Positions 1 through 64,000 of a stretch of 64,000 nt of DNA are shown one piece after another. A model generated the notes under the pieces. The model saw nothing but the letters and a program-made list of their open reading frames with translations. It was not told the DNA's origin and did no database searches. Origin of the DNA: Dehalococcoidales bacterium. GTDB taxonomy: Bacteria > Chloroflexota > Dehalococcoidia > Dehalococcoidales > RBG-16-60-22. The position numbers were made by a program, and so were the translations under genes. How positions within the stretch are numbered: position 1 is the first letter of the stretch; each line of letters begins with the position of its first letter. Location: positions 457 through 64,456 of the forward strand of contig JBAZGT010000005.1 of assembly GCA_041652735.1 (NCBI GenBank). Reading direction: 5' to 3'.

Positions 1-618
1 CCAGTTGCTCATGCCTAAAGCCTGCCCGGCCAGGACATAGTCGTTCTGTTTGACGCTCAGCGCCTGGCCGCACATCATACGGCACATACCGGCGATGCCG
101 CCGAAGCCGAGCGCAAAGATGACGACCAGTGTGCCGCCGCCTACCAGACCGGCGATAAGCAGCACCAGAATAATACTCGGCAAGGCCATTAACGCGTCCG
201 TTATCCTCATGATAACCGCGAAAACCCAGCCGCCGAAGTAGGCCGCCGTCAGTCCCATCAACATGCCGATGAAGGCTGAGGCAAAGACCGCGGAAAAGCC
301 GATCAGCAGTGATATCCTGGTCCCGTAGATAATGCGGCTGAGGATGTCCCGGCCGTTCTGGTCGGTGCCCAGCAGGTGTGAGGCGGAAGGGCCTTCCAGT
401 TTGTGCGGTAAATCGTTCTTGATAGGGTCGTAAGGGGCCAATAGCGGGGCAAATATGGCGGTGATGATGATGATTACCACGATAATGAACCCTATCAGGT
501 AGAGTTTGCGGCCGAAAAACACCCGGGACATTCTGTGCCACTCGCTGTGGCGAGGGGGCAGCGTATCTCCTCCGCCCGCATCAAGGGCCGGGGAGTTGAC
601 TACTGTTTTATCCGCCAT
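1..618 (-). CDS. ABC transporter permease, DppC/OppC type (first 206 codons; C-terminus runs off the window)
   Basis: Missing from the ORF track because it is open at the window edge. My reverse translation from the ATG at 616-618 gives MADKTVVNSPALDAGGG...LLGTDQNGRDILSRIIYGTRISLLIGF...ITDALMALPSIILVLLI, a typical binding-protein-dependent permease. A GAGGAG RBS lies upstream, and it starts 10 nt after the preceding permease gene. Confidence 0.8.
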   Translation of the reverse strand, partial: MADKTVVNSPALDAGGGDTLPPRHSEWHRMSRVFFGRKLYLIGFIIVVIIIITAIFAPLLAPYDPIKNDLPHKLEGPSASHLLGTDQNGRDILSRIIYGTRISLLIGFSAVFASAFIGMLMGLTAAYFGGWVFAVIMRITDALMALPSIILVLLIAGLVGGGTLVVIFALGFGGIAGMCRMMCGQALSVKQNDYVLAGQALGMSNW

Positions 619-628
619 CTTTATCTCC

Positions 629-1597
629 TCAAGATAATCTTATCCTGGGGTCCAGCCAACCCCAGGCAATATCCACAACCAAATTGGAAAAAATAGTGAT
701 CGCGCCGAAGATAAGTGCCCCTGCCTGGACAATCTGGTAGTCATAGTCGAAAATAGCCGTGGTCATCAGCCGTCCCATGCCGGGAATGCTGAACACCGTC
801 TCGATAAACACGGAGCCGCCCATGATCGCGGCCAGCGTGCCGCCCAGGGCGGTTATCACCGGAATCATGGCGTTCTTGATTTGATGCCTGATTAAAATCA
901 CCCGCTCGCCCAGGCCTTTGGCCCAGGCGGTGCGCACGTAGTCCGTCCTCATGACCTCGAGCATGCAGGAGCGCACCAGACGCGCCATGCCGGCGATGCT
1001 GCCCACCGCCACGGCCGCGATGGGCATTATCAGGTGCCTGGTGCTGTCCCAGAAGTTATCGAGCGGACTGACCCACCCGAAGATAGGCAGCCAGCCCAGC
1101 TTATAGCCAAAAAGCCATATCATGAGGATGCCGAGCCAGAAAGTGGGCACCGTCATCCCTATGTTGGAAATGGTGGTGAGGGTATTATCTATCCACGTAC
1201 CCCTCCTGATGGCGCAATAAATGCCGACAGCTATACCCCCGAAAGTGCCGATAAAAAAGAGAATGATACCTATATACATCGTGCGGGGAAGGGCATCTTT
1301 GATAAGCAGGCCGATATCCTGCTTCACCCCGATGGATTTACCCAGGTCCCCATGGAGAATATCGCCCAGCCAATCAACATATTGAACGTAAATAGGCCGG
1401 TCAAGCCCGTATTCGTGCATCAGCCTGTCATGTTCTTCAGGCCCCATGCGGTTCTGGGAGCCGCCCATGTTGAAATTGCCCATGTAAACCATCAGGGGGT
1501 CGCCGGGGAGCAAACGGACAAGGAGGAAAACCATCATGGTGACGATGAGGAGAATAATGATACCGATGAATATGCGGCGAATAATATAAGTCGTCAT
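629..1597 (-). CDS. ABC transporter permease, DppB/OppB type
   Basis: 322 aa. N-terminus MTTYIIRRIFIGIIILLIVTMMVFLLVRLLPGDP and a YVRTAWAKGL EAA-like loop are typical of peptide/nickel ABC permeases. Confidence 0.85.
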   Translation of the reverse strand: MTTYIIRRIFIGIIILLIVTMMVFLLVRLLPGDPLMVYMGNFNMGGSQNRMGPEEHDRLMHEYGLDRPIYVQYVDWLGDILHGDLGKSIGVKQDIGLLIKDALPRTMYIGIILFFIGTFGGIAVGIYCAIRRGTWIDNTLTTISNIGMTVPTFWLGILMIWLFGYKLGWLPIFGWVSPLDNFWDSTRHLIMPIAAVAVGSIAGMARLVRSCMLEVMRTDYVRTAWAKGLGERVILIRHQIKNAMIPVITALGGTLAAIMGGSVFIETVFSIPGMGRLMTTAIFDYDYQIVQAGALIFGAITIFSNLVVDIAWGWLDPRIRLS

Positions 1598-1844
1598 GCT
1601 TGCTCTCCCTTAGGTATTGTCAATAACGTTTGTACGAATACGATATTCGGATACCAAAACGCCTGGCTGTCAGTTACCACCGCAAGTATTATAAAATCCG
1701 GGTTATGTACACCTGTACCTCAGGATAATTATAATTAAACTGCATGTTCCGGGAGTAACAAGTCGGTGTAAGCACCGCGCCTTTTCAGGTTTAGTTATTG
1801 TTTAAGATGGACCTCCGAGTGAGTCAAGTATGAGTTTTGCGGAG

Positions 1845-1873
1845 AGTTTAGCATGATTTATTGAGGATGTCAA
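1845..1873 (-). promoter_or_regulatory. Candidate sigma70-type promoter for the permease operon (TTGACA-17-TAAACT on the minus strand)
   Basis: The reverse complement reads TTGACA tcctcaataaatcatgc TAAACT. It implies a leader of about 240 nt before the ATG at 1597. Confidence 0.3.
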
Positions 1874-2014
1874 TTTTTTTCTGCTAGTAGTAAATCAGGC
1901 ACGAAATTGACGTTTTTAACAGTGAATAAGGTAAATTATCTCCGGAGTATAATATATTAATTTGGGGAGAATCAGCCGGCGGCGCGGCATATGGGCTTTT
2001 GATATTATTCACGG

Positions 2015-2044
2015 TTGACAATTAGCCGGGTCTGTTCCTAAAAT
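2015..2044 (+). promoter_or_regulatory. Candidate promoter TTGACA-18-TAAAAT
   Basis: Exact -35 hexamer at 2015-2020 and TAAAAT at 2039-2044, about 58 nt upstream of the ATG at 2102. Confidence 0.45.
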
Positions 2045-2101
2045 AGCGCAAAGAACGGACACGGGAGCGTTGTAAGAAAATCATCAGCCGGGAGGATAAA
2101 A

Positions 2102-2446
2102 ATGGCAGCGGCAGCTAATAAAACGGCGGAGCAGGTACTGAAACATCACGAGCAGGCTTTGCTGGCCCGCGACCTCCGCGGGATTGTGGAGGACTATACC
2201 GGTGATTCGGTCTTCCTGACCGCCAACGGCGCGTTCAGGGGAACGGAAAGCATTAAACAAGCCTACCGGGCGGTCCTGGCGACATTAACGCCGGAGGTGC
2301 TGGGCAATATGAAGGTTATCAAGCAGGAGGTCAGCGGCGAATACGTTTTGCTGATATGGTCGGCGCCGCCGCAGGTCAGCTTCGGCACGGACAGCTTTCA
2401 TATCAGGGACGGGAAAATCATGATGCAGTCCGTAGCCACCCGGTAA
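2102..2446 (+). CDS. SnoaL-like / NTF2-fold small protein
   Basis: 114 aa. Length and pattern (HHEQALLARDLRGIVEDYTGDSVFL...FHIRDGKI) fit the SnoaL/NTF2-like fold. GGAGG RBS present. Confidence 0.55.
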   Translation: MAAAANKTAEQVLKHHEQALLARDLRGIVEDYTGDSVFLTANGAFRGTESIKQAYRAVLATLTPEVLGNMKVIKQEVSGEYVLLIWSAPPQVSFGTDSFHIRDGKIMMQSVATR

Positions 2447-2527
2447 AATCCCCGAAGCTAATACTCAAGCGTATGTACGGCGGCTGTACGTGAAGGCACA
2501 GGCGCGCTGTCAATTATGTAAAAAGAA

Positions 2528-2552
2528 AGAGAGGGGATTTCACCCCCTCTCC
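2528..2552. terminator. Hairpin between convergent genes (GAGAGGGG-loop-CCCCCTCTC) followed by a CTTTTCCCC tract
   Basis: Inverted repeat read directly from the sequence; lies between the ends of 2102..2446(+) and 2570..3382(-). Confidence 0.35.
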
Positions 2553-2569
2553 TTTTCCCCAACTAATAA

Positions 2570-3382
2570 CTATTTGCCCTTTATTTCCTCCCGGGGCAGG
2601 GGGGCCGGCGGCAAAAGCGGCAGCCCGCCCGCCACGTAAAGCGCCTGGCCGGTGATATAGGAGGAAAGCTCGGAAGCCAGGAATAAAGCCGCCCCGGCGA
2701 TGTCCTCCGGCGTGCCGATGCGCTGGAGGGGCGTTTTCCTGCCCATCATCGTGTAGACCATTTCCTGCTGTTCTTTGGGCATCGCGCCGATGGTGGAATC
2801 GTAAAAATTGGTCCTGATAGGCCCGGGCAGGATGCAGTTGACGTTAATGTTAAAGGGCGCCAGCGCGTTGGCGAGGTCGGTGGTAAAGCTGATGACCGCC
2901 CCCTTGGCGGTGTTGTAGTTGATTTCATGCGCCGGCGGCTGCACGGCGCCGATGGAAGAAAGCCCGATAATTTTGCCGTACCGGGACTTTTTCATGTAGG
3001 GCACCACGTACTTGCAGAACAGGAAATGGCTTTTCAGGTTGAGCGCCATCACCCGGTCCCACGTTTCCTCTTCCATGTCCTCGATGGGAATGTGCCTGGC
3101 GATGGCCCCGGCGTTATTGATGAGAATATCTATTTTTTTAAATTCCCTGGCGACCTGCGCCACCGTAGCGGCTACCTCTTTGCCGCTGGTGACATCGCAC
3201 TTAATGGCCAGGGCTTTACCGCCCTTCTTTTTATTGATAGCGGCGGCGGCCTCTTCCGCTTCTTTAATGGCGATATCCGCGATGGCGACGGCGCAGCCTT
3301 CCTCCGCGAACTTTTCCGCCATGCCCCGCCCCATCCCTTTAGCGCCCCCGGTAATGATGGCCACCTTATCTTTAAGCAGCAT
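2570..3382 (-). CDS. SDR family oxidoreductase (FabG-like)
   Basis: 270 aa. TGGAKGMG cofactor motif, NNAG, and YNTAK catalytic Tyr-x3-Lys. Confidence 0.85.
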   Translation of the reverse strand: MLLKDKVAIITGGAKGMGRGMAEKFAEEGCAVAIADIAIKEAEEAAAAINKKKGGKALAIKCDVTSGKEVAATVAQVAREFKKIDILINNAGAIARHIPIEDMEEETWDRVMALNLKSHFLFCKYVVPYMKKSRYGKIIGLSSIGAVQPPAHEINYNTAKGAVISFTTDLANALAPFNINVNCILPGPIRTNFYDSTIGAMPKEQQEMVYTMMGRKTPLQRIGTPEDIAGAALFLASELSSYITGQALYVAGGLPLLPPAPLPREEIKGK

Positions 3383-3405
3383 GTTAAGCCTCCTTTTTTT
3401 TGATA

Positions 3406-3437
3406 GTAAACAGTTGACAGTTAACAGTTATTAGTTG
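3406..3437. repeat. Word-repeat array (AACAGTT / GACAGTT words) next to a CCCCTTTTCCCCC tract
   Basis: Reads gtaaacagttgacagttaacagttattagttg. A second word block, actacagactgtagactgtgaac, follows at about 3458-3488. Confidence 0.7.
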
Positions 3438-3494
3438 TCTCCACCCCTTTTCCCCCAACTGAAAACTACAGACTGTAGACTGTGAACTTCTTTA

Positions 3495-3932
3495 CTAGTC
3501 CGGCGTATTGCCTACCCGGGAGTATTTGCCCGTTACCGCTATATCTATAAAAAGCACCGGCTTGTTGACCGTTTTGAAAATCAGCGGCCCGTGGTAAAGC
3601 CCGGCGGCCACGTATACGGAGGTCGGCTTATCTATGATATGGACTTCCCCTTTTTCCGCGGTCTCTCCCACCGTCATCTCAATCACCGCATCAAAGTCAC
3701 GCGGGTCCTTGGGGTTGGCGGAGTAAAAGTTGAGGTACTGCGGGAACTCGTGCTTGTGGGGCTGGGAAATCATCTGGTGGGGGGCGTTAACGTAAATACA
3801 GTCGATGGAAAGGTGCCCTCCGCCGAACTTGTCCGCCAGGTGGCGCGTGCTGGTCACGAAAGCCCCGGACTTGCCCTCCACCTCCTTGACTACCTCCGCG
3901 GAAAAGTTTTTATCATACTTGTTTTTAGCCAT
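3495..3932 (-). CDS. Cupin-like protein, single domain (window paralog family)
   Basis: 145 aa. N-terminal MAKNKYDK. Core PHKHEFPQYLNFYSANPKDPRDFDAVIEMTVGE...VYVAAGLYHGP matches the H-x-H...E...H cupin pattern shared with four other ORFs in the window. Confidence 0.6.
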   Translation of the reverse strand: MAKNKYDKNFSAEVVKEVEGKSGAFVTSTRHLADKFGGGHLSIDCIYVNAPHQMISQPHKHEFPQYLNFYSANPKDPRDFDAVIEMTVGETAEKGEVHIIDKPTSVYVAAGLYHGPLIFKTVNKPVLFIDIAVTGKYSRVGNTPD

Positions 3933-3944
3933 ATTTCTCCTTTT

Positions 3945-4505
3945 TTACCACTCGCGCTTCATTTTCTTGGCGAGCTTTAATACTCTTTCCGGGCTCTTAT
4001 AATTCTGGTCGATGAAAAGCAGGTTATCGCGCTCTGCATCGGAAACCAGCTCCTGGTAGGACTGTTCCGTGTGGGCGGGGCACTGCTCGACGGTGACCAT
4101 GAGGAAAGGCCGGGTAACGCTGCGGATTATCCACGGCCCGTGAATAAAGTCCGCGGGGAGATAGACCGCGTCGGACGTGGTGATAATGTGCTTTTCCATC
4201 TCCGGCCCCAGGCAGAACTCCACCTCGCCGCCCAGGTCCAGCGGGTTATCCGGGTCGGTTCCCAGGTGCATCACCACTTCCGGGTACTTGTGCTTGTGGG
4301 GGCCGTGCCCCATTTGCTCCCAGGAGCTGACGCCGGGGAGTCCCTCGGGCACTTTGGGCACCCAGTGGACGTAATACTGGTGGCTCTGGAAATAGGCGTT
4401 GTCATTGACGGTATCATCGAAGTAGGCGACCACGGCGCCGGTGCCGGGCGGGTTCCAGGGGCGGGGGCCGGAGAGGATGTACTTATCATATTTGTTTCCT
4501 GACAT
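3945..4505 (-). CDS. Cupin-like protein, single domain (window paralog family)
   Basis: The track ORF 3945..4865 is trimmed to the internal ATG at 4503-4505, which is preceded by a GGAAGGAG RBS. Product starts MSGNKYDKYILSG; core PHKHKYPEVVMHLGTDPDNPLDLGGEVEFCLG...VYLPADFIHGP. Confidence 0.6.
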   Translation of the reverse strand: MSGNKYDKYILSGPRPWNPPGTGAVVAYFDDTVNDNAYFQSHQYYVHWVPKVPEGLPGVSSWEQMGHGPHKHKYPEVVMHLGTDPDNPLDLGGEVEFCLGPEMEKHIITTSDAVYLPADFIHGPWIIRSVTRPFLMVTVEQCPAHTEQSYQELVSDAERDNLLFIDQNYKSPERVLKLAKKMKREW

Positions 4506-4680
4506 TTTACGGCTCCTTCCAGTTATTGGTATGATTTTACTCTTATTACGACTATTCCCGCAAAGATTTTCCGGGGAGGGGTGGCTTTGCCTGTATTGCC
4601 GCTTTTGACGCGGCGGGGCCGGATTGCAAAAAAGGGCATCCATTGGTAAACTTAAGCAAACGCATTCTGGAGGGCTTATC

Positions 4681-5532
4681 ATGGAAATCAGAGTCAATAA
4701 ATACGGACCGGACCAGCTCAGCACCAAAGTCTTTTTCAGCGACGAGAGCGGTTTCGCCGTAGCTTCGGTAATAGTCATGGGCAAGAAGGACGCCGCCCTG
4801 ATAGATACGCAGTGGAGCCTTTCCAACGGCCACCGCGTGGCGGCGGAGATACTGGAAACCGGCAAGAACCTGAAAACGATTTATATCACCCACGCCCACC
4901 CGGACCACTACTTCGGGTTGGGGCCAATCGCGGAGGCGTTCCCTCAAGCTAAAGTGGTGGCCCTGCCGGCGGTGGCCAATACCATCAACAAGCAGATGTT
5001 CGGCAAAATAGACCACTGGCGCAACATCATCGGGCCGACCAACGTCCCCACCAAGGCGGTCAATATCGAGCCGCTGGCCCATAACTACTTCGAGCTGGAG
5101 GGGCAGCGTATCGAGATACTGCCGGAAATCATGGGCGACCTGCGGTACAACACGGTGGTCTGGATTCCCTCCATCAAGACCCTCTACGGCAGCGACGTGC
5201 TTTTCAACCAGGCGCACCCCTTTACCTGTGAGATTACCGCCGACGAGCGCAAGCAGTGGGTGAGGGACATAGGGCGACTGGAAAAAATGGGGGCGGAAGT
5301 AGTGATTCCCGGCCACCAGAAGCCGGGGATGCCCTTCGATAGCTCGTCGTTCGGCTTTACCAGGGATTACCTCATCGCCACCGAAGAAGAGCTGGCGCAA
5401 ACGAAGACCACCGGCGATTTCTTTTACGCCATGGCCATGCGCTACCCGGACGCCAACCTGCTTTTCCTGAGCAACGAGATGAACTCCGCCGTATTCAAGG
5501 GCAACCGCGACTGGAACTGGCGGGACGAGTAG
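4681..5532 (+). CDS. MBL-fold metallo-hydrolase
   Basis: HAHPDH metal motif. Start moved to the ATG at 4681 (MEIRVNKYGPD), which has a TGGAGGG RBS. Confidence 0.75.
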   Translation: MEIRVNKYGPDQLSTKVFFSDESGFAVASVIVMGKKDAALIDTQWSLSNGHRVAAEILETGKNLKTIYITHAHPDHYFGLGPIAEAFPQAKVVALPAVANTINKQMFGKIDHWRNIIGPTNVPTKAVNIEPLAHNYFELEGQRIEILPEIMGDLRYNTVVWIPSIKTLYGSDVLFNQAHPFTCEITADERKQWVRDIGRLEKMGAEVVIPGHQKPGMPFDSSSFGFTRDYLIATEEELAQTKTTGDFFYAMAMRYPDANLLFLSNEMNSAVFKGNRDWNWRDE

Positions 5533-5544
5533 GGGGTAAGAACG

Positions 5545-5583
5545 AAATCCCTCACTAACTCTCCCTTTACGAAAGGGAGAGGA
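5545..5583. repeat. Family-B hairpin element (CTCTCCCTTT-loop-AAAGGGAGAG plus GTTAGWGAGGGATT), inverted orientation
   Basis: Its reverse complement nearly matches the copy at 10828..10864. Confidence 0.7.
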
Positions 5584-5811
5584 TGGTTGTGTATACCTCC
5601 CGAGTCTTTGCTTGAGCCCTATCTTTCCCCCTTTCGTAAAGTCGCAGATTCCGTATGAACGCAGTGAATCGGAAGGGGATTAAGGGGGTTTTCAGGTACG
5701 GATTCTCACGACTGCGTGCCGTAACGCACTTTTTGGCGTGCAGGCATGGTCGCTGCGCTCCCTCATAATGGGCATATATGCCTGCAATGACATCCCCTTT
5801 TCCCAACCCCT

Positions 5812-5842
5812 GGATTCTCCCGATGGAATCGGGAGAATGACA
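5812..5842. repeat. Family-A hairpin element (GGATTCTCCCG-loop-CGGGAGAATGACA)
   Basis: Perfect inverted repeat. Belongs to the GTCATTC...GAATCC family, also seen at 9471, 16133, 40511-40640, 46800 and 47043. Confidence 0.7.
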
Positions 5843-5850
5843 ACGGAACT

Positions 5851-7533
5851 TTACTCATAGTCCGCCATGCGGGCGGGCCAGCCTGCCCCCTGGTCGGCCT
5901 GGAGGGCGAGCTTAGCGTAGATAGTCAGCAGGCCGGTAACATGGGACTGTGACGGCGCTTTCCACTGCGCTTTGCGCTGCTTCAGCTCCGCTTCGGATAC
6001 CTCCAGCTCCAGCTTGCGCGCCGGGATATCCAGGTTGATGCGGTCGCCGTCTTTCACCAGCGCCAGCGGGCCGCCCACCTGCGCTTCCGGGCAGACGTGG
6101 CCGATGGACAAATAGCCCTGGGTAAAGCCGGAAAAACGCCCGTCCGAGATGATGATAACGTCCTGGATATTTTTCGCCTTGAGGCCGGAAAGCGCCCCCA
6201 GGCATTCGGTAAAGGCCGGGCCGCCCCGCGGCCCCTGGTAGCGCACCACTAAAGCGTCGCCGGGGCCTACCTTGCCCGCCTGCGTGCCCGCGGCCGCGTC
6301 TTCAAGGGAGTCGAACACCCTGGCGGTATAGACCCGCTTGAGCAGGTCCTTGTTGGTGACCACGGTGTGGCGGACGACGGCGCCGCGCGGGGCCAGGTTG
6401 CCCTTCAGCACGGCGATAGCGCCCTCCGGCCAGACGGGGTTGTCCAGGGACTTGATTACCTCCGTATCCTCGCAGGTAACGTCCTCCAGGTTTTCCCCCA
6501 CCGTTTTGCCGGTGACGGTCATGCAGGACGTGTCCAGGAATTGCTCGATGCGCTTCATCACCATGGGCGTGCCGCCGATTTTATGATAATCATAGAGCAC
6601 ATAGGGGCCGGAAGGGGCCACATCGCTCAGGGCGGGGACCTTGCGGGAGACCTCATCCCAGTCGTCCAGGGTGAGGGGGATTTGCGCCTCGTGGGCGTAG
6701 GCCTGGATATGCGCCACGGAGTTGGTGCCGCCGCAGGTGGCCATGTCCACGGCGATGGCGTTGCGCAGCGAGCTCTTGGTGATGATATCCCGCGGGCGGA
6801 TGTTGCTCTTGACCAGCTCGACGATTTTTTCGCCGGTCTCCTTGGCCTGCCAGATTTTCTCGGCGGAGACGCCGGGGGAGGTGGCGGTGCCCGGCAGGGC
6901 GATGCCCATCCCCTCGGTCAGGACGGCCATGGTGTTGCCGGTGGTCATCTCGTTGCAGGCGCCGGCGCCGGTGGCGCAGCAGGAGGTAACTTCCTGCATG
7001 ATGGCCTCGATATCGGCGGCGGACTTATCCGCCGCTTTCTTTTGCACGATGGTCTGGCCCCGGACGAAGCCCAGCCGCTTCCCTTCGTAGTCCGACGGCA
7101 TCATCTGCCCCCCGCCGATGAAGATGAAGGGCCGGTTCAGGCGCAGCGCGGCCAGGATAAGGCCGGGGATTATCTTGTCACAGGTGCCGATGCCCACCCA
7201 GCCGTCGCACCAGCTGATATACAGGGAGGACTCGGCGCCGGCCAGCACGGCCTCGCGCTGGGGGAGGTCGTAAAGCATATCGCTTTCCAGCTTGTGAGGG
7301 ACGGAGCAGAGGCCGGGGACATCTATCTCAAAGGGCATGCCGCCGGCCATGCGGATGCCGGCTTTAACCCCGTCCGCCACCGCCCGCAGGTGCACGTGCC
7401 CGGGCGATTGCTCGCTCCAGGAGTTGATCACGGCGATGCGGGGCAGGGTCAGCTCCTTGGCGGTAAAGCCGATGGCTTTGAAGATGGCGTGGTGACCATA
7501 TTTCCTCATGTTGAAACGGGGTGGGGTTGTCAT
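5851..7533 (-). CDS. IlvD/Edd family dehydratase (dihydroxy-acid or sugar-acid dehydratase; substrate uncertain)
   Basis: 560 aa. Has GTCDKIIPG, FIGGGQMMP and a C-terminal GRFSG...GHVCPEA pattern. The usual DGIAMGH stretch of canonical IlvD is replaced (GLCSVPHKLES), so no gene symbol is assigned. Confidence 0.8.
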   Translation of the reverse strand: MTTPPRFNMRKYGHHAIFKAIGFTAKELTLPRIAVINSWSEQSPGHVHLRAVADGVKAGIRMAGGMPFEIDVPGLCSVPHKLESDMLYDLPQREAVLAGAESSLYISWCDGWVGIGTCDKIIPGLILAALRLNRPFIFIGGGQMMPSDYEGKRLGFVRGQTIVQKKAADKSAADIEAIMQEVTSCCATGAGACNEMTTGNTMAVLTEGMGIALPGTATSPGVSAEKIWQAKETGEKIVELVKSNIRPRDIITKSSLRNAIAVDMATCGGTNSVAHIQAYAHEAQIPLTLDDWDEVSRKVPALSDVAPSGPYVLYDYHKIGGTPMVMKRIEQFLDTSCMTVTGKTVGENLEDVTCEDTEVIKSLDNPVWPEGAIAVLKGNLAPRGAVVRHTVVTNKDLLKRVYTARVFDSLEDAAAGTQAGKVGPGDALVVRYQGPRGGPAFTECLGALSGLKAKNIQDVIIISDGRFSGFTQGYLSIGHVCPEAQVGGPLALVKDGDRINLDIPARKLELEVSEAELKQRKAQWKAPSQSHVTGLLTIYAKLALQADQGAGWPARMADYE

Positions 7534-7615
7534 GTTATGCCTCCCTGGACCAGATTTTTATTTTGTAAACCCATTCTAGCAAGTCAGGGGGGCGGGGGCA
7601 AGCAAAAGCCGTATA

Positions 7616-7645
7616 TTGACACTATCCGTCCGGGCGTGCTATCTT
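7616..7645 (+). promoter_or_regulatory. Candidate promoter TTGACA-18-TATCTT
   Basis: Read directly; about 50 nt upstream of the Rrf2 gene, in the region divergent from the dehydratase gene. Confidence 0.35.
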
Positions 7646-7694
7646 TCAAATAGTTGAGTCAAATGGTCGGCAATAGCGCCGGCAGAGGTAAACT

Positions 7695-8123
7695 ATGAAA
7701 CTTTCCACCAGGACGCGCTACGGCACGCGGGCGCTTTTGGAGCTGGCTTTACACCGGGAGGGGGGGCTCGTTTCCCTTAAAGACGTCGCCGGGAAACAGA
7801 ATATCTCGCTGTCCTACCTGGAGCACCTGGTCACGCCGCTGATATCCGGCGGCATCATCCGCAGCGTCAAGGGGCCGAAGGGCGGCATCGCCCTGGTGAA
7901 AAAGCCCGCCGATATAAAGATGATAGACGTGACGCGGCTGCTGGAAGGCTCGCTGGCGCCGGTGGAATGCGTCGACCACCCGGAGGTGTGCGACCGCTCC
8001 GGCAAATGCGTCACCCGCGATGTCTGGAGCGAGGTCAAGACGGCCATGGATAAAGTCCTGGAAAACACCACTCTGGCCGACCTGGCGGCCCGGCAGCAGA
8101 AGAAAGACAAACAGCCGGCTTGA
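7695..8123 (+). CDS. Rrf2 family transcriptional regulator (three-Cys Fe-S type)
   Basis: Starts MKLSTRTRYGTRALLELA with a wHTH. The Cys triad CVDHPEVCDRSGKC resembles IscR/NsrR-type cluster ligands. Confidence 0.85.
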   Translation: MKLSTRTRYGTRALLELALHREGGLVSLKDVAGKQNISLSYLEHLVTPLISGGIIRSVKGPKGGIALVKKPADIKMIDVTRLLEGSLAPVECVDHPEVCDRSGKCVTRDVWSEVKTAMDKVLENTTLADLAARQQKKDKQPA

Positions 8124-8169
8124 AACCGGAAGACGCCATAGGCTAAAATATAAAAAACTGAATATTGCC

Positions 8170-8264
8170 ACTAGGGGAGCTGGAAGGCTGAGAGTTCCCC
8201 CCGATACAATCGGGGGGGGCAGACCCTTTGAACCTGAACTCGGTAATGCGAGCGTAGGGAAGTG
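8170..8264 (+). promoter_or_regulatory. TPP (THI-box) riboswitch aptamer
   Basis: P1 arms CACU...AGUG. Conserved cores CUAGGGGAGC, GCUGAGAG and ACCCUUUGAACCUGAACUCGGUAAUGCGAGCGUAGGGAAG match the THI-box consensus almost base for base. Confidence 0.85.
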
Positions 8265-8271
8265 AACACGA

Positions 8272-8314
8272 GACCGGAAGCAGGCTCCCTTTTAGCTTCC
8301 GGTTTATTATTTTA
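8272..8314 (+). terminator. Riboswitch expression-platform terminator (ACCGGAAGC-loop-GCUUCCGGU plus UUAUUAUUUU)
   Basis: 9-bp stem followed by a U-rich run, immediately before the AAGGAGG RBS of the 8328 gene. Confidence 0.6.
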
Positions 8315-8327
8315 AGGAGGGACCATC

Positions 8328-9386
8328 ATGACGGACATGCCGGAAATCGGCAAAATATCCCCGGCCATTTTCAGCGAGCTTATTTTCCCGCGGCTGGGGG
8401 CGAAGAGCGAACATATCCTGGTGGGGCCGCAGCACGGCGTGGACGTGGGCATCGTGGAAATCGGGGGGAAGGCGGTGTCTTTCACCACCGACCCCGTTTT
8501 TATCGTGCCGGAGTACGGCTGGGAAAGGGCGGCCTGGTTCGCCATCCATATTATAGCGTCGGACTCCGCTACCAGCGGGCTCAAGCCGAAGCTATTGAGC
8601 ATCGACCTTAACCTGCCGATGGACATGACCAAACAGCAGCTGGAGACCACCTGGGAGGTAATCCACCGGGAGTGCGAGAAAATGGGCATCGCGGTGGTGA
8701 CCGGGCACACCGCCCGCTACGAGAACTGCCATTACCCCATGGTGGGCGGGGCCACGCTGGTGGGCGTGGGGGAGATGGACGAATACGTCACGCCTAAATT
8801 CTGCCGGGCCGGGGATAAAATCATTATCACCAAGGGGCCGGCCATCGAAGCTACCGGCATCTTCGCCGCCATGTACCCCAAGGCTATAGAAAAGGAATAC
8901 GGCGCCGCGCTGGCCAAAAAAGCGGAGAGCATTTTTTATAAGATGTCCGTGGTGGAGGACGCTTTGACGGCGGTGAGCGTGGGCGTGCGGGACAAAGGCG
9001 TCACCGCCATGCACGACGCCACCGAATGCGGGGTGTGGGGCGGCCTTTACGAGGTGGCGCAGGCCTCCGGCCTGGGGGCGAGGGTGGAAAAAGAAAAAAT
9101 AGTGGTGGAAGAAGGCGTCACCGAGGTGTGTGAGATGTTCGGCATCGACCCTTACGCCTCCATCAGCGAGGGGTCGCTCATTATCGCCTGCAAGGCGCCC
9201 AAAGCGGACGAAATCGTCAAGGCGCTGGAAAGAAAGAGCATCAAGGCGTCCGTGGTAGGGGAGCTGACCGCGCCGGAAAAGGGCATGGTGCTGGTGGAAA
9301 AGGGCCGGGAAAAGAAGCTGGAACACCCCATCGTGGACCCGTTCTGGCGGGCGTTTTACGGGGCGGGGGAGAAGTACAAGGGGTAG
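8328..9386 (+). CDS. AIR synthase-related protein (PurM/ThiL/HypE/SelD superfamily)
   Basis: 352 aa. N-domain pattern VGPQHGVDVGIVEIGGK..FTTDP and C-domain AMHDATECG..GGL are typical of the PurM-like ATP-utilising fold. Confidence 0.75.
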   Translation: MTDMPEIGKISPAIFSELIFPRLGAKSEHILVGPQHGVDVGIVEIGGKAVSFTTDPVFIVPEYGWERAAWFAIHIIASDSATSGLKPKLLSIDLNLPMDMTKQQLETTWEVIHRECEKMGIAVVTGHTARYENCHYPMVGGATLVGVGEMDEYVTPKFCRAGDKIIITKGPAIEATGIFAAMYPKAIEKEYGAALAKKAESIFYKMSVVEDALTAVSVGVRDKGVTAMHDATECGVWGGLYEVAQASGLGARVEKEKIVVEEGVTEVCEMFGIDPYASISEGSLIIACKAPKADEIVKALERKSIKASVVGELTAPEKGMVLVEKGREKKLEHPIVDPFWRAFYGAGEKYKG

Positions 9387-9425
9387 TTTACAATAGACAG
9401 TTTACAGTTGACAGTGGACAGTTGG
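9386..9425. repeat. Word-repeat array (ACAGTT / GACAGT words)
   Basis: Reads gtttacaatagacagtttacagttgacagtggacagttgg, directly after the stop codon. Confidence 0.7.
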
Positions 9426-9456
9426 GGGAAGGGAGAAAGACCTTTCCCCCTTTTTT
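9424..9456 (+). terminator. Candidate intrinsic terminator (GGGGAAGG-loop-CCTTTCCCC plus TTTTTT)
   Basis: Imperfect hairpin followed by a T6 run, downstream of the PurM-like gene. Confidence 0.45.
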
Positions 9457-9470
9457 AGTAACGACATAGG

Positions 9471-9496
9471 TGTCATTCCAGCGAAGGCTGGAATCC
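9471..9496. repeat. Family-A hairpin element (TGTCATTCCAGCG-AAG-GCTGGAATCC)
   Basis: Inverted repeat. Related half-elements occur at about 9575-9591 and 9655-9675. Confidence 0.7.
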
Positions 9497-9701
9497 AATA
9501 CCGGAATTAGGAATAATTCAGTATTCTCTGATGGACTCCGGCCCCCGATTGCCATACGGGGCACGGCTGCGCCAGAATGACAAATCAGAGTGATTGTTGC
9601 GCTTCGTTTAAAATAACAGGCGCGCCGATGATAGAAAAAATCGGGGCGGATTATTCACTGCGTTCAGAATGACAGTTGGCGGGGGGAAAAGGGGCGGCGG
9701 C

Positions 9702-10700
9702 TTAAAGCAGTTCCTTGAAGGGGCGGAGCTGGGAAAAGTCTATTACACCGCTTTCCGCGATGTTTTCAATTAACACGCCGGCCTCCACGGCGGCGGCCAC
9801 CGGGTTAAGGCCGCCTATCTGTATCACGCCGATGCGGTTGGGGGCCACGGCTATCTGGCAGAGGGGCTCGCTGGTATTGCCCAGGGCGTAAATGCCCCGC
9901 AGCCCCGCCTTTTTCATCTGCTCTTCTTTTTCCAAAACCAAGTCCCGGGCGGGGGCGGGGATGGTGCGGAAAGCGCCCAGTATTTTACCGCTGCCGGTGC
10001 GCGCCGCCTGTACCACGCTGGTCATTTTGGCCTGGATAAACTGCTCCGATGGGTCCATGGAGGTGCCGGCGTATTCCGTCAGCGCCACAAAGCGCCGGGG
10101 TTTCTCCGCCTTGATTTCCAGCACCCCGCCGAACCTGAACTCGGAGGGGACGCCGGCTTTAAGAAGCACGCCGTTGATGGACGCGCTGCACACGGTGGCC
10201 AACCCCACCTTGCCTTCCGGCACCACCACCGCGCCCAGCTTCTCCCCCTCTTCCGCCGTGGCCACCAGCTCGCTGGCGCAGATGCCGGCCTTGAAAACGT
10301 CCTTCATGGCCGCCAGAGCGTGCTTGAACTTGTCTTTGGCGATGATGGAGGTGTTGATAGCCAGCTGGCCGGTGCGGCTAACGGGGTCGAAGGTGGTGAG
10401 GAAAGCCATCAGCTCCAGCTTATCGCGCACCAGCCCCAATTGCTGCGGAATGAGGGCGTCCTTGACCTCCTGGCGGCCCAACGGCGTAAGGGTACGGCCG
10501 TCCCGCCCGCCGGGCTCGGTGAAGCCGCGCTCATCGGCGATTTTCAAATGATACCTGACACCGCGCTCGCTGAGGAAAACGCCTTCCTTGGCCAGGCGGC
10601 GGGCGATAGTTATCGAACCCAGCGGGTCGGAGGACTCGCTTAAAACTTTGAGGATGGCGATTAGTTTGTTTTCCGCGTCTGCGCCTACAGGCTGGTCCAT
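9702..10700 (-). CDS. nrpR: NrpR-like nitrogen regulatory repressor (wHTH plus NrpR/DUF128-type regulatory domain)
   Basis: 332 aa. The N-terminal wHTH with ERGVRYHLKIADERGFTE..GRDGRTLTPLGRQEV matches my memory of archaeal NrpR. It sits next to the amt-glnK-glnA-nadE block. Confidence 0.7.
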   Translation of the reverse strand: MDQPVGADAENKLIAILKVLSESSDPLGSITIARRLAKEGVFLSERGVRYHLKIADERGFTEPGGRDGRTLTPLGRQEVKDALIPQQLGLVRDKLELMAFLTTFDPVSRTGQLAINTSIIAKDKFKHALAAMKDVFKAGICASELVATAEEGEKLGAVVVPEGKVGLATVCSASINGVLLKAGVPSEFRFGGVLEIKAEKPRRFVALTEYAGTSMDPSEQFIQAKMTSVVQAARTGSGKILGAFRTIPAPARDLVLEKEEQMKKAGLRGIYALGNTSEPLCQIAVAPNRIGVIQIGGLNPVAAAVEAGVLIENIAESGVIDFSQLRPFKELL

Positions 10701-10738
10701 AGCTGCTCCAGGTTACTTTTTGGTTATTATACCACTTA

Positions 10739-10772
10739 TCAGTAAACAGTTGACAGTAAACAGTAAAAAGTT
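10739..10772. repeat. Word-repeat array (AAACAGT words)
   Basis: Reads cagtaaacagttgacagtaaacagtaaaaagtt, next to GGAGAAAGGGGGAAAG. Confidence 0.7.
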
Positions 10773-10827
10773 TGGAGAAAGGGGGAAAGACCAGCTTTAA
10801 GCCAGGATTCATGGTTTGCACGGTTAT

Positions 10828-10864
10828 CCTCTCCCTTTGAAAAAGGGAGAGTTAGAGAGGGATT
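10828..10864. repeat. Family-B hairpin element (CCTCTCCCTTTGAAAAAGGGAGAGTTAGAGAGGGATT)
   Basis: Near-identical, in inverted orientation, to 5545..5583. Confidence 0.7.
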
Positions 10865-11058
10865 ATCCCAATCTCACCGCTTTTTCCCCCGCCGGATTCC
10901 CGCCTGTGCGTTCTGCAGGCTCTCCTTCGACAAGTCCCGATTCCCTATGGTCATGCGGGACACCGGATGAGGTACGAATCGGTGCGGGATGGCGACAAAG
11001 TCGCTCACTCAGGATGAGCGGTTCAGAAGGAAAGGGTGAGAGGGAATGACGGATTGGC

Positions 11059-12816
11059 TTAGTCTTTCCTGAAGCGGTTGGTGATGGGGAGGCGGCGGTC
11101 CCGGCCGAAAGCGCGGGGGGTGATTTTCACGCCGGGCGGGGCCTGGCGGCGCTTGTATTCGCTGGTGTCAACCAGGCGGGCGGTAAGGCGGACGGCTTTT
11201 TCCGCGGCGCCGTCGGTCACAATCTGCTCGATGCTCTTGTCTTCCTCCACGTAAGCGGTCAGGATGGGGTCGAGGACGTCATAGGGCGGCAGGGAGTCCG
11301 TATCTTTCTGCTCCGGCCGCAGCTCGGCTGAGGGGGGTTTATTGATAACCGTATCCGGGATAATATCAAAACCAGCCTGCTTGTTGCGGTGCGTGACGAG
11401 CTGGTAGACCATCGTCTTGGGCACGTCCTTGATTACGGCGAATCCCCCCGCCATGTCCCCGTAAAGCGTGGAGTAGCCGGTGGCCATTTCACTCTTGTTG
11501 CCGGTGGTCAGCACCAGCCAGCCGAACTTGTTGGAAAGCCCCATCAGAAGGTCGCCGCGGATGCGCGCCTGCAAATTCTCTTCCGCGATGCCGGGCTCCG
11601 TCCCCTTGAACGGCTCGGCCAGGGTGCCCAGGAAAGCCTTGAACACATCCTCGATGGGGATGGTGAGCAGCTTGATGCCCAGGTTTTTAGCCAGCAGGGC
11701 GGCGTCTGAAAGAGAGCCGGCGGAGGAAAAGCGGGAGGGCATGGCCACGCCGATGACGTTGGACTTGTCCAGGGCGTCCGCGGCGATGGCGGCCACCAGG
11801 CTGGAGTCCACGCCGCCGGAAAGGCCGATGCACACCTTCTTGAAGCCGTTTTTGTGGATGTAATCATGCGTGCCGAGCACCAGCGCCTCGTATATCTCCG
11901 CGGGAAGGTCGGTAGTCTCCACGGTGCGGGGGGATAAGGGGGGCTTTACCGCGCTCAGGGGCGCGGCGCAGACCTGGATAATTTCATCCGGCTGCCAGCC
12001 CTGCTCCTGGCGGTGCAGATAGCCCTGCCGCCAGCGGGGGTCGTGGAGGCGGGTGCGGAACACGTTTTCGATATCGAGGTCGGCCAGGATAAGGTCCTCT
12101 TTAAACTGTTTGCCGCGGGCGATCAAGTGGCCCTTTTCGTCCAGGATGAGGCTGTTGCCGTCGAAGACCAGCTCGTCCTGGCCGCCGACCAGGTTATTGA
12201 AAGCGAAAATAGCCACGTTGTCCGCGGCGCGGGTGGCAATCATGCGTTCCCGGAAGCCGCTTTTGCCGAAGTGGTAAGGCGAGGCGCTGATATTGAGAAT
12301 CACCTCGGCGCCGGAGTAGGCCTGCGCGGTGGCCGGGCCGGACTCGTACCAGATGTCCTCGCAGATATTGATGCCGATGTTGATGCCGGCGATATTATAG
12401 ACCGGGGTCTCGTTGCCGGCGCGGAAGTAGCGGTTTTCATCGAAGACGCCGTAGTTGGGCAGGAACATCTTGTGGTAGGTGCCGATATGCTTGCCGTCAT
12501 GGATGATGGCGGCGGCGTTATAGATATCCTGGTTGGCATCCACGAAGCCGACCACCAGGGTGATGCCGCCGGAGGCTTCGATAACCTTTTCCAGGGCGCG
12601 GAGGTTTTCCGCGATGAACTGGGGCTTGAAGAGGAGGTCTTCGGGCGGGTAGCCACAGACGGCGAGTTCCGGGAAGGTCAGGACATCCACGCCCGAAGAT
12701 TTAGCTTCCTCTATTGTCTTGATGATTTTCCGCTGGTTGCCGGCAAAATCCCCCACCGTGGCGTTTATCTGCGCCATGCCGAGGCGAAGGCGTCTTGTGC
12801 CGGGCCAGCTGGTCAT
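11059..12816 (-). CDS. nadE: Glutamine-dependent NAD+ synthetase (nitrilase-like domain plus NAD synthase domain)
   Basis: 585 aa. CN-hydrolase region (FPELAVCGYPPEDL, ICEDIW) followed by the SGGVDSS ATP-PPase motif. GGAGG RBS present. Confidence 0.85.
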   Translation of the reverse strand: MTSWPGTRRLRLGMAQINATVGDFAGNQRKIIKTIEEAKSSGVDVLTFPELAVCGYPPEDLLFKPQFIAENLRALEKVIEASGGITLVVGFVDANQDIYNAAAIIHDGKHIGTYHKMFLPNYGVFDENRYFRAGNETPVYNIAGINIGINICEDIWYESGPATAQAYSGAEVILNISASPYHFGKSGFRERMIATRAADNVAIFAFNNLVGGQDELVFDGNSLILDEKGHLIARGKQFKEDLILADLDIENVFRTRLHDPRWRQGYLHRQEQGWQPDEIIQVCAAPLSAVKPPLSPRTVETTDLPAEIYEALVLGTHDYIHKNGFKKVCIGLSGGVDSSLVAAIAADALDKSNVIGVAMPSRFSSAGSLSDAALLAKNLGIKLLTIPIEDVFKAFLGTLAEPFKGTEPGIAEENLQARIRGDLLMGLSNKFGWLVLTTGNKSEMATGYSTLYGDMAGGFAVIKDVPKTMVYQLVTHRNKQAGFDIIPDTVINKPPSAELRPEQKDTDSLPPYDVLDPILTAYVEEDKSIEQIVTDGAAEKAVRLTARLVDTSEYKRRQAPPGVKITPRAFGRDRRLPITNRFRKD

Positions 12817-12834
12817 CTGTATTATAGCCTCCAG

Positions 12835-14178
12835 TTACATTATGGGCATGTATTTCTTAAGCTCGTATTCGGTAACCTGGGTGCGGTATTCGTCCCACTC
12901 TTTCTTCTTGTTCTCGATGAAAGATTTGAAGACGTGCTCGCCCAGGGCTTCGCGCACCAGCGTGCTGTTTTCCGTAAGCTGGATGGCTTCCGCCAGGCTG
13001 CCGGGCAGCATGCCGATGTTGCGTTCTTTGCGCTCTTCCGCGCTCATCTCGTACACGTTTTCCTCGATAGGCGCCGGCGGGGTCATGTTGTTCTTGATGC
13101 CGTCCAGGCCGGCGGCCAGCATCACGCTGAAGCACAGATAGGGGTTGCAGGCCGGGTCCGGCGACCTGAACTCGATGCGGGTGGCTTTTTCACGGCCGGG
13201 GCGGTATTCCGGCACGCGCACCAGGTCCGACCGGTTGCGGCGCGCCCAGGATAGATAGACGGGGGCTTCATAGCCCGGCACCAGCCGCTTGTAGGAGTTG
13301 ACCCACTGGTTGCAGAGGGCGGTGATTTCCGGGCCGTACTTGAGCAGCCCGGCGATGTAGCTCCGCGCTTCTTTGGAAAGGTGATAGGAGTCCTTGGTAT
13401 CGAAGAATGAATTGCGTTCGCCCCTGAACAGGGACTGGTGGACGTGCATGCCGCTGCCGTTGATGCCGAATACCGGCTTGGGCATGAAGGTGGCGTAAAC
13501 GCCGTTTTTCAGGGCTACCTCTTTGACCACCAGGCGGTAGGTCATGACGCTGTCCGCCATGGTGAGAGCGTCCGTGTAGCGCATATCTATTTCGTGCTGG
13601 CTATCGGCTACCTCATGGTGGGAGTACTCCACGCCGATGCCCATTTTTTCCAGCTGGATAACGGTATCCCGCCGCAGCTCGATGGCGGCGTCATGGGTGG
13701 TAAGGTCGAAATAGCCGCCCTGGTCGAGAAACTCGGTGCCGTTGCCGTTCTTGAAATAAAAGTATTCCAGCTCCGGCCCTACATAGAAGGTGTAGCCCAG
13801 GTCGGCGGCTTTCTTCAGGTTCTTCTTCAGCACGAAGCGGGGGTCGCCTTCAAAGGGCTCGCCGCCCGGCTTCAAAACATCGCAGAACATGCGGGCGGTG
13901 GCGCGGTGCTCCGGCGGGTTCCAGGGCAGCAGCTGCCAGGTATCGGCGTCGGGCATGGCGACCATGTCGCTCTCGTCGATGCGGGCGAATCCTTCAATGG
14001 AAGAGCCGTCGAAACCCATGCCTTCTTCCATCGCGCCTTCCAGCTCTTCTACGGTGATGGCGAAGCTCTTGAGAATGCCGAGAATATCCGTAAACCACAG
14101 CCAGATAAACTTGACATCGTGTTCCTTGGCCATCTTCAGGATGTATGCCGTAGCCTCTTCTTTACTTCTTTTTGCCAT
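12835..14178 (-). CDS. glnA: Glutamine synthetase, type I
   Basis: 447 aa. Contains FDGSSIEGF, the GSGMHVHQSL region and NPYL. Confidence 0.9.
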   Translation of the reverse strand: MAKRSKEEATAYILKMAKEHDVKFIWLWFTDILGILKSFAITVEELEGAMEEGMGFDGSSIEGFARIDESDMVAMPDADTWQLLPWNPPEHRATARMFCDVLKPGGEPFEGDPRFVLKKNLKKAADLGYTFYVGPELEYFYFKNGNGTEFLDQGGYFDLTTHDAAIELRRDTVIQLEKMGIGVEYSHHEVADSQHEIDMRYTDALTMADSVMTYRLVVKEVALKNGVYATFMPKPVFGINGSGMHVHQSLFRGERNSFFDTKDSYHLSKEARSYIAGLLKYGPEITALCNQWVNSYKRLVPGYEAPVYLSWARRNRSDLVRVPEYRPGREKATRIEFRSPDPACNPYLCFSVMLAAGLDGIKNNMTPPAPIEENVYEMSAEERKERNIGMLPGSLAEAIQLTENSTLVREALGEHVFKSFIENKKKEWDEYRTQVTEYELKKYMPIM

Positions 14179-14275
14179 TAATGCCTCCTCTTATACTGTT
14201 ATTTTAGACTTTATTTGCTGTTTTGTCACCAGCGGTGACGTGGTTTCTATTATTTACCGGGCGGCAGATGGATGA

Positions 14276-15846
<1,571 letters not shown>

Positions 15847-15896
15847 TATTTCTTTACCTCCCGACTATCTTGATGCTAACAGTTTAGCCGGGAAAT

Positions 15897-15934
15897 GTTA
15901 CCTCCGAATTACAAGTATGTTACATTCAGGTTAC
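15897..15934 (-). promoter_or_regulatory. Four direct GTAAC/GTAAT pentamers at exact 11-bp spacing in the amt leader (candidate operator array)
   Basis: The minus strand reads GTAACCTGAAT GTAACATACTT GTAATTCGGAG GTAACATTTCC. Plus-strand pentamer starts are 15897, 15908, 15919 and 15930. Confidence 0.35.
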
Positions 15935-15987
15935 GGCAAGGTCATTTGAGATGATTTTACCATTCTCGTATATATTAACGGCGCTAT

Positions 15988-16003
15988 GTTACGAACATAT
16001 TAC
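15988..16003 (-). promoter_or_regulatory. Second pair of GTAAT/GTAAC pentamers at 11-bp spacing, upstream of a TAAAAT box (15954-15959)
   Basis: The minus strand reads GTAATATGTTC GTAACAT. It lies where a -35 region would sit relative to TAAAAT. Confidence 0.3.
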
Positions 16004-16132
16004 ATAAGGGGAAAAAGGGTGAGTTATTAGTCTTTAGTTACCGGCTATCAGTGGGAAAAGGGATTATGGCCGGCTGTTGAAAAATACCCCCTAAAGCGCT
16101 TTCGCCGCTTTCTCAATGCGTCGCATAAAAGT

Positions 16133-16195
16133 TGTCATTCCAGCACATTCACTTCGTTCAGTGTAAACTCCGGCTGGAATCCAGGGGTGGCGTGG
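16133..16195. repeat. Family-A hairpin element (long-loop variant), flanked by duplicated copies of a gene 3' end
   Basis: Reads tgtcattccagc...ggctggaatccagg. See the finding on the duplicated patB-like terminus. Confidence 0.65.
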
Positions 16196-16214
16196 AGTGG
16201 TTGAAACTACCCCC

Positions 16215-17411
16215 CTATAACGCATTGGCGGCTTTCTCAATACGGCCCAGCGCCTCGGTTAAAATGGCGCGCGGGCAGGCGATATTCATGCGCTGGAAGC
16301 CCGAACCCCCCGCCCCGAACATGACGCCGTCGTCCAGTCCCACTCTGGCCTGCTCTTTCATGAACCTGTCCAGGGAAGCGTCGTCCAGCCCCAGGGCGCG
16401 GCAGTCCAGCCAGAGCAGGTAGGTGCCCTGCGGCTTTACGGGGACGATTTTGGGGATTTTATCCTTGAAGTAGGCCAGGGTGAAATCCAGGTTGGCCTGG
16501 AGGTAGTCCAATAGCTGCGCCAGCCACTCGTCCCCGTGGCGGTAGGCGGCTTCCATGGCCGTCAGGCCGAAGAGGTTGGGGCTGTGCGCCATGCCGGAAG
16601 CGGCCTCGCTGAAGGCGGTGCGCAGCTTTTTATTGGGGATGATGATGGAAGACGCGCCCAGGCCGGCCAGGTTGAAGGTCTTGCTGGGCGCCATGCAGAC
16701 GATGCTGTTCTGCGCGAACTCTTTGGACAGGGAGGCGAATGGCGTATGCGTGTAGCCCTTGAACAGCAGCTCGCAGTGAATCTCGTCGGAGATGACGGTG
16801 GCCCCGTGCCCGGTGACGATTTCCCCCAGCCTGATTAAGTCCTCTTTGCCCCACAGCCGCCCGATGGGGTTATGGGGATTACATAAAACCACCGCCCTGG
16901 CGCGACTGGCCGTGTGGCGCATGCCCTGGCCGCCGGCGAATTTTCGTTCCAGGTCGTCGAAGTCCATTTCATATTGCCCGTTGATAAACTTCAATTGGTT
17001 GGTGGCTATCTGGCAGCCGTTGCCTTTCACCGCCCCGAAAAAGGGATAGTAAACCGGCTCCTGGAGGACGATTTCATCGCCGGGGTGGGTGAGGGCTTTG
17101 ACGGCGGCGTGGATGGCGGGGATAACGCCGGGGGTCAGCACAATCCAGTCCGGGTCGATGCGCCAGTTGAACTTCCGCTGCACCCGGTCTACGATAGCTT
17201 CCATCAGGCGGGGGCCGGCCATGGTATAGCCGTAAAACTCGTGGGCGGCGCGCTTTTGCAGCGCCTCGACGATAGACCGGGCGGCGGGAAAGTCCATGTC
17301 CGCCACCCACATGGGAATCACGTCATCGCTGCCGAAGAGCGTTTTCACCGCGTCCCACTTGGCGCAGTCCGTGTTTTGCCGGGAATGAACCTTATCGAAA
17401 TCGTATTTCAT
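16215..17411 (-). CDS. PLP-dependent aminotransferase class I/II, MalY/PatB-type C-S lyase
   Basis: 398 aa. N-terminal MKYDFDKVHSRQNTDCAKWD and MWVADMDF are characteristic of PatB/MalY cystathionine beta-lyases. Confidence 0.8.
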   Translation of the reverse strand: MKYDFDKVHSRQNTDCAKWDAVKTLFGSDDVIPMWVADMDFPAARSIVEALQKRAAHEFYGYTMAGPRLMEAIVDRVQRKFNWRIDPDWIVLTPGVIPAIHAAVKALTHPGDEIVLQEPVYYPFFGAVKGNGCQIATNQLKFINGQYEMDFDDLERKFAGGQGMRHTASRARAVVLCNPHNPIGRLWGKEDLIRLGEIVTGHGATVISDEIHCELLFKGYTHTPFASLSKEFAQNSIVCMAPSKTFNLAGLGASSIIIPNKKLRTAFSEAASGMAHSPNLFGLTAMEAAYRHGDEWLAQLLDYLQANLDFTLAYFKDKIPKIVPVKPQGTYLLWLDCRALGLDDASLDRFMKEQARVGLDDGVMFGAGGSGFQRMNIACPRAILTEALGRIEKAANAL

Positions 17412-17448
17412 ATTAACCCTCGTTTCTTGCCGGCTTTAGTCCCGGCGG

Positions 17449-18063
17449 TCAGGAAGCGAACTCCAGGCTCCACCTTTTTTGCGCGTAGCGCCCGAGCCCG
17501 TAAGAGATAATTCCCAGGGCCAGCCCGGCGATGACATCCAGCACGTAATGCTGTTTGGTCAGCAGCGTGGAAGCTATAATCATTATAGCAATGATGAGGG
17601 CGATTCCCCAGTACCGCGGCTGCCACAGCCTGAAATAAAAAAAGGAGATGGTGGTATAGAAAGTGTGCCCGCTGGGGGCGGCGTTTTGGGGAAAGTCATG
17701 CCGGTACAGCAGCGCCACCGCCCGGGACAAAAAATCTCCGGACTCCACCTCCGGCCTTATCACGTACGTCGGCAAGGCCAGGTAAATAATGTAGCTGACG
17801 ATGGTGGCGGTCAAGAAAGAGATAAGATACGCCTCGTACCTGCCCCTGGGGGCATAGAGTGACGCCCATACCGGAAACGCGACGAACAGCACACTGCCCG
17901 CCAGGTAGGGTATAATAGCCGGCGGAAATAAAGGAATATGCTTATCGACAGGCAGCGCCAGCGCCCGCCCGCCGCTGACGAAGCGGTTGATGACGAAATA
18001 TACCGCCAATAACGCCAGGATAATTACCAGCCAGAATATGCGGCGACTTGATATTTGCATCAA
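17449..18063 (-). CDS. PAP2-superfamily membrane phosphatase/transferase
   Basis: 204 aa, multi-TM. PSGHT and HYVLDVIAG motifs. Confidence 0.65.
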   Translation of the reverse strand: MMQISSRRIFWLVIILALLAVYFVINRFVSGGRALALPVDKHIPLFPPAIIPYLAGSVLFVAFPVWASLYAPRGRYEAYLISFLTATIVSYIIYLALPTYVIRPEVESGDFLSRAVALLYRHDFPQNAAPSGHTFYTTISFFYFRLWQPRYWGIALIIAIMIIASTLLTKQHYVLDVIAGLALGIISYGLGRYAQKRWSLEFAS

Positions 18064-18147
18064 TTAATAATATTAACATATCGGCGGGGCGGCGACTAAA
18101 GTGTTGATTCCGTCTGTATTTGGTAGCTGTGCATACCTATCCCCCAA

Positions 18148-18303
18148 CCCCTTTCCAGCCGGGCACATTAATTGCTTTCCGGAATCTTTTCTGGCTGGAA
18201 AGGGGAGTAATAAGGAGAGGGGGCTTTGCCCCCTCTCGAAAACTCTCCCCCTTTCAAACAATTATGAGACGGCATGAAAAACTACCTGAGTTTGAAAGGG
18301 GGA
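18148..18303. repeat. Three consecutive strong hairpins (13-bp, 9-bp and 14-bp stems) of the family-B type
   Basis: The stems are CCCCTTTCCAGCC/GGCTGGAAAGGGG, GAGAGGGGG/CCCCCTCTC and TCCCCCTTTCAAAC/GTTTGAAAGGGGGA. Confidence 0.7.
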
Positions 18304-18351
18304 CAGGGGGTATGCACCTTAAATAACAACCAAAATTTAACCGGATGCCGT

Positions 18352-18380
18352 TTGACGATATATCGGCAAATAACTATAAT
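18352..18380 (+). promoter_or_regulatory. Candidate promoter TTGACG-17-TATAAT
   Basis: Near-consensus hexamers with a 17-nt spacer, about 45 nt upstream of the ATG at 18424. Confidence 0.55.
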
Positions 18381-18423
18381 CTAGGGAAAGACCGCCGTAA
18401 CCGGTAAAAAACAGGAGGGACAA

Positions 18424-18933
18424 ATGGATCTTAAAGAGTTTTTACGCATGCAGATTGAAGGGATGGGCATGGGGCTGAAAAGGGCCACCGACGGCCTGAC
18501 GCAGAAAGAAATCGAGTGGCAGCCGGCCTGCGGCTGTAACTCCATCGGCTTGATTCTTTTCCACATCGCCAAGTCAGAGGACTCCTTTATCCAGAAGACG
18601 CTGAAGGGCGGCGCGGAGCTTTACGAGAGCGGCCAGTGGTACACCAAGCTCGGGCTGGACTTAAAGGAAGCCGGCGCTCACTACACCGTGGACCAGGTCA
18701 ACGCTTTCAAGGTGCCCAAGCTGGCTAAAATCCTGGCTTACCAGGCCGCCGTCCGCAAGGCCACGCTGGCCTATGTCAGCAAGATGAAAGCAGCCGACCT
18801 GGATAAGGTGATGAAAATGCCCTGGGGCGAGATGCCCGCCGCCATGATTCTTTCCCTGGTCATCAGCCACGCGTCCCAGCACCTGGGGGAGGTCTCTTAC
18901 CTGCGCGGTTTACAGCGCGGCATGGACAAGTAA
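18424..18933 (+). CDS. DinB family protein
   Basis: 169 aa. Four-helix-bundle His pattern (LFHIAKSED...HASQHLGEVSY). AGGAGGG RBS present. Confidence 0.7.
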   Translation: MDLKEFLRMQIEGMGMGLKRATDGLTQKEIEWQPACGCNSIGLILFHIAKSEDSFIQKTLKGGAELYESGQWYTKLGLDLKEAGAHYTVDQVNAFKVPKLAKILAYQAAVRKATLAYVSKMKAADLDKVMKMPWGEMPAAMILSLVISHASQHLGEVSYLRGLQRGMDK

Positions 18934-18937
18934 GGGC

Positions 18938-19693
18938 TTACTTTCCGGCGCTTAAATACATCAATATTGCCCCGCAGGCGGCCACGTTGAGGCTCTCCGC
19001 CTTTTCCGGCGCCACCGGTATGCGCACGCGGCAATCGGCGGCGGCCAGCAGCTCCGGGGAAAGCCCGGCGGCCTCGTTGCCCAGCGCCAGCACCAGCTTT
19101 TCCCGGCCCGGCAGGACGTCCGGCGCGGTATCGCCTTTAAGGTCGGCGGCGGCCAGGCTATAGCCCTGCTTCTTTAGCGTTTGCGCCATTTCCCGGTATT
19201 GCGCCGTGCGCCGCAGCCAGACGGAAAGCACCGTTCCGGCGGAGGCCTGCACGCACTTGGGGGAGAGGGGGTCGGCGGAGCTTTCGGTAAGAATCACGCC
19301 GTCATAGTCCAGGGCGGCGGCGGTGCGGATTAAAGTGCCGGCGTTGCCGGGGTCCTGGATATCCTCCAGCAGCAGGATGCGGCGGCCGGGATTTTGGGGA
19401 AGGGCATCCGTATAAACATCCGCCGGCTGGCGGACGATAGCCATGATGCCCTGCGGCGTCTGCGCCGAGCTGATATAGCGGAACTGGGCGGCGCTGACCC
19501 GGCCTTGCGGGTAGGGGCGGAAATGGGGCGGGGCCTCATCCACGGACACTATTTCCAGGATAGCGTCCGGCTGCGCGGCCATTACCTGGCGGATGGCTTT
19601 GTCCCCCTCCACCGGGAACGCGCCCGCCTCCAGCCGGCCTTTTCTATCGGCCAGACCGCGGTACCATTTCAGGGATTTCAGCGGCGTTGCCAT
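18938..19693 (-). CDS. TrmH/SpoU family RNA 2'-O-methyltransferase
   Basis: 251 aa. Contains IQDPGNAGTLIRTAAA, LGNEAAGLS and ESLNVAACGAILMY motifs. Confidence 0.8.
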   Translation of the reverse strand: MATPLKSLKWYRGLADRKGRLEAGAFPVEGDKAIRQVMAAQPDAILEIVSVDEAPPHFRPYPQGRVSAAQFRYISSAQTPQGIMAIVRQPADVYTDALPQNPGRRILLLEDIQDPGNAGTLIRTAAALDYDGVILTESSADPLSPKCVQASAGTVLSVWLRRTAQYREMAQTLKKQGYSLAAADLKGDTAPDVLPGREKLVLALGNEAAGLSPELLAAADCRVRIPVAPEKAESLNVAACGAILMYLSAGK

Positions 19694-19800
19694 GGCTTGA
19701 TAAACCGTCCCCCGCTATAAACAATACCACACCCGGGAGTCAGTCTGAAAACATGTTCCGCGGGTGTGGTTTTATGACGTTATTATCCGGCGGACCGCGC

Positions 19801-20106
19801 CTATTCGTCTATGGCTTTGGCCATCTGGAGCTCTTTGATCAGGTCCTCGATGGTGATGGCCGCGGTGGTCAGCGGCTGCATGGTGCCGCGGGAGCCCAGT
19901 GAAGAGGCCACCCTGGCGACCACGGTGTTGTTCGGCGCTTCCAGGATATTGACGAAGTCGTATTCGCCCAGCAGCGCGTACTGGGTGATTATCCTGGCGC
20001 CCATGTCCTCGACCTCTTTGTTGACTTCCCAGAGTCGGCCGGGATTGCGCATCAGGGTCTTTCTTCCGGAATCCGTTAGCTTGGTAAGCATCATGTAATA
20101 CGGCAT
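19801..20106 (-). CDS. GYD domain-containing protein
   Basis: 101 aa. The [12 protein letters not shown]... and [14 protein letters not shown] pattern fits the GYD family. Confidence 0.7.
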
Positions 20107-20310
20107 TTCATTCTCCCTTTATACCCCGCTTACGCCGCGGCGTATAGATGAGACTATCTTACAACAACGATGATTAGCTGTCAATAACGCGTATTTTGAA
20201 TATTTTGGGGGGATTTTTGCCTCACCGCCCCGGATTCCCCCCCGCGGTCAGCGGAGAGGCCGTATTGCTTTTAGAAAATAGTGGAAAACCGGCAGGCGTC
20301 CGCCGCCCGG

Positions 20311-22143
20311 CTATTTCCAGCCGGTGAGATGATAGACCACCACGCTCTCCGCCTTGCCCTTGAAAGCCTGCGGCTCCAGCGGCGTGGCCTCGATATGGTC
20401 TTTAATCTGGCGGTAGGTCTCCGGGCCGAGCCATACCTCGGTGCCGGGGGTGGCGGAGCAAATGCGGGAGGCCAGGTTGACGGCGTCGCCGATTACCGTG
20501 TATTCGGTGCGGCCCGATGAGCCCACGTTGCCGGCCAGCACGTCCCCGGTATTGATGCCGATGCCGAACTGCACCCGCGGCAGGGAAGCGTCTTTGGCCT
20601 GCATCTCGCTGATAGCCTGCTGGGCTTCCCAGGCCGCCTTGGCCGCCAGCCGCGCGTGTTCCGCCTGGGCCTGGGGGGCGTTCCATACCGCCATGATATT
20701 GTCCCCGGCGAACTTGTTGACCATGCCGCTGTTGGCCAGCACTTTATCTATCATCACGGAGAGATAGGTATTCAGCATGTGCACGATTTCTTCCGGGGAC
20801 ATCTGCTCGCTCATCTTGGTGAAGCCGCGGATATCAGCGAAGAGAATGGTCGTTTGCCGGCGCTCGCCGCCCAGCTGCAAAGTGCCGCTGTCCGCCAGGT
20901 TGAGAATCTGGTCGGCCACCTGCGGCGAGACGTACCTGCCGAACAAATCTTTGACGAAGCGCTTGTCCGACTGCGCGTAGATAATCATGGCGATAATGCT
21001 GGTGATGTACACGAAAATCAGCATTATCGGCGGATAAAGCAGGTTGAGTATATGGCCGCGGTCGAAGGCGAAAAAGCTGATGACCAGGTAGCCGATAAAC
21101 AGCCCCGCGGTCAAAAGCCCGCCCCACTTTAGCTTGATGAAGGGCAGCGCCAGCGCGGTGATGACCAGCAGCAGGAGCATAATCCAGAGCGTGGTCAAAT
21201 TACCGGCCTCGGTCAGGAACAGGCTGCGCAGGATGGTGTCCATGGTGGCGGCGTGGATGTAAACGCCGGGGACTTTAACGGCGGAGGTGGGTATTCCCCA
21301 GGCGTCCACGTCCCCGGTGGCGGTCATGCCGATGACCACGATCTTGTTATTGACCACCTGCGGGTCGAAGCTGCCGCTGATAACGTCGCCGTAGGAAAGG
21401 TAGGGGCGGTCCTCGCCCTCGGCGGAAAAGTTGATGCGGAGCTGGTATTTTTCATCCACCGGCACATCGCGCGCCAGCAGGTGCAAAGCGCCGTTCTCCC
21501 GTACGTACTCCTCCGGGAAAGGCATATTGAACAGGGTATGCAGCATGGCCAGGCTGAAGGAGGGGAAAACGTTTCCGGACTCGTCCCGGGCTATCAGCGG
21601 CAGGCGCCGCACCTTGCCGTCCCGGTCCGGGATGATATTGGCGTGGCCGGTAGCCGCGATGACATTCCAGAAAGCCGGCACCGGCGCCAGGAAATAATCG
21701 TAGGTGATGGTGCTGTCGATAAGCGGCACGGCCCTGGAGCCGACCACCGGCAGCACGACGTTGCCGGCGTTGGCGATGGCGGCGGCCAGCTGTGTGTCAT
21801 GGGCCGAGGCATCCACGAAAAGGACATCGTACCCGATTACCTTGGCCCCGGCGGCGCTCAGATTATTTATGGCCTGGGCGTGCAGGTCCCGGGACCAGTC
21901 CGACCACTTGCCGTAGGTCTGCAAAGTGGCGTCATCTATGCCGATGACCACGATATTGGGGGAGGGAGCTTCAGCGGTAAAGAGCTGGTCCGTCAGCCAC
22001 AGCTGTACGCTGGCAAACGGCTGCACGAAGGTGGTAAAAAGGATAAAGACCAGGCCGACGGCCAGGAGCGCCGCTATATGAGAGCGCCATTTGCTCTGCC
22101 GCCGGTTGACCGTTTTTTTACTGGTTCCAGTTTTGGCTGACAT
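20311..22143 (-). CDS. CHASE2 sensor domain plus class III adenylate/guanylate cyclase
   Basis: 610 aa. N-terminal TM, periplasmic CHASE2-like region, three TM helices, then cyclase motifs ILFADIRGFT, KFAGDNIMAVW, GINTGDVLAGNVGS and YTVIGDAVNLASRI. Confidence 0.85.
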   Translation of the reverse strand: MSAKTGTSKKTVNRRQSKWRSHIAALLAVGLVFILFTTFVQPFASVQLWLTDQLFTAEAPSPNIVVIGIDDATLQTYGKWSDWSRDLHAQAINNLSAAGAKVIGYDVLFVDASAHDTQLAAAIANAGNVVLPVVGSRAVPLIDSTITYDYFLAPVPAFWNVIAATGHANIIPDRDGKVRRLPLIARDESGNVFPSFSLAMLHTLFNMPFPEEYVRENGALHLLARDVPVDEKYQLRINFSAEGEDRPYLSYGDVISGSFDPQVVNNKIVVIGMTATGDVDAWGIPTSAVKVPGVYIHAATMDTILRSLFLTEAGNLTTLWIMLLLLVITALALPFIKLKWGGLLTAGLFIGYLVISFFAFDRGHILNLLYPPIMLIFVYITSIIAMIIYAQSDKRFVKDLFGRYVSPQVADQILNLADSGTLQLGGERRQTTILFADIRGFTKMSEQMSPEEIVHMLNTYLSVMIDKVLANSGMVNKFAGDNIMAVWNAPQAQAEHARLAAKAAWEAQQAISEMQAKDASLPRVQFGIGINTGDVLAGNVGSSGRTEYTVIGDAVNLASRICSATPGTEVWLGPETYRQIKDHIEATPLEPQAFKGKAESVVVYHLTGWK

Positions 22144-22166
22144 TAAGCGCCGACTTCCTGTTCAGG

Positions 22167-24536
22167 CTAAGAGTAATGGGTTACCGTAAAGGTAAGTTCC
22201 AGCGTTACGGAGTGGCCCAGGCTGTCCGTCACCTCTATAGTAAATGTGTACGGCCCTTCCAGGTCTGGCGTACCTGAGATGATATTGTCTACCAGTTCAA
22301 GGCCGCTGGGAAGTTCACCGCTGCTTATTTGCCAGGTATACGGACCGGTGCCGCCCAAAGCCGTTAATGTCAGTGAATATGGGTCCCCAACGTTGGGCTG
22401 ACTGTATTCGCCCAGGCTGATGGCCATCACGACCACGCTGGCTACATCCGTGGCGGTGGCGTGCCCCTCGCCGTACATGATGTTGCCGCTGGCCTGGGCG
22501 GAGTTGCTCAAAGTGCCGATGTCCCCCTCCGTGGCGGTATGGACGGAGGTGAACTCCCAGGTTTCGTTAAAGTCCAGGATGCCGTCGCTGTCCAGGTCGC
22601 CGCTATGGTAAACGGCCGCGCCGGTGACGTTGTCCGTCACGGTGATTTCGTTCAAAAGGTTGGTGCCGGTATTGGTGACCAGGTAGGTATAGGTGATGTT
22701 ATCGCCAACGTAGGCGACGGCGGCGGATGGCGTCTTGACGATGGCGATGTCAGGCTCGAAACCGGAGGCGTTGCCGGAAGGCCATTCTATCATGGCGGCG
22801 TTCCAGGTATCATCTTCATTTTCCAGCAGGTGGGTGCCTTCCCATACCTTGACCCCGTTTATCCAGATTTTCACCGTGGCGTTGGTGGGGACATCCCCGC
22901 TGAAATAATAGACATCGAAATAGTAGATGCCTTCATAAGAGGGCTGGAGCAGGGTGATGTTCTCCGGGCCGTAGCCGGAGGTTACATCCGTGTCCAGGGA
23001 CGGGTTATCCGTGGTAACACCCTCGGCTCCCCAGTCCGGGTTGGGATTACCGAAGTAGCAATCGCCGGTACTTTGCCATTCCGCGCCGGGGCGGAGGAAA
23101 TGAGAGTCCAGGTCCGTATTGTCGGTATCCCAGGTCAATTCCACCCAGATGCCGTAAATGGGAATATCGGCGTTGACGGTGATGGTATCGCTGGCTATAT
23201 CCTGGCCGTCGGTAGCGGAAACGATGATAACGTTCACGCCGTTGGAGATATTTTCATTCAGGTTGAAACCACCGCCGTTAAAGGCTATGGCGTGGGTCTC
23301 CCCGTTGATGCTGATGTTGCCGCTGACAGCGGTGTTACCGATCAGGCCCTGTATATTAATCGTCCTGGTGGAGACGGCGGCCCCGTCCGCCGGGGTGGTG
23401 ATTATCACGTAAAGACCGGAAAGTATAACCACCTGGGCGTGGTCCGTGCTGATGATGCTGAATTCATAGGAAGGAATATTCGCGGAAAAGGTAGCGCTGT
23501 TGACCAGCGGTGTTGCGTCACCCTCGCCGACTACATGGGCGGCGGTGAAAGTCCAGGTTTCGCCCGGGTCCAAAAGAGAGTTGGCGTTGGCGTCACCTCC
23601 CGCGTAGACTGGCGTGTCGGCGATGTTATCCGTCACCCGGACGTTAGCCAGGACCAGATCCCCGGTATTGGTGATGAAGTAGGTATAGGTGATTGTCTCG
23701 CCCATGGCCGCCTGCGCGCGGTCGGGGTTTACCCCGGTGGTCACGCTGGCTTTATATACCGGCGCGGGCGGGGTGGTGGTGGGCGGCGTTTCTATAGGCT
23801 CCGGCTGGCCGGGTTCCTGTCCGGGGACGATGGTAACTTGATAGCCTTCCGGAATGATTACCTCTTTACCCTGGGCGTAGACCCGGATATCGCCGTGCTG
23901 GTTGCCGACGATGGTGGTGCCGTCACTCATCACGGTGACCGTCATGGTGCTGCCGCGCACGGCGGCTACGGCGGACTGGGTTTCTATCTCGTAGGTGGAG
24001 GCGGAGTCGGTCAGTTTATTGACCCGGCTCACCGTGGTGCCGATAAACTGCGTCATATGGATGGTGGTGGAGCCGGTGGCGGAGAGGCTTATGCTGTCAA
24101 AAGCAATCTCGGTGCCCGCTTCGAGCTCGATAGTGCTGCCTTCGAAGAAGGTAATCTCGGCGCTGGAGTCCGGCCCGGATTTCAGCGTGTCGCCGGGTTC
24201 CAGGGTAGTGCTTGCCTCAACCCTTACCCACGTGGTGGTGCCGGCCCGCTGGACAAAGACATCGCCGCCGGTCAGGGAAAGCACCGTTTGCGGCGTGGCG
24301 GGCTCGGGCGGGGTGGTCGCCGGCGGTGTGGTGGCTGGAGGAGTGGTGGCCGTGGGGGTGGGCGTAGGTGTCCCCGATGGCGCGGGCGTCGTTATTGACG
24401 GCGCGGGGGTGGTCGCCGACGGCGTCGGCGAAGACTCGCTTTTCGTACACCCCCCGAAGGCGATGATGCCCACCAGCAAAACGATGAGCAGCGTAGTCAA
24501 GACTTTTTTCCCGGGGAACCAGCGGCTTAGTTTCAT
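22167..24536 (-). CDS. Secreted or anchored FecR-domain protein with DUF11-like repeats and a C-terminal Ig-like repeat
   Basis: 789 aa. Signal/lipobox-like N-terminus (IAFGGC), T/P-rich linker, FecR-like segment (VFVQRAGTTTWVRVEASTTLEPGDTLKSG), two ITYTY.ITNTG DUF11-type repeats, and a C-terminal GTGPYTWQISSGELPSGL repeat. It ends 23 nt upstream of the cyclase gene. Confidence 0.7.
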   Translation of the reverse strand: MKLSRWFPGKKVLTTLLIVLLVGIIAFGGCTKSESSPTPSATTPAPSITTPAPSGTPTPTPTATTPPATTPPATTPPEPATPQTVLSLTGGDVFVQRAGTTTWVRVEASTTLEPGDTLKSGPDSSAEITFFEGSTIELEAGTEIAFDSISLSATGSTTIHMTQFIGTTVSRVNKLTDSASTYEIETQSAVAAVRGSTMTVTVMSDGTTIVGNQHGDIRVYAQGKEVIIPEGYQVTIVPGQEPGQPEPIETPPTTTPPAPVYKASVTTGVNPDRAQAAMGETITYTYFITNTGDLVLANVRVTDNIADTPVYAGGDANANSLLDPGETWTFTAAHVVGEGDATPLVNSATFSANIPSYEFSIISTDHAQVVILSGLYVIITTPADGAAVSTRTINIQGLIGNTAVSGNISINGETHAIAFNGGGFNLNENISNGVNVIIVSATDGQDIASDTITVNADIPIYGIWVELTWDTDNTDLDSHFLRPGAEWQSTGDCYFGNPNPDWGAEGVTTDNPSLDTDVTSGYGPENITLLQPSYEGIYYFDVYYFSGDVPTNATVKIWINGVKVWEGTHLLENEDDTWNAAMIEWPSGNASGFEPDIAIVKTPSAAVAYVGDNITYTYLVTNTGTNLLNEITVTDNVTGAAVYHSGDLDSDGILDFNETWEFTSVHTATEGDIGTLSNSAQASGNIMYGEGHATATDVASVVVMAISLGEYSQPNVGDPYSLTLTALGGTGPYTWQISSGELPSGLELVDNIISGTPDLEGPYTFTIEVTDSLGHSVTLELTFTVTHYS

Positions 24537-24861
24537 ATATTTCTCCTGTTGCGCAGCCTGAACCGGCTAAAAGTCCGGATTATGGTCCGGCGGCGGAATG
24601 GCGGGCGTTGCAACGCGCAGCCTTGCCTTTCGTCCCTGTTTCTGATATTCTTTTAGCCGAAAGTAAGTTACTCCGTTTACCAAAGTTACGCCTGAAACGG
24701 AGTAGACATTTACGCTTCAGTATAATTCCACGCAGGTGAGTTGTCAACACCGCCTGAGGCTGGGGGCGGCATCAGGGGGTGGCAAATGGACGGTTACTTT
24801 AACGGTAATGCAAAGAAAAATTTTAGCCGACCGGAAAATTTAAAGCCCCGGGGCGCGATGG

Positions 24862-25872
24862 ATGTATAAAAAGTATATCTGGTGCGTCATCATCCTGGCG
24901 GTCATCGTCATTGTGGGCTCCGTGGGGTACTGGCTCATCAGCGGCGGCGGCTACCCTTTCTTCGACTATATCTACATGACGGTGATAACCATCACCACCA
25001 TCGGCTTCGGTGAGGTGATTGACCTGGCCGGCAACACCGGCGGCCGGATATTCACCGTCTTTATCGCCCTCTCCGGCATCGGGGTGCTGGCTTATATCAT
25101 CACCAATTTGACCGCCACCGTCGTGGAGGGGCAGCTGACCAAGTCATTCAGGAGGCGCAGGATGGAAAAATTCGCCGAGAAAGCCAGAGGCCATTACATC
25201 GTCTGCGGCATGGGCTGGGCCGGCCATCACATCGTCCACGAGCTGCGGGAGACCAAGCGCTCCCACATTATTATCGACGTCGACGAAAGCAAGATAGAAA
25301 AAAGCCTGGAAACCCTGTCCGGCTCGGTGTTCATCGAGGGGGATGCCACGGACAATAATATCCTGCTAAAAGCCGGCATCGAGAAAGCGGCCGGGCTGTT
25401 CGCCGTCACGCCGGATGACAACCAGAACCTGGTCATCTGTTTTTCCGCCCGGCAGCTCAACCCGGCGCTGCGCATTGTGGCGCAGTGCAATGAAATCAAG
25501 AACCAGGATAAAATGAAACAGGCCGGGGCGGATTCCATCGTGTCCCCGGGGTATATCAGCGGGATGCGCATGGCATCGGAGATGATACGGCCCACCGTGG
25601 TGGGCTTCCTGGACCGGATGATGCGGGGCCGGGATGAAGCTTTGCGGGTGGAGGAAATAGCCGTGCCCAAGTCCTTCGCCGGCAAACCGTTTTCCTCGCT
25701 CGACCTGAAAAAGTTTCCCCGCACTTTGGTGCTGGCCATTAAAAAAGGGGATGAATGGATATATAATCCCTCCCGCAACGAATGCAGCCTCGACTGCGAT
25801 GACAAGATAATCGTCATGACCACGCCGGAAGAAAGAAAAGACCTGGAGGGCTGTTTTAATCATGAACCGTAA
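24862..25872 (+). CDS. Potassium channel with RCK (TrkA-N/TrkA-C) domains
   Basis: 336 aa. Two TM helices flank the pore signature TTIGFGE; then the GMGWAGHHIV Rossmann motif and a TrkA-C-like tail. Confidence 0.8.
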   Translation: MYKKYIWCVIILAVIVIVGSVGYWLISGGGYPFFDYIYMTVITITTIGFGEVIDLAGNTGGRIFTVFIALSGIGVLAYIITNLTATVVEGQLTKSFRRRRMEKFAEKARGHYIVCGMGWAGHHIVHELRETKRSHIIIDVDESKIEKSLETLSGSVFIEGDATDNNILLKAGIEKAAGLFAVTPDDNQNLVICFSARQLNPALRIVAQCNEIKNQDKMKQAGADSIVSPGYISGMRMASEMIRPTVVGFLDRMMRGRDEALRVEEIAVPKSFAGKPFSSLDLKKFPRTLVLAIKKGDEWIYNPSRNECSLDCDDKIIVMTTPEERKDLEGCFNHEP

Positions 25873-25920
25873 ACTTTTCCCGTTGGCTGAGGCGGGTAGG
25901 GAGGGGGGCATCGCCCGCTC

Positions 25921-26691
25921 ATGAAAGTTACACTCCTGGGAGCCCACAGCAGCGAGACCACGGCGGCCAGGTGCATGTCTATCCTGATAGACGGCAAGCT
26001 GGCCATAGACGCCGGGTCGCTGACCTCATCGCTTTCCCTGGAAGAACAGAAAAGCCTGAACACCATTTTGCTGACCCATGCCCACTTCGACCATATCATG
26101 GACATCCCGCTACTGGCTTTAAACTCTTTCCGCATGAACGCGAGAATTGATATTTACGCCCGGCCGCACGTGCGCGCCATTATCCAGGACCACCTGCTTA
26201 ACGGCCATGTCTATCCCCGGTTCCAGGGGCTGCCGGCTAAAAAGCCCACCATCAGCTTCCGCAGTATCACCCCGCTGCGCCGGAGACAGATAGCCGGTTA
26301 CCAGGTGCTGGCGGTGCCGGTGAACCACGTGGAGGGCACGGTGGGCTACCAGGTAACCGACGCCCGGGGCAAATGCGTGTTTTATACCGCGGATACCGGC
26401 CCGGGACTGCACGAGTGCTGGAAGCGCGTGTCCCCTCAGCTCCTGATTATCGAGACCACCATGCCCAACGGCCAGGAGGACTATGCCCGCCGCACCGGAC
26501 ACCTGACGCCGGACTTGCTGCTGGCCGAGCTGACGGACCTGTGGGCGGTCAAGGGCGAGCTGCCGCGTATCGTGGTGGTGCACCGCGACCCGCTGCTGGA
26601 GGACGAGGTGGTGGAAGGGCTGGCCGCCGTGGCCAAAACTTTAAAGACGGATATCACCGTAGCCGCTGAAGGTATGCAGCTGGAGCTTTAG
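25921..26691 (+). CDS. MBL-fold hydrolase resembling class II cyclic-nucleotide phosphodiesterases
   Basis: 256 aa. Contains THAHFDHIMDIP. Colinear paralog of 35809..36579 (roughly 40-50% identical by eye). Confidence 0.55.
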   Translation: MKVTLLGAHSSETTAARCMSILIDGKLAIDAGSLTSSLSLEEQKSLNTILLTHAHFDHIMDIPLLALNSFRMNARIDIYARPHVRAIIQDHLLNGHVYPRFQGLPAKKPTISFRSITPLRRRQIAGYQVLAVPVNHVEGTVGYQVTDARGKCVFYTADTGPGLHECWKRVSPQLLIIETTMPNGQEDYARRTGHLTPDLLLAELTDLWAVKGELPRIVVVHRDPLLEDEVVEGLAAVAKTLKTDITVAAEGMQLEL

Positions 26692-26746
26692 TGCCGGCCG
26701 TTTTTCCGGCGACGTCCCCGCCGGGCCGGAGACAAGGAGGAACAAA

Positions 26747-27301
26747 ATGTCTACAACCAACCTGCCGATTGTACTGAGAATCCTGGACAACGAGAACCGA
26801 CTGGTGGAACGCGCCGACCAGAAATCGATATCGCTGCTGTCTATCCTGGGCGTGTTCATGGTCTTCTTCGTCGTCTATTACCGCATTATCCCCATCAACA
26901 TCTTTACCGGGGTAATAATCACCCTCTATTTCTTTTGCGCCCTGTACGCCATTGTCAGCCTGGTCATGGCCATCAGGCCCAGGATCCGGCGGGACACCAT
27001 CGATACCGAGGCGAAAGACAACGCCCTTACCTGCGACCCCGCCTTCTTTACCGGCATCTGCACCTTCCCCACCGCCGCCGCCTACAAAAATACCCTCCAG
27101 GCATTGCTCCAGGACGATGCGCAGATTGCGGATATTTACATCCGCCAGATTTTCAGCGTGGCCAAGATAAACGCCGCCAAGTACCGGCATGTTCAGCGCG
27201 GCTCTATCCTGGTGATTTCCTGCCTGGCCATTGAGCTGACCATGATTGTGTACCTGTTCCTGTACTACATGGACATAGGTAAAATGCCGCCCATAACGTA
27301 G
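26747..27301 (+). CDS. Membrane protein resembling the Pycsar effector PycTM / DUF5706 family
   Basis: 184 aa. N-terminal helix with ERADQKS (AD-x-K motif), two TM helices, then a helical tail ending in a third hydrophobic helix. The family assignment is from memory of the Pfam profile and was not searched. Confidence 0.4.
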   Translation: MSTTNLPIVLRILDNENRLVERADQKSISLLSILGVFMVFFVVYYRIIPINIFTGVIITLYFFCALYAIVSLVMAIRPRIRRDTIDTEAKDNALTCDPAFFTGICTFPTAAAYKNTLQALLQDDAQIADIYIRQIFSVAKINAAKYRHVQRGSILVISCLAIELTMIVYLFLYYMDIGKMPPIT

Positions 27302-27310
27302 GGGATAGGG

Positions 27311-27350
27311 ATTAGAGATTAGAGATTAGAGATTAGAGATTAGAGATTAG
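27311..27350. repeat. Tandem heptamer ATTAGAG x about 5.7
   Basis: Read directly. Flanked by GGGGATAGGG and GGGGTGAGGGGATAGGGGG G-tracts, between convergent genes. Confidence 0.9.
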
Positions 27351-27373
27351 GGGTGAGGGGATAGGGGGAGAGG

Positions 27374-28042
27374 TTAGGCGTTCTTGATAAAACGGTAGCC
27401 GATGTTGCGCACCGTCTCTATGTAAGTGTGGTTGCCGTCCTCTATTTTGCCGCGGAGCCGCCGTACGTGGACATCCACCGTCCGGTCCCCGCCGAAGTAG
27501 TCATACCCCCAGATTTTATCCAGTAGCACCTGGCGGGTATAGACCCGTCCCTTGCTGGCGGCCATCAGTTTCAGCAGCTCGTACTCTTTAAAGGTCAGCT
27601 CCACCTTGCCGCCGTTGACCGTGACCTCACAGGTCACCATGTCTATGGTCAGACCGTCGCACCTTATCTCATCGGGGTTGACGCTGTCCCCGGAGCGGTG
27701 CAGCAGGCGGTTCACCCTCAAGACCAGCTCCGACTCTTTATAAGCGCCGACGATGAAGTCGTCTATCTCCGGGTGGTCGTCGAGCACGGTCAGTGCCTGT
27801 TCCGGCACCAGGGCGATGAGGGGCAGGTCCGGCCGTTTCTTCAGGCGGGAGATGAGCTTCCACTCCCGGGCATCGTCGCGGCCGCTGAGCTCCAGGATAA
27901 CCAACTCCGGCGCCTGGCGGGAAAATTCGGCGGCGGCGTTATCGTAAGACACGGCGGCACAGGCGAATCCGCTCCGCGCCAGGGGCGCCTGGATGGAGAG
28001 CGCCGTTTTAGCTTCCGCGGTTACTATCAGCAAACTGGTCAT
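27374..28042 (-). CDS. OmpR/PhoB-family DNA-binding regulator with a degenerate receiver domain
   Basis: The track ORF is trimmed to MTSLLIVTAEAK.... The C-terminal wHTH (LTFKEYELLKLM...VDVHVRRLRGKIE...VRNIGYRF) is intact. Receiver residues are replaced: DD to AE, the phospho-Asp to Glu (LVILELSG), and the conserved Thr and Lys are absent. Confidence 0.75.
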   Translation of the reverse strand: MTSLLIVTAEAKTALSIQAPLARSGFACAAVSYDNAAAEFSRQAPELVILELSGRDDAREWKLISRLKKRPDLPLIALVPEQALTVLDDHPEIDDFIVGAYKESELVLRVNRLLHRSGDSVNPDEIRCDGLTIDMVTCEVTVNGGKVELTFKEYELLKLMAASKGRVYTRQVLLDKIWGYDYFGGDRTVDVHVRRLRGKIEDGNHTYIETVRNIGYRFIKNA

Positions 28043-28125
28043 CGTACCTTTTCCGGCGGGTAGCGCCGGGGCTGATGATTCACGGCTGGCAACGGTTTGC
28101 GTTAACATTATACACCCAACCCCGC

Positions 28126-28890
28126 CTAATAGGCATAAAGTCGGCCGTAAGGCCGGAGCCACTTGGGATACAGCTTGATGAACTTGCGGCCGAGTATTTC
28201 CGCGGCATCGTAGCCGAAGAACGCCGCGAAGGCCGTGACGTGCTCTTTCAGGACGACCATGTCTTTTTCATCGAGCCCGGCGGTGCCTACCTCTTTACCC
28301 AGTTGGAATGGGGCGACGTTGCCCTGGATGTATATGACGCCGCCGTGCATGCCCGTGCCGATGTACTTGGCGCAGTGGTTGCGGCTTTCGCCCAGGGTCA
28401 GGCCCAGCATAATCAGCACGCCGCCGGCCATATATTCGCCGACAAAGTCCTGCGCCGTCCCGCCGATGACGAGAACCGGCTTCTTTTCCTTATATTCCTT
28501 CATGTGGATGCCGGCGCGGTAGCCCACGTCCCCGCGGATATAGATTTTGCCGCCCCGCGCGGAAAGCCCCACCGTATCACCGGCGCGGCCGTGGACCACT
28601 ATCTGCCCCTCGTTCATGGTGTGGCCGCAGCCGTCCTGCGCGTTGCCGTGGACGGTGATGCGCGGCCCGTTCATGAAAGCGCCCAGGTCGTTGCCGGGGG
28701 TGCCGTGTATCTCCAGTTCCACCGGCTGGTTCAGGTCGGTGCCCAGGTAGCGCTGGCCGTGAACGTTACGCAGCTCTATTTTCCCGGCCCCGGCCGCCAC
28801 CAGCTCCCGCAGGCGGGTATTGAGGTCCCGGTAGTAAACGCCGGCGGTATCGATAGTGGTTACGGATTCTTTAATCATAGTCGTCGTCAT
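28126..28890 (-). CDS. Glutamate synthase GXGXG-domain subunit (archaeal-type GltB domain 3)
   Basis: 254 aa. Repeated beta-helix pattern: HGTPGNDLGAFMNGPRITVHGNAQDGCGHTMNEGQIVVHGRAGD. Confidence 0.8.
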   Translation of the reverse strand: MTTTMIKESVTTIDTAGVYYRDLNTRLRELVAAGAGKIELRNVHGQRYLGTDLNQPVELEIHGTPGNDLGAFMNGPRITVHGNAQDGCGHTMNEGQIVVHGRAGDTVGLSARGGKIYIRGDVGYRAGIHMKEYKEKKPVLVIGGTAQDFVGEYMAGGVLIMLGLTLGESRNHCAKYIGTGMHGGVIYIQGNVAPFQLGKEVGTAGLDEKDMVVLKEHVTAFAAFFGYDAAEILGRKFIKLYPKWLRPYGRLYAY

Positions 28891-28891
28891 A

Positions 28892-30394
28892 TCAGTTACC
28901 TGCCATTCTTATGCCCAGTATATTCAGCTCGGTATCGGACAGGCCGATGCCGCGCAGGTGCAAACGGTTGCCGCGCAGACTTTCCAGGGCGTTGACGCCC
29001 AGCCCGCCGAGTATATCTTTCAGCTCGATGCTCCAGCCGCGGAGCAGGTTGGCCGCCCGCCGCGCCCCTATTTCCGGGTTGATACGCTTGGTCAGGCGGA
29101 GGTCCGTGGTGCAGATGCCCCAGGCGCACTTGCCGGTATGGCACTGCTGGCAGACGTGGCAGCCCAGTGAGATTAATGCCGCCGTGCCGATGTTGACCGC
29201 GTCCGCCCCCAGGGCGATGGCCTTGGCGATATCGCCGCTGTTGCGGAAGCCGCCGGAAACGACGATGGACGCCAGGTGCCGGATGCCTTCCTGCCGCAAG
29301 CGACTATCGATGGAGGCCAGCGCCAGCTCGATGGGGATGCCCACGTTATCGCGGATGACCTTGGGCGCCGCCCCGGTCGCCCCCCGCAGCCCGTCGATAA
29401 CCACGATGTCCGCCCCGCCCCGCACGATGCCGCTGGCGATGGCGGCGGCGTTGTGGACGGCGGCTATTTTCACGGCTATGGGCTTGGTATAGTTGGTCGC
29501 CTCTTTCAGGGCGTAAATCAGCTGTGACAGGTCTTCGATGGAGTAGATATCATGGTGGGGGAAGGGCGAAAGCGCATCGGTGCCTTCCGGAATCATGCGG
29601 GTAAGCGAGACCTCGGCGCTGACTTTCTCGCCGGGGAGGTGTCCGCCGATGCCGGGCTTGGCGCCCTGCCCGATTTTAATTTCCACGATACGCCCGGCGT
29701 TAAGGTATTCCGAATGTACGCCGAAGCGCCCGGACGCCACCTGGACGATGGCGTTCTGCCCGTACTTGATAAGGCTGGGGTGCAGGCCGCCCTCGCCGGT
29801 GTTCCAGAGGGTGCCGGTTTCCGTGGCCGCCCGCGCCAGGGACTCCTGGGCATTCAGGCTGATGGAGCCATAGGACATGGCGGAGAACATGACGGGCATT
29901 TCCAGCCGGACCTGCGGCGGAATTTTGGTCTTCAGTTTGCCGCTGGCGTCCACCTCGACGCGCTCCGGCTTGCGGCCCAGATAGGTGGTCAGTTCCATCG
30001 GCTCGCGGAGCGGGTCGATGGACGGGTTGGTCACCTGGCTGGCGTTGAGCACTAAATGGTCCCAGTAAATGCGCTGCCCTTTGTCATCGCCCATGCCGGT
30101 AAGCAGCACGCCGCCGGTCTCCGCCTGCTTGGTGATGTCCTCGATGATATCCGGCCGCCAGTTATAGTTGCCGCGGTAGTCCAGCGGGTTGTAGGTCACT
30201 CTTAAAGCGTTGGTGGGGCAGAACACCTCGCAGCGGTGGCAGCCCACGCAGTTTTCTTCCTTGCTCTTGATTTTGTCCTCTTCGGCATCGTAATAGTTGG
30301 CGCCGAAGCTGCACTGGTTGACGCAGACCTGGCAGCGGATGCAGCGTTCGTCGTCACGGTGTATTAAAAATTTGGATGTTAGTAAAGTTTTCAT
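28892..30394 (-). CDS. Glutamate synthase FMN-binding subunit (GltB domain 2) with an N-terminal 2x[4Fe-4S] ferredoxin domain
   Basis: 500 aa. Contains CIRCQVCVNQC and CVGCHRCEVFCP, then the GEGG, GAKPGIGGHLPG and DGLRGATGAAP TIM-barrel motifs. Confidence 0.85.
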   Translation of the reverse strand: MKTLLTSKFLIHRDDERCIRCQVCVNQCSFGANYYDAEEDKIKSKEENCVGCHRCEVFCPTNALRVTYNPLDYRGNYNWRPDIIEDITKQAETGGVLLTGMGDDKGQRIYWDHLVLNASQVTNPSIDPLREPMELTTYLGRKPERVEVDASGKLKTKIPPQVRLEMPVMFSAMSYGSISLNAQESLARAATETGTLWNTGEGGLHPSLIKYGQNAIVQVASGRFGVHSEYLNAGRIVEIKIGQGAKPGIGGHLPGEKVSAEVSLTRMIPEGTDALSPFPHHDIYSIEDLSQLIYALKEATNYTKPIAVKIAAVHNAAAIASGIVRGGADIVVIDGLRGATGAAPKVIRDNVGIPIELALASIDSRLRQEGIRHLASIVVSGGFRNSGDIAKAIALGADAVNIGTAALISLGCHVCQQCHTGKCAWGICTTDLRLTKRINPEIGARRAANLLRGWSIELKDILGGLGVNALESLRGNRLHLRGIGLSDTELNILGIRMAGN

Positions 30395-30658
30395 TTCAGT
30401 TTCCTCTTAAGTTTCCTCTCCCCTCCGCGGGAGAGGATTAAGGCGAGGGGGTACCCGAATCCCTCTCGCCTCTCCCTTTATTAAAGGGAGACGATATCAT
30501 TTTCCCGGTACTATGTTCCTTATTTAACCTTTACTATTGTCCCTCTTTGAAAAAGAGGGATTAAGGGAGATTTTTTAACGCTTTCCCCCTCTCCTCCCCG
30601 GGATTCTTCGCTTCGCTCAGCATGAAAATCCAGGCAAATCCCTTCAAACTAATAGTCC
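30395..30658. repeat. Cluster of family-B/A hairpin elements inside the glutamate synthase operon
   Basis: Hairpins include TCTCCCCTCCGCGGGAGAGG, CTCTCCCTTTATTAAAGGGAGA, CCCTCTTTGAAAAAGAGGG and GGATTCTTCGCTTCGCTCAGCATGAAAATCC. Confidence 0.65.
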
Positions 30659-31801
30659 TTACCGCGCCGCCGCTTTCTCTTTAGCTTTGGTCATGGGCCG
30701 GGCCGCCGACTTCAGCCGCGCGATGACCGGCTCCCCGCCCACCGGGCTCCAGACGTTGTCCAGCTCCGGGCTGACCAGGCGGATGGCGGATTCCTCGGAA
30801 GAGAGATAGACCATATCGCCCTTTTCCCCCACCACCATGGGCCGCAGCCGGATGCGGTCGGTCAGGCCGATCATCTCCCCGCTGTGGGCGATGATAATGG
30901 CGAAGGGCCCGTTCAGCAGCAGGCTGCCGTAAGTCAGCCGCAGCGCGCTGTCGAGCTCCCGCTCGGCCTCCGGCATCCGCCCGATGTCGTCCCAGAAGGG
31001 CGCCGCCAGCACTTTAACGGCTATTTCCAGCGGCAGGTTATGCTTGCGCATCAGCAGGTCCACCGCGTAGGCTATTACCTCCGTGTCCGTCTGCATGGTG
31101 CACTGGTAGCCGAACTGCTCCAGGTAGCGGCGGTTGATGCCGTAAGAGGAGATTTCCCCGTTATGCACCACCGTCCAGTCCAGGATGGAGAAGGGGTGCG
31201 CGCCGCCCCACCACGCCGCCGTATTGGTGGGGAACCGCCCGTGGGAAGTCCACAGGTAGCCTTTATATTCCTCCAGGCGGAAGTATTCCGCTATTTCCTC
31301 CGGGAAGCCCACCCCCTTGAAAACGGCCATGTTCTTGCCGCTGGAGAATACGAAGCTGTCATTGGCGCTGGTGTTTATCTGCATCACCTTGGACACCACG
31401 TAATCGTCCGCGGAAAGCTTTTCCGTCAGGGTGTCCGGGACATCCACGTAATAGCGGTAGACCAGCGGCGGGTTCTTGATGGCCGCCGTGGCGCGGGTGG
31501 GCACCTCTTCCTGGTAGGCTACCGTAAAATTGTCCCGCAAAAACGCCTCGGTGTCCTGCTTGTCCCGTCCGCTCAAATACATCAGGTGCAGCGCGTACTT
31601 GTCCGCGTGCTCCGGGTACAGGCCGTAAACGGCGAAGCCGCCGCCCAGCCCGTTGCCGCGGTCGTGCATGTTGGCGATAGCCCGGATAACGCCCTCCCCG
31701 GAAAAGCGCCGGCCGGACTTGTCCATCGCGCCGAATATGGAGCAGGCGTCGATTACTTTATCGTCGCCGAAGGTGTTATTAATGCGCAGGAAGTTTTTCA
31801 T
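30659..31801 (-). CDS. Class II glutamine amidotransferase subunit (GltB domain 1)
   Basis: The track ORF is trimmed to the ATG at 31799-31801 (MKNFLRINNTFGDDKVIDACSIFG...). A catalytic-type Cys sits in the ACSIFG context, with the RGNGLGGGF and HNGEISSY patterns. Confidence 0.8.
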   Translation of the reverse strand: MKNFLRINNTFGDDKVIDACSIFGAMDKSGRRFSGEGVIRAIANMHDRGNGLGGGFAVYGLYPEHADKYALHLMYLSGRDKQDTEAFLRDNFTVAYQEEVPTRATAAIKNPPLVYRYYVDVPDTLTEKLSADDYVVSKVMQINTSANDSFVFSSGKNMAVFKGVGFPEEIAEYFRLEEYKGYLWTSHGRFPTNTAAWWGGAHPFSILDWTVVHNGEISSYGINRRYLEQFGYQCTMQTDTEVIAYAVDLLMRKHNLPLEIAVKVLAAPFWDDIGRMPEAERELDSALRLTYGSLLLNGPFAIIIAHSGEMIGLTDRIRLRPMVVGEKGDMVYLSSEESAIRLVSPELDNVWSPVGGEPVIARLKSAARPMTKAKEKAAAR

Positions 31802-31823
31802 GGGAAATCCTTTCCGGGAAATA

Positions 31824-33149
31824 CTAGTGTCCGGTGACGGCTGCCGCCGGCTTTTCCGCCGCGGCGGGCCTGGCCAGCTTGGAGCGCCATAGCGACTCCG
31901 GCAGGGAAGCCAGGCCGAAATCATCGGCCACGAGGGCTTGCTTGAAGGCGGAAACGTCCGCGCCGTCTTTCATCAGGTTATAGACAATCCCGGACTTCTC
32001 GATATCCCCGGCGTAAATAAGCCCCGCCAGTTTGCCGTTTTTCAGTATTACCTTGCGGTAAATGCCGTCCCGCCGGTTTATCAGCGTTTCATAAGAGTTG
32101 TCCGGGGAAACGACCAGCCCGGCCGATACCACGTTAACGCCGAAGTATTTCAAAGCGTTCATGGCGGTGCCGCCTTTATATTCGGTGGGCTGCCCGGCCA
32201 TGTTGAGCCCGGCCACCCGTCCCCCCTCGTAGGCGTTGGGCCAGATGGGGGTGAGGCGGTTGTTGCCGGTAACGAAGTCGAAAGCCTCGGCCACATCGCC
32301 GCAGGCGTAAATATCCTTTTCCGAAGTCTCCATGTGGCGGTCGACGGTGATGCCCCGGCCGGTCTTGATGCCGGTCCCGGTCACCAGGTCCAGGCGCGGC
32401 CGCACGCCGATGGCCGCGATTACCATCTCGCAGTGTATCAGCCGCCCGTCGTCCAGGGTCACGCCGCTGACCTCGCCGCGCAGGTTGCTGTTAATCCTGG
32501 TCACGGTATGCCCGGTGATGATGGTCACGCCGGCCAGCAGCAGCGCCGTGGTTTCCATGGCGGAGGCCTCTTCATCCAGGATGGTGTTCAGGATGCGGTC
32601 TTTCATCTCCACGATAACCACGTCCATGCCCCGCTTCATCAGCGCTTCCGTGACGCTCACGCCGATAAGCCCCCCGCCGATGACCACCGCCTTGAGCCGC
32701 CGGTGCGGGTTGAAGGCCGCGTCTATGGCTTTGGCGTCATCGAGGCGGTTAAAGGTAAACACGTTCTTAAGGTCGATGCCTTCCGTATTGGGCACGATGG
32801 GCGTGCCGCCGGTCGCCAGCAGCAAATGCTCCCAGGTCAGCATCAGTCCGCTGGCCAGGGCGGCGGTGCGGGCGTCGGGGTTTATCTTGAGCGCTTTATC
32901 GCCCAGGATGGCCCGCGCCCCGTTCTTCTCGTAAAAATCCGGCTTGCGGTACAGCATCCGGTCGATGGGCCCGGGGTGCGCCAGGTAGTCCGAGATAAGC
33001 GGCCGGGAATAGGCGGGGTAGGGCTCATCGGAGACGATGGCGAGCGTGCCCGCCGTGTCCGCCTCGCGTATAGCTTCCGCCGCGCCGATAGCGCCGGCCG
33101 AGTTGCCGATAATCAGATACTCTAATTTTTTCACTGTCATTTGAATCAC
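31824..33149 (-). CDS. FAD-dependent pyridine nucleotide-disulfide oxidoreductase family protein
   Basis: 441 aa. Dinucleotide folds YLIIGNSAGAIGAAE and VVIGGGLIGVSVTE, plus ACGDVA. Confidence 0.75.
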   Translation of the reverse strand: MIQMTVKKLEYLIIGNSAGAIGAAEAIREADTAGTLAIVSDEPYPAYSRPLISDYLAHPGPIDRMLYRKPDFYEKNGARAILGDKALKINPDARTAALASGLMLTWEHLLLATGGTPIVPNTEGIDLKNVFTFNRLDDAKAIDAAFNPHRRLKAVVIGGGLIGVSVTEALMKRGMDVVIVEMKDRILNTILDEEASAMETTALLLAGVTIITGHTVTRINSNLRGEVSGVTLDDGRLIHCEMVIAAIGVRPRLDLVTGTGIKTGRGITVDRHMETSEKDIYACGDVAEAFDFVTGNNRLTPIWPNAYEGGRVAGLNMAGQPTEYKGGTAMNALKYFGVNVVSAGLVVSPDNSYETLINRRDGIYRKVILKNGKLAGLIYAGDIEKSGIVYNLMKDGADVSAFKQALVADDFGLASLPESLWRSKLARPAAAEKPAAAVTGH

Positions 33150-33167
33150 CTGAATGTGGGGATATTT

Positions 33168-33605
33168 TTAGATGTCCGCGTAGACCAGGGCCTCGTTGGG
33201 GCAGTTGGCCACGCAGACCGGTATTTCTTCGTCCTGGCAGAGGTCGCACTTGACCATCACCTTTTTCACGTTATCCAGCCTGGGCACGCCGAGCGGGCAG
33301 GCCAGGGCGCAGGTGCCGCAGCCGATGCAGCGCTCTTCATCCACCTCTATCAGGGAGGTTACGGGGTCGCGCGATAAAGCGCCGGTGAGGCAGGCGCGGA
33401 GGCAGGGGGCGTCCACGCAGTGCTGGCAGCGCACGGAGAGGGAGACGACGCCGCTTTCATCCACGCGGAGGCGGGGGATGGCGCGGGGGCTCTCTTTTTT
33501 GTAGGCTTTGACCAGGTCTTGGGTGCCGGCGTGCTTCTGTAGGCAGTAGACCTCGCAGAGGTGGCAGCCGATGCAGACCTTGTCCTTGATAATGACCTGT
33601 TTCAT
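33168..33605 (-). CDS. 4Fe-4S dicluster ferredoxin-domain protein
   Basis: The track ORF is trimmed to the ATG at 33603-33605 (MKQVIIKDKVCIGCHLCEVYC...). It has several CxxCxxCxxxC(P) motifs. Confidence 0.8.
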   Translation of the reverse strand: MKQVIIKDKVCIGCHLCEVYCLQKHAGTQDLVKAYKKESPRAIPRLRVDESGVVSLSVRCQHCVDAPCLRACLTGALSRDPVTSLIEVDEERCIGCGTCALACPLGVPRLDNVKKVMVKCDLCQDEEIPVCVANCPNEALVYADI

Positions 33606-33957
33606 ATTGCCCCCAAAAGATGCGGAATGCGGCAACCGATTACCGCATGTTAATAATATCAAATTACAAATGGTTTGTCAATACCGCCCGTATGAAATAT
33701 TTATTGCGGGAGGCCGGGGTGGCGCCGTAGCGCCGGTACTACTGCCGGTTGTGAAGACGGCGGCGTTATTTACCCCGCCCCCCTTTACCGGAAAGACCCG
33801 CCGCGCCGGGAAAAATCTGTAGCGGACGGTACCCGTTAACGTTACCTGCCTTTATTAACAAAAAATTTAGGCATTTCATAGCTGTGTTTATGTTTTATTT
33901 ACATCCTTGAGACTAATATTACCTTAGAACTAATCTATAGTAACGGATGTAGTAAAA

Positions 33958-34536
33958 TTGGTGGAACGAGTCATCGTCAGGAGAATAAGGAGCAGCCGGC
34001 AGCGTTCGGCGTTCCCCGGCGCGCAGGGCAGCGGCATCAAGCTGCTGAATGAGGAAATCGCCCGGCGGTTCAACCCGGCCATGCTGGACCTGGGCGATGT
34101 CAACATGCCTTGCCAGGAAAAAGAGGCGGTAGCCGCCGTCTTCGACCTTACCGGCTTCACCAATTTCTGCAACCAGGTGGACGCCTACCTGGCTATACCC
34201 CGCTTCCTCAATAAATTCCTGGACTGGTTTTTTACCAGCATCAAGGAAGGCATGACCGAGGAAAACGACGGCACCCGCAGCACCTTCTGGATGGAGCTGC
34301 CCGTGCTCGTTAAGTTCCTGGGCGATGGGCTGCTGGTGGTCTGGGACGCCCACCATCTGACGGAAGAGCAAATATGCCGCCGGACTATGCCCGGATGTTC
34401 GTACCCAAATACGTTTCCATCAAGGGAGCGGGGGGAGGACGAGCAGGTCTGGGTAGCTAGAGATGAATTTGAACGGTTGCCGGAAAGGACCCGGCAGCAT
34501 TACTGTTCAATGGAAACTGTAGCAGCGTTCGCCTAG
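33958..34536 (+). CDS. Short class III nucleotidyl-cyclase-like ORF (atypical or possibly degenerate)
   Basis: AVFDLTGFTNF and KFLGDGLLVVW look like the two metal-Asp motifs of class III cyclases. I cannot find the downstream RxGxHxG and GxxVNxAxR segments in any frame. The start is uncertain: TTG at 33958, or ATG at 34081 or 34105. Confidence 0.4.
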   Translation: MVERVIVRRIRSSRQRSAFPGAQGSGIKLLNEEIARRFNPAMLDLGDVNMPCQEKEAVAAVFDLTGFTNFCNQVDAYLAIPRFLNKFLDWFFTSIKEGMTEENDGTRSTFWMELPVLVKFLGDGLLVVWDAHHLTEEQICRRTMPGCSYPNTFPSRERGEDEQVWVARDEFERLPERTRQHYCSMETVAAFA

Positions 34537-34576
34537 CGCCGGTTGCCGGTAAACCGCTGGGAAAGACACAAGGAAT

Positions 34577-35773
34577 ATGAATATGGTGAATAGTCAAGAA
34601 ATAACGCGCCCGGAATACAGTCCGCCCAGCTCGGTGGAGCAGGAGAACAGCAGCCGGCTGCAAATGATTTTTGAGATAAACCGGAGAGACCTCTCCCAGA
34701 TGCGCGTGTCGAAGATGCTGGAGCAGGTCATCAGGATGACCCAGCGGACGCTTAACGCCGCCGCGGCTTCCATCCTGCTCTTCCGGGACAGCAGCCAGGA
34801 GCTGTACTTCGAGGCGGCTACCGGCACGGTTGGCAAAGCGCTGCGCCAGGTGAAACTCAATACCCAGTACGGCATCGCCGGGCAGGTGGCGCGCACCGGC
34901 AAGCCGCTTATCGTTAACGATGTCAGCCGCAGCACCAATTTCCACAAGATGATAGATGACACCACCGGCTTTACCACCAGGTCGCTGCTCTGCGCCCCGC
35001 TGAGTGTCAACAACAAGATACTCGGCGTCGTGGAAGTATTGAACAAGAAGGATGGGACTATTTTCGGCGAGCAGGACCTGGAAACGGTAATCTCCGTAGC
35101 CAACATGACGGCGATGGCTATAGATAATACCCGGACGCACCAGACTATGCTGGAAGCCTACAAAAACACCATCAAGGCTATGGCCGCGATGGTTGACGCC
35201 AGGGAGCTGTATGCCAAAGGGCATTCCCTGCGGGTGATGGAGTACATCGTCAAAGCGGGGGTGGTCCTCTGCCTCAACGCCGAGGAGTTGGAGCAGCTGG
35301 AATACGCCGGTATGATGCATGACATCGGCAAGATGGCGGTTGATTCCAGCATCTTGAGCAAGCCCGGGCCGCTGACGTCGGCGGAGTGGAAAATAATGCA
35401 GAATCACCCGCTGGCGGGCGCTGACTTCTGTTATGAAATCCCGTTCCTGGATAAGGTGGGGGAAATCGTGCTCTGCCACCATGAAAAATACGATGGCGCC
35501 GGTTATCCCAACGGCTTTAGCGGCGAGGATATACCCCTGGGGGCGCGCCTGCTGGCTGTCGCCGAAGCGTTCGATACCATGACCACCGACCGCTCTTACC
35601 GCCCCGCCATGCCCATAGACGAGGCCGTCAGGGAGCTGAACAGCTATGCCGGCAGCCAGTTCTGCCCCGTGGCCGTCAAGGCTTTGATTTCCGCGCTGCG
35701 CCTCAATACCTTGAAAGCGGCGCCCCGGGATTTAGCCCAGATGAAAGGTTTACCGGACCTGGGTAAACTGTAA
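34577..35773 (+). CDS. GAF domain plus HD-GYP phosphohydrolase
   Basis: 398 aa. A GAF-like N-terminal half (AASILLF...YFEAATG...GIAGQVARTG...DVSR), then the HD (MMHDIGK) and HHEKYDGAGYP motifs. Confidence 0.85.
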   Translation: MNMVNSQEITRPEYSPPSSVEQENSSRLQMIFEINRRDLSQMRVSKMLEQVIRMTQRTLNAAAASILLFRDSSQELYFEAATGTVGKALRQVKLNTQYGIAGQVARTGKPLIVNDVSRSTNFHKMIDDTTGFTTRSLLCAPLSVNNKILGVVEVLNKKDGTIFGEQDLETVISVANMTAMAIDNTRTHQTMLEAYKNTIKAMAAMVDARELYAKGHSLRVMEYIVKAGVVLCLNAEELEQLEYAGMMHDIGKMAVDSSILSKPGPLTSAEWKIMQNHPLAGADFCYEIPFLDKVGEIVLCHHEKYDGAGYPNGFSGEDIPLGARLLAVAEAFDTMTTDRSYRPAMPIDEAVRELNSYAGSQFCPVAVKALISALRLNTLKAAPRDLAQMKGLPDLGKL

Positions 35774-35808
35774 AAAGGCCGCGGCGGAAGGGAAAAAGGG
35801 GAGAAATA

Positions 35809-36579
35809 ATGGATATTCGCATTCTCGGCGCGCATAATAATGAGTCCACCGGCACCAGTTGCGTTACTTTCCTCGTGGACGGCACGCTGGCGGTAGAGGC
35901 CGGCGGCCTCACTTCCCGGCTCACCATGGAGGAGCAGCAAAAGCTGGACGCGGTCATCGTGACCCATCACCACCTGGACCATATCCGGGACATTCCCGGT
36001 CTGGCCCTTAACCTGTGCCGCCTGGGCTCCAGCCTGGACGTGTATACCACCCCGGAAGTCGGCGATGTTATCAAAGACCACATGCTGAACGCGGTGGTGT
36101 ACCCGGATTTCCAGAATATACCGGAAAAGAAGCCTACGCTGGTCTTCCTGGAGATAGAGCCTTACGGCTTGCAGTGGATAGACGGCCACAGTATACTGCC
36201 GGTGCCGGTGCACCACTCCGGCCAGGCGGTAGGCTATCAAATCAGCGATAAACAAGGCAAGACTTTATTTTATACCGGGGATACGGGGCCGGGGCTCAAT
36301 GAGTGCTGGCGGCATGTTTCCCCGCAGCTGTTGATTATAGAAGTAACTTTTACCAACGCCTGTGAGGAGATGGCCCGCCAAACGGGGCACCTCACGGCGC
36401 GTTTGCTGGAACAGGAGCTTGTCAGCTTCCGGGAGATTAAAGGATATCTGCCGGAGGTACTCGCCATCCACCTTGACGCCGTGCTCGAGTCCACCATCAG
36501 GGAAGAGCTGGCGGCGGTAGCGGCCAACCTGCAAATTCCCATTACCGTGGCGCGGGAAGAAATGCGGTTAACGGTCTAG
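35809..36579 (+). CDS. MBL-fold hydrolase resembling class II cyclic-nucleotide phosphodiesterases (paralog of 25921..26691)
   Basis: 256 aa. THHHLDHIRDIPGL matches the HxHLDH class II PDE signature as I remember it. Confidence 0.55.
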   Translation: MDIRILGAHNNESTGTSCVTFLVDGTLAVEAGGLTSRLTMEEQQKLDAVIVTHHHLDHIRDIPGLALNLCRLGSSLDVYTTPEVGDVIKDHMLNAVVYPDFQNIPEKKPTLVFLEIEPYGLQWIDGHSILPVPVHHSGQAVGYQISDKQGKTLFYTGDTGPGLNECWRHVSPQLLIIEVTFTNACEEMARQTGHLTARLLEQELVSFREIKGYLPEVLAIHLDAVLESTIREELAAVAANLQIPITVAREEMRLTV

Positions 36580-36630
36580 AAGAAACGGTAGCATTACCGT
36601 TTCACGTAACCTTTTGGATTCGCCTTAAAT

Positions 36631-36717
36631 GTTATTCTGAGTAATCCCGCCACGGAAGCATGACGAAGAATCCGGGGCAGTACAGAAAGCGGGTTCTTCG
36701 TTGTGCTTGGAATAACC
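36631..36717. repeat. Family-A-like hairpin variants (GTTATTCTGAG...GAAGAATCC; GGGTTCTTCG...GGAATAACC)
   Basis: Read directly; lies upstream of the formate dehydrogenase operon. Confidence 0.55.
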
Positions 36718-36960
36718 TGCCCATACTTTCATTCCCCCCCGCCGGTGCTATCCCCCGTCCCCGGCGGACTAGTTCCCCCCCTCCCCCTGTTTAGGTATAA
36801 ATGCTGACTCCCCTTGTGGTTTCATCCCTTGATATTTGCTATAGTAAATGAAATAATTAAAAAGGGCGTACTATAGAGCCCGTGATATTTTCCTCCCTTC
36901 TTCATCAACGCCCCCGGAACGCTGTCAGTGGGACGGGCGGCAGCTAAAGCGAGGCACCTT

Positions 36961-37482
36961 ATGAGTACTGCTGAAACAAAAACAGCCGTAAAAGAGAATG
37001 TAAGCACCGCCGCCCGGGTGGACGAAATACTCAAGTCTTTCACCGGCGGGAAATCGGAGCTGATACCCATCCTCCAGCAGGTCCAGCAGGCGCTGGGCTA
37101 TCTGCCGGAAGATGCGATGCGCCGCATCGCCGGGTTTGTCCGGGAGCCGGAATCCACGGTTTACGGCGTGGCTACCTTTTATGCCCAGTTCAAACTCGTC
37201 CCCACCGGCCGCAACGTGGTGCGGGTATGCCGCGGCACCGCCTGTCACGTTAAAGGCGGCGACCGTATTCTCAGGGAAGTCCAGCGCTATCTCGGCATCA
37301 AGCCGGGGGAAAGCACGCCGGACATGGAATACGCGCTGGAAACGGTAGCCTGTATCGGTGCCTGCGCGCTGGCGCCCACCATGACCATCAATAATGAGAC
37401 CCACGGTGAGATGACCACCAGGAAAGTAGCGGAAATATTCGGCCAACGCAGCGAGGGAAAAGAGCATGAAAATAGCAAATGA
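36961..37482 (+). CDS. NuoE/HydC-like [2Fe-2S] thioredoxin-fold subunit
   Basis: Contains VRVCRGTACHVKGG and CIGACALAP cluster motifs. Start set at the ATG at 36961; the track gives an alternative at 36928. Confidence 0.8.
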   Translation: MSTAETKTAVKENVSTAARVDEILKSFTGGKSELIPILQQVQQALGYLPEDAMRRIAGFVREPESTVYGVATFYAQFKLVPTGRNVVRVCRGTACHVKGGDRILREVQRYLGIKPGESTPDMEYALETVACIGACALAPTMTINNETHGEMTTRKVAEIFGQRSEGKEHENSK

Positions 37483-40400
37483 GGGCAATGCCCCCGCTAA
37501 AAAATGCAAGGTGCTGGTCTGCCAGGGCACCGGCTGCACCTCGTCCAAGTCCGAGCAGATTCGCCTGGCCCTGGAGGACGGGGTCAAAAAAGCCGGGCTG
37601 TCCAACGTAGAGATTGATTTTACCGGCTGCCACGGCTTCTGCCAGCAGGGGCCGATTGTGGTGGTGGAGCCGGACGGCATCTTCTACGCCCACGTCAAGG
37701 TGGAGGACGCGGAAGAAATCGTAAATTCCCACCTGAAAAATAACCAGCTGGTGGAGCGGCTCTTCTATCACGACCCCGTGACCGATGAGCCCATCGCCAA
37801 ATACCACGATATCAAATTTTACATGAAGCAGAAGCGCCTTATCCTGCGCAACTGCGGCCATATCAATCCGGAAAGAATCGACGACTATATTGCCGTGGAG
37901 GGCTACCGGGCGCTGAAAAAAGTCCTGACCGCCATGACGCCGCGCCAGGTTATCGACGAGGTGAAGAAGTCCGGGCTGCGCGGCCGGGGCGGGGCCGGCT
38001 TTTCCACCGGGCAGAAATGGGAGTATTGCGCCATCGAGCCCGGCGACCAGAAGTATATGATCTGCAACGCCGATGAAGGCGACCCCGGCGCGTTCATGGA
38101 CCGCTCCACCATGGAGGGCGACCCCCATACCGTCATCGAGGGCATGACCATCGCCGCTTACGCCATCGGCGCCTCCGAGGGCTATATTTACTGTCGCGCG
38201 GAATATCCCCTGGCTATCAAGCGCCTCCTCATCGCCATCAGGCAGGCGGAGGAGCGCGGCTACCTCGGGGATAAAATAATGGGCACGGATTTCAGCTTCA
38301 AGATGCACGTCAAGGAGGGCGCCGGCGCTTTCGTCTGCGGCGAGGAGACCGCTCTGATGGCCTCCATCGAGGGCAAGCGCGGCATGCCGCGTTCCCGTCC
38401 CCCTTTCCCCGCCCAGTCAGGGCTGTGGGGCAAGCCCAGCACTATCAATAATGTTAAGACGCTGGCCACCATACCGGTCATTATCAACCGGGGCGCGGAG
38501 TGGTACGCCGCCATCGGCGTGGGCAAGAGCAAAGGCACCACCGTTTTCGCCCTTACCGGCAAGATTGCCAACTCCGGCCTGGTGGAAGTGCCGCTGGGCA
38601 CCAAGCTCAGTGAAATTATCTTTGAAATCGGCGGGGGTATCCCCAGGGGCAAGCGTTTCAAGGCCGTGCAGACCGGCGGGCCTTCCGGCGGCTGCCTGCC
38701 TTCCTCTTACCTGAACTCGCCGGTGGACTATGAGACCCTGGCCACCGCCGGCTCCATTATAGGGTCGGGCGGCATGGTCGTCCTGGACGAGGACAACTGC
38801 ATGGTGGACATGGCGCGCTATTTCCTGTCCTTCACCCAGCTGGAGTCCTGCGGCAAGTGCATCCAGTGCCGCTGGGGCACCAGGCAAATGCTGAATGTCC
38901 TGGAAGATATTACCAGCGGCAAGGGCCGCCCGGGGGATATAGATTTTCTCCTGGAATTAAGCAAAGCGGTCAGCGTGGGGTCGCGCTGCGGCCTGGGGCA
39001 GACCGCCCCCAACCCCGTTATCTCTACCATCCGCTATTTCCGTGACGAATATGAAGCGCATATCAAGAAGTTGCACTGCCCGGCGGCGGTCTGCAAGGGC
39101 CTGGTCAAGGCGCCGTGCAGCCATACCTGCCCCGCCGGCATAGACGTGCCGCGCTATATCAGGGCGGTGGCGGAGGGGGATGTTGACACCGGCCTGGCGG
39201 TCATCCGGGAAAGGATTCCGTTCCCTGCCGTCTGCGGCTACGTGTGCATCCACCCCTGTGAGGCCAAGTGCCGCCGCGGCCAAATCGACGAGCCTGTATC
39301 TATCAGGGCTTTAAAACGCTATATTTACGATAACGCCGCCAAGAACGGCGTCAAGCCTAAAATCGCCGCGCCGTCCGGCAAGAAGGTGGCGGTAATCGGT
39401 TCCGGCCCGGCCGGGCTGACCGCCGCTTACTATCTGGCCGGGCTCGGCGGGCACGCCGTGACCGTCTTCGAGGCTTTGCCGGAAGCGGGCGGCATGATGC
39501 GGGTGGGCATACCCCGCTACCGCCTCCCCGGCGATGTCCTGGACGCGGAAATCGACTATATTAAGCGGGCGGGGGTGGAGCTCAAGCTCAATACCAGGGT
39601 GGAGTCCATCGCCGCGCTGAAAGAGCAGGGCTATGACGCGGTGTTTATCGCCGCGGGCGCCCACGCCGGCCTGAAAATGCGCGTGCCGGGGGAGGAAGCA
39701 CCGGGCGTCATGGACTGCGTTACCATGCTGCGGGACGTGACCCTGGGCAAAAAGGTGCGGGTGGGGGAAAAGGTGGCGGTTATCGGCGGGGGCAACGCCG
39801 CTATGGACGCCTCGCGCACCGCCCGGCGGCTGGGGGCCAAAGAGGTCACTATTTTCTACCGCCGTACCCGGGAAGAGATGCCGGCGGCGGACGATGAGAT
39901 TGATGAAGCCCTGGAAGAGGGCATTAAAATAGAGTTCCTGACCAACCCGAGCAAGATTGTGAAAAGCAACGGCCACCTCACCATGACCTGCGTGCGCATG
40001 AAGCTGGGCGATATCGACGATAGCGGCCGGCCGCGCCCGGTGGTCATGGCAGGCAGCGAGTTCGATACTAATTTTGACACGATAATATCCGCCATCGGCC
40101 AGGCGGCGGACCTGCCGGAGGCGCTGGCGGTGGCTAAAAACAAGAACGGCACGGTTAAAGCCGACCCCGATACGCTGGCGGCGGACGCGGCAGGTGTCTT
40201 TGCCGGCGGGGACGTGGTCAGCGGGCCGGCCTCGGTTATCGAGGCGATTGCGGCCGGGCGCCAGGCCGCCGTATCTATCGATAAGTACCTGGGCGGTAAA
40301 GGCGTCATCGAGGAAAAGCTGACCGCGCCGGAGGTAACCCGGCCTTACGTGGCGGAGGAGGGCGGGGTGGAAAAGCGCGCCGCGGTGCCGCTGCGGGCCG

Positions 40401-40507
40401 CCGGTCAGCGCCTAAAAGACTTTAAGGCCGGCGAGCTGGGCTATACCCGTGCCCTGGCCGAGCAGGAAGCCTCGCGCTGCCTGCGCTGTGACCTGGAGGA
40501 AGATTAA
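37466..40507 (+). CDS. Fusion of a NuoF-like NADH-binding FMN/Fe-S subunit with a GltD/NfnB-like NAD(P)H oxidoreductase
   Basis: 1013 aa. N-terminal 2Fe-2S Trx-like module (VCQGTGCTS...CHGFCQQGP), then GLRGRGGAGFSTGQKW and ESCGKCIQCR. The GltD-like part has Fe-S Cys motifs, VAVIGSGPAGLTAAYYLA and VIGGGNAAMD. Confidence 0.85.
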   Translation: MKIANEGNAPAKKCKVLVCQGTGCTSSKSEQIRLALEDGVKKAGLSNVEIDFTGCHGFCQQGPIVVVEPDGIFYAHVKVEDAEEIVNSHLKNNQLVERLFYHDPVTDEPIAKYHDIKFYMKQKRLILRNCGHINPERIDDYIAVEGYRALKKVLTAMTPRQVIDEVKKSGLRGRGGAGFSTGQKWEYCAIEPGDQKYMICNADEGDPGAFMDRSTMEGDPHTVIEGMTIAAYAIGASEGYIYCRAEYPLAIKRLLIAIRQAEERGYLGDKIMGTDFSFKMHVKEGAGAFVCGEETALMASIEGKRGMPRSRPPFPAQSGLWGKPSTINNVKTLATIPVIINRGAEWYAAIGVGKSKGTTVFALTGKIANSGLVEVPLGTKLSEIIFEIGGGIPRGKRFKAVQTGGPSGGCLPSSYLNSPVDYETLATAGSIIGSGGMVVLDEDNCMVDMARYFLSFTQLESCGKCIQCRWGTRQMLNVLEDITSGKGRPGDIDFLLELSKAVSVGSRCGLGQTAPNPVISTIRYFRDEYEAHIKKLHCPAAVCKGLVKAPCSHTCPAGIDVPRYIRAVAEGDVDTGLAVIRERIPFPAVCGYVCIHPCEAKCRRGQIDEPVSIRALKRYIYDNAAKNGVKPKIAAPSGKKVAVIGSGPAGLTAAYYLAGLGGHAVTVFEALPEAGGMMRVGIPRYRLPGDVLDAEIDYIKRAGVELKLNTRVESIAALKEQGYDAVFIAAGAHAGLKMRVPGEEAPGVMDCVTMLRDVTLGKKVRVGEKVAVIGGGNAAMDASRTARRLGAKEVTIFYRRTREEMPAADDEIDEALEEGIKIEFLTNPSKIVKSNGHLTMTCVRMKLGDIDDSGRPRPVVMAGSEFDTNFDTIISAIGQAADLPEALAVAKNKNGTVKADPDTLAADAAGVFAGGDVVSGPASVIEAIAAGRQAAVSIDKYLGGKGVIEEKLTAPEVTRPYVAEEGGVEKRAAVPLRAAGQRLKDFKAGELGYTRALAEQEASRCLRCDLEED

Positions 40508-40845
40508 TATTGTCATTGCGGGCATAACCCGAAGCAATCCGCTATTTTACGTTGTCATTCCAGCGAAAGTAGCATACCCCGTATGTTAATCGGGGCTGGA
40601 ATCCGGTTCTTTTGCTTGTCATTCCAGCGAAAGCTGGAATCCAGGGGAGGGGAAAAGGGGAGGAAATTGAAAAAATGATATCGTCTCCCTTGATAAAGGG
40701 AGATGAGAGAAGGATTTTGTAGTAGACTATTATCGTCTCCCTTTCGTAAAGGGCCTGCCCTGAGCGGAGCGAAAGGGGAGATAGAGTGGGTTTTTAGAAG
40801 TCCTTTCCTTCTGCGGGAGAAGGGCTTATGTGAACGGAGGAAAAT
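40508..40845. repeat. Cluster of at least five family-A and family-B hairpin elements inside the formate dehydrogenase operon
   Basis: Contains TGTCATTGCGGG..GAAGCAATCC, two GTCATTCCAGCG..GCTGGAATCC copies, TCGTCTCCCTTGATAAAGGGAGA and TCGTCTCCCTTTCGTAAAGGG. Confidence 0.7.
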
Positions 40846-43797
40846 ATGACGATGAATACGCCGGCTGCGGCTGATACCAGACAGGCGGGCACCGTCACCA
40901 TAACCATCGACGGCAAAAAGGTAGCGGTAAAGAAAGGCGCCACCGTGCTGGAAGCGGCGCGGAGCATCGACCTCTATATCCCTACCCTCTGCTATGAACC
41001 GGACCTCAAACCCTACGGCGGCTGCTGCATGTGCGTGGTGGAAATAGAGGGGATGCGCGGCCTGCCCACCTCCTGCACCACCCCGGCCACGGACGGCATG
41101 GTCGTCCATACGGAATCGGTGCTGGTCAAGCAGTCCCGCCAGATGACCATGCAGCTTATCATGGCCAACCACATCGGCGATTGCCTCACCTGCGCCAAGA
41201 ACCAGAACTGCGAGCTGCAAAAGGTGGCGCGCTACGTTGGCGTCGAGCAGGCGGACTATGATAAACTGCGCCCCAGCACCCGCACCGTCCCCAAAGATGA
41301 CAGCAACCCCGCTTATGTCCGGGATATGAACAAGTGCATCCTCTGCGCCCGCTGCGTGCGCGCCTGCCATGAAGTTACCGGCATCGACGCCATCGATATA
41401 GCCTACCGCGGCGACCAGGCTACCATCGCCGGGATGGGCAACAAGCCGATACTTTTGTCCCGCTGCGAGACCTGCGGCGAGTGCGTTTCCCGCTGTCCCA
41501 CCGGCGCCCTGACCTACCGTGACAGCCGCATGATTACCCGGGAGGTAAAGACCACCTGCCCCTACTGCGCGGTGGGCTGCCAGGTTTACCTGGGCATCCG
41601 CGGCGATGAAATCATCAGCGTGCGGGGGGATAAGGAGGGGGCCTCCAACGAGGGCCACCTCTGCGTCAAGGGGCGCTTCGGCGTGGCGGAGTTCGTCCAT
41701 TCCAAAGACCGGCTCAAAACGCCGCTGATTAAGAAGAACGGCAAGTTCGAGCCTGCCTCCTGGGATGAGGCTCTGGATTATGTAGCTAACAAACTAAAGA
41801 CTTATGAACCTGACCAGGTGGGCGTGGTCTCCTCGGCGCGCAGCACCAATGAAGCGAACTACCTGATGATGAAGTTCGGCCGGGCGGTGCTGCATACCAA
41901 TAACGTGGACCACTGCGCCCGCCTCTGACATGCCCCCACCGTGGCCGGTCTGGCCACTACCTTCGGTTCCGGGGCGATGACGAACAATATCGACGATTTC
42001 GGCAACGCCGGCTGCGTGCTGGCCATCGGCACCAATACCGCCGAGGCCCACCCCGTGCTGGCGATGAAAATACGCCAGACGGTGCGTAACGGCGCCAAAC
42101 TCATCGTCGCCAATCCCATGGAAGTGGACTTCGTAAGGGACGCCGACCTCTGGATACGCCACAAGGTGGGCACGGACGTCGCCCTGCTCATGGGTATCTG
42201 CCGCATTATCGTTGACGAGGGATTGTACGATAAAGAATTCGTCGCCAGCCGCTGTGAGAACTTTGACGCTTTCCTGGAGGAGCTGAAGAACTACCCGCTG
42301 GACTACGTGGCGGAGACCACCGGCGTTGCCCCTGATTTGCTGGTAAAAGCCGCCCGCATGTACGTGGAAAACAGCCCCTCCACCATTCTTTACGCCATGG
42401 GCATCTGCGAGCACAGCCACGGCACCAACAACGTCATGGCTACCGGCAACCTGGCCATGCTCACCGGCAACATAGGCAAGCCCGGCTCCGGCGTGAACCC
42501 GCTGCGCGGCCAGAACAACGTGCAGGGCGCCTGCGATATGGGCGCGCTCCCCAATGTTTTCACCGGCTACCAGGCCGTCAATAACGAGGCCTCCCGCAAG
42601 AAGTTCGAGGCGGCCTGGGGCGTGCCGCTGAACCCGAATGTCGGCATGAAGCTGACCACGATGCTGCCGGCCGCCATCCGCGGCGAAATCAAAGCCATGT
42701 ACATCATGGGCGAGAACCCGGTGCTGACCGACCCCGATGCCACCCATGTCCGCGAGGCGCTGAGCAAGCTGGATTTCTTCGTCTTCCAGGATCTTTTCCT
42801 CAACGAGACGGCGGAATACGCCCACGTTATTTTACCGGCGTGCAGCTACGCGGAAAAGAACGGCACCTTCACCAATACCGAGCGCCGCGTGCAGCTCATC
42901 CGTAAGGCCATCGAGCCTATCGGCGAAAGTAAGGACGATTGCTGGATAGTCGGCGAAATCGCTAAAAGAATGGGCTCCAAAGGCTTTGAGGATACCGACC
43001 CCGCCGCGGTGATGAAGGAAATCGCCCGCCTCACCCCGAGCTACGGCGGCATTACGTTTAAACGCCTTGAGGAAGGCAGTTTGCAGTGGCCCTGCCTGAG
43101 TGAAGACCACCCCGGCACCTGCATCCTGCATGAAAATGTTTTCTCCCGGCCATCCGGCAAGGGCTGGTTCGTGCCGCTCAAGTACGAGCCGCCGGTGGAA
43201 CTGACGGACGCGGAGTACCCGCTCATGCTGATGACCGGCCGCCGCCTGGTGCACTACCACGCCACCATGACCCGCAAATCGGAAATACTGAACGCCCTGA
43301 TGCCGGAAGAAGAGCTGCAAATCAGCCTGGCGGACGCCGAACGCCTTGGCATCCGGGATGGCGATATCGCTCAGGTAACCTCCCGCCACGGCCGGGTAAA
43401 AGTCCGGGCGCTGGTTTCCGGCATCGTGCCGGAGGGCGTGGTGCACATGGCTTTCCATTTTATAGAAACGCCCACCAACGAGCTGATAAGCTCCGACCCT
43501 GCCACGCTGGACCCCATTACAGGCACCCCGGCTTACAAGACCTGCCCGGTGAATATTGTCAGGGCGCCGCGGACCGGCGGCCCCGCGGAGATGGTTTCCG
43601 TGCTTTTCCGCGCCAGCCGGGATGACACTTTCAGCGCGCTGCTTTTCAACAGCCCTGACCTCGCCCTGAAAGGCTATCAGCTCACGGCAGCGGAAAAGGC
43701 CGCCGTCGTTAGCGGGGACGTCGCTAAAATAGAAGCGCTTACTGGCCGCCTTCTGGAACATATCAGGGTGTGGCTGCTTTCGCGGACGGAAAAGTAA
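40846..43797 (+). CDS. fdhA: Formate dehydrogenase alpha subunit, selenocysteine-containing (UGA at 41926-41928 read as Sec)
   Basis: Track ORFs 40846..41928 and 41941..43797 are in frame across a TGA. The junction [29 protein letters not shown] is the canonical Sec site of molybdopterin FDHs. The N-terminus carries 2Fe-2S and 4Fe-4S (NuoG-like) domains. Confidence 0.85.
41926..41957 (+). promoter_or_regulatory. Sec UGA codon plus bacterial SECIS hairpin (GUGGCC-GGUCU-GGCCAC)
   Basis: The hairpin starts 12 nt after the UGA. Its GGUCUG apex resembles the E. coli fdhF SECIS apex as I recall it. Confidence 0.7.
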
Positions 43798-43825
43798 ACC
43801 CGGATACCATCTAGATTAAATTTCG

Positions 43826-43860
43826 CCCCCTCTCTGCTACAGGGAGGGGGTGCTTGTTTC
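43826..43860 (+). terminator. Candidate terminator after fdhA (CCCCCTC-loop-GAGGGGG plus T-rich tail)
   Basis: Inverted repeat followed by TGCTTGTTTC. Confidence 0.45.
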
Positions 43861-43866
43861 AGGTTA

Positions 43867-43895
43867 TTGACGTATCAGCCGCTTTAGGCTAGTAT
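43867..43895 (+). promoter_or_regulatory. Candidate promoter TTGACG-17-TAGTAT
   Basis: Read directly; about 37 nt upstream of a small ORF that has a GAGGGGGG RBS. Confidence 0.4.
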
Positions 43896-43931
43896 CAAGA
43901 CTGTAACGACTTTATGAGGGGGGATAGTAAA

Positions 43932-44081
43932 ATGGCGGATGCAGAGGATGTCGCCAAGATATTGGCGGCCATCAATAAATTTTCCACGGAAAACCAGGCC
44001 CTGTTGCGTCAGGTCCTGGACGCCATCGAGAGGAACCACGCCGTGCTCCGGAACATCGAAAGGAACACCCGCTCGCACTAG
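43932..44081 (+). CDS. Small hypothetical protein, 49 aa (MADAEDVAKILAAINKFSTENQALLRQVLDAIERNHAVLRNIERNTRSH)
   Basis: Below the ORF-track length cutoff. It has its own promoter-like hexamers and RBS, and a helical heptad-like sequence. No family recognised. Confidence 0.35.
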   Translation: MADAEDVAKILAAINKFSTENQALLRQVLDAIERNHAVLRNIERNTRSH

Positions 44082-44102
44082 TTTCTCCGGTAACCGGGCT
44101 GC

Positions 44103-46571
44103 CTACTGGAACACGCCCTTTTCCCTTAGCCCGTCCACCTCGCCTTGAGACATGCCCAGCACCCTGGTGCAGATGTAGTCCGTATGCTCTCCCACCAGCA
44201 CCGGCCGCCCCACCGCCGTTTCCGCCCCGGATAGCTTGATGGGGGCGGGGTGGTAATAGCGCAGCCGCCCCATGTAGGGGTGGTCTATCTCCCGGTAGAA
44301 GTTGTAGTAGTTCATCTGCGGGTCTTCGTCGATGTCCCGGGCGTCGGCCACCGTGCCCGCGCCCACCCCGGCGGACTGCAATATCGTTTCCACCGCCTCC
44401 GGCGGGTACTGTAAAGTCCACGCTTCCACCAGCTTGTCCAGCTCGTCGCCGTATTTCAGGCGGTCGGCGGCGCTGGCGTATTTCCTGTCCTTGGCCCAGC
44501 CGGGCCCGCCGATAGCTTTCACGAAGCTGCGCCACTCGTCGTCGCTGGTCACGGCGATAGCCGCCCACCGGTCATCGCCCTGGCAGCGGTAGATGCCGTG
44601 CGGGGCGGCGTGGCCGCTCTTGTTGCCCGTCGTCCGGAACTCCCGCCCGTTCGCCTGGTAGTCCAGGATGAGCGGCGTCATGTAGTTGATGCCGGTCTCC
44701 ACCTGGGAATGGTCGATGTACTGCCCCTTGCCGGTGCGGCGGCGGTAGTCCAGCGCCGCCATGATGGAGAGGGAGGCGTACATGGGGGAAAGCTGGTCCG
44801 TGTAATAGGTTGAAGGCGGCACAGGAGCCCTGTCCGGCCAGCCCACGATGTTGTCCATCATGGTGACGGCGGTCAAAATACTCCCGAAGCCGGGCTGGTC
44901 CGCCATCGGGCCGGTATGCCCGTAGCCGCAGGTGCGGAACATGATGATATCCGGGTTGATTTTCTTCAGCCCCTCGTAGTCCAGGCCCAGCTTGTCCATG
45001 ACGCCGGCGGGGAACCCCTCCGCCACCACGTCCGCCCAGGCCACCAGCTTTTTAAAGATGGCCACCCCTTCCGCCGTTTTGAAGTTGAGCGCGATGTCCA
45101 TTTCCGGGGCGGTATGGGTAATGGAAAAGAAAGCGCTGCGCTCCAGCCCCAGCGCCTCCCCGGGTTTATTGGTGGCGGCGAAGGGCGCGAAAAGCCTTAC
45201 CGGGTCCGGGCGCGTCGCGGTCTCCACGCGGATGGTGGTGGCGCCGTAGTGGGACAGGTAGTTGCAGGTGTAAACGCCCACACCTGCCCAGCATAGCTGC
45301 ACCAGCTTGATGCCCTCGAAGGGTTTTTTGTTCGCGCCGACCGGGGTTTTTTCTTTCGCCCCGGATATCCTGGCGTTGAGCTTTTTTAGTATTTCGTCGT
45401 TGTGCTCGCCGATGTGCGGGGCGCGCCTCTGGGGCCCGACGTATTTTTCGCTGGATACCACCGCCCCGCCCGGGAATTTCAGCTTGCCTATTTCCGGGTG
45501 GTCTATTTCCTTCCAGAAATTGCGGGCGGCCAGCTGCGGGTGCTTGAGGATGTCCGCCGCGTTGTTGCAGGGGCCGAGCTGGAAGCGGTTTTCGATGGCC
45601 AGCTTGAGCAGCTCGTCCTTGGTGTGGTTGTTGAAGAACTTGCCCAGGGAGTCCATCAGCTTTTCCGCCTGCTCGCGGGTCATGTGCTCCCAGCTTTTCT
45701 TCTCCCAGTCCCACCCTTCCAGGAAGCCGATGTCGATGCCGTCTTTCTTGAGGTATTCCATCATGGAGTGGTTGTTCTTGGCGGCGGTGGGGTTGAGCAG
45801 GAGGTTGAGGGCGATAAAGCCGTCTTTGCAGGGCCAGAGCAGGGTGTTGTAGAAGGTGGAGCCGTCTTTCAGCGTGACGGAAGCCCGCGCCCGGCCGTGC
45901 CTGGCGGGCACCTGGCCGAACAGGGCGTAGGGGCCTTCTATTTCCGCCGAGCAGACGATATCCAGCGCCTGCTGCGTGACGGCGTCAACGTGTTGTCCCC
46001 GGCCGGTGTGGGCGCGCTGGATGAGCGCAATCACCGTCCCCGCCGCCCCGTTCATGGCGCCGAGGGTATGGGTATGCTCGTAGCTCGTCGTCAAGGGGGG
46101 GCGGTCGTCGTAGCCGGCGGTATAGACCATGCCGCCCAGCGCCCGCACCACGATGTCCGGGTCTTTATAGTCTTTGTACGGGCCTGCCTGCCCGAAGCCG
46201 CTGATGGAGGTCAGCACGATGCCGGGGTTGACGGCGCTCAGGTCTTTATAGCCCAGGCCGAGGCTGTCCAGGTAGCCGGGGGCGTAGGATTCCAGTACCG
46301 CGTCCGCCGTTTTCACGAGTGCCAGGAACGTCTCTTTGCCCTGCGGGGTGGTGATGTCCAGCGTGACGCTTTTCTTGTTGGCGTTGAAGGCCAGCCAGGT
46401 GAGATTTTTCTCCGGGTCTACCCGGTCCTGGTAGAAAAGCCCCCTAAAGCGGGCCGGGTCTCCCCCCGGCGACTCTACCTTGATTACCTCCGCGCCGAAG
46501 TCCGATAGCGCCCTCCCGGCGATAAACGCTTTCTCTGTGGTAAGGTCGAGGATGCGGTAGCAGCTAAGCAT
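44103..46571 (-). CDS. Tandem fusion of two type III (CaiB/BaiF) CoA-transferase domains
   Basis: 822 aa. The first module starts YRILDLTTEKAFIAGRALSDFGAEVIKVESPGGDP. The second starts GIKLVQLCWAGVGVYTCNYLSHYGATTIRVETATRPDP. Confidence 0.85.
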   Translation of the reverse strand: MLSCYRILDLTTEKAFIAGRALSDFGAEVIKVESPGGDPARFRGLFYQDRVDPEKNLTWLAFNANKKSVTLDITTPQGKETFLALVKTADAVLESYAPGYLDSLGLGYKDLSAVNPGIVLTSISGFGQAGPYKDYKDPDIVVRALGGMVYTAGYDDRPPLTTSYEHTHTLGAMNGAAGTVIALIQRAHTGRGQHVDAVTQQALDIVCSAEIEGPYALFGQVPARHGRARASVTLKDGSTFYNTLLWPCKDGFIALNLLLNPTAAKNNHSMMEYLKKDGIDIGFLEGWDWEKKSWEHMTREQAEKLMDSLGKFFNNHTKDELLKLAIENRFQLGPCNNAADILKHPQLAARNFWKEIDHPEIGKLKFPGGAVVSSEKYVGPQRRAPHIGEHNDEILKKLNARISGAKEKTPVGANKKPFEGIKLVQLCWAGVGVYTCNYLSHYGATTIRVETATRPDPVRLFAPFAATNKPGEALGLERSAFFSITHTAPEMDIALNFKTAEGVAIFKKLVAWADVVAEGFPAGVMDKLGLDYEGLKKINPDIIMFRTCGYGHTGPMADQPGFGSILTAVTMMDNIVGWPDRAPVPPSTYYTDQLSPMYASLSIMAALDYRRRTGKGQYIDHSQVETGINYMTPLILDYQANGREFRTTGNKSGHAAPHGIYRCQGDDRWAAIAVTSDDEWRSFVKAIGGPGWAKDRKYASAADRLKYGDELDKLVEAWTLQYPPEAVETILQSAGVGAGTVADARDIDEDPQMNYYNFYREIDHPYMGRLRYYHPAPIKLSGAETAVGRPVLVGEHTDYICTRVLGMSQGEVDGLREKGVFQ

Positions 46572-46674
46572 AAGGGCCTCCGGATGAAATTCTAAACTCT
46601 AATATCTAAACCCTAAACGTTTGAGACACGATTTGGCGGGTTTTTATGAACATGGAATCCGAATAATTATAGTA

Positions 46675-47161
46675 TGAGGAGGGGAGGATGGGCAAATGAT
46701 TTCTACTGGCTGTTATTGCGGGGAGCGTGGCATTATGCTCCCCCGCCGAAGCGCTCATGGTGAGTTTACCGAACCTCCGCCCCGGCGGCTCATAACCCGC
46801 CGTCATTCCCGCCCCGCCGTGCCCCCTATGACAACCGGGGGCTGGAATCCATTCAAGGTAAAACCCGAATACTTCGTCCTCCTTCATTAAAGGAGGAGCA
46901 GAGGAGGATTTTATAGCGTGAGGAGGGGAGAAGGGGCAAATGATTTCTACTGGCTGTTATTGCGGGGAGCGCGGCATTATGCTCCCCCGCCAAAGCGCTC
47001 ATGGTGAGTTTACCGAACCTCCGCCCCGGCGGCTCATAACCCCCGTCATTCCCGCGCAGCCGTGCCCCCTATGACAACCGGGGGCTGGAATCCATTCAAG
47101 GTAAAACCCGAATACTTCGTCCTCCTTCATTAAAGGAGGAGCAGAGGCGGATTTTGTAGCG
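46675..47161. repeat. Two full tandem copies (244 and 243 bp) of a composite repeat, with the start of a third copy
   Basis: Copy starts TGAGGAGGGGAG lie at 46675 and 46919, with a partial third copy at 47162. The copies differ by a few substitutions or indels. Each unit joins a GCGGGGAGC hairpin, a CTCATGGTGAG segment, a family-A hairpin and a family-B hairpin. Confidence 0.9.
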
Positions 47162-47180
47162 TGAGGGGGAGAAGGGGAGG

Positions 47181-47738
47181 TTATTTTTTTCTAGCCGGCT
47201 TGCTTTTAGAAGAGATTTTCTTAATAGACTTCTTTTTAGGACTTGTCTTTTTTACAGAAAGTTTTTTAGTTGAGATTTTTCGATTTTTAAGAGTAGGTTT
47301 TACGCGCGTTGTTTTTTTTGTTTTCGGGGATTTTTTCTTTGTAGTGGTTTTTGGGGGTGGATTTTCTTTATTGGTAGTGTTTTTTACCGATGTCTTTCTA
47401 GATTTTAAGCCTTTAACTGCATTATTTTTCACCAAAGTTTTTTTAGGTAGTCGATAGGCTATCTTTAACCTAAATGACTCTTTTGATATATGGTTAGCCT
47501 TACTATGGCAATTTGGGCATAACACAATCAAATTATGATAATTATCACTACCTCTGCTTGAAAAAGGAACGATATGGTGTATCTCTGCCTGTAATCCTCT
47601 CCCAATTATTTCATCACCACAATATTCGCATTTTCCACGTGCTACTCTGAGAAGATAGTTCCGGTCCCCAGGAGTCACTGACCGTCTCCTATTGCTACCC
47701 CAAAAATTGAAAATCATACTAGCTGTCTCAACCAGCAA
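47181..47738 (-). CDS. HNH endonuclease with a long Lys-rich (histone H1-like) C-terminal tail
   Basis: CEYCG...HHIVP...NYHNLIVLCPNCH is the HNH motif. The last 90 or so residues are about one third Lys (KKKSPKTKKTT...). The start is TTG at 47738 or ATG at 47717. Local GC is low. Confidence 0.75.
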   Translation of the reverse strand: MLVETASMIFNFWGSNRRRSVTPGDRNYLLRVARGKCEYCGDEIIGRGLQAEIHHIVPFSSRGSDNYHNLIVLCPNCHSKANHISKESFRLKIAYRLPKKTLVKNNAVKGLKSRKTSVKNTTNKENPPPKTTTKKKSPKTKKTTRVKPTLKNRKISTKKLSVKKTSPKKKSIKKISSKSKPARKK

Positions 47739-48474
47739 GAATTTGTGTAAATCTCCATTATTTGGTTAACCTAAAAAAAGAAGGACTATGTGCGTTTCTT
47801 TCCCGCATCACTCCTCTTCTTACGCCAGGATCCATCTTGATTTCGGGCTCTGGGTTGTTTGCCAACATGTGGTGCAGCTCTGCCAGCTCTCCTATCAGCC
47901 ATTTCCATCCCCCCTCTTTTTACTAAATTTAATACTACATTTATATTTTATTGTCAAGTACTTATTTCCAATACGTGCCCGGCTACATGTCCCGTTCCCC
48001 TACCGGTAACACTTCGTGCGCAATTTCAACTGCCATTTCTGTAAACTGATCATGATCTTGAGCCAGAGCTATGTAACCTTCTTTCATTTCTTCGTCATTC
48101 ATGTCACAGCCTCTTACCGTTTTCACAATCACTTAAGTAATTCCCGGTTGCCGTATTTTACAACAGACTCGCCCGTTTGACAATCAAGCCTACCCTCGTT
48201 CTACATAAGGGAATCTCCGCAGTTGTGGGCGGCCATGACATTCATTATCTTTGCCTGGTAATACTTTGTGGCCTGTTAGCATCATTTAAAGGGTCAGGAA
48301 GGACTCCGGTAAGGGAGGGCGGAGCCCTCCCCCCTAATCCTCCCCTCTCAAACAAATAAAACTCGGACTCCATAGATAATATGGTTTGAGAGGGGCAGGG
48401 GTGAGTAACGTAAATCAGGAGATAAATGGTATACCGTGACAAATCCCCCTTCCTTTTCTCCCCCCGCCCCTTTA

Positions 48475-48526
48475 TACTGATAACTGTAAACTGATAACTA
48501 TTAACTGTTAACTAATAACTATTAAC
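48475..48526. repeat. Word-repeat array (TAACTG / TAACTA words) next to CCCCCTTCCTTTTCTCCCCCCGCCCC
   Basis: Reads actgataactgtaaactgataactattaactgttaactaataactattaac. Confidence 0.7.
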
Positions 48527-48660
48527 TCACTTACCATAAACAAAAAAACAACTCTCCGGATTTTGTAGCTGATTTACCATAAACAGAAAAACAAATAGCT
48601 GAAGCTGCTCACACTCGGGTTTTAAGAAAAATATTTAAAAATCAAATAAACAAACCCCGT

Positions 48661-48689
48661 TTGACAATCCAGCCCGCGTAACATAGAAT
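48661..48689 (+). promoter_or_regulatory. Candidate promoter for tRNA-Pro (TTGACA-17-TAGAAT)
   Basis: Consensus -35, 17-nt spacer; the -10 ends about 35 nt before the tRNA. Confidence 0.5.
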
Positions 48690-48723
48690 TATTCAGGTTG
48701 TTTCTATCTGAAACAGCGTCTCA

Positions 48724-48802
48724 CGGGGCGTAGCGCAGCCTGGTTTAGCGCGTCTGAATGGGGTTCAGAAGGTCGGCAGTTCGAATCTGCCCGCCCCGAC
48801 CA
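48724..48802 (+). tRNA. tRNA-Pro (anticodon GGG), CCA encoded
   Basis: Manual cloverleaf: acceptor CGGGGCG/CGCCCCG, D stem GCGC/GCGC, anticodon stem TCTGA/TCAGA with loop A-T-GGG-G-T, T stem GGCAG/CTGCC with TTCGAAT loop, discriminator A. C1-G72 and G37 are typical of tRNA-Pro. Confidence 0.85.
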
Positions 48803-48820
48803 TACCTTCAACTGGTAGCT

Positions 48821-50170
48821 TCATTGGAGGTTAGCTATACCGCTCAGGTCGTAGACCATGGCGTTATTGATGCTCACGCTGATTATCTTCCCGGCAGGGA
48901 TTTCACCTTTGACTAACACCAGTCCGTCGACTTTAGGGGCGTCACGGTAGCTGCGCCCGACCGAGATGCCCTCCCCGGCGCCTTCAATTAGCACCTCCAG
49001 GTTGCGGCCGATGAACGCCTGGTTGTGCGTTAGAGAGATTTGCTGCTGCTTTTCCATCAGGCGTTGCAAGCGTTCTTCCTTTACCTCGTCCGGGATGGAA
49101 TCGCCCAGCGCCTCACTGGCGGTGCCCGGTTCGCAAGAGAACTTTAAAGCCCCCAGTTTGTCGAAGCGGACTTCTTCAATGAAATCGAGCAGGACCTGAA
49201 ATTCCTCTTCGGTCTCGCCGGGATAACCGACGATGAAAGTACTGCGCAGGGCAAGGTCGGGAATGGCTTGGCGCATTTTCCCCAGAGTCTTGTATACCTG
49301 GCCGGTGTTGGTCGGACGCCCCATCCGCCGTAGCACCGATGGGTGGGCGTGTTGCAGGGGCATGTCGAGGTAGGGCACTATTTGCTTGTGTGCAGCCATG
49401 ACCTCTATCAATTCATCGGTAACGTAGCCGGGATAAGCGTACATGACGCGGACCCAATCGATTTGAGGTATAGCGGCGGTCATTTCTGTGAGCAGGTGAG
49501 CCAGGCCGTTTTTCAAACCCAGGTCACTGCCGTAATCGGTGGTATTCTGGGCGATTAGGACGATCTCCCTTACGCCACTTGACTGCAATGAGACCGCTTC
49601 CGCGAGGATGGACGCCATCGGGCGGCTGACGGTGGGTCCTTTGATTAAAGGAATGGCGCAGAAGGCGCACTTACGGGAGCAGCCGTCGGCGATCTTTATA
49701 TAAGCGCTGGCGCCCTGCACCGAAACGCGCTGGACGCCGTGCTCGTCCCTGCCCACGGTGGCCGCATCGGATAGCTGATAGCGCGATTCGGGGAGATTAG
49801 CGCCGCTCAGGCTCTCGACTACATCGACAATATCCATCCAGCGGCGTGTGCCCAGGATGGCATCGATGCCGGGAACGCGGAGGGCGACTTCGCCGCCGTA
49901 GCGCTGTGTCAGGCAGCCTGCGGCGACCAGCACCTGGCCGCTCTTCTTTTTGGCCGCCAATCTGGCGAGCATGTCGTATGATTCCTCTTTGGCCGTGCTG
50001 ATAAAACCGCAGGTATTGACGATCAGGACTCGCGCCTGCCGCGGGTTGGCGACAAGCTCATAACCGGAAACGGTCAATAAGTGCGCCATGGAATCAGAGT
50101 CAACGGTATTCTTGTCACAGCCGAGGGATACGATGTGGAATGTTTTCTTGTTCATCCGGGAAGTTTTCAC
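48821..50170 (-). CDS. rimO: Ribosomal protein S12 methylthiotransferase (radical SAM MTTase with TRAM domain)
   Basis: 449 aa. N-terminal SLGCDKNTVDSD, radical-SAM CSRKCAFC, and a C-terminal TRAM-like domain. The RimO rather than MiaB call rests on the N-terminal motif. Alternative start at the ATG at 50155. Confidence 0.75.
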   Translation of the reverse strand: MKTSRMNKKTFHIVSLGCDKNTVDSDSMAHLLTVSGYELVANPRQARVLIVNTCGFISTAKEESYDMLARLAAKKKSGQVLVAAGCLTQRYGGEVALRVPGIDAILGTRRWMDIVDVVESLSGANLPESRYQLSDAATVGRDEHGVQRVSVQGASAYIKIADGCSRKCAFCAIPLIKGPTVSRPMASILAEAVSLQSSGVREIVLIAQNTTDYGSDLGLKNGLAHLLTEMTAAIPQIDWVRVMYAYPGYVTDELIEVMAAHKQIVPYLDMPLQHAHPSVLRRMGRPTNTGQVYKTLGKMRQAIPDLALRSTFIVGYPGETEEEFQVLLDFIEEVRFDKLGALKFSCEPGTASEALGDSIPDEVKEERLQRLMEKQQQISLTHNQAFIGRNLEVLIEGAGEGISVGRSYRDAPKVDGLVLVKGEIPAGKIISVSINNAMVYDLSGIANLQ

Positions 50171-50346
50171 CTTATCAGGATTTCTACCATCAACGGAGCT
50201 GATGGATTAACAACCTGCTGCTTAAAAAAGATTGAAAAATGGAGGCAGAAATGCCGCCCCCCTTTTATCGCAATTTCTACTCACTAATTCAGCTTAGCCA
50301 ATATTTAGCCGGGGGGGGGCCGGAAGACCCCTGCCCCCTGCAATAA

Positions 50347-51174
50347 TTACCATTCATTCTTTTCTGAACTGTAGTACATCCCGGAAGGACTGGCGGTAAA
50401 AGCCAGAGTAGGTTTTTTTATCTCGAGGAATTTCCAGGGACAATGCATCACATGAGCGGGAATACAGACCAGTGCGCTCTTGTTGATATAGTGGGTTTCG
50501 CCTCCCAGGTCAACGCTAAAAGTACCGCCCACATCATAGGGATGCTCCGGGTCGCATCCCGTCATGACCATGAGTTCCGGCCATTCATGGTCGTGCACTC
50601 CCATTGGAGCTTGACCGTAGCCTTCGTAAAACCAGACAAAATCCACGTAAAACGAGCCTTTGGCAATATCATCCTCCATGTGGAGCAGACGCGCCCCTTT
50701 CATCGTCATTTTAGACGTAGCCGGAGGTTGTACCGCTTTCTCTTTGGTCTCGGATACGATGGTGTACCGGGGCAGATTCGGGTCTCTCTTCACCTTGGGG
50801 TCGGGGCGAACACCCATGGAAGTGTAAAAGATGGGATGCTCCATATGATTAATCCGGACCGGCCCGAAAGGAACGCCCGCGGGGACGAATACCAGGCTGC
50901 TCTTCTTCAGGATATTCTTTTTGCCGTCAATCCAGGCGGTTATTTCTCCGGCGAGGCTGAACGGGTCTTCCGGATCGGCGCCTACCAGGCCGATGACCTG
51001 GTTTTCGGCACTAATCCGGGTGCCGTCAACCATCTGGTCAGGTTGGCTGCGCCAAAACCAGGTGCAGTCCACGGACATGAAGTCCGGAAGGCGGTTTTGG
51101 TCTACCTTCATGACATGGGTGGACTCAAACCCGGTATCGGTGATAATACGGTCGGCATACTTCAAGTAAGACAC
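50347..51174 (-). CDS. Bicupin-like protein (two copies of the window cupin module)
   Basis: 275 aa. The C-terminal module is HDHEWPELMVMTGCDPEHPYDVGGTFSVDLGGETHYINKSALVCIPAHVMHCP. The N-terminal module lacks the HxH. Confidence 0.6.
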   Translation of the reverse strand: MSYLKYADRIITDTGFESTHVMKVDQNRLPDFMSVDCTWFWRSQPDQMVDGTRISAENQVIGLVGADPEDPFSLAGEITAWIDGKKNILKKSSLVFVPAGVPFGPVRINHMEHPIFYTSMGVRPDPKVKRDPNLPRYTIVSETKEKAVQPPATSKMTMKGARLLHMEDDIAKGSFYVDFVWFYEGYGQAPMGVHDHEWPELMVMTGCDPEHPYDVGGTFSVDLGGETHYINKSALVCIPAHVMHCPWKFLEIKKPTLAFTASPSGMYYSSEKNEW

Positions 51175-51870
51175 TTTATTCCCCCTTACTTTTCACTAAG
51201 TAGATTATAGCAACCCCGGGCAAAGGATGCTATGGTCAATCCGTCCGCCGGTATTATAATCGATAAGCTTACCTATAAAAACCCGGTAAAAACCTCAAAT
51301 ACTGTATCCGCGGGAAAAAGACCTGGACTTTGCTGCTCCGGATTAATTGCCGGTGCGACTGGCGCTGCGATGAGGAAATCCCCGTCTTAATGCCAATTAT
51401 TTGAAAAACCTTGATAATAGATTACTTTAGTTCTAAAATGGTGATAATCGGTAGACAAAAGCTAGAGTAGTTCACGGCTAATCGTGCGATATTTAGTCTG
51501 TGGCCTTTTTTATTGGATACAACTCAAGGCTAATCCGTGACCGTGTGTTTCAATAATTCTTGTTATGTGGCGGTGATTGCCTAGAGCGCTCAATATTAAA
51601 CTCTCTAGATACGTTCCCGCGCCGGGCTCCAGCTTGAACGGGTAGAACATCTACTAGTAGAATCAATGGCTCCAGCGTTCCAGAAAACAAGAGCCTTGTT
51701 ATATAGACATGGTCGGATAACCGGGCCGCCGTAAAGGGCAGCTCATATAAAACAAACACATGGGATTACATCAAGCCGGGAATGCGGGGAGGCCTGGTTT
51801 GCCGGAGATTTTTAGTAACTGCGGACACCAGGGTTATATTTTTGTAAATTAATAAAAAGAGAGGTATAAA

Positions 51871-53646
51871 ATGTTAACCGGTAAGACTTTCGTAGACCCG
51901 CTGGAAATGCCATTCTCAAGGAGGGGTTCCTATCTCTGCTTCGCCAACAAGAACGGCGGCAGCAATGAGTACGGTAAGGCGCAGCTATGGCTCTCCACCG
52001 CCAGGCTGCGCGCAGGTGACAGAAATAGCGGCAGCTTGATGCACGGCAATAACTTCCGGCAGCTTCAGCTGGAGATTATCAAGGACGGTCTCCCCAGGCA
52101 GTGTGTTATCTCCACCACGCCCTACGAGCTCAAGCTGGAGTGTCTGTTCGGCAGCGTCAGCTTTTGCATCGGCGATGTTAAGTACGCGAAATGCAAAAGC
52201 ACCGACGGGCTGACGCTAAGGATTTCCCCGGCCGCGGGCGCCGGCATGCTGGGAGGCCCGGCCGCTTTTAACCTGCTTGACGGCTCGTGGAAGATGAATT
52301 TCAGCAACTACTTCATGATATTTGTCCCGACAACCGGGAAAATACAGGAAGGGCCGATGGGCTCAATCGAGCTGGTGCCGGACGCCAACGGCGTGATTGA
52401 AATGGCGATGGAGGAGTCGCTGGTCGACCCCAAGCGGCGCGCTTCATATCTCACTTACGAAGAAGGTGTAGCGGCGGTAAAGGCCGATTTTGATGATTAC
52501 GTAAAACGTGTCGCCCCGTCATTCCCCCCCAAATACGAAAAACGCGGCATGCACGCGCTTTGGACGCTTTGGGGATTGACCGTTATGCCGGACGGCGAAA
52601 CCGTATATAAGCACCCGATGGTCAAGATGAACCGTTCAAGTTTCGAGGCGGCGTTCTCCTGGCAGCAGGGGATGCAGGCGATGTTCCTTTCACATGACCT
52701 CAGGCTGGCGTGGGAAATATTGCTTTCATGCTTCGATAAACAGGACCGCACCGGGCGTATTGCCGACTCGCTGGCGTACAACGGGTCCGGTGAGACGATG
52801 AAGCCGCCGATTCAGGGCGTGGCGCTCTTGTGGCTCATGGAGCACCGCGACATCTCCGGGATGCCGAAGGCGGAGATGGAGCACCTGTGGGACGGTATGG
52901 AAAAGTGGACGAAGTTCCACCTTGAATACCGGGACCTCGACCATGACGGTATCTTTGAGAACCACAGCCCGGTAGAGACCGGCTGGGAGGACGGCTCTTA
53001 TTTCAGGGTCGGCTTCCCGCTCGCCAGTCCGGATATGAACGCGTTTCTCGCCCTTCAGGAGGAGGCGCTGGCCAAGCTCGGCAGGCTCATCGGGAAGAGC
53101 GCGGACGTATGCAGTTACTGGGAAGCGAAATCTAAAGATACCGTAAAGAAGATCATAGAAATGTTCTGGACGAATGACGGCTGGACAGCGGTGAATGTCG
53201 TGACGAAAGCACGTTCGAAGTCCACGGGTATGCCGCTTTACTGCGCCTTGCTGCTCGGCAAACGGCTGCCGCAGGCAATCATCGACCGGTCCATAGAGAT
53301 CATATACAGCAAGCCCGGCTTCGATACTCCTTTCGGGCTGGCTTCTGAAATGCTTGATAGTCCGTATTTCAGGCATGGCTGGTGCTCGGGCAGCATCGGG
53401 ACGCCTATTCAGGCATTGATGGCCATCGCCTTTGAAAACTGCGGCAGGCCTGACCTGGCACGCTCGCTGGCCAAGAAATATCTTGACACAATGATCAATC
53501 ACGGGCTCTACCATATACACGATACATATACCGGCGAGATGGAGTACCGGCACGGCGGGATGAAGTTCTTCGGGGAGGAGGCGTTCTTCAACTCCGGCTG
53601 GACGTCAGGTAACTACGTATTCTTCGCCGAACACTATGGCGATTGA
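51871..53646 (+). CDS. (alpha/alpha)6-barrel glycoside hydrolase, GH63/MGH1-like
   Basis: 591 aa. ETGWEDGSYF, DMNAFLALQEEALAKL and a C-terminal GLASE...WCSGSIGTPIQALM resemble trehalase/GH63-type six-hairpin glycosidases. Family call is from memory only. Confidence 0.5.
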   Translation: MLTGKTFVDPLEMPFSRRGSYLCFANKNGGSNEYGKAQLWLSTARLRAGDRNSGSLMHGNNFRQLQLEIIKDGLPRQCVISTTPYELKLECLFGSVSFCIGDVKYAKCKSTDGLTLRISPAAGAGMLGGPAAFNLLDGSWKMNFSNYFMIFVPTTGKIQEGPMGSIELVPDANGVIEMAMEESLVDPKRRASYLTYEEGVAAVKADFDDYVKRVAPSFPPKYEKRGMHALWTLWGLTVMPDGETVYKHPMVKMNRSSFEAAFSWQQGMQAMFLSHDLRLAWEILLSCFDKQDRTGRIADSLAYNGSGETMKPPIQGVALLWLMEHRDISGMPKAEMEHLWDGMEKWTKFHLEYRDLDHDGIFENHSPVETGWEDGSYFRVGFPLASPDMNAFLALQEEALAKLGRLIGKSADVCSYWEAKSKDTVKKIIEMFWTNDGWTAVNVVTKARSKSTGMPLYCALLLGKRLPQAIIDRSIEIIYSKPGFDTPFGLASEMLDSPYFRHGWCSGSIGTPIQALMAIAFENCGRPDLARSLAKKYLDTMINHGLYHIHDTYTGEMEYRHGGMKFFGEEAFFNSGWTSGNYVFFAEHYGD

Positions 53647-53816
53647 GAGAAATACTGGAAAGCAGTAAGCTAAAAGGATTTCTTAGGTCTGCTTTTTGGT
53701 AATAAATAAACACCACTGACGGCTGAGCAAATTTCAGCCTGACTCAAACCGTAACCGGCGGCAGAGAGCGCTTCCCCCGCTCTCTGCCGTGCATGGTCAG
53801 GGAGGAGTTGAAGCAC

Positions 53817-53939
53817 ATGGCAAGAAAATATCCGCGCCCGTTTTCTCCCTTTAAAATCAGAAATACCGCCTTTAAAAACCGGGTTATCGCGTCTCCCCTC
53901 GGCGCCTGGACATTATCTCCCTCAAATTATCGACCGTAA
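53817..53939 (+). pseudogene. Remnant of the N-terminus of an Old Yellow Enzyme-type NADH:flavin oxidoreductase (40 codons)
   Basis: MARKYPRPFSPFKIRNTAFKNRVIASPLG matches the typical OYE start (LFSP.KIG...KNRIV.APM) and then stops. No continuation in other frames was seen. Confidence 0.35.
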
Positions 53940-54095
53940 CATGCCCATACTCACGCCGCACCCGGTAAAATGCCGCATCCGCCGGCGGCTTTTCTTTCCC
54001 CTGAGGCGGCGCGACTTTTTATACTAAATTGAATTTGAGACCGTATTATGTTTAAATAAAAGCAACAAAAAATTCTGGGCAATCAATAGAAGGAG

Positions 54096-54569
54096 ATGAA
54101 AATGGCCGAAGGTAAATATGACAAGTATTTCTTAAAAGAACCGTGGGGAATAATTCATCCGGGGACTCCCCCCGATGCGCCGGTATATATAGGAATAGGC
54201 CAGCATGAACGCGTTAAAGGGTGGGATGAGCCCCTGGTACAGGTGCTGCGCCCCATTTACCAGCCCTTTTTTATGATACAGCAATCACATCAGCACGCCG
54301 TGGCTGAAATCCTGTATTTTATCGGCGGGAACCCGATGAATTTTAAGGAATTCGGGGCCGAGGTGGAGTTTACGGTTGGTGAAGGTAAAGACGCGGAAAA
54401 ACATGTTATAACGAATACCACCTGGGTATATGTACCGGGGAACGTACCGCATTGCCCGCTTAATTTCAAGAGAGTGGATAAGCCGATCATGTTCGGGCAT
54501 ATCATGTTCGCGGAATCTTTCGATTCCGTTATCATCGGCCAAAACTTTACCAAACCTGACAAAAAATAA
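54096..54569 (+). CDS. Cupin-like protein, single domain (window paralog family)
   Basis: 157 aa. Starts MKMAEGKYDKYFLKEPWG; core SHQHAVAEILYFIGGNPMNFKEFGAEVEFTVGEG..KHVI..TWVYVPGNVPHCP. The ATG at 54102 has better RBS spacing. Confidence 0.6.
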   Translation: MKMAEGKYDKYFLKEPWGIIHPGTPPDAPVYIGIGQHERVKGWDEPLVQVLRPIYQPFFMIQQSHQHAVAEILYFIGGNPMNFKEFGAEVEFTVGEGKDAEKHVITNTTWVYVPGNVPHCPLNFKRVDKPIMFGHIMFAESFDSVIIGQNFTKPDKK

Positions 54570-54727
54570 AGCAATCTGCCATGAGTAAAGATACGGGGCC
54601 GGCTGCATAGCAAGATTATTTACGGTTTTGCTGTTTTCACAGCCGGTCCAATTGCTGACACGCCACCCAGGAAGGCGGAGGTGAACACCCTCCGCCTTTT
54701 TATTTGACTCAAATGGGAGCGGTTCAA

Positions 54728-55699
54728 TTACTTTTTCGTTTCCGACCACATCTGGGCGTTGCCGATGGTGAAAAGGAGCACCGGCTGTTTGATGTTCTTG
54801 AACTCGATGGGGCAATGGGCCACGCCCCCCGGCAGGTAAACCAGCGCGCTCTGCTTGATGTCATACCGCTCATCGCCCATTTCTATGGACACGTCCCCGT
54901 CTATAGCGCGGGGGTTTTCCCGCCCGCACCCCCCTACAAACCCTATCATCTCATCCCATGCATGGGCGTGCTTGTGGGTCATGGACATATCCCCGCTCCA
55001 TACCCAGACGAAGTCCACATAAAAAGCCCCGGGGGATGCCTCGTTGTCCAGCGATACTACCTGCGTGGTTTTTACATTCTGCGGGGGCGGGGGCATCTTG
55101 GGCGCGTCCTTGGGCGCGTGCGATTTCGGCTGAGTGATGATGTAGCGGGCGTAGCGGCTGCCGTTGGCGTCTTTGGGCGGCGCCTTGAAGTCCGGTATCT
55201 TTACCTTGGCGGCGTCCTCCGGCTTCATATTGTCCGACCGCCTTCCGTAGCGGCTGATGGGCGCCAGCGTGAAGAAAAAGACCGGCCGGTTGACCTCCAG
55301 GAAGGTCAAAGGGCAGTGTTTCATGCCCGCCGGCACGTGTATCAGGCAGCTTTTGGTCAGGTAATGCTTCTCGTCGCCCAGGTTGATTTCCATCCTCGCG
55401 TCAAGCTCTTTCGGGTTGTCCGGGTCGGAGCTGATGAATCCTATCACCTCATCGAACGCGTGGGCATGCGGCTCTTCCATCGTGCCGGAGGTAGTCTTGC
55501 CGCCCCACAGCCAGATGCACTCCATGTAAAAGTTGGCGTTTTTTACCTTCTCGTCGTCCATCCAGAGCAGGCGGGTAGATTCGACGGTTGTCTCGACGGG
55601 ATTGGCTTTCATCATTTCCTGCATCATGGCTACTTCTTGCGGGGTGTATTCCCTGGTATCCGTGACGATGTTTTTGGCGTAGCGCAGTTGGGGCATCAT
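54728..55699 (-). CDS. Bicupin-like protein (two complete copies of the window cupin module)
   Basis: 323 aa. The modules are PHAHAFDEVIGFISSDPDNPKELDARMEINLGDEKHYL...VPAGMKHCP and KHAHAWDEMIGFVGGCGRENPRAIDGDVSIEMGDERYDI...LPGGVAHCP. Confidence 0.6.
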   Translation of the reverse strand: MMPQLRYAKNIVTDTREYTPQEVAMMQEMMKANPVETTVESTRLLWMDDEKVKNANFYMECIWLWGGKTTSGTMEEPHAHAFDEVIGFISSDPDNPKELDARMEINLGDEKHYLTKSCLIHVPAGMKHCPLTFLEVNRPVFFFTLAPISRYGRRSDNMKPEDAAKVKIPDFKAPPKDANGSRYARYIITQPKSHAPKDAPKMPPPPQNVKTTQVVSLDNEASPGAFYVDFVWVWSGDMSMTHKHAHAWDEMIGFVGGCGRENPRAIDGDVSIEMGDERYDIKQSALVYLPGGVAHCPIEFKNIKQPVLLFTIGNAQMWSETKK

Positions 55700-55953
55700 T
55701 TTCTCCTTCAGTTGTTAATTCTTGTTATTATATACTAAATGTACTATTAAGTAGCAAGAATATTCAGAAATAATAATAGTACCCGGATTACGGGAGGGCC
55801 GGCAGCCTTGTTTTCTCACGGGCGAAGGTATCCAGGTATAGAGAAAACAGGGTTTATCTAAAGCGGAAATGACAGCTGTTCCTAACCTTATGCCTGGTTG
55901 GTGCGTTATACATCATGGACGTAAAACTGAATAATACCGGGGAGGTATAAAAC

Positions 55954-57231
55954 ATGAAAAAGACGTTATTGCTGGTATTGATGGTTCTGGTGCTGGCCCT
56001 GCCGCTGGCGGCCTGTGCCCAGCCGGGGGTGGTGGGGATACTGAAATCCGATAAAGCGCGGATAACCTCGCCGGCGGTCAGCGCCGCGGATGAAGCGTTG
56101 CTGGTGCAGGGCAACAGCGCTTTCGCCTTTGACCTCTATCAAATCCTTAAAGAAAAGGGCGGCAACCTCTTCTATTCTCCCTACAGCCTTTCCCTGGCCC
56201 TGGCGATGACCTATGCCGGCGCGCGCGGCGATACAGCGCAAGAGATGGCGGATACCCTGCATTTCCTCCTTTCCCAGGACAGCCTCCACCCGGCCTTCAA
56301 CGACCTTGATTTGTTGCTGGCCAGCCGCGGAGAGGGCGCCCGGGGCAAAGACGACGCAGGCTTCCGGCTGAACGTGGTCAACGCTATCTGGGGGCAAAAA
56401 GACTACACCTTTTTACCGGCATTTTTAGACTTGCTGGCGCAGGACTACGGCGCCGGTATGAGGATACTGGACTTTATTAAAGCAACGGAACAGTCCCGCG
56501 TGACCATTAACGACTGGGTCAGCGAGCAGACGGAAGGGCGCATTAAAGACCTTATCCCGCCGGGCGCTATAGACGGGCTGACGCGTCTAGTGCTGACCAA
56601 CGCCATCTACTTCAACGCCGCCTGGAAAAATCCCTTTAACGAGGATGCCACCGCGGACGGCGTTTTCCACCTGCTGGACGGCGGGCAGGTCACCGTGCCG
56701 CTGATGCACCAGACGGAGTCCTACCGCTATAACGCGGGAGAAGGGTACCAGGCGGTGGATCTGCCCTATGACGGCGGCGAGCTTTCCATGGTTATCCTCC
56801 TGCCGGAAGACGGACAGTTCGCGGCTTTTGAAGATGCCATGACCGCGGCGCAGGTAAAGTCCATCATCAAAGGGATGGACTACACTGATGTGGCCGTGAC
56901 CATGCCCAAATTCGAGTTCGACTCCGAGTTCAGTCTGGTTGACACCCTGGTCGCTATGGGTATGCCGCTGGCCTTCTCCGGTGAAGCTGATTTCTCCGGG
57001 ATGACCGGCAACCGCGACCTGTTTATCGGCGATGTGCTGCACAAGGCCTTCGTCTCCGTGGATGAAAACGGTACCGAGGCGGCCGCCGCCTCCGCGGTGA
57101 TTATGAAAGCCTCCGGGATGCCGGCGGAACCGGTGGCGTTTACCCTGGACCGTCCCTTTATCTTCCTGATTCGTGATATTGGCACGGGCGCTGTTCTCTT
57201 CATCGGGCGCGTATTGAATCCCGCGGCCTAA
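55954..57231 (+). CDS. Serpin family protease inhibitor with a lipoprotein signal peptide
   Basis: 425 aa. Lipobox LPLAAC; serpin body (NAIYFNAAWKNPF); hinge and reactive-centre loop GTEAAAASAVIMKASGMPAEP; C-terminal FTLDRPFIFLIRD. Confidence 0.85.
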   Translation: MKKTLLLVLMVLVLALPLAACAQPGVVGILKSDKARITSPAVSAADEALLVQGNSAFAFDLYQILKEKGGNLFYSPYSLSLALAMTYAGARGDTAQEMADTLHFLLSQDSLHPAFNDLDLLLASRGEGARGKDDAGFRLNVVNAIWGQKDYTFLPAFLDLLAQDYGAGMRILDFIKATEQSRVTINDWVSEQTEGRIKDLIPPGAIDGLTRLVLTNAIYFNAAWKNPFNEDATADGVFHLLDGGQVTVPLMHQTESYRYNAGEGYQAVDLPYDGGELSMVILLPEDGQFAAFEDAMTAAQVKSIIKGMDYTDVAVTMPKFEFDSEFSLVDTLVAMGMPLAFSGEADFSGMTGNRDLFIGDVLHKAFVSVDENGTEAAAASAVIMKASGMPAEPVAFTLDRPFIFLIRDIGTGAVLFIGRVLNPAA

Positions 57232-57257
57232 GCCTCCGCGGGGTGGCCAAAAACAGG

Positions 57258-57296
57258 GGGGCGGGCAGATGTTACTGCCCGCCCCGGTTTTTTTCT
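57258..57296. terminator. Bidirectional intrinsic terminator (GGGGCGGGCAG-loop-CTGCCCGCCCC) with T-runs on both strands
   Basis: 11-bp perfect stem, followed by GGTTTTTTT on the plus strand and CTGTTTTT on the minus strand. Lies between the convergent serpin and SDR genes. Confidence 0.7.
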
Positions 57297-57314
57297 TTAA
57301 AATACCTTTAACGC

Positions 57315-58262
57315 TTACCAGTCCGGCGGGCCTACCTGCTTCTGTTTCTCGTAAATGTCGTTATAGTAGACCGTCCCGAAATTCTTGATGATTTCCCAGC
57401 GTTTTTCATCGCGCGGCTCATCCGGGATAGCCCGGATAATGGCTTCATGCCGCGCTATATAACCCGCCTTGAACTCGGGGTGGGTGTGGATGAAAAGGTC
57501 GTTATTCCGGATACCCCGCAGTACCCTCTCCCCGGTCTCAACCGGGTCCATGGTGGCAATCCGGAAGTTTTCCATCATCTTCTTGGGCGGGGGGCCTTTA
57601 GGCATATCGGGCATCTTGGGCGGCCAGGACTCGCCCTCATTCTTCAGGTTCTCCGGCTTGTTCACGAAAGAGGACAGGCCGAGATTAGAGGCCGTCGGTC
57701 CGGGTATCAGCACGGAAGCGCCGATGTTCTTGTCCTGCATCTCGGAGGCCAGGCATTCCATCATGGCGAAAACGGCGTATTTACCGGTGCAGTAAATCAT
57801 GAAGTTATTGGCGGCGGCCAGGCCGCAGGTGGACGAAGTGGAGACCACGTGTCCGCCTTCGCCGTGTTTCATGATGCGCGGTACAATCGTCATGATGCCG
57901 TTGACCGTGCCGCCGATATTGACGCCCAGGCTGTAATCCCAGTCGTTATAAGTCAGTTTGTCTATCGGGCCGCCGCCGGAGCCTACGCCGGCGTTATTGA
58001 CCAGCACGTGTATTTTGCCGTATACCTTTTCCGCCTCGTCGGCGGCTTTGACGTAAGCCGCGCGGTCGGTGACGTTCAGTTTAATCGGATGGGCCGGCAG
58101 ATTTTTCTCCTTGAAATAGGCCATCGCTTCATCCAGGGCATCCTGCCGGGCATCGACGATGCATACCTTCATGCCGTATTTGGCGCAGGCTTTGGCGATG
58201 CCCAGGCCGATGCCGCTGGCGCCGCCGGTAATAAAAGCTACTTTCCCTTTAAAGTCTTTCAT
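57315..58262 (-). CDS. SDR family oxidoreductase (extended C-terminus)
   Basis: 315 aa. Contains TGGASGIG, NNAG and YCTGKYAV (Tyr-x3-Lys). Confidence 0.85.
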   Translation of the reverse strand: MKDFKGKVAFITGGASGIGLGIAKACAKYGMKVCIVDARQDALDEAMAYFKEKNLPAHPIKLNVTDRAAYVKAADEAEKVYGKIHVLVNNAGVGSGGGPIDKLTYNDWDYSLGVNIGGTVNGIMTIVPRIMKHGEGGHVVSTSSTCGLAAANNFMIYCTGKYAVFAMMECLASEMQDKNIGASVLIPGPTASNLGLSSFVNKPENLKNEGESWPPKMPDMPKGPPPKKMMENFRIATMDPVETGERVLRGIRNNDLFIHTHPEFKAGYIARHEAIIRAIPDEPRDEKRWEIIKNFGTVYYNDIYEKQKQVGPPDW

Positions 58263-58303
58263 GTTTCTTCTTCTCTTTCCTTTCCCGCTTATTTGCGGTC
58301 CGC

Positions 58304-59245
58304 TTACCAGTCCGGCGGGCCTACCGGTTTCTGTTTATCGTAAATGTCATTGTGATATATCGTCCCGAAGCTGCTGATGATTTCCCAGCGTTTTTCATTC
58401 CGCGGCTCGTTGGGGATAGCGCGGATAAGCGCCTCGTGCCGCGCGATATAGCCTTCCCGGAACTCGGGATGGGTGTGGATGAAGAGGTCGTTATTCCGGA
58501 TGCCCCGCACCACGCGCTCGCCGGTCTCCGCCGGGTCCATGAACACAGATTCGACTTCATCCAGGGGCCGTCGCGGCCGCATGTCCTGTCCGGGCGGCGG
58601 CTTTGGCGGCCATGTCTCTCCCGCGTTCTTTAAGCGTTCCGGGCGGTTTTCAAAAGAAGACTGTCCCAGGTTTCCCCTGGTCGGCCCGGGGAACAGAATG
58701 GATACTCCTATGTTCTTCTCCTGGAGGTCGGTGGCCAGGGCTTCCATCATGCCGGCCACGGCGAACTTGGTGGTGCAGTAGGGAATCATGTTGCCCGCCG
58801 CCGCCACGCCCAGGGTTGACGATGTGCTTACGATGTGCCCGCCCTCGCCGTGTTTCAGGAGATAGGGCAGCATCGTCACCACGCCGTTGATAACCCCGCC
58901 GATGTTGACCGCCACGCTGTAGTCCCAGTCCTGGAAAGTAGTCCTTTCCGCGGACCAGCCGGCGCTTACCCCGGCGTTATTGATGAGGACGTGTATCTTG
59001 CCGAAGACCTTTTCCGCCTCGGCGGCGGCCCTGGCATAAGCCTCGCGGTCGGTAACATCCAGCTTGACGGCATGGGCCGGCAGGTTTTTCTCCTTGAAAT
59101 AGGCCATCGCTTCATCCAGGGCAGACTGCCGCATATCCGCGATGATTACCTTCATGCCGTGCCTGGCGCATGCCTTGGCGATGCCCAGCCCGATGCCGCT
59201 GGCGCCGCCGGTGATAAAGGCTACCTTTCCTTTAATCTCGGTCAT
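58304..59245 (-). CDS. SDR family oxidoreductase, tandem paralog of 57315..58262
   Basis: 313 aa. About two thirds identical by eye to the downstream copy, including the shared C-terminal tail ...DIY.KQK.VGPPDW. Confidence 0.85.
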   Translation of the reverse strand: MTEIKGKVAFITGGASGIGLGIAKACARHGMKVIIADMRQSALDEAMAYFKEKNLPAHAVKLDVTDREAYARAAAEAEKVFGKIHVLINNAGVSAGWSAERTTFQDWDYSVAVNIGGVINGVVTMLPYLLKHGEGGHIVSTSSTLGVAAAGNMIPYCTTKFAVAGMMEALATDLQEKNIGVSILFPGPTRGNLGQSSFENRPERLKNAGETWPPKPPPGQDMRPRRPLDEVESVFMDPAETGERVVRGIRNNDLFIHTHPEFREGYIARHEALIRAIPNEPRNEKRWEIISSFGTIYHNDIYDKQKPVGPPDW

Positions 59246-59270
59246 GCTTCACTTCTCTTTCTCTCTTTTT

Positions 59271-60965
59271 TTAATGCTCGATGCCGCAGGAGCCGTCTTT
59301 GCACATTGTCGCTTCCGGCATCCGCAGGGGTCTGGCGTCTTTCTTGACGCCGGCCTTGGGAATCCACGGGTCGATGAGTACCGTCTGGAAACAGGAGAAA
59401 TCAGTGGTAACCCACATGGGATTCATTTCACCGCCGACGACGATGAAGCTCACCATCTCCGGCCGCTTGAAACGGGCGTTGGTCTGGTTCACCAGGTACT
59501 CGGCCAGCTTGTCCGGGTCATCGTAACCTTCCGCTTTGATGGCCTTGGGCACCAGGGGGTCGATAACGAAGGTGAAAGAGCCGCCGAAAGGCCCGCCGAT
59601 GCTCTTCATCACTTCCGCCATGCGCTGGATGGGGCCGGTATTGAAGCCCAGCATGGTCCAGCCGCGGAACAGGCTTACCGTGCTTTCTTCCGGTTTGAAC
59701 CCCTTGCGTACGTGGAAAGGCTTCCAGATGCTCAGCTCCTCATTTTCCGCGCAGCACATGTTATTGTAGTTGATGGTGGTGCCCGTGCTGGCCGTGAAAG
59801 TGGCGCCGGGGCGCACATCGCCGAAGTTGATGCTCATCAGCGTCCAGGCCCGGCCGATAACGGAGTTGGCGTAGTTTATCGGGCTTAAAGCGCCGAGCCC
59901 GGAGTTCATGCCTATTTCATTGCGGATGGGGCCGTTGACCACCATCATGCTGGCGAAGGAGGTGGTAGAGCTGGGCATGGAAGGCCGCCCGGAGGCGCCT
60001 AACGCCAGGATGACCGGGAAGTGCTCGGGGCGGCAGCCCGCCATAACCGCGATGGCCGCCACTCTCTCCACCGTGTACTGGAGCCGCTCTTCATGGGTGG
60101 TGACGGACATCATGCCCACGTACTCATCCGGGGCGCGGTCGGTGCCGGTAAGCATTTCCGCCACGCGCTCTTCGGTGGGCAGGATGATGGGCAGGCCGTC
60201 CGTCCAGCCGCTTTCCAGGAACAGGCGGTGCAGATTTTCTTCGGTATCCGGTTCCACCAGGCGCGGCCGTTCCGGTCTTTTCAAGATTTTAGGATGTCTT
60301 TCTTCATCCGTCAGCGGCGAGGTGAGGGCGAAAATAACTTCGTCCATCAGGGGCACGCCGGATAAGGGGTCATTTCCCTCTACGTAGCCGTGCAGTATCT
60401 CCTTGGGAATAAAGCCGACCGGGTAGGGCGGGAAGCTCCAGCGCAGATTCATGCCGTGAGAGCGTCCGTCACGCTGGACATAGTCCGCGAAACGGGAGGT
60501 GACGATAGGGGCGGTGGGAATACCAAAGTCGTTCTCCATTGTCCGGGAAAATTCGGCGATACTCGCCGAGCATCCGTCTCAGCCACCCACGCCGAAGACG
60601 ACGGCGTCACCGTTTTTCTTGATTTCCGCCCACAGCTCAGGGTCATTGGTGAACATACTGGTCTTTTTGTGGGTTAATATAGTCTTCACATCAGGGCGGT
60701 GGCGCGTAAACCAGTCCAGGACTTCGTCCATGAACTCTTTGGCGCCGGCAAAACCCGTGTCAACCAGGTAAACGGTCTTGCCTTCGAGAGTATCCAGGCG
60801 TTCCGCCATCTGGAGATGCCCCAGCGCTTCAGCCGTATCCCTGGGCTGATATACGGGGTCGTGGATGGCAAATGGGGCGGAATCGGGGTCTAACATCCGC
60901 CCGAAGATGCCCGTGGGCTGGCCCCTTGGGTCTAAAACCGTTAATTTCTCCATATTTTTTTTCAT
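59271..60965 (-). CDS. Candidate selenoprotein: two track ORFs joined through an in-frame UGA (60579-60581), with the motif GVGG-U-DGC-S
   Basis: ORF 60579..60965 ends at a TGA. The next 13 codons are open and in frame with the ATG at 60539 of ORF 59271..60539. There is no SD before 60539, but AAGGAG precedes 60965. A hairpin lies 9 nt after the UGA, and Sec decoding is independently supported by fdhA. Confidence 0.55.
60553..60581 (-). promoter_or_regulatory. UGA plus candidate SECIS-like hairpin (UCGGCGA-GUA-UCGCCGA)
   Basis: Perfect 7-bp stem at 60553-60569 with a GU-containing apical loop. The loop centre is about 18 nt downstream of the UGA. Confidence 0.4.
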
Positions 60966-61271
60966 TACTCGCTCCTTTTTATCTCCTTATCTGCTCGTTG
61001 TGATAACATATTTTTATGGGCGCTAACAGTAAGTTTAATTGAAATCCAAACAGCTTGAACAAAGGTATCATATCACTAGTAGATATTATATTATATGAAA
61101 TAATTGTGTAATTCAAATCTATTCAACTATCCAATATTTTAAAGCCGCCGCTCCCCTTTTCCCCCGGCGTCGCCCCCTGTTTTTCAGGCACAAAATTGAA
61201 CTAAAGTTTTACTTCAAAGTGAATATTTGATATACTTCCCATATTCACATATGGATACTGGAAAATCAAAG

Positions 61272-62417
61272 ATGATTGACATAAGACTGGATTTAAGCTC
61301 TTCGACGCCGCTATACCAGCAGATAGCCGAGCAGCTGCGGCAGCTCATCGCCACCGAGCAGGTAAAGCCGGGCGACCGTCTTCCCTCTATACGGCAGCTG
61401 TCCCAGTCTTTGAACATCAACCCTAATACGGTATGCCGGGCTTACCTGGAGCTGGAACAGGAGCAGATACTGGTTTCCCGGCGCGGCGGCGGTACCAGCG
61501 TGATGTCCCAGGACAAGATATCCAACGTCCGGGTGGGACGCCAGAAAAAGCTGCTGGAAAACATGAACGACGATATTATAAAGTCGTTAAGCCAGGGCTA
61601 CAGCCCGGAAGAGCTGGAAGCGGCTTTTTATCTGAGCCTGGAAAGGTGGCGGGAGGAGCGGCAGGAAGAGGTCAAGAAACCCGCGGAAGTCCCGGTCGCC
61701 AAAGAAGAGGCCAACGTTATCCGCATTGTCGGCAGCCATGATCTGGCCTTGAGCATACTGCTGGACCTGCTCCGGCAGCGCGTGGAGGGTCTCCAGACGG
61801 AGGTTACCCATGCCGGCAGCCTGGGCGGGCTGATTGCTCTACAGGAAGAAAGGGCGGATATGGCCGGCACCCATTTGCTGGACGAGGAAACGGGCGAGTA
61901 CAACTACCCTTATGTAAAAAGAATTTTACCGGGACGGAAAATAGCCATCGTCAACCTTTCTTTCCGCATTCAGGGGCTGATGTACGTTTCCGGGAATCCC
62001 AAGAATATTAGCGGCCTGGAAGACTTAAAGCGACCGGGCATTACGTTCGTCAACCGCCAGGGGGGCTCCGGCACGCGGGTGCTGCTGGACTTGCAGTTGA
62101 AGCGGCAGGGGATATCGCCGTTTGAAATCAAGGGTTATGAAGTGGAGTTCGATACGCACCTGGCGGTCGCCTCCAGTATCGCCCACGGGGACGCCGATGT
62201 CGGCCTGGGCATCGAGGCGGCGGCGCTAAGCTGCGGTCTGGACTTTACGCCGATGTTCCGGGAAAGGTACGACCTGGTGATACCGATGGCCAACTACCGC
62301 AGCCCGCGTTTTGCGGTCATGCTGGAGATAATAGACAGCGACGAGTTCAAGAAAATCGTGGATGGGGTGGGGGGTTACGATACTTCCCAGACGGGCCAGA
62401 CCACCTTTTTATCTTAA
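61272..62417 (+). CDS. GntR-type wHTH regulator fused to a PBP-like (COG1910-type, putative oxyanion-binding) domain
   Basis: N-terminal TPLYQQIAEQLRQLI...LPSIRQLSQSLNINPNTVCRAYLELE is GntR-like. The C-terminal IRIVGSHDLA...GSGTRVLLD... resembles the periplasmic-binding-protein-like domain of molybdate/tungstate-responsive regulators. Start chosen at the ATG at 61272. Confidence 0.65.
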   Translation: MIDIRLDLSSSTPLYQQIAEQLRQLIATEQVKPGDRLPSIRQLSQSLNINPNTVCRAYLELEQEQILVSRRGGGTSVMSQDKISNVRVGRQKKLLENMNDDIIKSLSQGYSPEELEAAFYLSLERWREERQEEVKKPAEVPVAKEEANVIRIVGSHDLALSILLDLLRQRVEGLQTEVTHAGSLGGLIALQEERADMAGTHLLDEETGEYNYPYVKRILPGRKIAIVNLSFRIQGLMYVSGNPKNISGLEDLKRPGITFVNRQGGSGTRVLLDLQLKRQGISPFEIKGYEVEFDTHLAVASSIAHGDADVGLGIEAAALSCGLDFTPMFRERYDLVIPMANYRSPRFAVMLEIIDSDEFKKIVDGVGGYDTSQTGQTTFLS

Positions 62418-63541
62418 GCCGTTAACCCGCCGTCAATAATTTCTTCCAGGGAGCGCTCCAGGATATCTTCCAGTTCTTTTTTTACCTTTTTGGCTGCCTC
62501 CAGGCGTTCCTTAATCGCCTCCGCCGCTTCCGGCGTTACCTCAAAGGGGCGGTTGTCCAGGCTGTAGCGCTCTTCCAGGGAAACGGGTTTCTCTCCCCGG
62601 ATTAATTTATCCGCGATGTAGACTACTTTAGCCTCTAAAGGCAAAGCGGTGTTTCCTCCCGCCAAATCCGAATGCACCGCCACGATGTCCGCCACCTTGC
62701 CGAACCCCACCCCCCGCAATACCTCCCCGCCGGCGATATCGTGTTTGGGCTGCCCTTTGGCGATGTCATGCAGGCCGGCGGCGGCATGGACTATCTCCGT
62801 GTCCACGGAGTACCCGGCGGTATTCAGCGCCCGGGCGATGGCGGCGGCGGCCTCGGCCACTTTAAGGCAATGCTTGATTCTTTCCGCGGGCAAACGGCAG
62901 ATGGTATATAATATTTCGCGGCGTTCCTCGTCAGTGGGTAACTCGTAACGCCGGAAACGCTCCAGGATTTTCTGATAGTCTTGCGGCGTGTCCATATCCA
63001 GCAGGATGCTGCCGTCGGCCACCGCCACTTCCCGCGCCGTCTTTTCCTGCGTATCCAGGACGGCTTTAAGCCCGCCGCCGCCCTGCCAGGCCAGTATGGC
63101 GGGAATGAGGGCGGACGGAATAAGCGGCGGGTGCCCCCTTTTCCCCCCGAACGCCGGGTAAATAATATGGCCGGGGTTTTCCGCCGCCGCGGCCATGAGC
63201 TTTTTGATGGTGGCCGGCCGCACCAGCGGTATGTCCACCGGCTGGATGAAAAACGCCTGGTGTTCCGGCTTCAGGCGGCGCAGGCCGGCCTGGATGGAGC
63301 TGAACATGCCTTGCTCGTAGTCCGGATTGTAGATAAAAGTGATATCGCGACTTTTTACGCCGGCTAAAATATCCTCGTGACGGTAGCCCGCCACCAGGTA
63401 AACGTCCGCCCCGGCGCTTAAAAATGTGCTGATAACGCGGTCGGTCACGGTGTCCGCACCGAGGGGGAGGAGGGGTTTGAACTGTTTCATGCGGCTGGAA
63501 AAGCCCCCGGCCAGGACCACCGCCGCCAAGCGCGCGTTCAC
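62414..63541 (-). CDS. MobA/MocA-like molybdenum cofactor nucleotidyltransferase fused to an HD domain
   Basis: 375 aa. N-terminal AAVVLAGGFSSRM...KPLLPLG and NPDYEQGMFSSIQAGL are MocA-like. The C-terminus has the HD motif (GLHDIAKG). GTG start overlaps the xdhC stop (GTGA). Confidence 0.75.
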   Translation of the reverse strand: MNARLAAVVLAGGFSSRMKQFKPLLPLGADTVTDRVISTFLSAGADVYLVAGYRHEDILAGVKSRDITFIYNPDYEQGMFSSIQAGLRRLKPEHQAFFIQPVDIPLVRPATIKKLMAAAAENPGHIIYPAFGGKRGHPPLIPSALIPAILAWQGGGGLKAVLDTQEKTAREVAVADGSILLDMDTPQDYQKILERFRRYELPTDEERREILYTICRLPAERIKHCLKVAEAAAAIARALNTAGYSVDTEIVHAAAGLHDIAKGQPKHDIAGGEVLRGVGFGKVADIVAVHSDLAGGNTALPLEAKVVYIADKLIRGEKPVSLEERYSLDNRPFEVTPEAAEAIKERLEAAKKVKKELEDILERSLEEIIDGGLTA

Positions 63542-64000
63542 GCCGTCTGCCGGCTCCGCACCTGGATTAGCTCAGCCACGATGCTGACGGCGATTTCCTC
63601 CGGTGTTTCACCGCCGATGCCGATGCCGATGGGGGAGTGTACCCCGTCCAGTTGCTCTTTTGGCACGCCCTCGGCCGCCAGGGCTTCGTAGATGGCATCC
63701 CGTTTGCGTTTGCTGCTGATCATGCCGATGTAGCCGGCCTTGGTTTTCAGCGATTGCTCTAAAACAACGCGGTCATACTGGTGGCCGCGGGTAACGATGA
63801 CGATAAAGGAGTCCTTATCGATATCCAGCCCCGCCAGGGCGCGGTTGAAGTCCGCCAGCACTTTGGTTTCCTGGGCTTCCGGGAAACGCTCCGCGTTGGC
63901 AAACTCCGCCCTGTCGTCCAGGACCACCACGCGGAAGCCCACCAGCGCCGCCAGGTGAGCGGTAGGCACCGCCACGTGCCCCGCCCCGAAGCAGTACAGC
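63538..64000 (-). CDS. XdhC/CoxI family Moco-insertion accessory protein (C-terminal part; N-terminus beyond the window)
   Basis: The frame is open to the window edge (..LYCFGAGHVAVPTAHLAALVGF..). It has an XdhC Rossmann-like domain with IVIVTRGHQYD and SPIGIGIGGETPEEIAVSI. Confidence 0.7.
   Translation of the reverse strand, partial: LYCFGAGHVAVPTAHLAALVGFRVVVLDDRAEFANAERFPEAQETKVLADFNRALAGLDIDKDSFIVIVTRGHQYDRVVLEQSLKTKAGYIGMISSKRKRDAIYEALAAEGVPKEQLDGVHSPIGIGIGGETPEEIAVSIVAELIQVRSRQTA

Follow-up and report, generated by a model that had tools for sequence, protein, structure and literature searches.

The Locus and Its Leader RNA

The DNA considered here (the window, that is, the whole stretch analysed, 64 kb in length) lies on contig C5 of a 2.3-Mb genome and contains a gene for a 352-aa PurM-like protein, P0001 (8328-9386), which together with its family is abbreviated below as X. 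The features of the locus are as follows, all on the + strand.

7695-8123, +, Rrf2-family regulator gene, CymR/IscR-like, given as context only (Pfam Rrf2, 134.6 bits)
8120-8149, +, candidate sigma-70-like promoter TTGAAA-18 nt-TAAAAT (consensus scan, 10/12 matches, pattern only)
8163-8277, +, TPP riboswitch aptamer, THI element (Rfam RF00059 by cmscan)
8273-8313, +, intrinsic-terminator hairpin, the expression platform (sequence and RNA fold)
8314-8321, +, Shine-Dalgarno-like AAGGAGGG, 6 nt upstream of the ATG at 8328 (sequence)
8328-9386, +, coding sequence of X, 352 aa (open reading frame and translation)
9424-9460, +, terminator-like hairpin and T-run 3' of the X gene (terminator scan)

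The aptamer is the single Rfam match across the window (cmscan, Rfam 15); it covers the model completely (1-105), scores 63.8 bits (E 3.4e-10; gathering cut-off 54.3) and was recovered again in a whole-genome Rfam search. In the cmscan alignment, the sensor-helix blocks CUGAGA and ACCUGA...GCGUAGGGAA are in the consensus register with high posterior probability, and a longer P3 hairpin is the sole departure from the RF00059 consensus. The terminator stem, as read from the sequence, consists of 9 bp (8273-8281 with 8295-8303) closing a loop of 12 nt, the 5' arm already begins within the last bases of the RF00059 match, and the U-rich tail TTATTATTTT follows at 8304-8313. This hairpin is present in both the MFE and the centroid folds of 8150-8335 and was not listed by a simple terminator scan. 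The original prediction, which had placed a THI-box at 8170-8264 and a terminator hairpin at 8272-8314, is therefore borne out at both elements, since the former lies inside the RF00059 match and the latter agrees with the stem-loop and U-tail.

When TPP is abundant, it would bind the aptamer, the terminator hairpin would form and transcription would halt before X; from this arrangement of elements we infer that the switch probably turns X OFF via termination. A leader starting from the candidate promoter would begin about 10 nt upstream of the aptamer. The switch resembles known TPP riboswitches in having a full-length aptamer and a hairpin with a U-tract just 5' of the Shine-Dalgarno sequence and the ATG, and it controls, as usual, a thiamine-related gene, but here the controlled family is one that no thiamine pathway chart known to us lists. 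Downstream of X, the hairpin at 9424-9460 has a 10-bp stem with 7 GC pairs followed by TTTTTT, and the gene that follows (9702-10700) is read from the other strand, so the X transcription unit is taken to be monocistronic. The product of 7695-8123 matches NCBIfam rrf2_super with 132 bits and stays below the cut-offs of the CymR and IscR models.

Only two TPP riboswitches were found in the whole-genome search, one upstream of X and the other upstream of thiC, and a TPP regulon consisting of thiC and X only fits one switch per moiety. As had been noted originally, no canonical thi gene is near X: ThiC, ThiD2-ThiE, ThiL and Thi4 are encoded on contigs C1, C2, C24 and C36. The inventory of thiL, thiD and thiC called for at that time thus gives a canonical ThiL (294 bits with the thiL model), a ThiE carrying an N-terminal ThiD2 domain, and ThiC. 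In addition, the genome encodes canonical PurM and PurL, PurM and SelD being on contigs C16 and C39, and its own HypE (472 bits) is encoded elsewhere than X.

The X Protein and Its Clade

X is a member of the PurM/AIR-synthase superfamily, as was expected of the 352-aa product, and has the Pfam domains AIRS (PF00586, 46.4 bits) and AIRS_C (PF02769, 80 bits), both above their cut-offs. Its AF2 model has a pLDDT of 95.4 and a pTM of 0.93, and Foldseek with this model gives HypE, SelD, ThiL and PurM at probability 1.00 and TM 0.6-0.8, the best PDB folds being HypE, SelD and ThiL. However, X is below every NCBIfam equivalog cut-off, that is, 68.3 bits against 184.15 for ThiL (TIGR01379), 16 against 236 for PurM (TIGR00878), 52 against 125 for SelD (TIGR00476) and 102 against 251.6 for HypE (TIGR02124). 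X is not ThiL, PurM, HypE or SelD, and the earlier impression that it is no standard ThiL agrees with both this score and its separate clade in the tree described below. HypE (PDB 3VYT, 2Z1E) is the best match by both profile and structure (TM 0.78), and for this reason public annotations call the X family a "hydrogenase maturation factor". HypE carries a C-terminal Cys, whereas X ends in ...GEKYKG and has none; moreover, no hyp genes were found near any X member examined. ThiL (PDB 3C9T and others) shares the superfamily fold with X (TM about 0.66 to A. aeolicus ThiL); both are tied to TMP synthase and, in the case of X presumably, ATP-dependent and active on a thiamine-related substrate. X nevertheless differs from ThiL in forming a separate clade, in co-occurring with canonical ThiL in every X-bearing Dehalococcoidia genome examined and in often carrying a riboswitch, by which ThiL is rarely controlled. 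The protein atlas gives only generic names for X, a full-text search of the literature library used here found no paper on the family, and we know of no thiamine pathway chart that includes it.

In a quick tree with long outgroup branches, X falls within a 50-row thiamine-context clade (SH-aLRT 99) that includes the ThiN-fused, ThiE/ThiN-adjacent and riboswitch-preceded members, and the ThiL sequences are placed apart from the 70-row family (SH-aLRT 93). With P0001 as the reference row of the alignment (A1), X carries the invariant or nearly invariant residues of the clade, G37, D39, D55, D79, G126-H127-T128, M228-H229-D230, E233, G235 and G282, and no Cys is among these columns. The clade-wide Asp, His and Glu residues and the PurM fold modelled with high confidence would fit an ATP-dependent phosphotransferase. 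The family comprises 379 clusters (50% identity, E <= 1e-30), with sister clades that have no thiamine context counted in. It was considered whether all class-wide PurM-like matches of 100-150 bits belong to the X family, but these have no thi neighbours, form a separate clade and share 25-33% identity. The automatic atlas lists Thermoplasmatota (archaeal) and Bacteroidota clusters among the look-alikes of X.

Thiamine Links of X Relatives

The X clade is dedicated to thiamine, with four independent links, namely riboswitches, fusions, operons and a phyletic gap. TPP riboswitches are found upstream of X-clade members in at least six separate lineages, so the THI elements do recur in relatives, as the survey proposed originally was meant to establish. 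thiC and X form the TPP-regulated pair in genomes of three other Dehalococcoidia families as well (genomes G014, G080 and G081). Among 80 close orthologous loci, 21 have a riboswitch by single-sequence nhmmer with the aptamer of the window as query, all seven matches re-checked passed Rfam, and Rfam found no TPP riboswitch at the remaining 59. Such switches also precede distant members with 33-42% identity, in the orders riboswitch-MFS-X-ThiE (L120, L121) and riboswitch-methyltransferase-X-ThiE (L123, L125), or directly before an X-ThiN fusion (L110, L150).

X is fused to the thiamine-phosphate synthase ThiN in three representatives (P0124, P0148, P0203), in both domain orders, and a stand-alone ThiN or ThiE gene is 3' of X in G010, G100, G014 and G081; the ThiE proteins partnering X pass the thiE cut-off. 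Therefore, X is coupled to TMP synthase in the same way as ThiM, which is known from thiM-thiE operons and yeast THI6. Furthermore, a ThiT transporter gene is directly 5' of X in L105 and an MFS gene in L121, and transporter genes at this position suggest salvage. X adjoins a ThiD-ThiN gene in L156. In L106, a bona fide thiL (194.6 bits) is beside an X-ThiN fusion, from which the thiC-thiL pair is divergent, and this is the one locus where thiC is beside X. The gene contexts of P0123, P0146 and P0166 are short or uninformative.

Phyletic Pattern and the Sulfur Island

A phyletic survey of 151 Dehalococcoidia genomes, with a threshold of at least 270 bits, gave X orthologs in 15. All 15 have ThiC, ThiD2 and ThiL, none has ThiG and four have Thi4; ThiM was not found in any of the 151 genomes. 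Twelve of the 151 are positive for ThiC and negative for both ThiG and Thi4, and X is present in 11 of these 12, although the genomes with this gap are drawn from about five related families and consequently are not independent. For the thiazole step missing from Dehalococcoides-like bacteria, no candidate other than X was found. Five of these genomes gave no TPK, so thiamine use there would also need a kinase. X as an obligate partner of Thi4 was rejected, because Thi4 accompanies X in no more than 4 of 15 genomes and X is absent from 32 of the 36 Dehalococcoidia genomes that have Thi4. Neither the source genome nor any of the 15 with X gave a PF08543 match, which made it attractive to suppose that X replaces ThiD as the HMP-P kinase; this idea was rejected in view of the ThiD2-ThiE fusion present here and in all 15. 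Outside this sample, genome G151 encodes an X-ThiN fusion behind a riboswitch and, in addition, a canonical ThiM, in the cluster riboswitch-thiD-thiC-thiM-thiE, and TPK. In the order to which G151 belongs, canonical ThiL is found alongside X in four of eight genomes and TPK in all 23.

In most of 80 Dehalococcoidia loci, nifS, with or without iscU, is directly 5' of X (60 nifS copies), and MOSC, FdhD, MnmA and NadA genes are 3' of it. The Rrf2 gene (cluster 11 of the related loci) heads this X-containing sulfur island in relatives. The Rrf2-headed island holds Thi4 in five genomes without X (G146, G044, G048, G104, G131), and that of the source genome holds a non-Cys Thi4. As either Thi4 or X is found in the same Rrf2-headed island, they are considered to be alternative members of one island, sharing Rrf2, CysK, NifS, MOSC, FdhD, MnmA and NadA, although the fold of Thi4 is unrelated to that of X, and X, by homology, would be ATP-dependent. 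In the source genome, neither nifS nor iscU of the island has a close copy. Thi4 thiazole synthases are known to sit in sulfur-relay gene clusters (PMC13325395, PMC8454699), and a 2026 survey describes Thi4 genes clustering with the same set of sulfur genes (PMC13325395); the X family is mentioned in neither paper.

Proposed Function and Alternatives

X is proposed to be an ATP-using PurM-fold enzyme that would act as the partner of a thiamine-phosphate synthase (ThiE or ThiN) and supply the thiazole-side input of the thiamine pathway. Most likely, it would phosphorylate the hydroxyethyl group of salvaged 4-methyl-5-(2-hydroxyethyl)thiazole to give the thiazole phosphate for ThiE, and it may also convert thiamine to TMP, from which ThiL would then make TPP; in other words, X would be a non-homologous counterpart of ThiM and/or ThiK. 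We infer the substrate from genomic context and phyletic pattern, and the assignment of X as an ATP-dependent thiazole-branch enzyme, most likely a kinase acting on salvaged hydroxyethylthiazole, on thiamine or on both, is preferred here as a tentative one. ThiM (PF02110) and ThiK have no sequence or fold kinship to X, but thiM is, like X, coupled to thiE, and X is found in genomes that need thiazole phosphate and are without ThiM, with one X-bearing genome having ThiM as well. The other kinase roles are taken, since ThiD2 or ThiD and ThiL co-occur with X and adjoin it in two loci. A precedent is ThiD2 (PF17792), a small, long-overlooked and non-homologous thiamine kinase, found via comparative genomics and often fused to the TMP synthase ThiE; it differs from X in fold and in branch and is present alongside X in 15 of 15 genomes. 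On the other hand, we know of no PurM-superfamily enzyme that phosphorylates an alcohol, G151, with its ThiM and TPK, would have no need of a further thiazole or thiamine kinase, and the riboswitch is limited to 21 of the 80 close orthologous loci. Moreover, a simple kinase does not explain the nifS(-iscU) sulfur-island setting. A SAM methyltransferase and a Trm112-like protein also recur in X operons, the pair being known from the L123, L125 and L153 lineages, and this observation is counted against a kinase as well.

The sulfur genes could mean instead that X builds or repairs the thiazole in a sulfur-dependent reaction of the PurM/PurL type, in which ATP would activate a carbonyl oxygen, NifS-persulfide sulfur or sulfide would attack and the ring would close, yielding a thiazole precursor without ThiG and Thi4. 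We regard this as unlikely, and the more specific claim that X and the adjoining NifS make up a third way to the thiamine thiazole, dependent on ATP and persulfide and with no relation to ThiG or Thi4, as rather unlikely. The nifS(-iscU) genes 5' and the MOSC, FdhD, MnmA and NadA genes 3' of X, the alternation of Thi4 and X in one island, the clustering of Thi4 elsewhere with the same genes and the presence of X in 11 of the 12 genomes with the gap all argue for it, as does a ThiN-X fusion followed by mnmA in L109. However, the nifS link was seen within Dehalococcoidia only, L109 being a further case that may or may not belong there, so the link could be inherited gene order; in L029, L030, L032 and L040 the riboswitch is between nifS and X, which are therefore regulated apart; distant members adjoin transporters and thiE rather than sulfur genes; the clade has no Cys in its (nearly) invariant columns; and close copies of the nifS and iscU genes of the island are missing from the source genome. 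Furthermore, Dehalococcoides mccartyi CBDB1 reportedly requires added thiamine, an observation attributed to Schipp et al. in 2013, and this also speaks against a sulfur-dependent X.

The three functions offered by the original prediction fare less well, while its idea of a thiamine-dedicated PurM-fold paralog holds. The first of them, a thiamine-phosphate kinase, would make X a second, TPP-regulated ThiL isozyme acting directly after its partner TMP synthase, in which case being fused or next to ThiE or ThiN would bring two successive steps together. To our knowledge, ThiL is the only characterised thiamine enzyme of the superfamily; X-family members score 68-91 bits with the thiL model; and in G151, G169, G170 and G171 the divergent ThiL of their relatives is missing and the X-ThiN fusion is the best ThiL-like match. 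It is nevertheless improbable, because canonical ThiL accompanies X in each of the 15 Dehalococcoidia genomes with X and in four of eight genomes of the order of G151, a bona fide thiL is beside the fusion in L106, X is apart from ThiL in the tree, and the thiazole gap and the transporter neighbours would be unaccounted for. Besides, TPK is present throughout the order of G151 and may therefore make up for the lost ThiL, provided that TMP is dephosphorylated to thiamine first. An HMP kinase, restoring the pyrimidine salvage lost with monofunctional ThiD2 or replacing ThiD outright, is quite improbable. ThiD2 phosphorylates HMP-P only (PMC12345177), and all 15 X-bearing Dehalococcoidia genomes use ThiD2, none having a full-length ThiD. 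X-ThiN also resembles the ThiD-ThiN fusions, a known archaeal arrangement, one of which was seen in L156. However, it is this very ThiD-ThiN gene that X adjoins there, ThiD2 is found in 61 of the 151 genomes against 15 for X, the ThiD2-ThiE fusion already supplies the HMP-P kinase, full ThiD co-occurs with X in G151 and the thiazole gap would stay open. Lastly, an AIR synthase dedicated to thiamine and feeding ThiC hardly deserves belief. The PurM-like fold, the pairing of thiC and X as the genome's only two TPP-regulated units and the divergent thiC-thiL pair in L106 are in its favor, but X is far below the purM cut-off, canonical PurM and PurL are present, and the partners outside L106 are TMP synthases and transporters, not thiC. 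Taken together, the evidence favors the thiazole branch, an option absent from those offered originally.

Significance for Thiamine Metabolism

Thiamine biosynthesis and salvage are viewed as almost fully mapped, yet ThiD2 and the candidate salvage gene OarX still emerged from evidence of this kind. If X is a kinase, it would be the first PurM-fold enzyme known to us that phosphorylates an alcohol; if it is a sulfur-dependent enzyme, it would bring a new sulfur-insertion chemistry to the PurM superfamily; and a third thiazole route, if true, would close the thiazole gap of Dehalococcoides-type genomes, where thiC, thiD2-thiE and thiL are present without a known thiazole synthase or thiazole kinase. 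Assigning a function to X would mend the widespread mis-annotation as hydrogenase maturation factor or HypE. In addition, it would fill a hole in the predictions of vitamin B1 auxotrophy for Dehalococcoidia, predictions that are relevant to bioremediation consortia and to vitamin cross-feeding in groundwater.

The Riboswitch-Controlled Gene and Its Product

The gene at 8328-9386 encodes a PurM-like protein (P0001), whose family is called X here. A covariance-model scan of the whole window gave a TPP riboswitch as the sole Rfam match, and this match, the hairpin and the open reading frame bear out the riboswitch-terminator-gene unit as it was originally placed and described. The unit consists of the following features.

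8120-8149, promoter-like site (by promoter pattern only)
8163-8277, + strand, TPP riboswitch RF00059 (63.8 bits, gathering score 54.3, E 3.4e-10, full model)
8273-8281 with 8295-8303, 9-bp stem of a hairpin, then a U-rich tract (sequence and RNA fold)
8328-9386, X open reading frame, 352 amino acids, Pfam AIRS and AIRS_C
9424-9460, clean terminator 3' of the X gene

The U-rich tract of the terminator hairpin is followed by AAGGAGGG and then by the ATG at 8328, and since the gene ends in a clean terminator, the transcription unit is monocistronic. ACAG/GACAGT words are repeated after the stop codon (9386-9425), right before the terminator hairpin, and the convergent gene on the - strand (9702-10700) encodes a nitrogen regulator, NrpR of the archaeal type (PF01995, 254 bits).

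P0001 scores well under every NCBIfam equivalog cut-off, that is, 102 bits against 252 for hypE, 68 against 184 for thiL, 52 against 125 for selD and 16 against 236 for purM. The source genome, G000 (48 contigs, 2.3 Mb, 95% complete), which the names of homologs put in the Dehalococcoidales, encodes canonical PurM, PurL, HypE, SelD and ThiL elsewhere, so P0001 is a sixth PurM-superfamily paralog. Its AlphaFold model, for which 46 sequences were aligned, has very high confidence (pLDDT 95.4), and the nearest solved structures are HypE (TM 0.78) and then SelD and ThiL (about 0.66). A maximum-likelihood tree (75 sequences, quick search, long outgroup branches) puts P0001 inside a 50-row clade (SH-aLRT 99) and ThiL, HypE, SelD and PurM beyond the wider family. 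In public records its members appear as "AIR synthase family protein" or as "hydrogenase maturation factor / HypE", and a full-text literature search found no paper treating the family. X forms a new branch, dedicated to thiamine, within a known superfamily.

Weaker PurM-like matches (25-33% identity to P0001) form a separate clade, and these proteins (L126-L141; Dehalococcoidia G138, G067, G059, G004 and others) have no thiamine neighbours. All eight genomes of family f8 have a sister-clade protein and are without ThiL, ThiC, ThiD, ThiG and Thi4, so that thiamine salvage might be the role of this clade in them.

Thiamine Genes Associated with the Family

Just two TPP riboswitches exist in G000, upstream of thiC and of X, and a regulon of thiC and X is also found in genomes from three further families (G014, G080 and G081). 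ThiC, ThiE, Thi4 and ThiL are present in G000, and no ThiD (PF08543), ThiM or ThiG was found in it. The ThiE gene, which lies outside the window (C2:38029-39087; L016:1054-2112), has an N-terminal ThiD2 domain (PF17792, 127 bits). ThiD2, known as a monofunctional HMP-P kinase (PMC12345177), was found in 61 of the 151 Dehalococcoidia genomes sampled, including all 15 that bear an X ortholog, and explains nearly all those with ThiC but without full-length ThiD. X as a substitute for the absent ThiD was therefore rejected. Thi4 of G000 has Ala where the suicide Cys would be and is thus of the sulfide-dependent, non-Cys type.

An aptamer directly precedes X in 21 of 80 orthologous Dehalococcoidia loci (73-84% identity), seven of the 21 being confirmed with Rfam, and the other 59 loci are without one. 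Distant members (33-42% identity, exhaustive profile search) are also preceded by TPP riboswitches, in the arrangements MFS-X-ThiE, methyltransferase-X-ThiE and X-ThiN fusion. ThiN, a thiamine-phosphate synthase, is fused to X at either end in three cluster representatives; X is followed by stand-alone ThiN or ThiE in G010, G100, G014 and G081, and by a ThiD-ThiN gene at L156. A ThiT transporter gene stands directly ahead of X at L105, and at L106 a thiC-thiL pair, its thiL bona fide, adjoins an X fusion divergently. The ThiE proteins partnering X meet the thiE equivalog cut-off.

Operons with X and thiE repeatedly contain a SAM-dependent methyltransferase and a Trm112-like protein of small size (L123:2093-2794; L125:2008-2712 and 4432-4698; L153:5206-5889; L105:3036-3311). 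The methyltransferases are 40-41% identical between lineages, and two of these operons lie behind TPP riboswitches. We know of no methylation step in thiamine synthesis or salvage, and the two proteins fit none of the readings of X discussed below.

The Thiazole Gap and the Possible Function of X

X orthologs in ThiC-positive genomes, from a sample of 151 Dehalococcoidia genomes (completeness 85% or more)
All ThiC-positive: 81 genomes, 15 with X
With ThiG: 33 genomes, 0 with X
With Thi4: 36 genomes, 4 with X
Without ThiG and without Thi4: 12 genomes, 11 with X (from about five related families, not independent observations)

Among the 12 gap genomes are complete ones in a single contig (1.4-1.9 Mb); the only one without X is an assembly in about 520 contigs with 89% completeness. 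Searches of all 151 genomes turned up no ThiM, and TPK was not found in five X-bearing genomes tested. The missing part is the thiazole side of the pathway.

The co-occurrence or adjacency of ThiL, ThiD2 or ThiD, PurM and PurL with X is evidence against those roles for X. With canonical PurM and PurL in G000, an AIR synthase is hardly credible, and an HMP kinase is very improbable, as each of the 16 genomes with X that were examined has ThiD2 or ThiD. A second TMP kinase is rather improbable, for all 15 Dehalococcoidia genomes with X have ThiL too, and a thiL adjoins the fusion at L106, but this role is kept alive by the order of G151, whose divergent ThiL is absent from four of the eight genomes with X; in G151 itself every canonical kinase role except ThiL is covered. 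The original interpretation is partly borne out: the tree, riboswitches and fusions support a thiamine-dedicated PurM-superfamily branch outside ThiL, and the kinase and AIR-synthase roles that it offered have less in their favour, as canonical proteins for them are present.

X could also be a sulfur-dependent, ATP-driven thiazole-forming enzyme, to which PurM/PurL chemistry would be suited, although we consider this unlikely. The usual arrangement in Dehalococcoidia is an Rrf2-headed island with X downstream of nifS(-iscU) and upstream of MOSC, FdhD, MnmA and NadA, and the same island holds Thi4 in genomes without X, related genomes having the order Rrf2-CysK-Thi4-SAT-HcyBio-NIL-NifS-MOSC-FdhD-NadA. 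Precisely this group of sulfur genes was seen to cluster with Thi4 in a recent survey, which does not mention the X family (PMC13325395). In G000 a SAT-Thi4-MnmA-MOSC-FdhD-NadA run with the non-Cys Thi4 lies outside the window (C36:14500-19400; L020, L175), and X has relocated beside an Rrf2 gene and gained a riboswitch. However, only a single class shows the nifS link, loci with a riboswitch have it between nifS and X, and no Cys column of the clade alignment is invariant or close to it. In addition, whole-genome tblastn found no IscU and no close island NifS in G000, the best NifS match having 29% identity (C5:69020-69682, outside the window); either these genes are in the unassembled 5% or sulfur is mobilised differently in this lineage.

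The thiazole gap, the regulon in which one switch serves thiC of the pyrimidine branch and one X, and the coupling to TMP synthase and transporters lead us to read X as the putative entry enzyme of the thiazole branch. Most simply it would phosphorylate the hydroxyethyl group of the salvaged thiazole alcohol, and it may act on thiamine too, which has the same group. Such a thiazole/thiamine-alcohol kinase is tentatively proposed as the leading reading, and what probability the five readings leave belongs to something else, not yet imagined. The redundancy in G151, which has a riboswitch-controlled X-ThiN fusion, a riboswitch-thiD-thiC-thiM-thiE cluster and TPK, fits such a thiazole or thiamine kinase ill. 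About 6 kb from that fusion, an FMN riboswitch (L110:14879-15023, 100 bits) precedes a ribD-ribE-ribBA-ribH operon.

What is new here are the fusions to ThiN, the operons with thiE, thiN and thiDN, the riboswitches of distant lineages, the thiazole-gap pattern and the rejection of ThiD, ThiL and PurM roles. Dehalococcoides mccartyi CBDB1 needs thiamine, which suits salvage better than de novo synthesis as the process that X would serve.

Follow-up and report, generated by a model that had tools for sequence, protein, structure and literature searches.

A candidate cAMP signalling module joining a CHASE2 sensor cyclase to a PycTM-family membrane protein, a K+ channel and a phosphodiesterase-like enzyme in Dehalococcoidales

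In Pycsar, a PycC cyclase is paired with a PycTM effector (Tal et al. 2021; summaries in PMC11224242 and preprint 10.64898/2026.08.12.744502), and annotation applies the label "Pycsar system effector" across the whole PycTM family. The locus described here raises the question of what such a protein does when its immediate neighbours are a K+ channel and a putative phosphodiesterase, and which cyclase it might work with. The locus lies in a 64,000-nt stretch of a Dehalococcoidales genome recovered from a groundwater metagenome (contig JBAZGT010000005.1), hereafter the window. A preliminary description had proposed three same-strand genes spaced by 48 and 55 nt, assigned to an RCK-gated K+ channel, a phosphodiesterase-like metallo-beta-lactamase (MBL) fold protein and a PycTM-like protein, and had mentioned a CHASE2 cyclase on the opposite strand as the nearest cyclase. 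The three reading frames are indeed on one strand (+) with gaps of 48 nt (25873-25920) and 55 nt (26692-26746), all three family assignments survive domain, profile and fold searches, and the cyclase was located on the minus strand (Table 1). What did not stand is its bystander status, since it is a conserved member of the unit together with a FecR-domain protein. The unit comprises five genes, in which a divergently transcribed FecR-domain surface lipoprotein and class III cyclase belong with the triad. Thus, the PycTM-family protein does have a cyclase partner. By prediction from its sequence, this partner would be a purine-specific enzyme of the sensor type rather than a PycC.

Table 1. Features of the five-gene unit and of a second, related module in the window
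Feature	Position	Strand	Basis
CHASE2 sensor and class III nucleotide cyclase (610 aa), predicted adenylyl cyclase	20311..22143	-	Pfam; specificity pair
FecR-domain surface lipoprotein with Ig-like/DUF7507 (CLIPPER)/He_PIG repeats (789 aa)	22167..24536	-	Pfam FecR, DUF7507 x2, He_PIG, DUF11
Conserved intergenic block CTTGCCT...TTTCTGATATTCT	24622..24651	+	Invariant in six species (alignment)
Sigma-70-type promoter TTGACA-N17-TATACT of the FecR/cyclase operon	24719..24747	-	11/12 consensus; both hexamers invariant in six species
MthK-type two-TM K+ channel with RCK domain (336 aa)	24862..25872	+	TrkA_N and TrkA_C; MthK/GsuK matches
MBL-fold phosphodiesterase MBL-1 (256 aa), probable cAMP phosphodiesterase of class II/YhfI type	25921..26691	+	Motif, profile, fold
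PycTM/pJV1-SpdB3 family 3TM membrane protein (184 aa), probable cNMP-responsive effector	26747..27301	+	PF18967; PADLOC PycTM
Degenerate mini class III cyclase	34081..34536	+	71% identity to L088 233-aa protein over first 100 residues
GAF and HD (HD_5) protein	34577..35773	+	Pfam HD_5 1e-37, GAF 6e-16
MBL-2, paralogue of MBL-1	35809..36579	+	51% identity, BLASTP E 8e-98

Comparison of gene neighbourhoods confirmed that related genomes keep the three genes of the triad in synteny. Among 30 species-level Dehalococcoidia loci, and within 10 kb of the PycTM gene, the channel is present in 14 species, the MBL gene in eight and a cyclase in 12, the last being a CHASE2 enzyme with its FecR protein in 10 (a count in which contig ends cut three further loci) and a soluble mini-cyclase in two. 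A reach of 10 kb to either side of a gene covers about 1% of a genome of roughly 2 Mb; with 14 of 30 observed, the linkage between channel and PycTM genes is far above chance. Seven different gene orders occur, and in 13 module loci the channel gene, the MBL gene where present and the PycTM gene follow one another in the same direction. Several variants lack the MBL gene. In two loci (L024 and L026) the soluble mini-cyclase replaces the CHASE2 enzyme while channel, MBL and PycTM genes are kept. The PycTM gene has no nearby cyclase in half of the Dehalococcoidia species and in all Marinimicrobia homologues. Cyclase and PycTM genes adjoin each other, convergently, in the L018-type arrangement only. 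In the window they are encoded on different strands, with 4.6 kb and three genes between them, and do not form the compact cyclase-effector operon of Pycsar. An Rfam scan of 19-38 kb of the window returned nothing at gathering thresholds, and the sequencing runs that hold the locus are DNA metagenomes only, from groundwater and landfill.

The 184-aa protein matches the Pfam PycTM model PF18967 at 51.2 bits (E 1.8e-13; GA 27.2) and aligns end to end with the PADLOC PycTM model PDLC02364 (residues 11-172, E 4.6e-14). Because canonical PF18967 members score higher, at 94-128 bits, it represents a divergent PycTM subfamily. The N-terminal "AD-x-K" helix on which the PycTM resemblance had been based is found as ERADQK at residues 21-26, invariant in 31 homologues. 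The topology needs correction, however: instead of two transmembrane helices and a helical tail there are three hydrophobic segments, at about 29-47, 52-76 and 152-177. Hydropathy likewise marks a hairpin at 25-80 and a segment at 151-177, in keeping with the three TM helices and helical cytosolic region of the family. The AF2 model is all-helical (pLDDT 72.6; helices 5-47, 52-76, 110-122 and 124-177), with residues 80-105 at low confidence. Sequence and fold searches of the PDB found no solved homologue (best E 0.75 by fold), a plasmid tblastn gave no match, and no cNMP-binding site could be identified. The gene is preceded by AAGGAGG 6 nt upstream of its ATG. The PycTM family includes cNMP-activated effectors, one of them cGMP-associated and forming a hexameric channel (preprint 10.64898/2026.08.12.744502), and by family homology the 184-aa protein is probably a cNMP-responsive membrane effector.

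The cyclase combines a CHASE2 domain (Pfam, 3e-54) with a class III catalytic domain (Guanylate_cyc, 6e-26) whose closest solved relatives are Cya2 and Pseudomonas aeruginosa CyaB. The catalytic motifs FADIRGFT, NKFAGDN and YTVIGDAVNLASR supply the metal-binding Asp residues and the Asn/Arg transition-state pair, and the specificity pair is of the adenine type, with Lys in VNKFAGD and Thr in EYTVIGDAVNLASR, the same as in CyaB. As Lys/Thr is the pair of adenylyl cyclases, cAMP is the predicted signal. A pyrimidine cyclase was considered, since PADLOC PycC models match the catalytic domain (E 1e-27), and was rejected: these matches do not surpass the generic one to the Pfam cyclase model, and the specificity residues are adenine-type. 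With its CHASE2 domain, transmembrane helices and Lys/Thr pair, the enzyme is not a standalone cyclase of the PycC clade. In related loci the FecR gene always adjoins that of the CHASE2 cyclase; its FecR domain is kept at 57-66% identity, and the remainder of the protein varies in length and architecture. The FecR protein is probably an extracytoplasmic partner of the CHASE2 domain. Besides the promoter of the FecR/cyclase operon, the divergent intergenic region contains the conserved block listed in Table 1, which scores under the threshold of a simple promoter scan. To judge from its letters, it may be an extended -10 promoter for the channel operon (TTGCCT-N17-TGnTATTCT) or an element of the FecR mRNA 5'UTR.

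The channel yielded Pfam matches to Ion_trans_2 (4e-12), TrkA_N (3e-29) and TrkA_C (5e-6), and aligns over its full length with MthK (1lnq, E 2e-28) and GsuK (4gx0, E 1e-30). It shares with both a two-TM pore, a TxG[YF]G filter and a C-terminal RCK region (TrkA_N and TrkA_C), and is thus of the MthK type. It also has a conserved internal Met where the soluble RCK of MthK starts. Orthologues conserve the filter as TIG[YF]GE (TIGFGE in the window protein) along with the GxGxxG...D/E Rossmann signature for nucleotide binding, a motif that MthK is not known to have and that is present in GsuK and KtrA. Unlike MthK and GsuK, this channel adjoins genes for a PycTM-like protein and a predicted phosphodiesterase. 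In one locus (L009) the module includes a Kef-type RCK antiporter, and in another (L019) such an antiporter adjoins the PycTM gene.

MBL-1 carries the THAHFDH motif at residues 52-58, and its HxHxDH residues (H53, H55, D57 and H58) are invariant, as are H136, D158, H194 and H221. Its resemblance to class II cNMP phosphodiesterases, suggested in the preliminary description, was upheld by profile and by fold. Yeast PDE1 is the best profile match in the PDB (3e-9; RNase Z 2.5e-6, PhnP 3e-5), and Foldseek with the AF2 model (pLDDT 94.5) places PDE1 first (6.5e-18, TM 0.83), 1zkp/YhfI next and RNase Z and Apyc1 lower, the margins of PDE1 over other MBL groups being modest in these searches. Pfam matches are Lactamase_B_2 (2e-15) and PDEase_II (PF02112; 6e-7, 29.2 bits, GA 23.7), the latter confined to residues 43-102. 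The NCBIfam cNMP phosphodiesterase model NF041851 aligns over the full length but, at 31.7 bits, falls far below its cutoff of 400. RNase Z, the identity that would have overturned the earlier assignment, was rejected for reasons of length (256 aa), score (TIGR02651, 43.8 bits; cutoff 293) and a rank below PDE1 and YhfI. The fold is also that of Apyc1, as the preliminary description had noted, but MBL-1 is closer to class II phosphodiesterases and YhfI. Within the family, 29 of 32 members match PDEase_II; PF23023 (Apyc1) is assigned to MBL-1 and its relatives in precomputed tables, and in the Pfam copy that we searched it matched one of the 32 relatives (E 1.7e-4) and not MBL-1. PDE1 (4ojv), YhfI (6kns) and Apyc1 (7u2s) share with MBL-1 the MBL fold, an HxHxDH binuclear-metal site, a length of about 250 aa and probably the lack of an RNase Z exosite, but identity to class II enzymes and their relatives is only 16-20%, and the PDEase_II match is partial. 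The PROSITE-type class II signature is matched incompletely (HAHFDHIMDIP). Apyc1 is moreover phage-encoded and counter-defensive, whereas MBL-1 is encoded by the host inside the module that it would regulate. From motif, profile and model, MBL-1 is probably a class II/YhfI-type enzyme acting on cAMP. YhfI itself is reported to prefer cAMP and cGMP (Hobbs 2022, PMC9117128).

Genomic context tracks phylogeny in the MBL tree: two clades occur in the module, one with GAF-HD and mini-cyclase genes, and one is housekeeping. MBL-1 belongs to clade B, whose members lie in the module or beside GGDEF-HD or cyclase genes wherever flanks allow. The signalling-linked paralogues form clades apart from the housekeeping clade, which is the largest of the family and sits in an operon adjoining a Mut7-C RNase. 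This large clade, seen in a metagenome scan, rules out that the whole family consists of cNMP phosphodiesterases, so that cNMP specificity is not family-wide. MBL-2, in clade C, the clade associated with GAF-HD and mini-cyclase genes, forms with a mini-cyclase and a GAF-HD gene a trio, 7 kb from the first module, that recurs in other loci (L088-L090). The mini-cyclase of the window is without about 85 internal residues that bear the RCG...NNASR motifs; in hhalign, its family matches cyclase catalytic domains with 90.5% probability (E 1.4e-6).

Several known systems resemble parts of this arrangement. As in Pycsar, a class III-type cyclase is genomically linked to a PF18967/pJV1-SpdB3 3TM protein. 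Unlike in Pycsar, where the cyclase is a standalone pyrimidine enzyme, it is here a transmembrane sensor with a CHASE2 domain and a Lys/Thr pair of the adenine type; cyclase and effector sit in divergent operons, three genes apart, together with a K+ channel, an MBL enzyme and a FecR protein; and the module has a housekeeping context and a vertical pattern. In Pucsar (PucC and PucTM) a 3TM family of the PycTM type is coupled to a purine cNMP and forms a hexameric membrane channel, but the cyclases are soluble, immune-clade and cGMP-making, and the preprint describes no phosphodiesterase, K+ channel or extracytoplasmic sensor (preprint 10.64898/2026.08.12.744502). The sensor end of the module is closer to Sinorhizobium meliloti, where CyaD1, CyaD2 and CyaK are CHASE2 receptor adenylyl cyclases that make a physiological cAMP signal and FecR-domain proteins occur in the same regulon; the output there is the transcription factor Clr (PMC5498481), whereas the candidates here are membrane proteins. 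Literature searches combining CHASE2, FecR and adenylate cyclase, or Dehalococcoidia and cAMP, returned nothing describing this arrangement, and "DUF5706" returned nothing.

It is highly improbable that the three genes of the triad are unrelated and adjacent by accident in one genome. Gaps of 48 and 55 nt with no overlapping starts would allow for it, but the linkage is kept in at least 14 species and across seven gene orders, and neither gap holds a terminator-like site, the only matches in the span being weak and inside coding sequence. We also think it quite unlikely that the genes form an operon for K+ or cation homeostasis, with the PycTM-like protein as an accessory membrane subunit and the MBL enzyme as a general phosphodiesterase (acting, for example, on RNA or 2',3'-cyclic phosphates), where neither responds to cNMPs and the cyclase shares only regulation or a chromosomal niche. 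Such an operon would accord with the channel-to-PycTM linkage being the tightest, with the absence of the MBL gene from several variants, with the association of a Kef-type RCK antiporter with PycTM and with a Rossmann motif that suggests NAD/ADP-type ligands for the RCK domain, as well as with the housekeeping setting of the biggest MBL clade and the many PycTM genes without a nearby cyclase. It accords less well with the recruitment of two unrelated cyclase types, CHASE2 and mini-cyclase, to the same set of channel, MBL and PycTM genes, with the separate clades of cyclase-adjacent MBL paralogues, with the top rank of cNMP phosphodiesterases in fold and profile searches with MBL-1, and with the family-level homology of the 184-aa protein to cNMP-activated effectors.

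Alternatively, the module could be a Pycsar-like abortive infection system, which we regard as unlikely. The FecR/Ig-repeat lipoprotein and the CHASE2 domain would then be a tripwire for phage adsorption or envelope damage, the cNMP would collapse the membrane by opening the pore of PycTM, alone or along with the K+ channel, and the MBL enzyme would keep the system silent in uninfected cells. Every characterised cNMP-activated protein of the PycTM family is a defence effector, which also counts against a physiological role, and host Apyc1-like regulation of Pycsar has been raised as a possibility (Hobbs 2022, PMC9117128). PADLOC models for both PycC and PycTM match the locus, but the PycC matches reflect generic class III homology, and the enzyme they match is built as a membrane sensor and carries a purine signature. 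The extracellular part of the FecR protein (47%) and MBL (43%) diverge faster than the other components, as expected of surface or arms-race proteins, whereas PycTM evolves at an ordinary rate, equal to that of channel and cyclase (61-63% for the same genome pairs); one usable pair allowed only a weak comparison with flanking housekeeping genes. Those flanking genes encode Amt, GS, NrpR, NadE and GOGAT, the housekeeping of nitrogen assimilation, and around the module we found no mobile or defence genes and no defence island, unlike the island or mobile setting and patchy distribution expected of Pycsar. Scans of viral contigs found no relatives with the PycTM profile and, with the MBL profile, only two short stretches of about 50-70 residues, at 30-38% identity, in large viral contigs, which would reflect generic MBL similarity. 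In the PycTM tree, module-linked and unlinked genes interleave, as expected for a vertically inherited gene, and the gene looks vertically inherited. In the two Bacteroidota genomes that we examined, HD-PycTM fusions have housekeeping contexts without cyclases, as do the Marinimicrobia homologues. Distribution and context thus make a role in physiology, in ion, envelope or membrane-potential homeostasis, more likely than an antiviral one.

The reading that we favour, and to which we give about an even chance, is a physiological cAMP module of Dehalococcoidales, chromosomally inherited, that acts on the membrane and on K+ and resets itself. The extracytoplasmic CHASE2 domain would sense a surface cue, probably together with the FecR-domain lipoprotein, and the class III catalytic domain is predicted to respond by making cAMP. 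By homology to PycTM and PucTM, cAMP may act on the 184-aa 3TM protein; because this protein is encoded in a predicted operon with an RCK-gated K+ channel, the module would act by changing K+ flux and the conductance of the membrane. Hydrolysis of cAMP by the MBL enzyme, as its fold, profile and context suggest, would reset the system. A membrane module that responds to cNMPs and contains its own terminator, as the preliminary description had ventured, thus remains the best-supported reading, in a unit larger than was then envisaged and with a terminator that is missing from several variants.

These observations suggest that the PycTM family also has an everyday signalling role. Since both the PycC and the PycTM models of PADLOC fire on this locus, automated pipelines could count it as a defence system. 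If a physiological role is true, it would blur the line between immune and physiological cNMP signalling that is drawn by effector association in the Pucsar phylogeny, and it would provide a natural circuit of cyclase, effector and terminator, where Hobbs et al. only raised such a host role for Apyc1-like enzymes as a possibility. The module would also offer a tractable set of small proteins for the study of nucleotide sensing by the 3TM family. More speculatively, and in our view less likely than not, 3TM proteins of the PycTM/SpdB3 type may be ordinary second-messenger-controlled conductances in many bacteria, working with K+ transporters and a dedicated phosphodiesterase, of which the Pycsar and Pucsar effectors would be a derived, weaponised branch. 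The Dehalococcoidales module would in that case be the first physiological pathway from cAMP to a PycTM-type channel, with an extracytoplasmic sensor at its head. It may also give first hints of second-messenger signalling in the Dehalococcoidia, a poorly studied and environmentally important group.

The K+ channel, MBL-fold protein (MBL-1) and PycTM-like protein placed in one operon by the preliminary description are encoded by three plus-strand ORFs exactly at the coordinates it gave, spaced 48 and 55 nt apart. Neighbourhoods of homologues in Dehalococcoidales MAGs bear out that the three genes travel together. The CHASE2 cyclase, noted earlier as merely the nearest cyclase, does lie on the opposite strand, but it travels with them: five genes co-occur, the fourth and fifth being this cyclase and a FecR-domain surface protein. 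Scanning the GTDB species at one genome each gave 80 loci, in which we then looked for the window's proteins; linkage was counted in 30 Dehalococcoidia species as partners no more than 10 kb from the PycTM gene. The channel was present in 14 of these species, the CHASE2 cyclase with FecR in 10 (three more were cut by contig ends), the MBL gene in eight and a soluble mini-cyclase in place of CHASE2 in two, while 15 had no channel, cyclase or MBL. Seven gene orders were observed. Because linkage outlasts this heavy rearrangement, as well as an exchange of cyclase type in some loci where channel, MBL and PycTM genes remain linked, there is strong evidence that the module genes form a functional unit.

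Features of the module and its surroundings (window positions)
Feature	Position	Strand	Remark
Upstream neighbours	9702-17411		NrpR, NAD synthetase, glutamine synthetase, Amt, aminotransferase
CHASE2 cyclase	20311-22143	-	
FecR-domain surface protein	22167-24536	-	
Extended -10 promoter candidate, channel operon	24622-24651	+	alternatively a 5'UTR element of the FecR mRNA
Putative promoter, FecR/cyclase operon	24719-24747	-	TTGACA-N17-TATACT
K+ channel ORF	24862-25872	+	336 aa
Conserved internal Met101 of channel	25162-25164		RRRRMEKF
MBL-1 ORF	25921-26691	+	256 aa
N-terminal 18 residues of MBL-1	25921-25974		kept in homologues, including G7 and H9
PycTM-like ORF	26747-27301	+	184 aa
Downstream neighbours	27374-33662		OmpR/GlnR-like regulator, archaeal-type glutamate synthase subunits
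Second cNMP-type trio	33958-36579	+	mini-cyclase probably starts at 34081
MBL-2	35809-36579	+	51% identical to MBL-1

Gene orders observed (K, channel; cyc, CHASE2 cyclase; Kef, antiporter; x, other gene; arrowheads, strand; slash, between divergent genes)
1	cyc< FecR< / K> MBL> PycTM>
2	cyc< FecR< / K> PycTM> (order 1 without MBL)
3	K> Kef> MBL> PycTM>
4	K> PycTM> MBL> <cyc <FecR
5	PycTM> <cyc <x <FecR <MBL / K>
6	PycTM> x> x> <cyc <FecR <MBL <K
7	<K <MBL <mini-cyclase <x / PycTM>

The proposed kinship of the 184-aa protein with PycTM held up in profile searches: PF18967 matched at 51.2 bits, over its gathering score of 27.2, and the PycTM models of PADLOC, a defence-system finder, aligned end to end (E 4.6e-14). 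Instead of two transmembrane helices we found three hydrophobic helices, which matches the description of PycTM as the "3TM pJV1-SpdB3 family" (preprint 10.64898/2026.08.12.744502). An ERADQK motif is invariant across 31 homologues, and the gene has a strong AAGGAGG 6 nt ahead of its start. This highly conserved subfamily of modest size counts 374 representatives at E <= 1e-3 and has hosts in Dehalococcoidia and Marinimicrobia/Fidelibacterota. In the latter group the gene is followed in 39 loci (L038-L087, e.g. L040:10549-11082) by a conserved collagen-repeat protein of ~180 aa, with Gly-X-Y repeats and a lipoprotein-like N-terminus, and no cyclase is found near it. Module-linked and unlinked genes are intermixed in the PycTM tree. 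Among more canonical PF18967 members, over 6,300 Bacteroidota proteins of ~390-430 aa (P0350-P0390, P0391-P0509), with entries from many species of Spirosoma and Chitinophaga, are HD-phosphohydrolase-PycTM fusions that NCBI names 'Pycsar system effector family protein'. Their neighbours in the two contexts examined (L176, L177) are housekeeping genes (Omp85, MoeA, Ppk) with no cyclase, and one CBS-PycTM fusion exists (P0307). Therefore, the PycTM family extends beyond defence loci and has been joined to a nucleotide hydrolase repeatedly, in independent instances.

MBL-1 matches Lactamase_B_2 and, partially but above threshold, PDEase_II, with THAHFDH at residues 52-58. The source annotation calls it as 238 aa (P0121); although GGAGG sits 16 nt upstream of the 256-aa start, the longer form is the better call because its N-terminal residues are invariant in homologues. 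Of the two likenesses proposed for this protein, that to class II phosphodiesterases stood, and Apyc1 ranked lower. With a profile of 30 relatives, the best solved match was the class II cNMP phosphodiesterase PDE1 of yeast (E 3e-9, nearly full length); RNase Z, PhnP, YhfI and Apyc1 all ranked below it. Foldseek with the confident AF2 model (pLDDT 94.5) likewise ranked PDE1 first (TM 0.83) and the YhfI group second, followed by PhnP, RNase Z and Apyc1. In the Pfam copy searched, PDEase_II matched 29 of 32 family members and the Apyc1 model (PF23023) only one of 32; precomputed tables based on a newer Pfam do list PF23023 for MBL-1 and its relatives. Hobbs et al. (PMC9117128) group PDE1, YhfI and Apyc1 as one class II-like set; by their account YhfI acts preferentially on cAMP/cGMP, and they consider it possible that homologues in hosts control cNMP signalling.

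A metagenome scan and a tree divide the family into four clades. Members of A and B, the latter including MBL-1, belong to the cyclase/channel/PycTM module or have GGDEF-HD genes as neighbours; those of C, including MBL-2, accompany a GAF-HD protein and a mini class III cyclase. Clade D is large and housekeeping (L110, L119, L126, L131, L162 and ~50 other loci), sits in a thiolase-CorA-Vut_1-MBL-Mut7-C-Nnr-CoaX operon and is ~50% identical to both MBL-1 and MBL-2. Given these contexts, clades A-C can reasonably be inferred to hydrolyse cNMPs, a claim we do not extend to the whole family. The trio containing MBL-2, 7 kb downstream of the module, also comprises a GAF-HD (HD_5) protein and a small cyclase-like ORF whose family hhalign matched to class III cyclases (90.5%). 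The window's copy has an in-frame deletion of ~85 aa and has lost the RCG...NNASR catalytic motifs; L088, L090, L024 and L026 have intact homologues of 233-274 aa that carry a Lys/Asp pair.

The catalytic domain of the CHASE2 cyclase is nearest to Cya2 and P. aeruginosa CyaB and has the metal-binding Asp residues and the Asn/Arg pair. In class III cyclases two positions specify the base; here they are Lys (VNKFAGD) and Thr (EYTVIGD), as in CyaB, whereas the guanylyl cyclase Cya2 has Glu/Gly, and the enzyme is predicted to make cAMP. The PycC models of PADLOC match this cyclase (E 1e-27), a similarity generic to class III that we rejected as a sign of a Pycsar cyclase. FecR-domain proteins are also paired with HisKA_7TM-GAF-GGDEF-HD enzymes (L005:8579-12247; L091:8902-12258), and one locus (L112) reads CHASE2-cyclase, FecR, GAF-HD, MBL in one direction. 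Because of these arrangements, FecR-domain proteins seem to act generally as extracytoplasmic partners for this clade's second-messenger enzymes.

The channel carries Ion_trans_2, TrkA_N and TrkA_C, as expected of the RCK channel first described, and aligns full length with MthK and GsuK. Its internal methionine corresponds to the internal start from which MthK makes its soluble RCK subunit. The GxGxxG...D/E Rossmann signature retained in the RCK domain points to a nucleotide ligand. A Kef-type antiporter (Na_H_Exchanger plus TrkA_N) lies between channel and MBL in one locus (L009:2112-3842, +); in a different species it neighbours, in convergent orientation, a PycTM gene that is otherwise unlinked (L019:10646-11986, -). 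It is a second RCK-regulated cation transporter tied to the PycTM-like protein.

The 325-nt divergent intergenic region holds two blocks that six species share without change, despite protein identities of only ~60%; the blocks have no Rfam match. If both blocks are promoters, they face each other with transcript 5' ends overlapping by ~50 nt, which could cause interference between sensor and output operons.

The best reading, to which we give an even chance, is that CHASE2 and the FecR lipoprotein sense an extracytoplasmic cue and the cyclase makes cAMP, which would act on the PycTM-type 3TM protein, co-expressed with the RCK channel, to alter membrane conductance and K+ flux until the MBL phosphodiesterase resets the signal. 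The analysis establishes the domain identities, the linkage, the catalytic residues and the MBL fold, whereas the ligand, the direction of signalling, cNMP binding by the PycTM-like protein and a physiological role are inferred. A Pycsar-like antiphage system triggered through a surface tripwire would fit the known biology of the PycTM family and the faster evolution of the surface protein: over the same genome pairs, FecR (47% identity) and MBL (43%) diverge faster than the PycTM-like protein (62%), channel (63%) and cyclase (61%), three that share one rate. We nevertheless consider it unlikely, given the cyclase type, the distribution and the genomic context. The module lies among genes for an ammonium transporter, glutamine synthetase, NrpR, NAD synthetase, a GlnR-like regulator and glutamate synthase subunits, and adjoins polysaccharide-synthesis genes in other species; no integrases, transposases or recognised defence genes occur around it in the window. 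A role in K+ homeostasis, with PycTM-like and MBL proteins that work independently of cNMPs, seems improbable for this operon, and chance adjacency, set against the conserved linkage, highly so.

We found no literature description of this arrangement, which the preliminary description had likewise not recognised. Because PycC and PycTM models both match, automated defence finders could label such loci 'Pycsar', most plausibly where the two genes are adjacent (as in L018). The Pucsar preprint, in surveying cyclase-effector contexts, treats physiological cyclases as lacking conflict effectors (10.64898/2026.08.12.744502). Contrary to that division, this locus joins a physiological-type sensor cyclase to the PycTM effector family.
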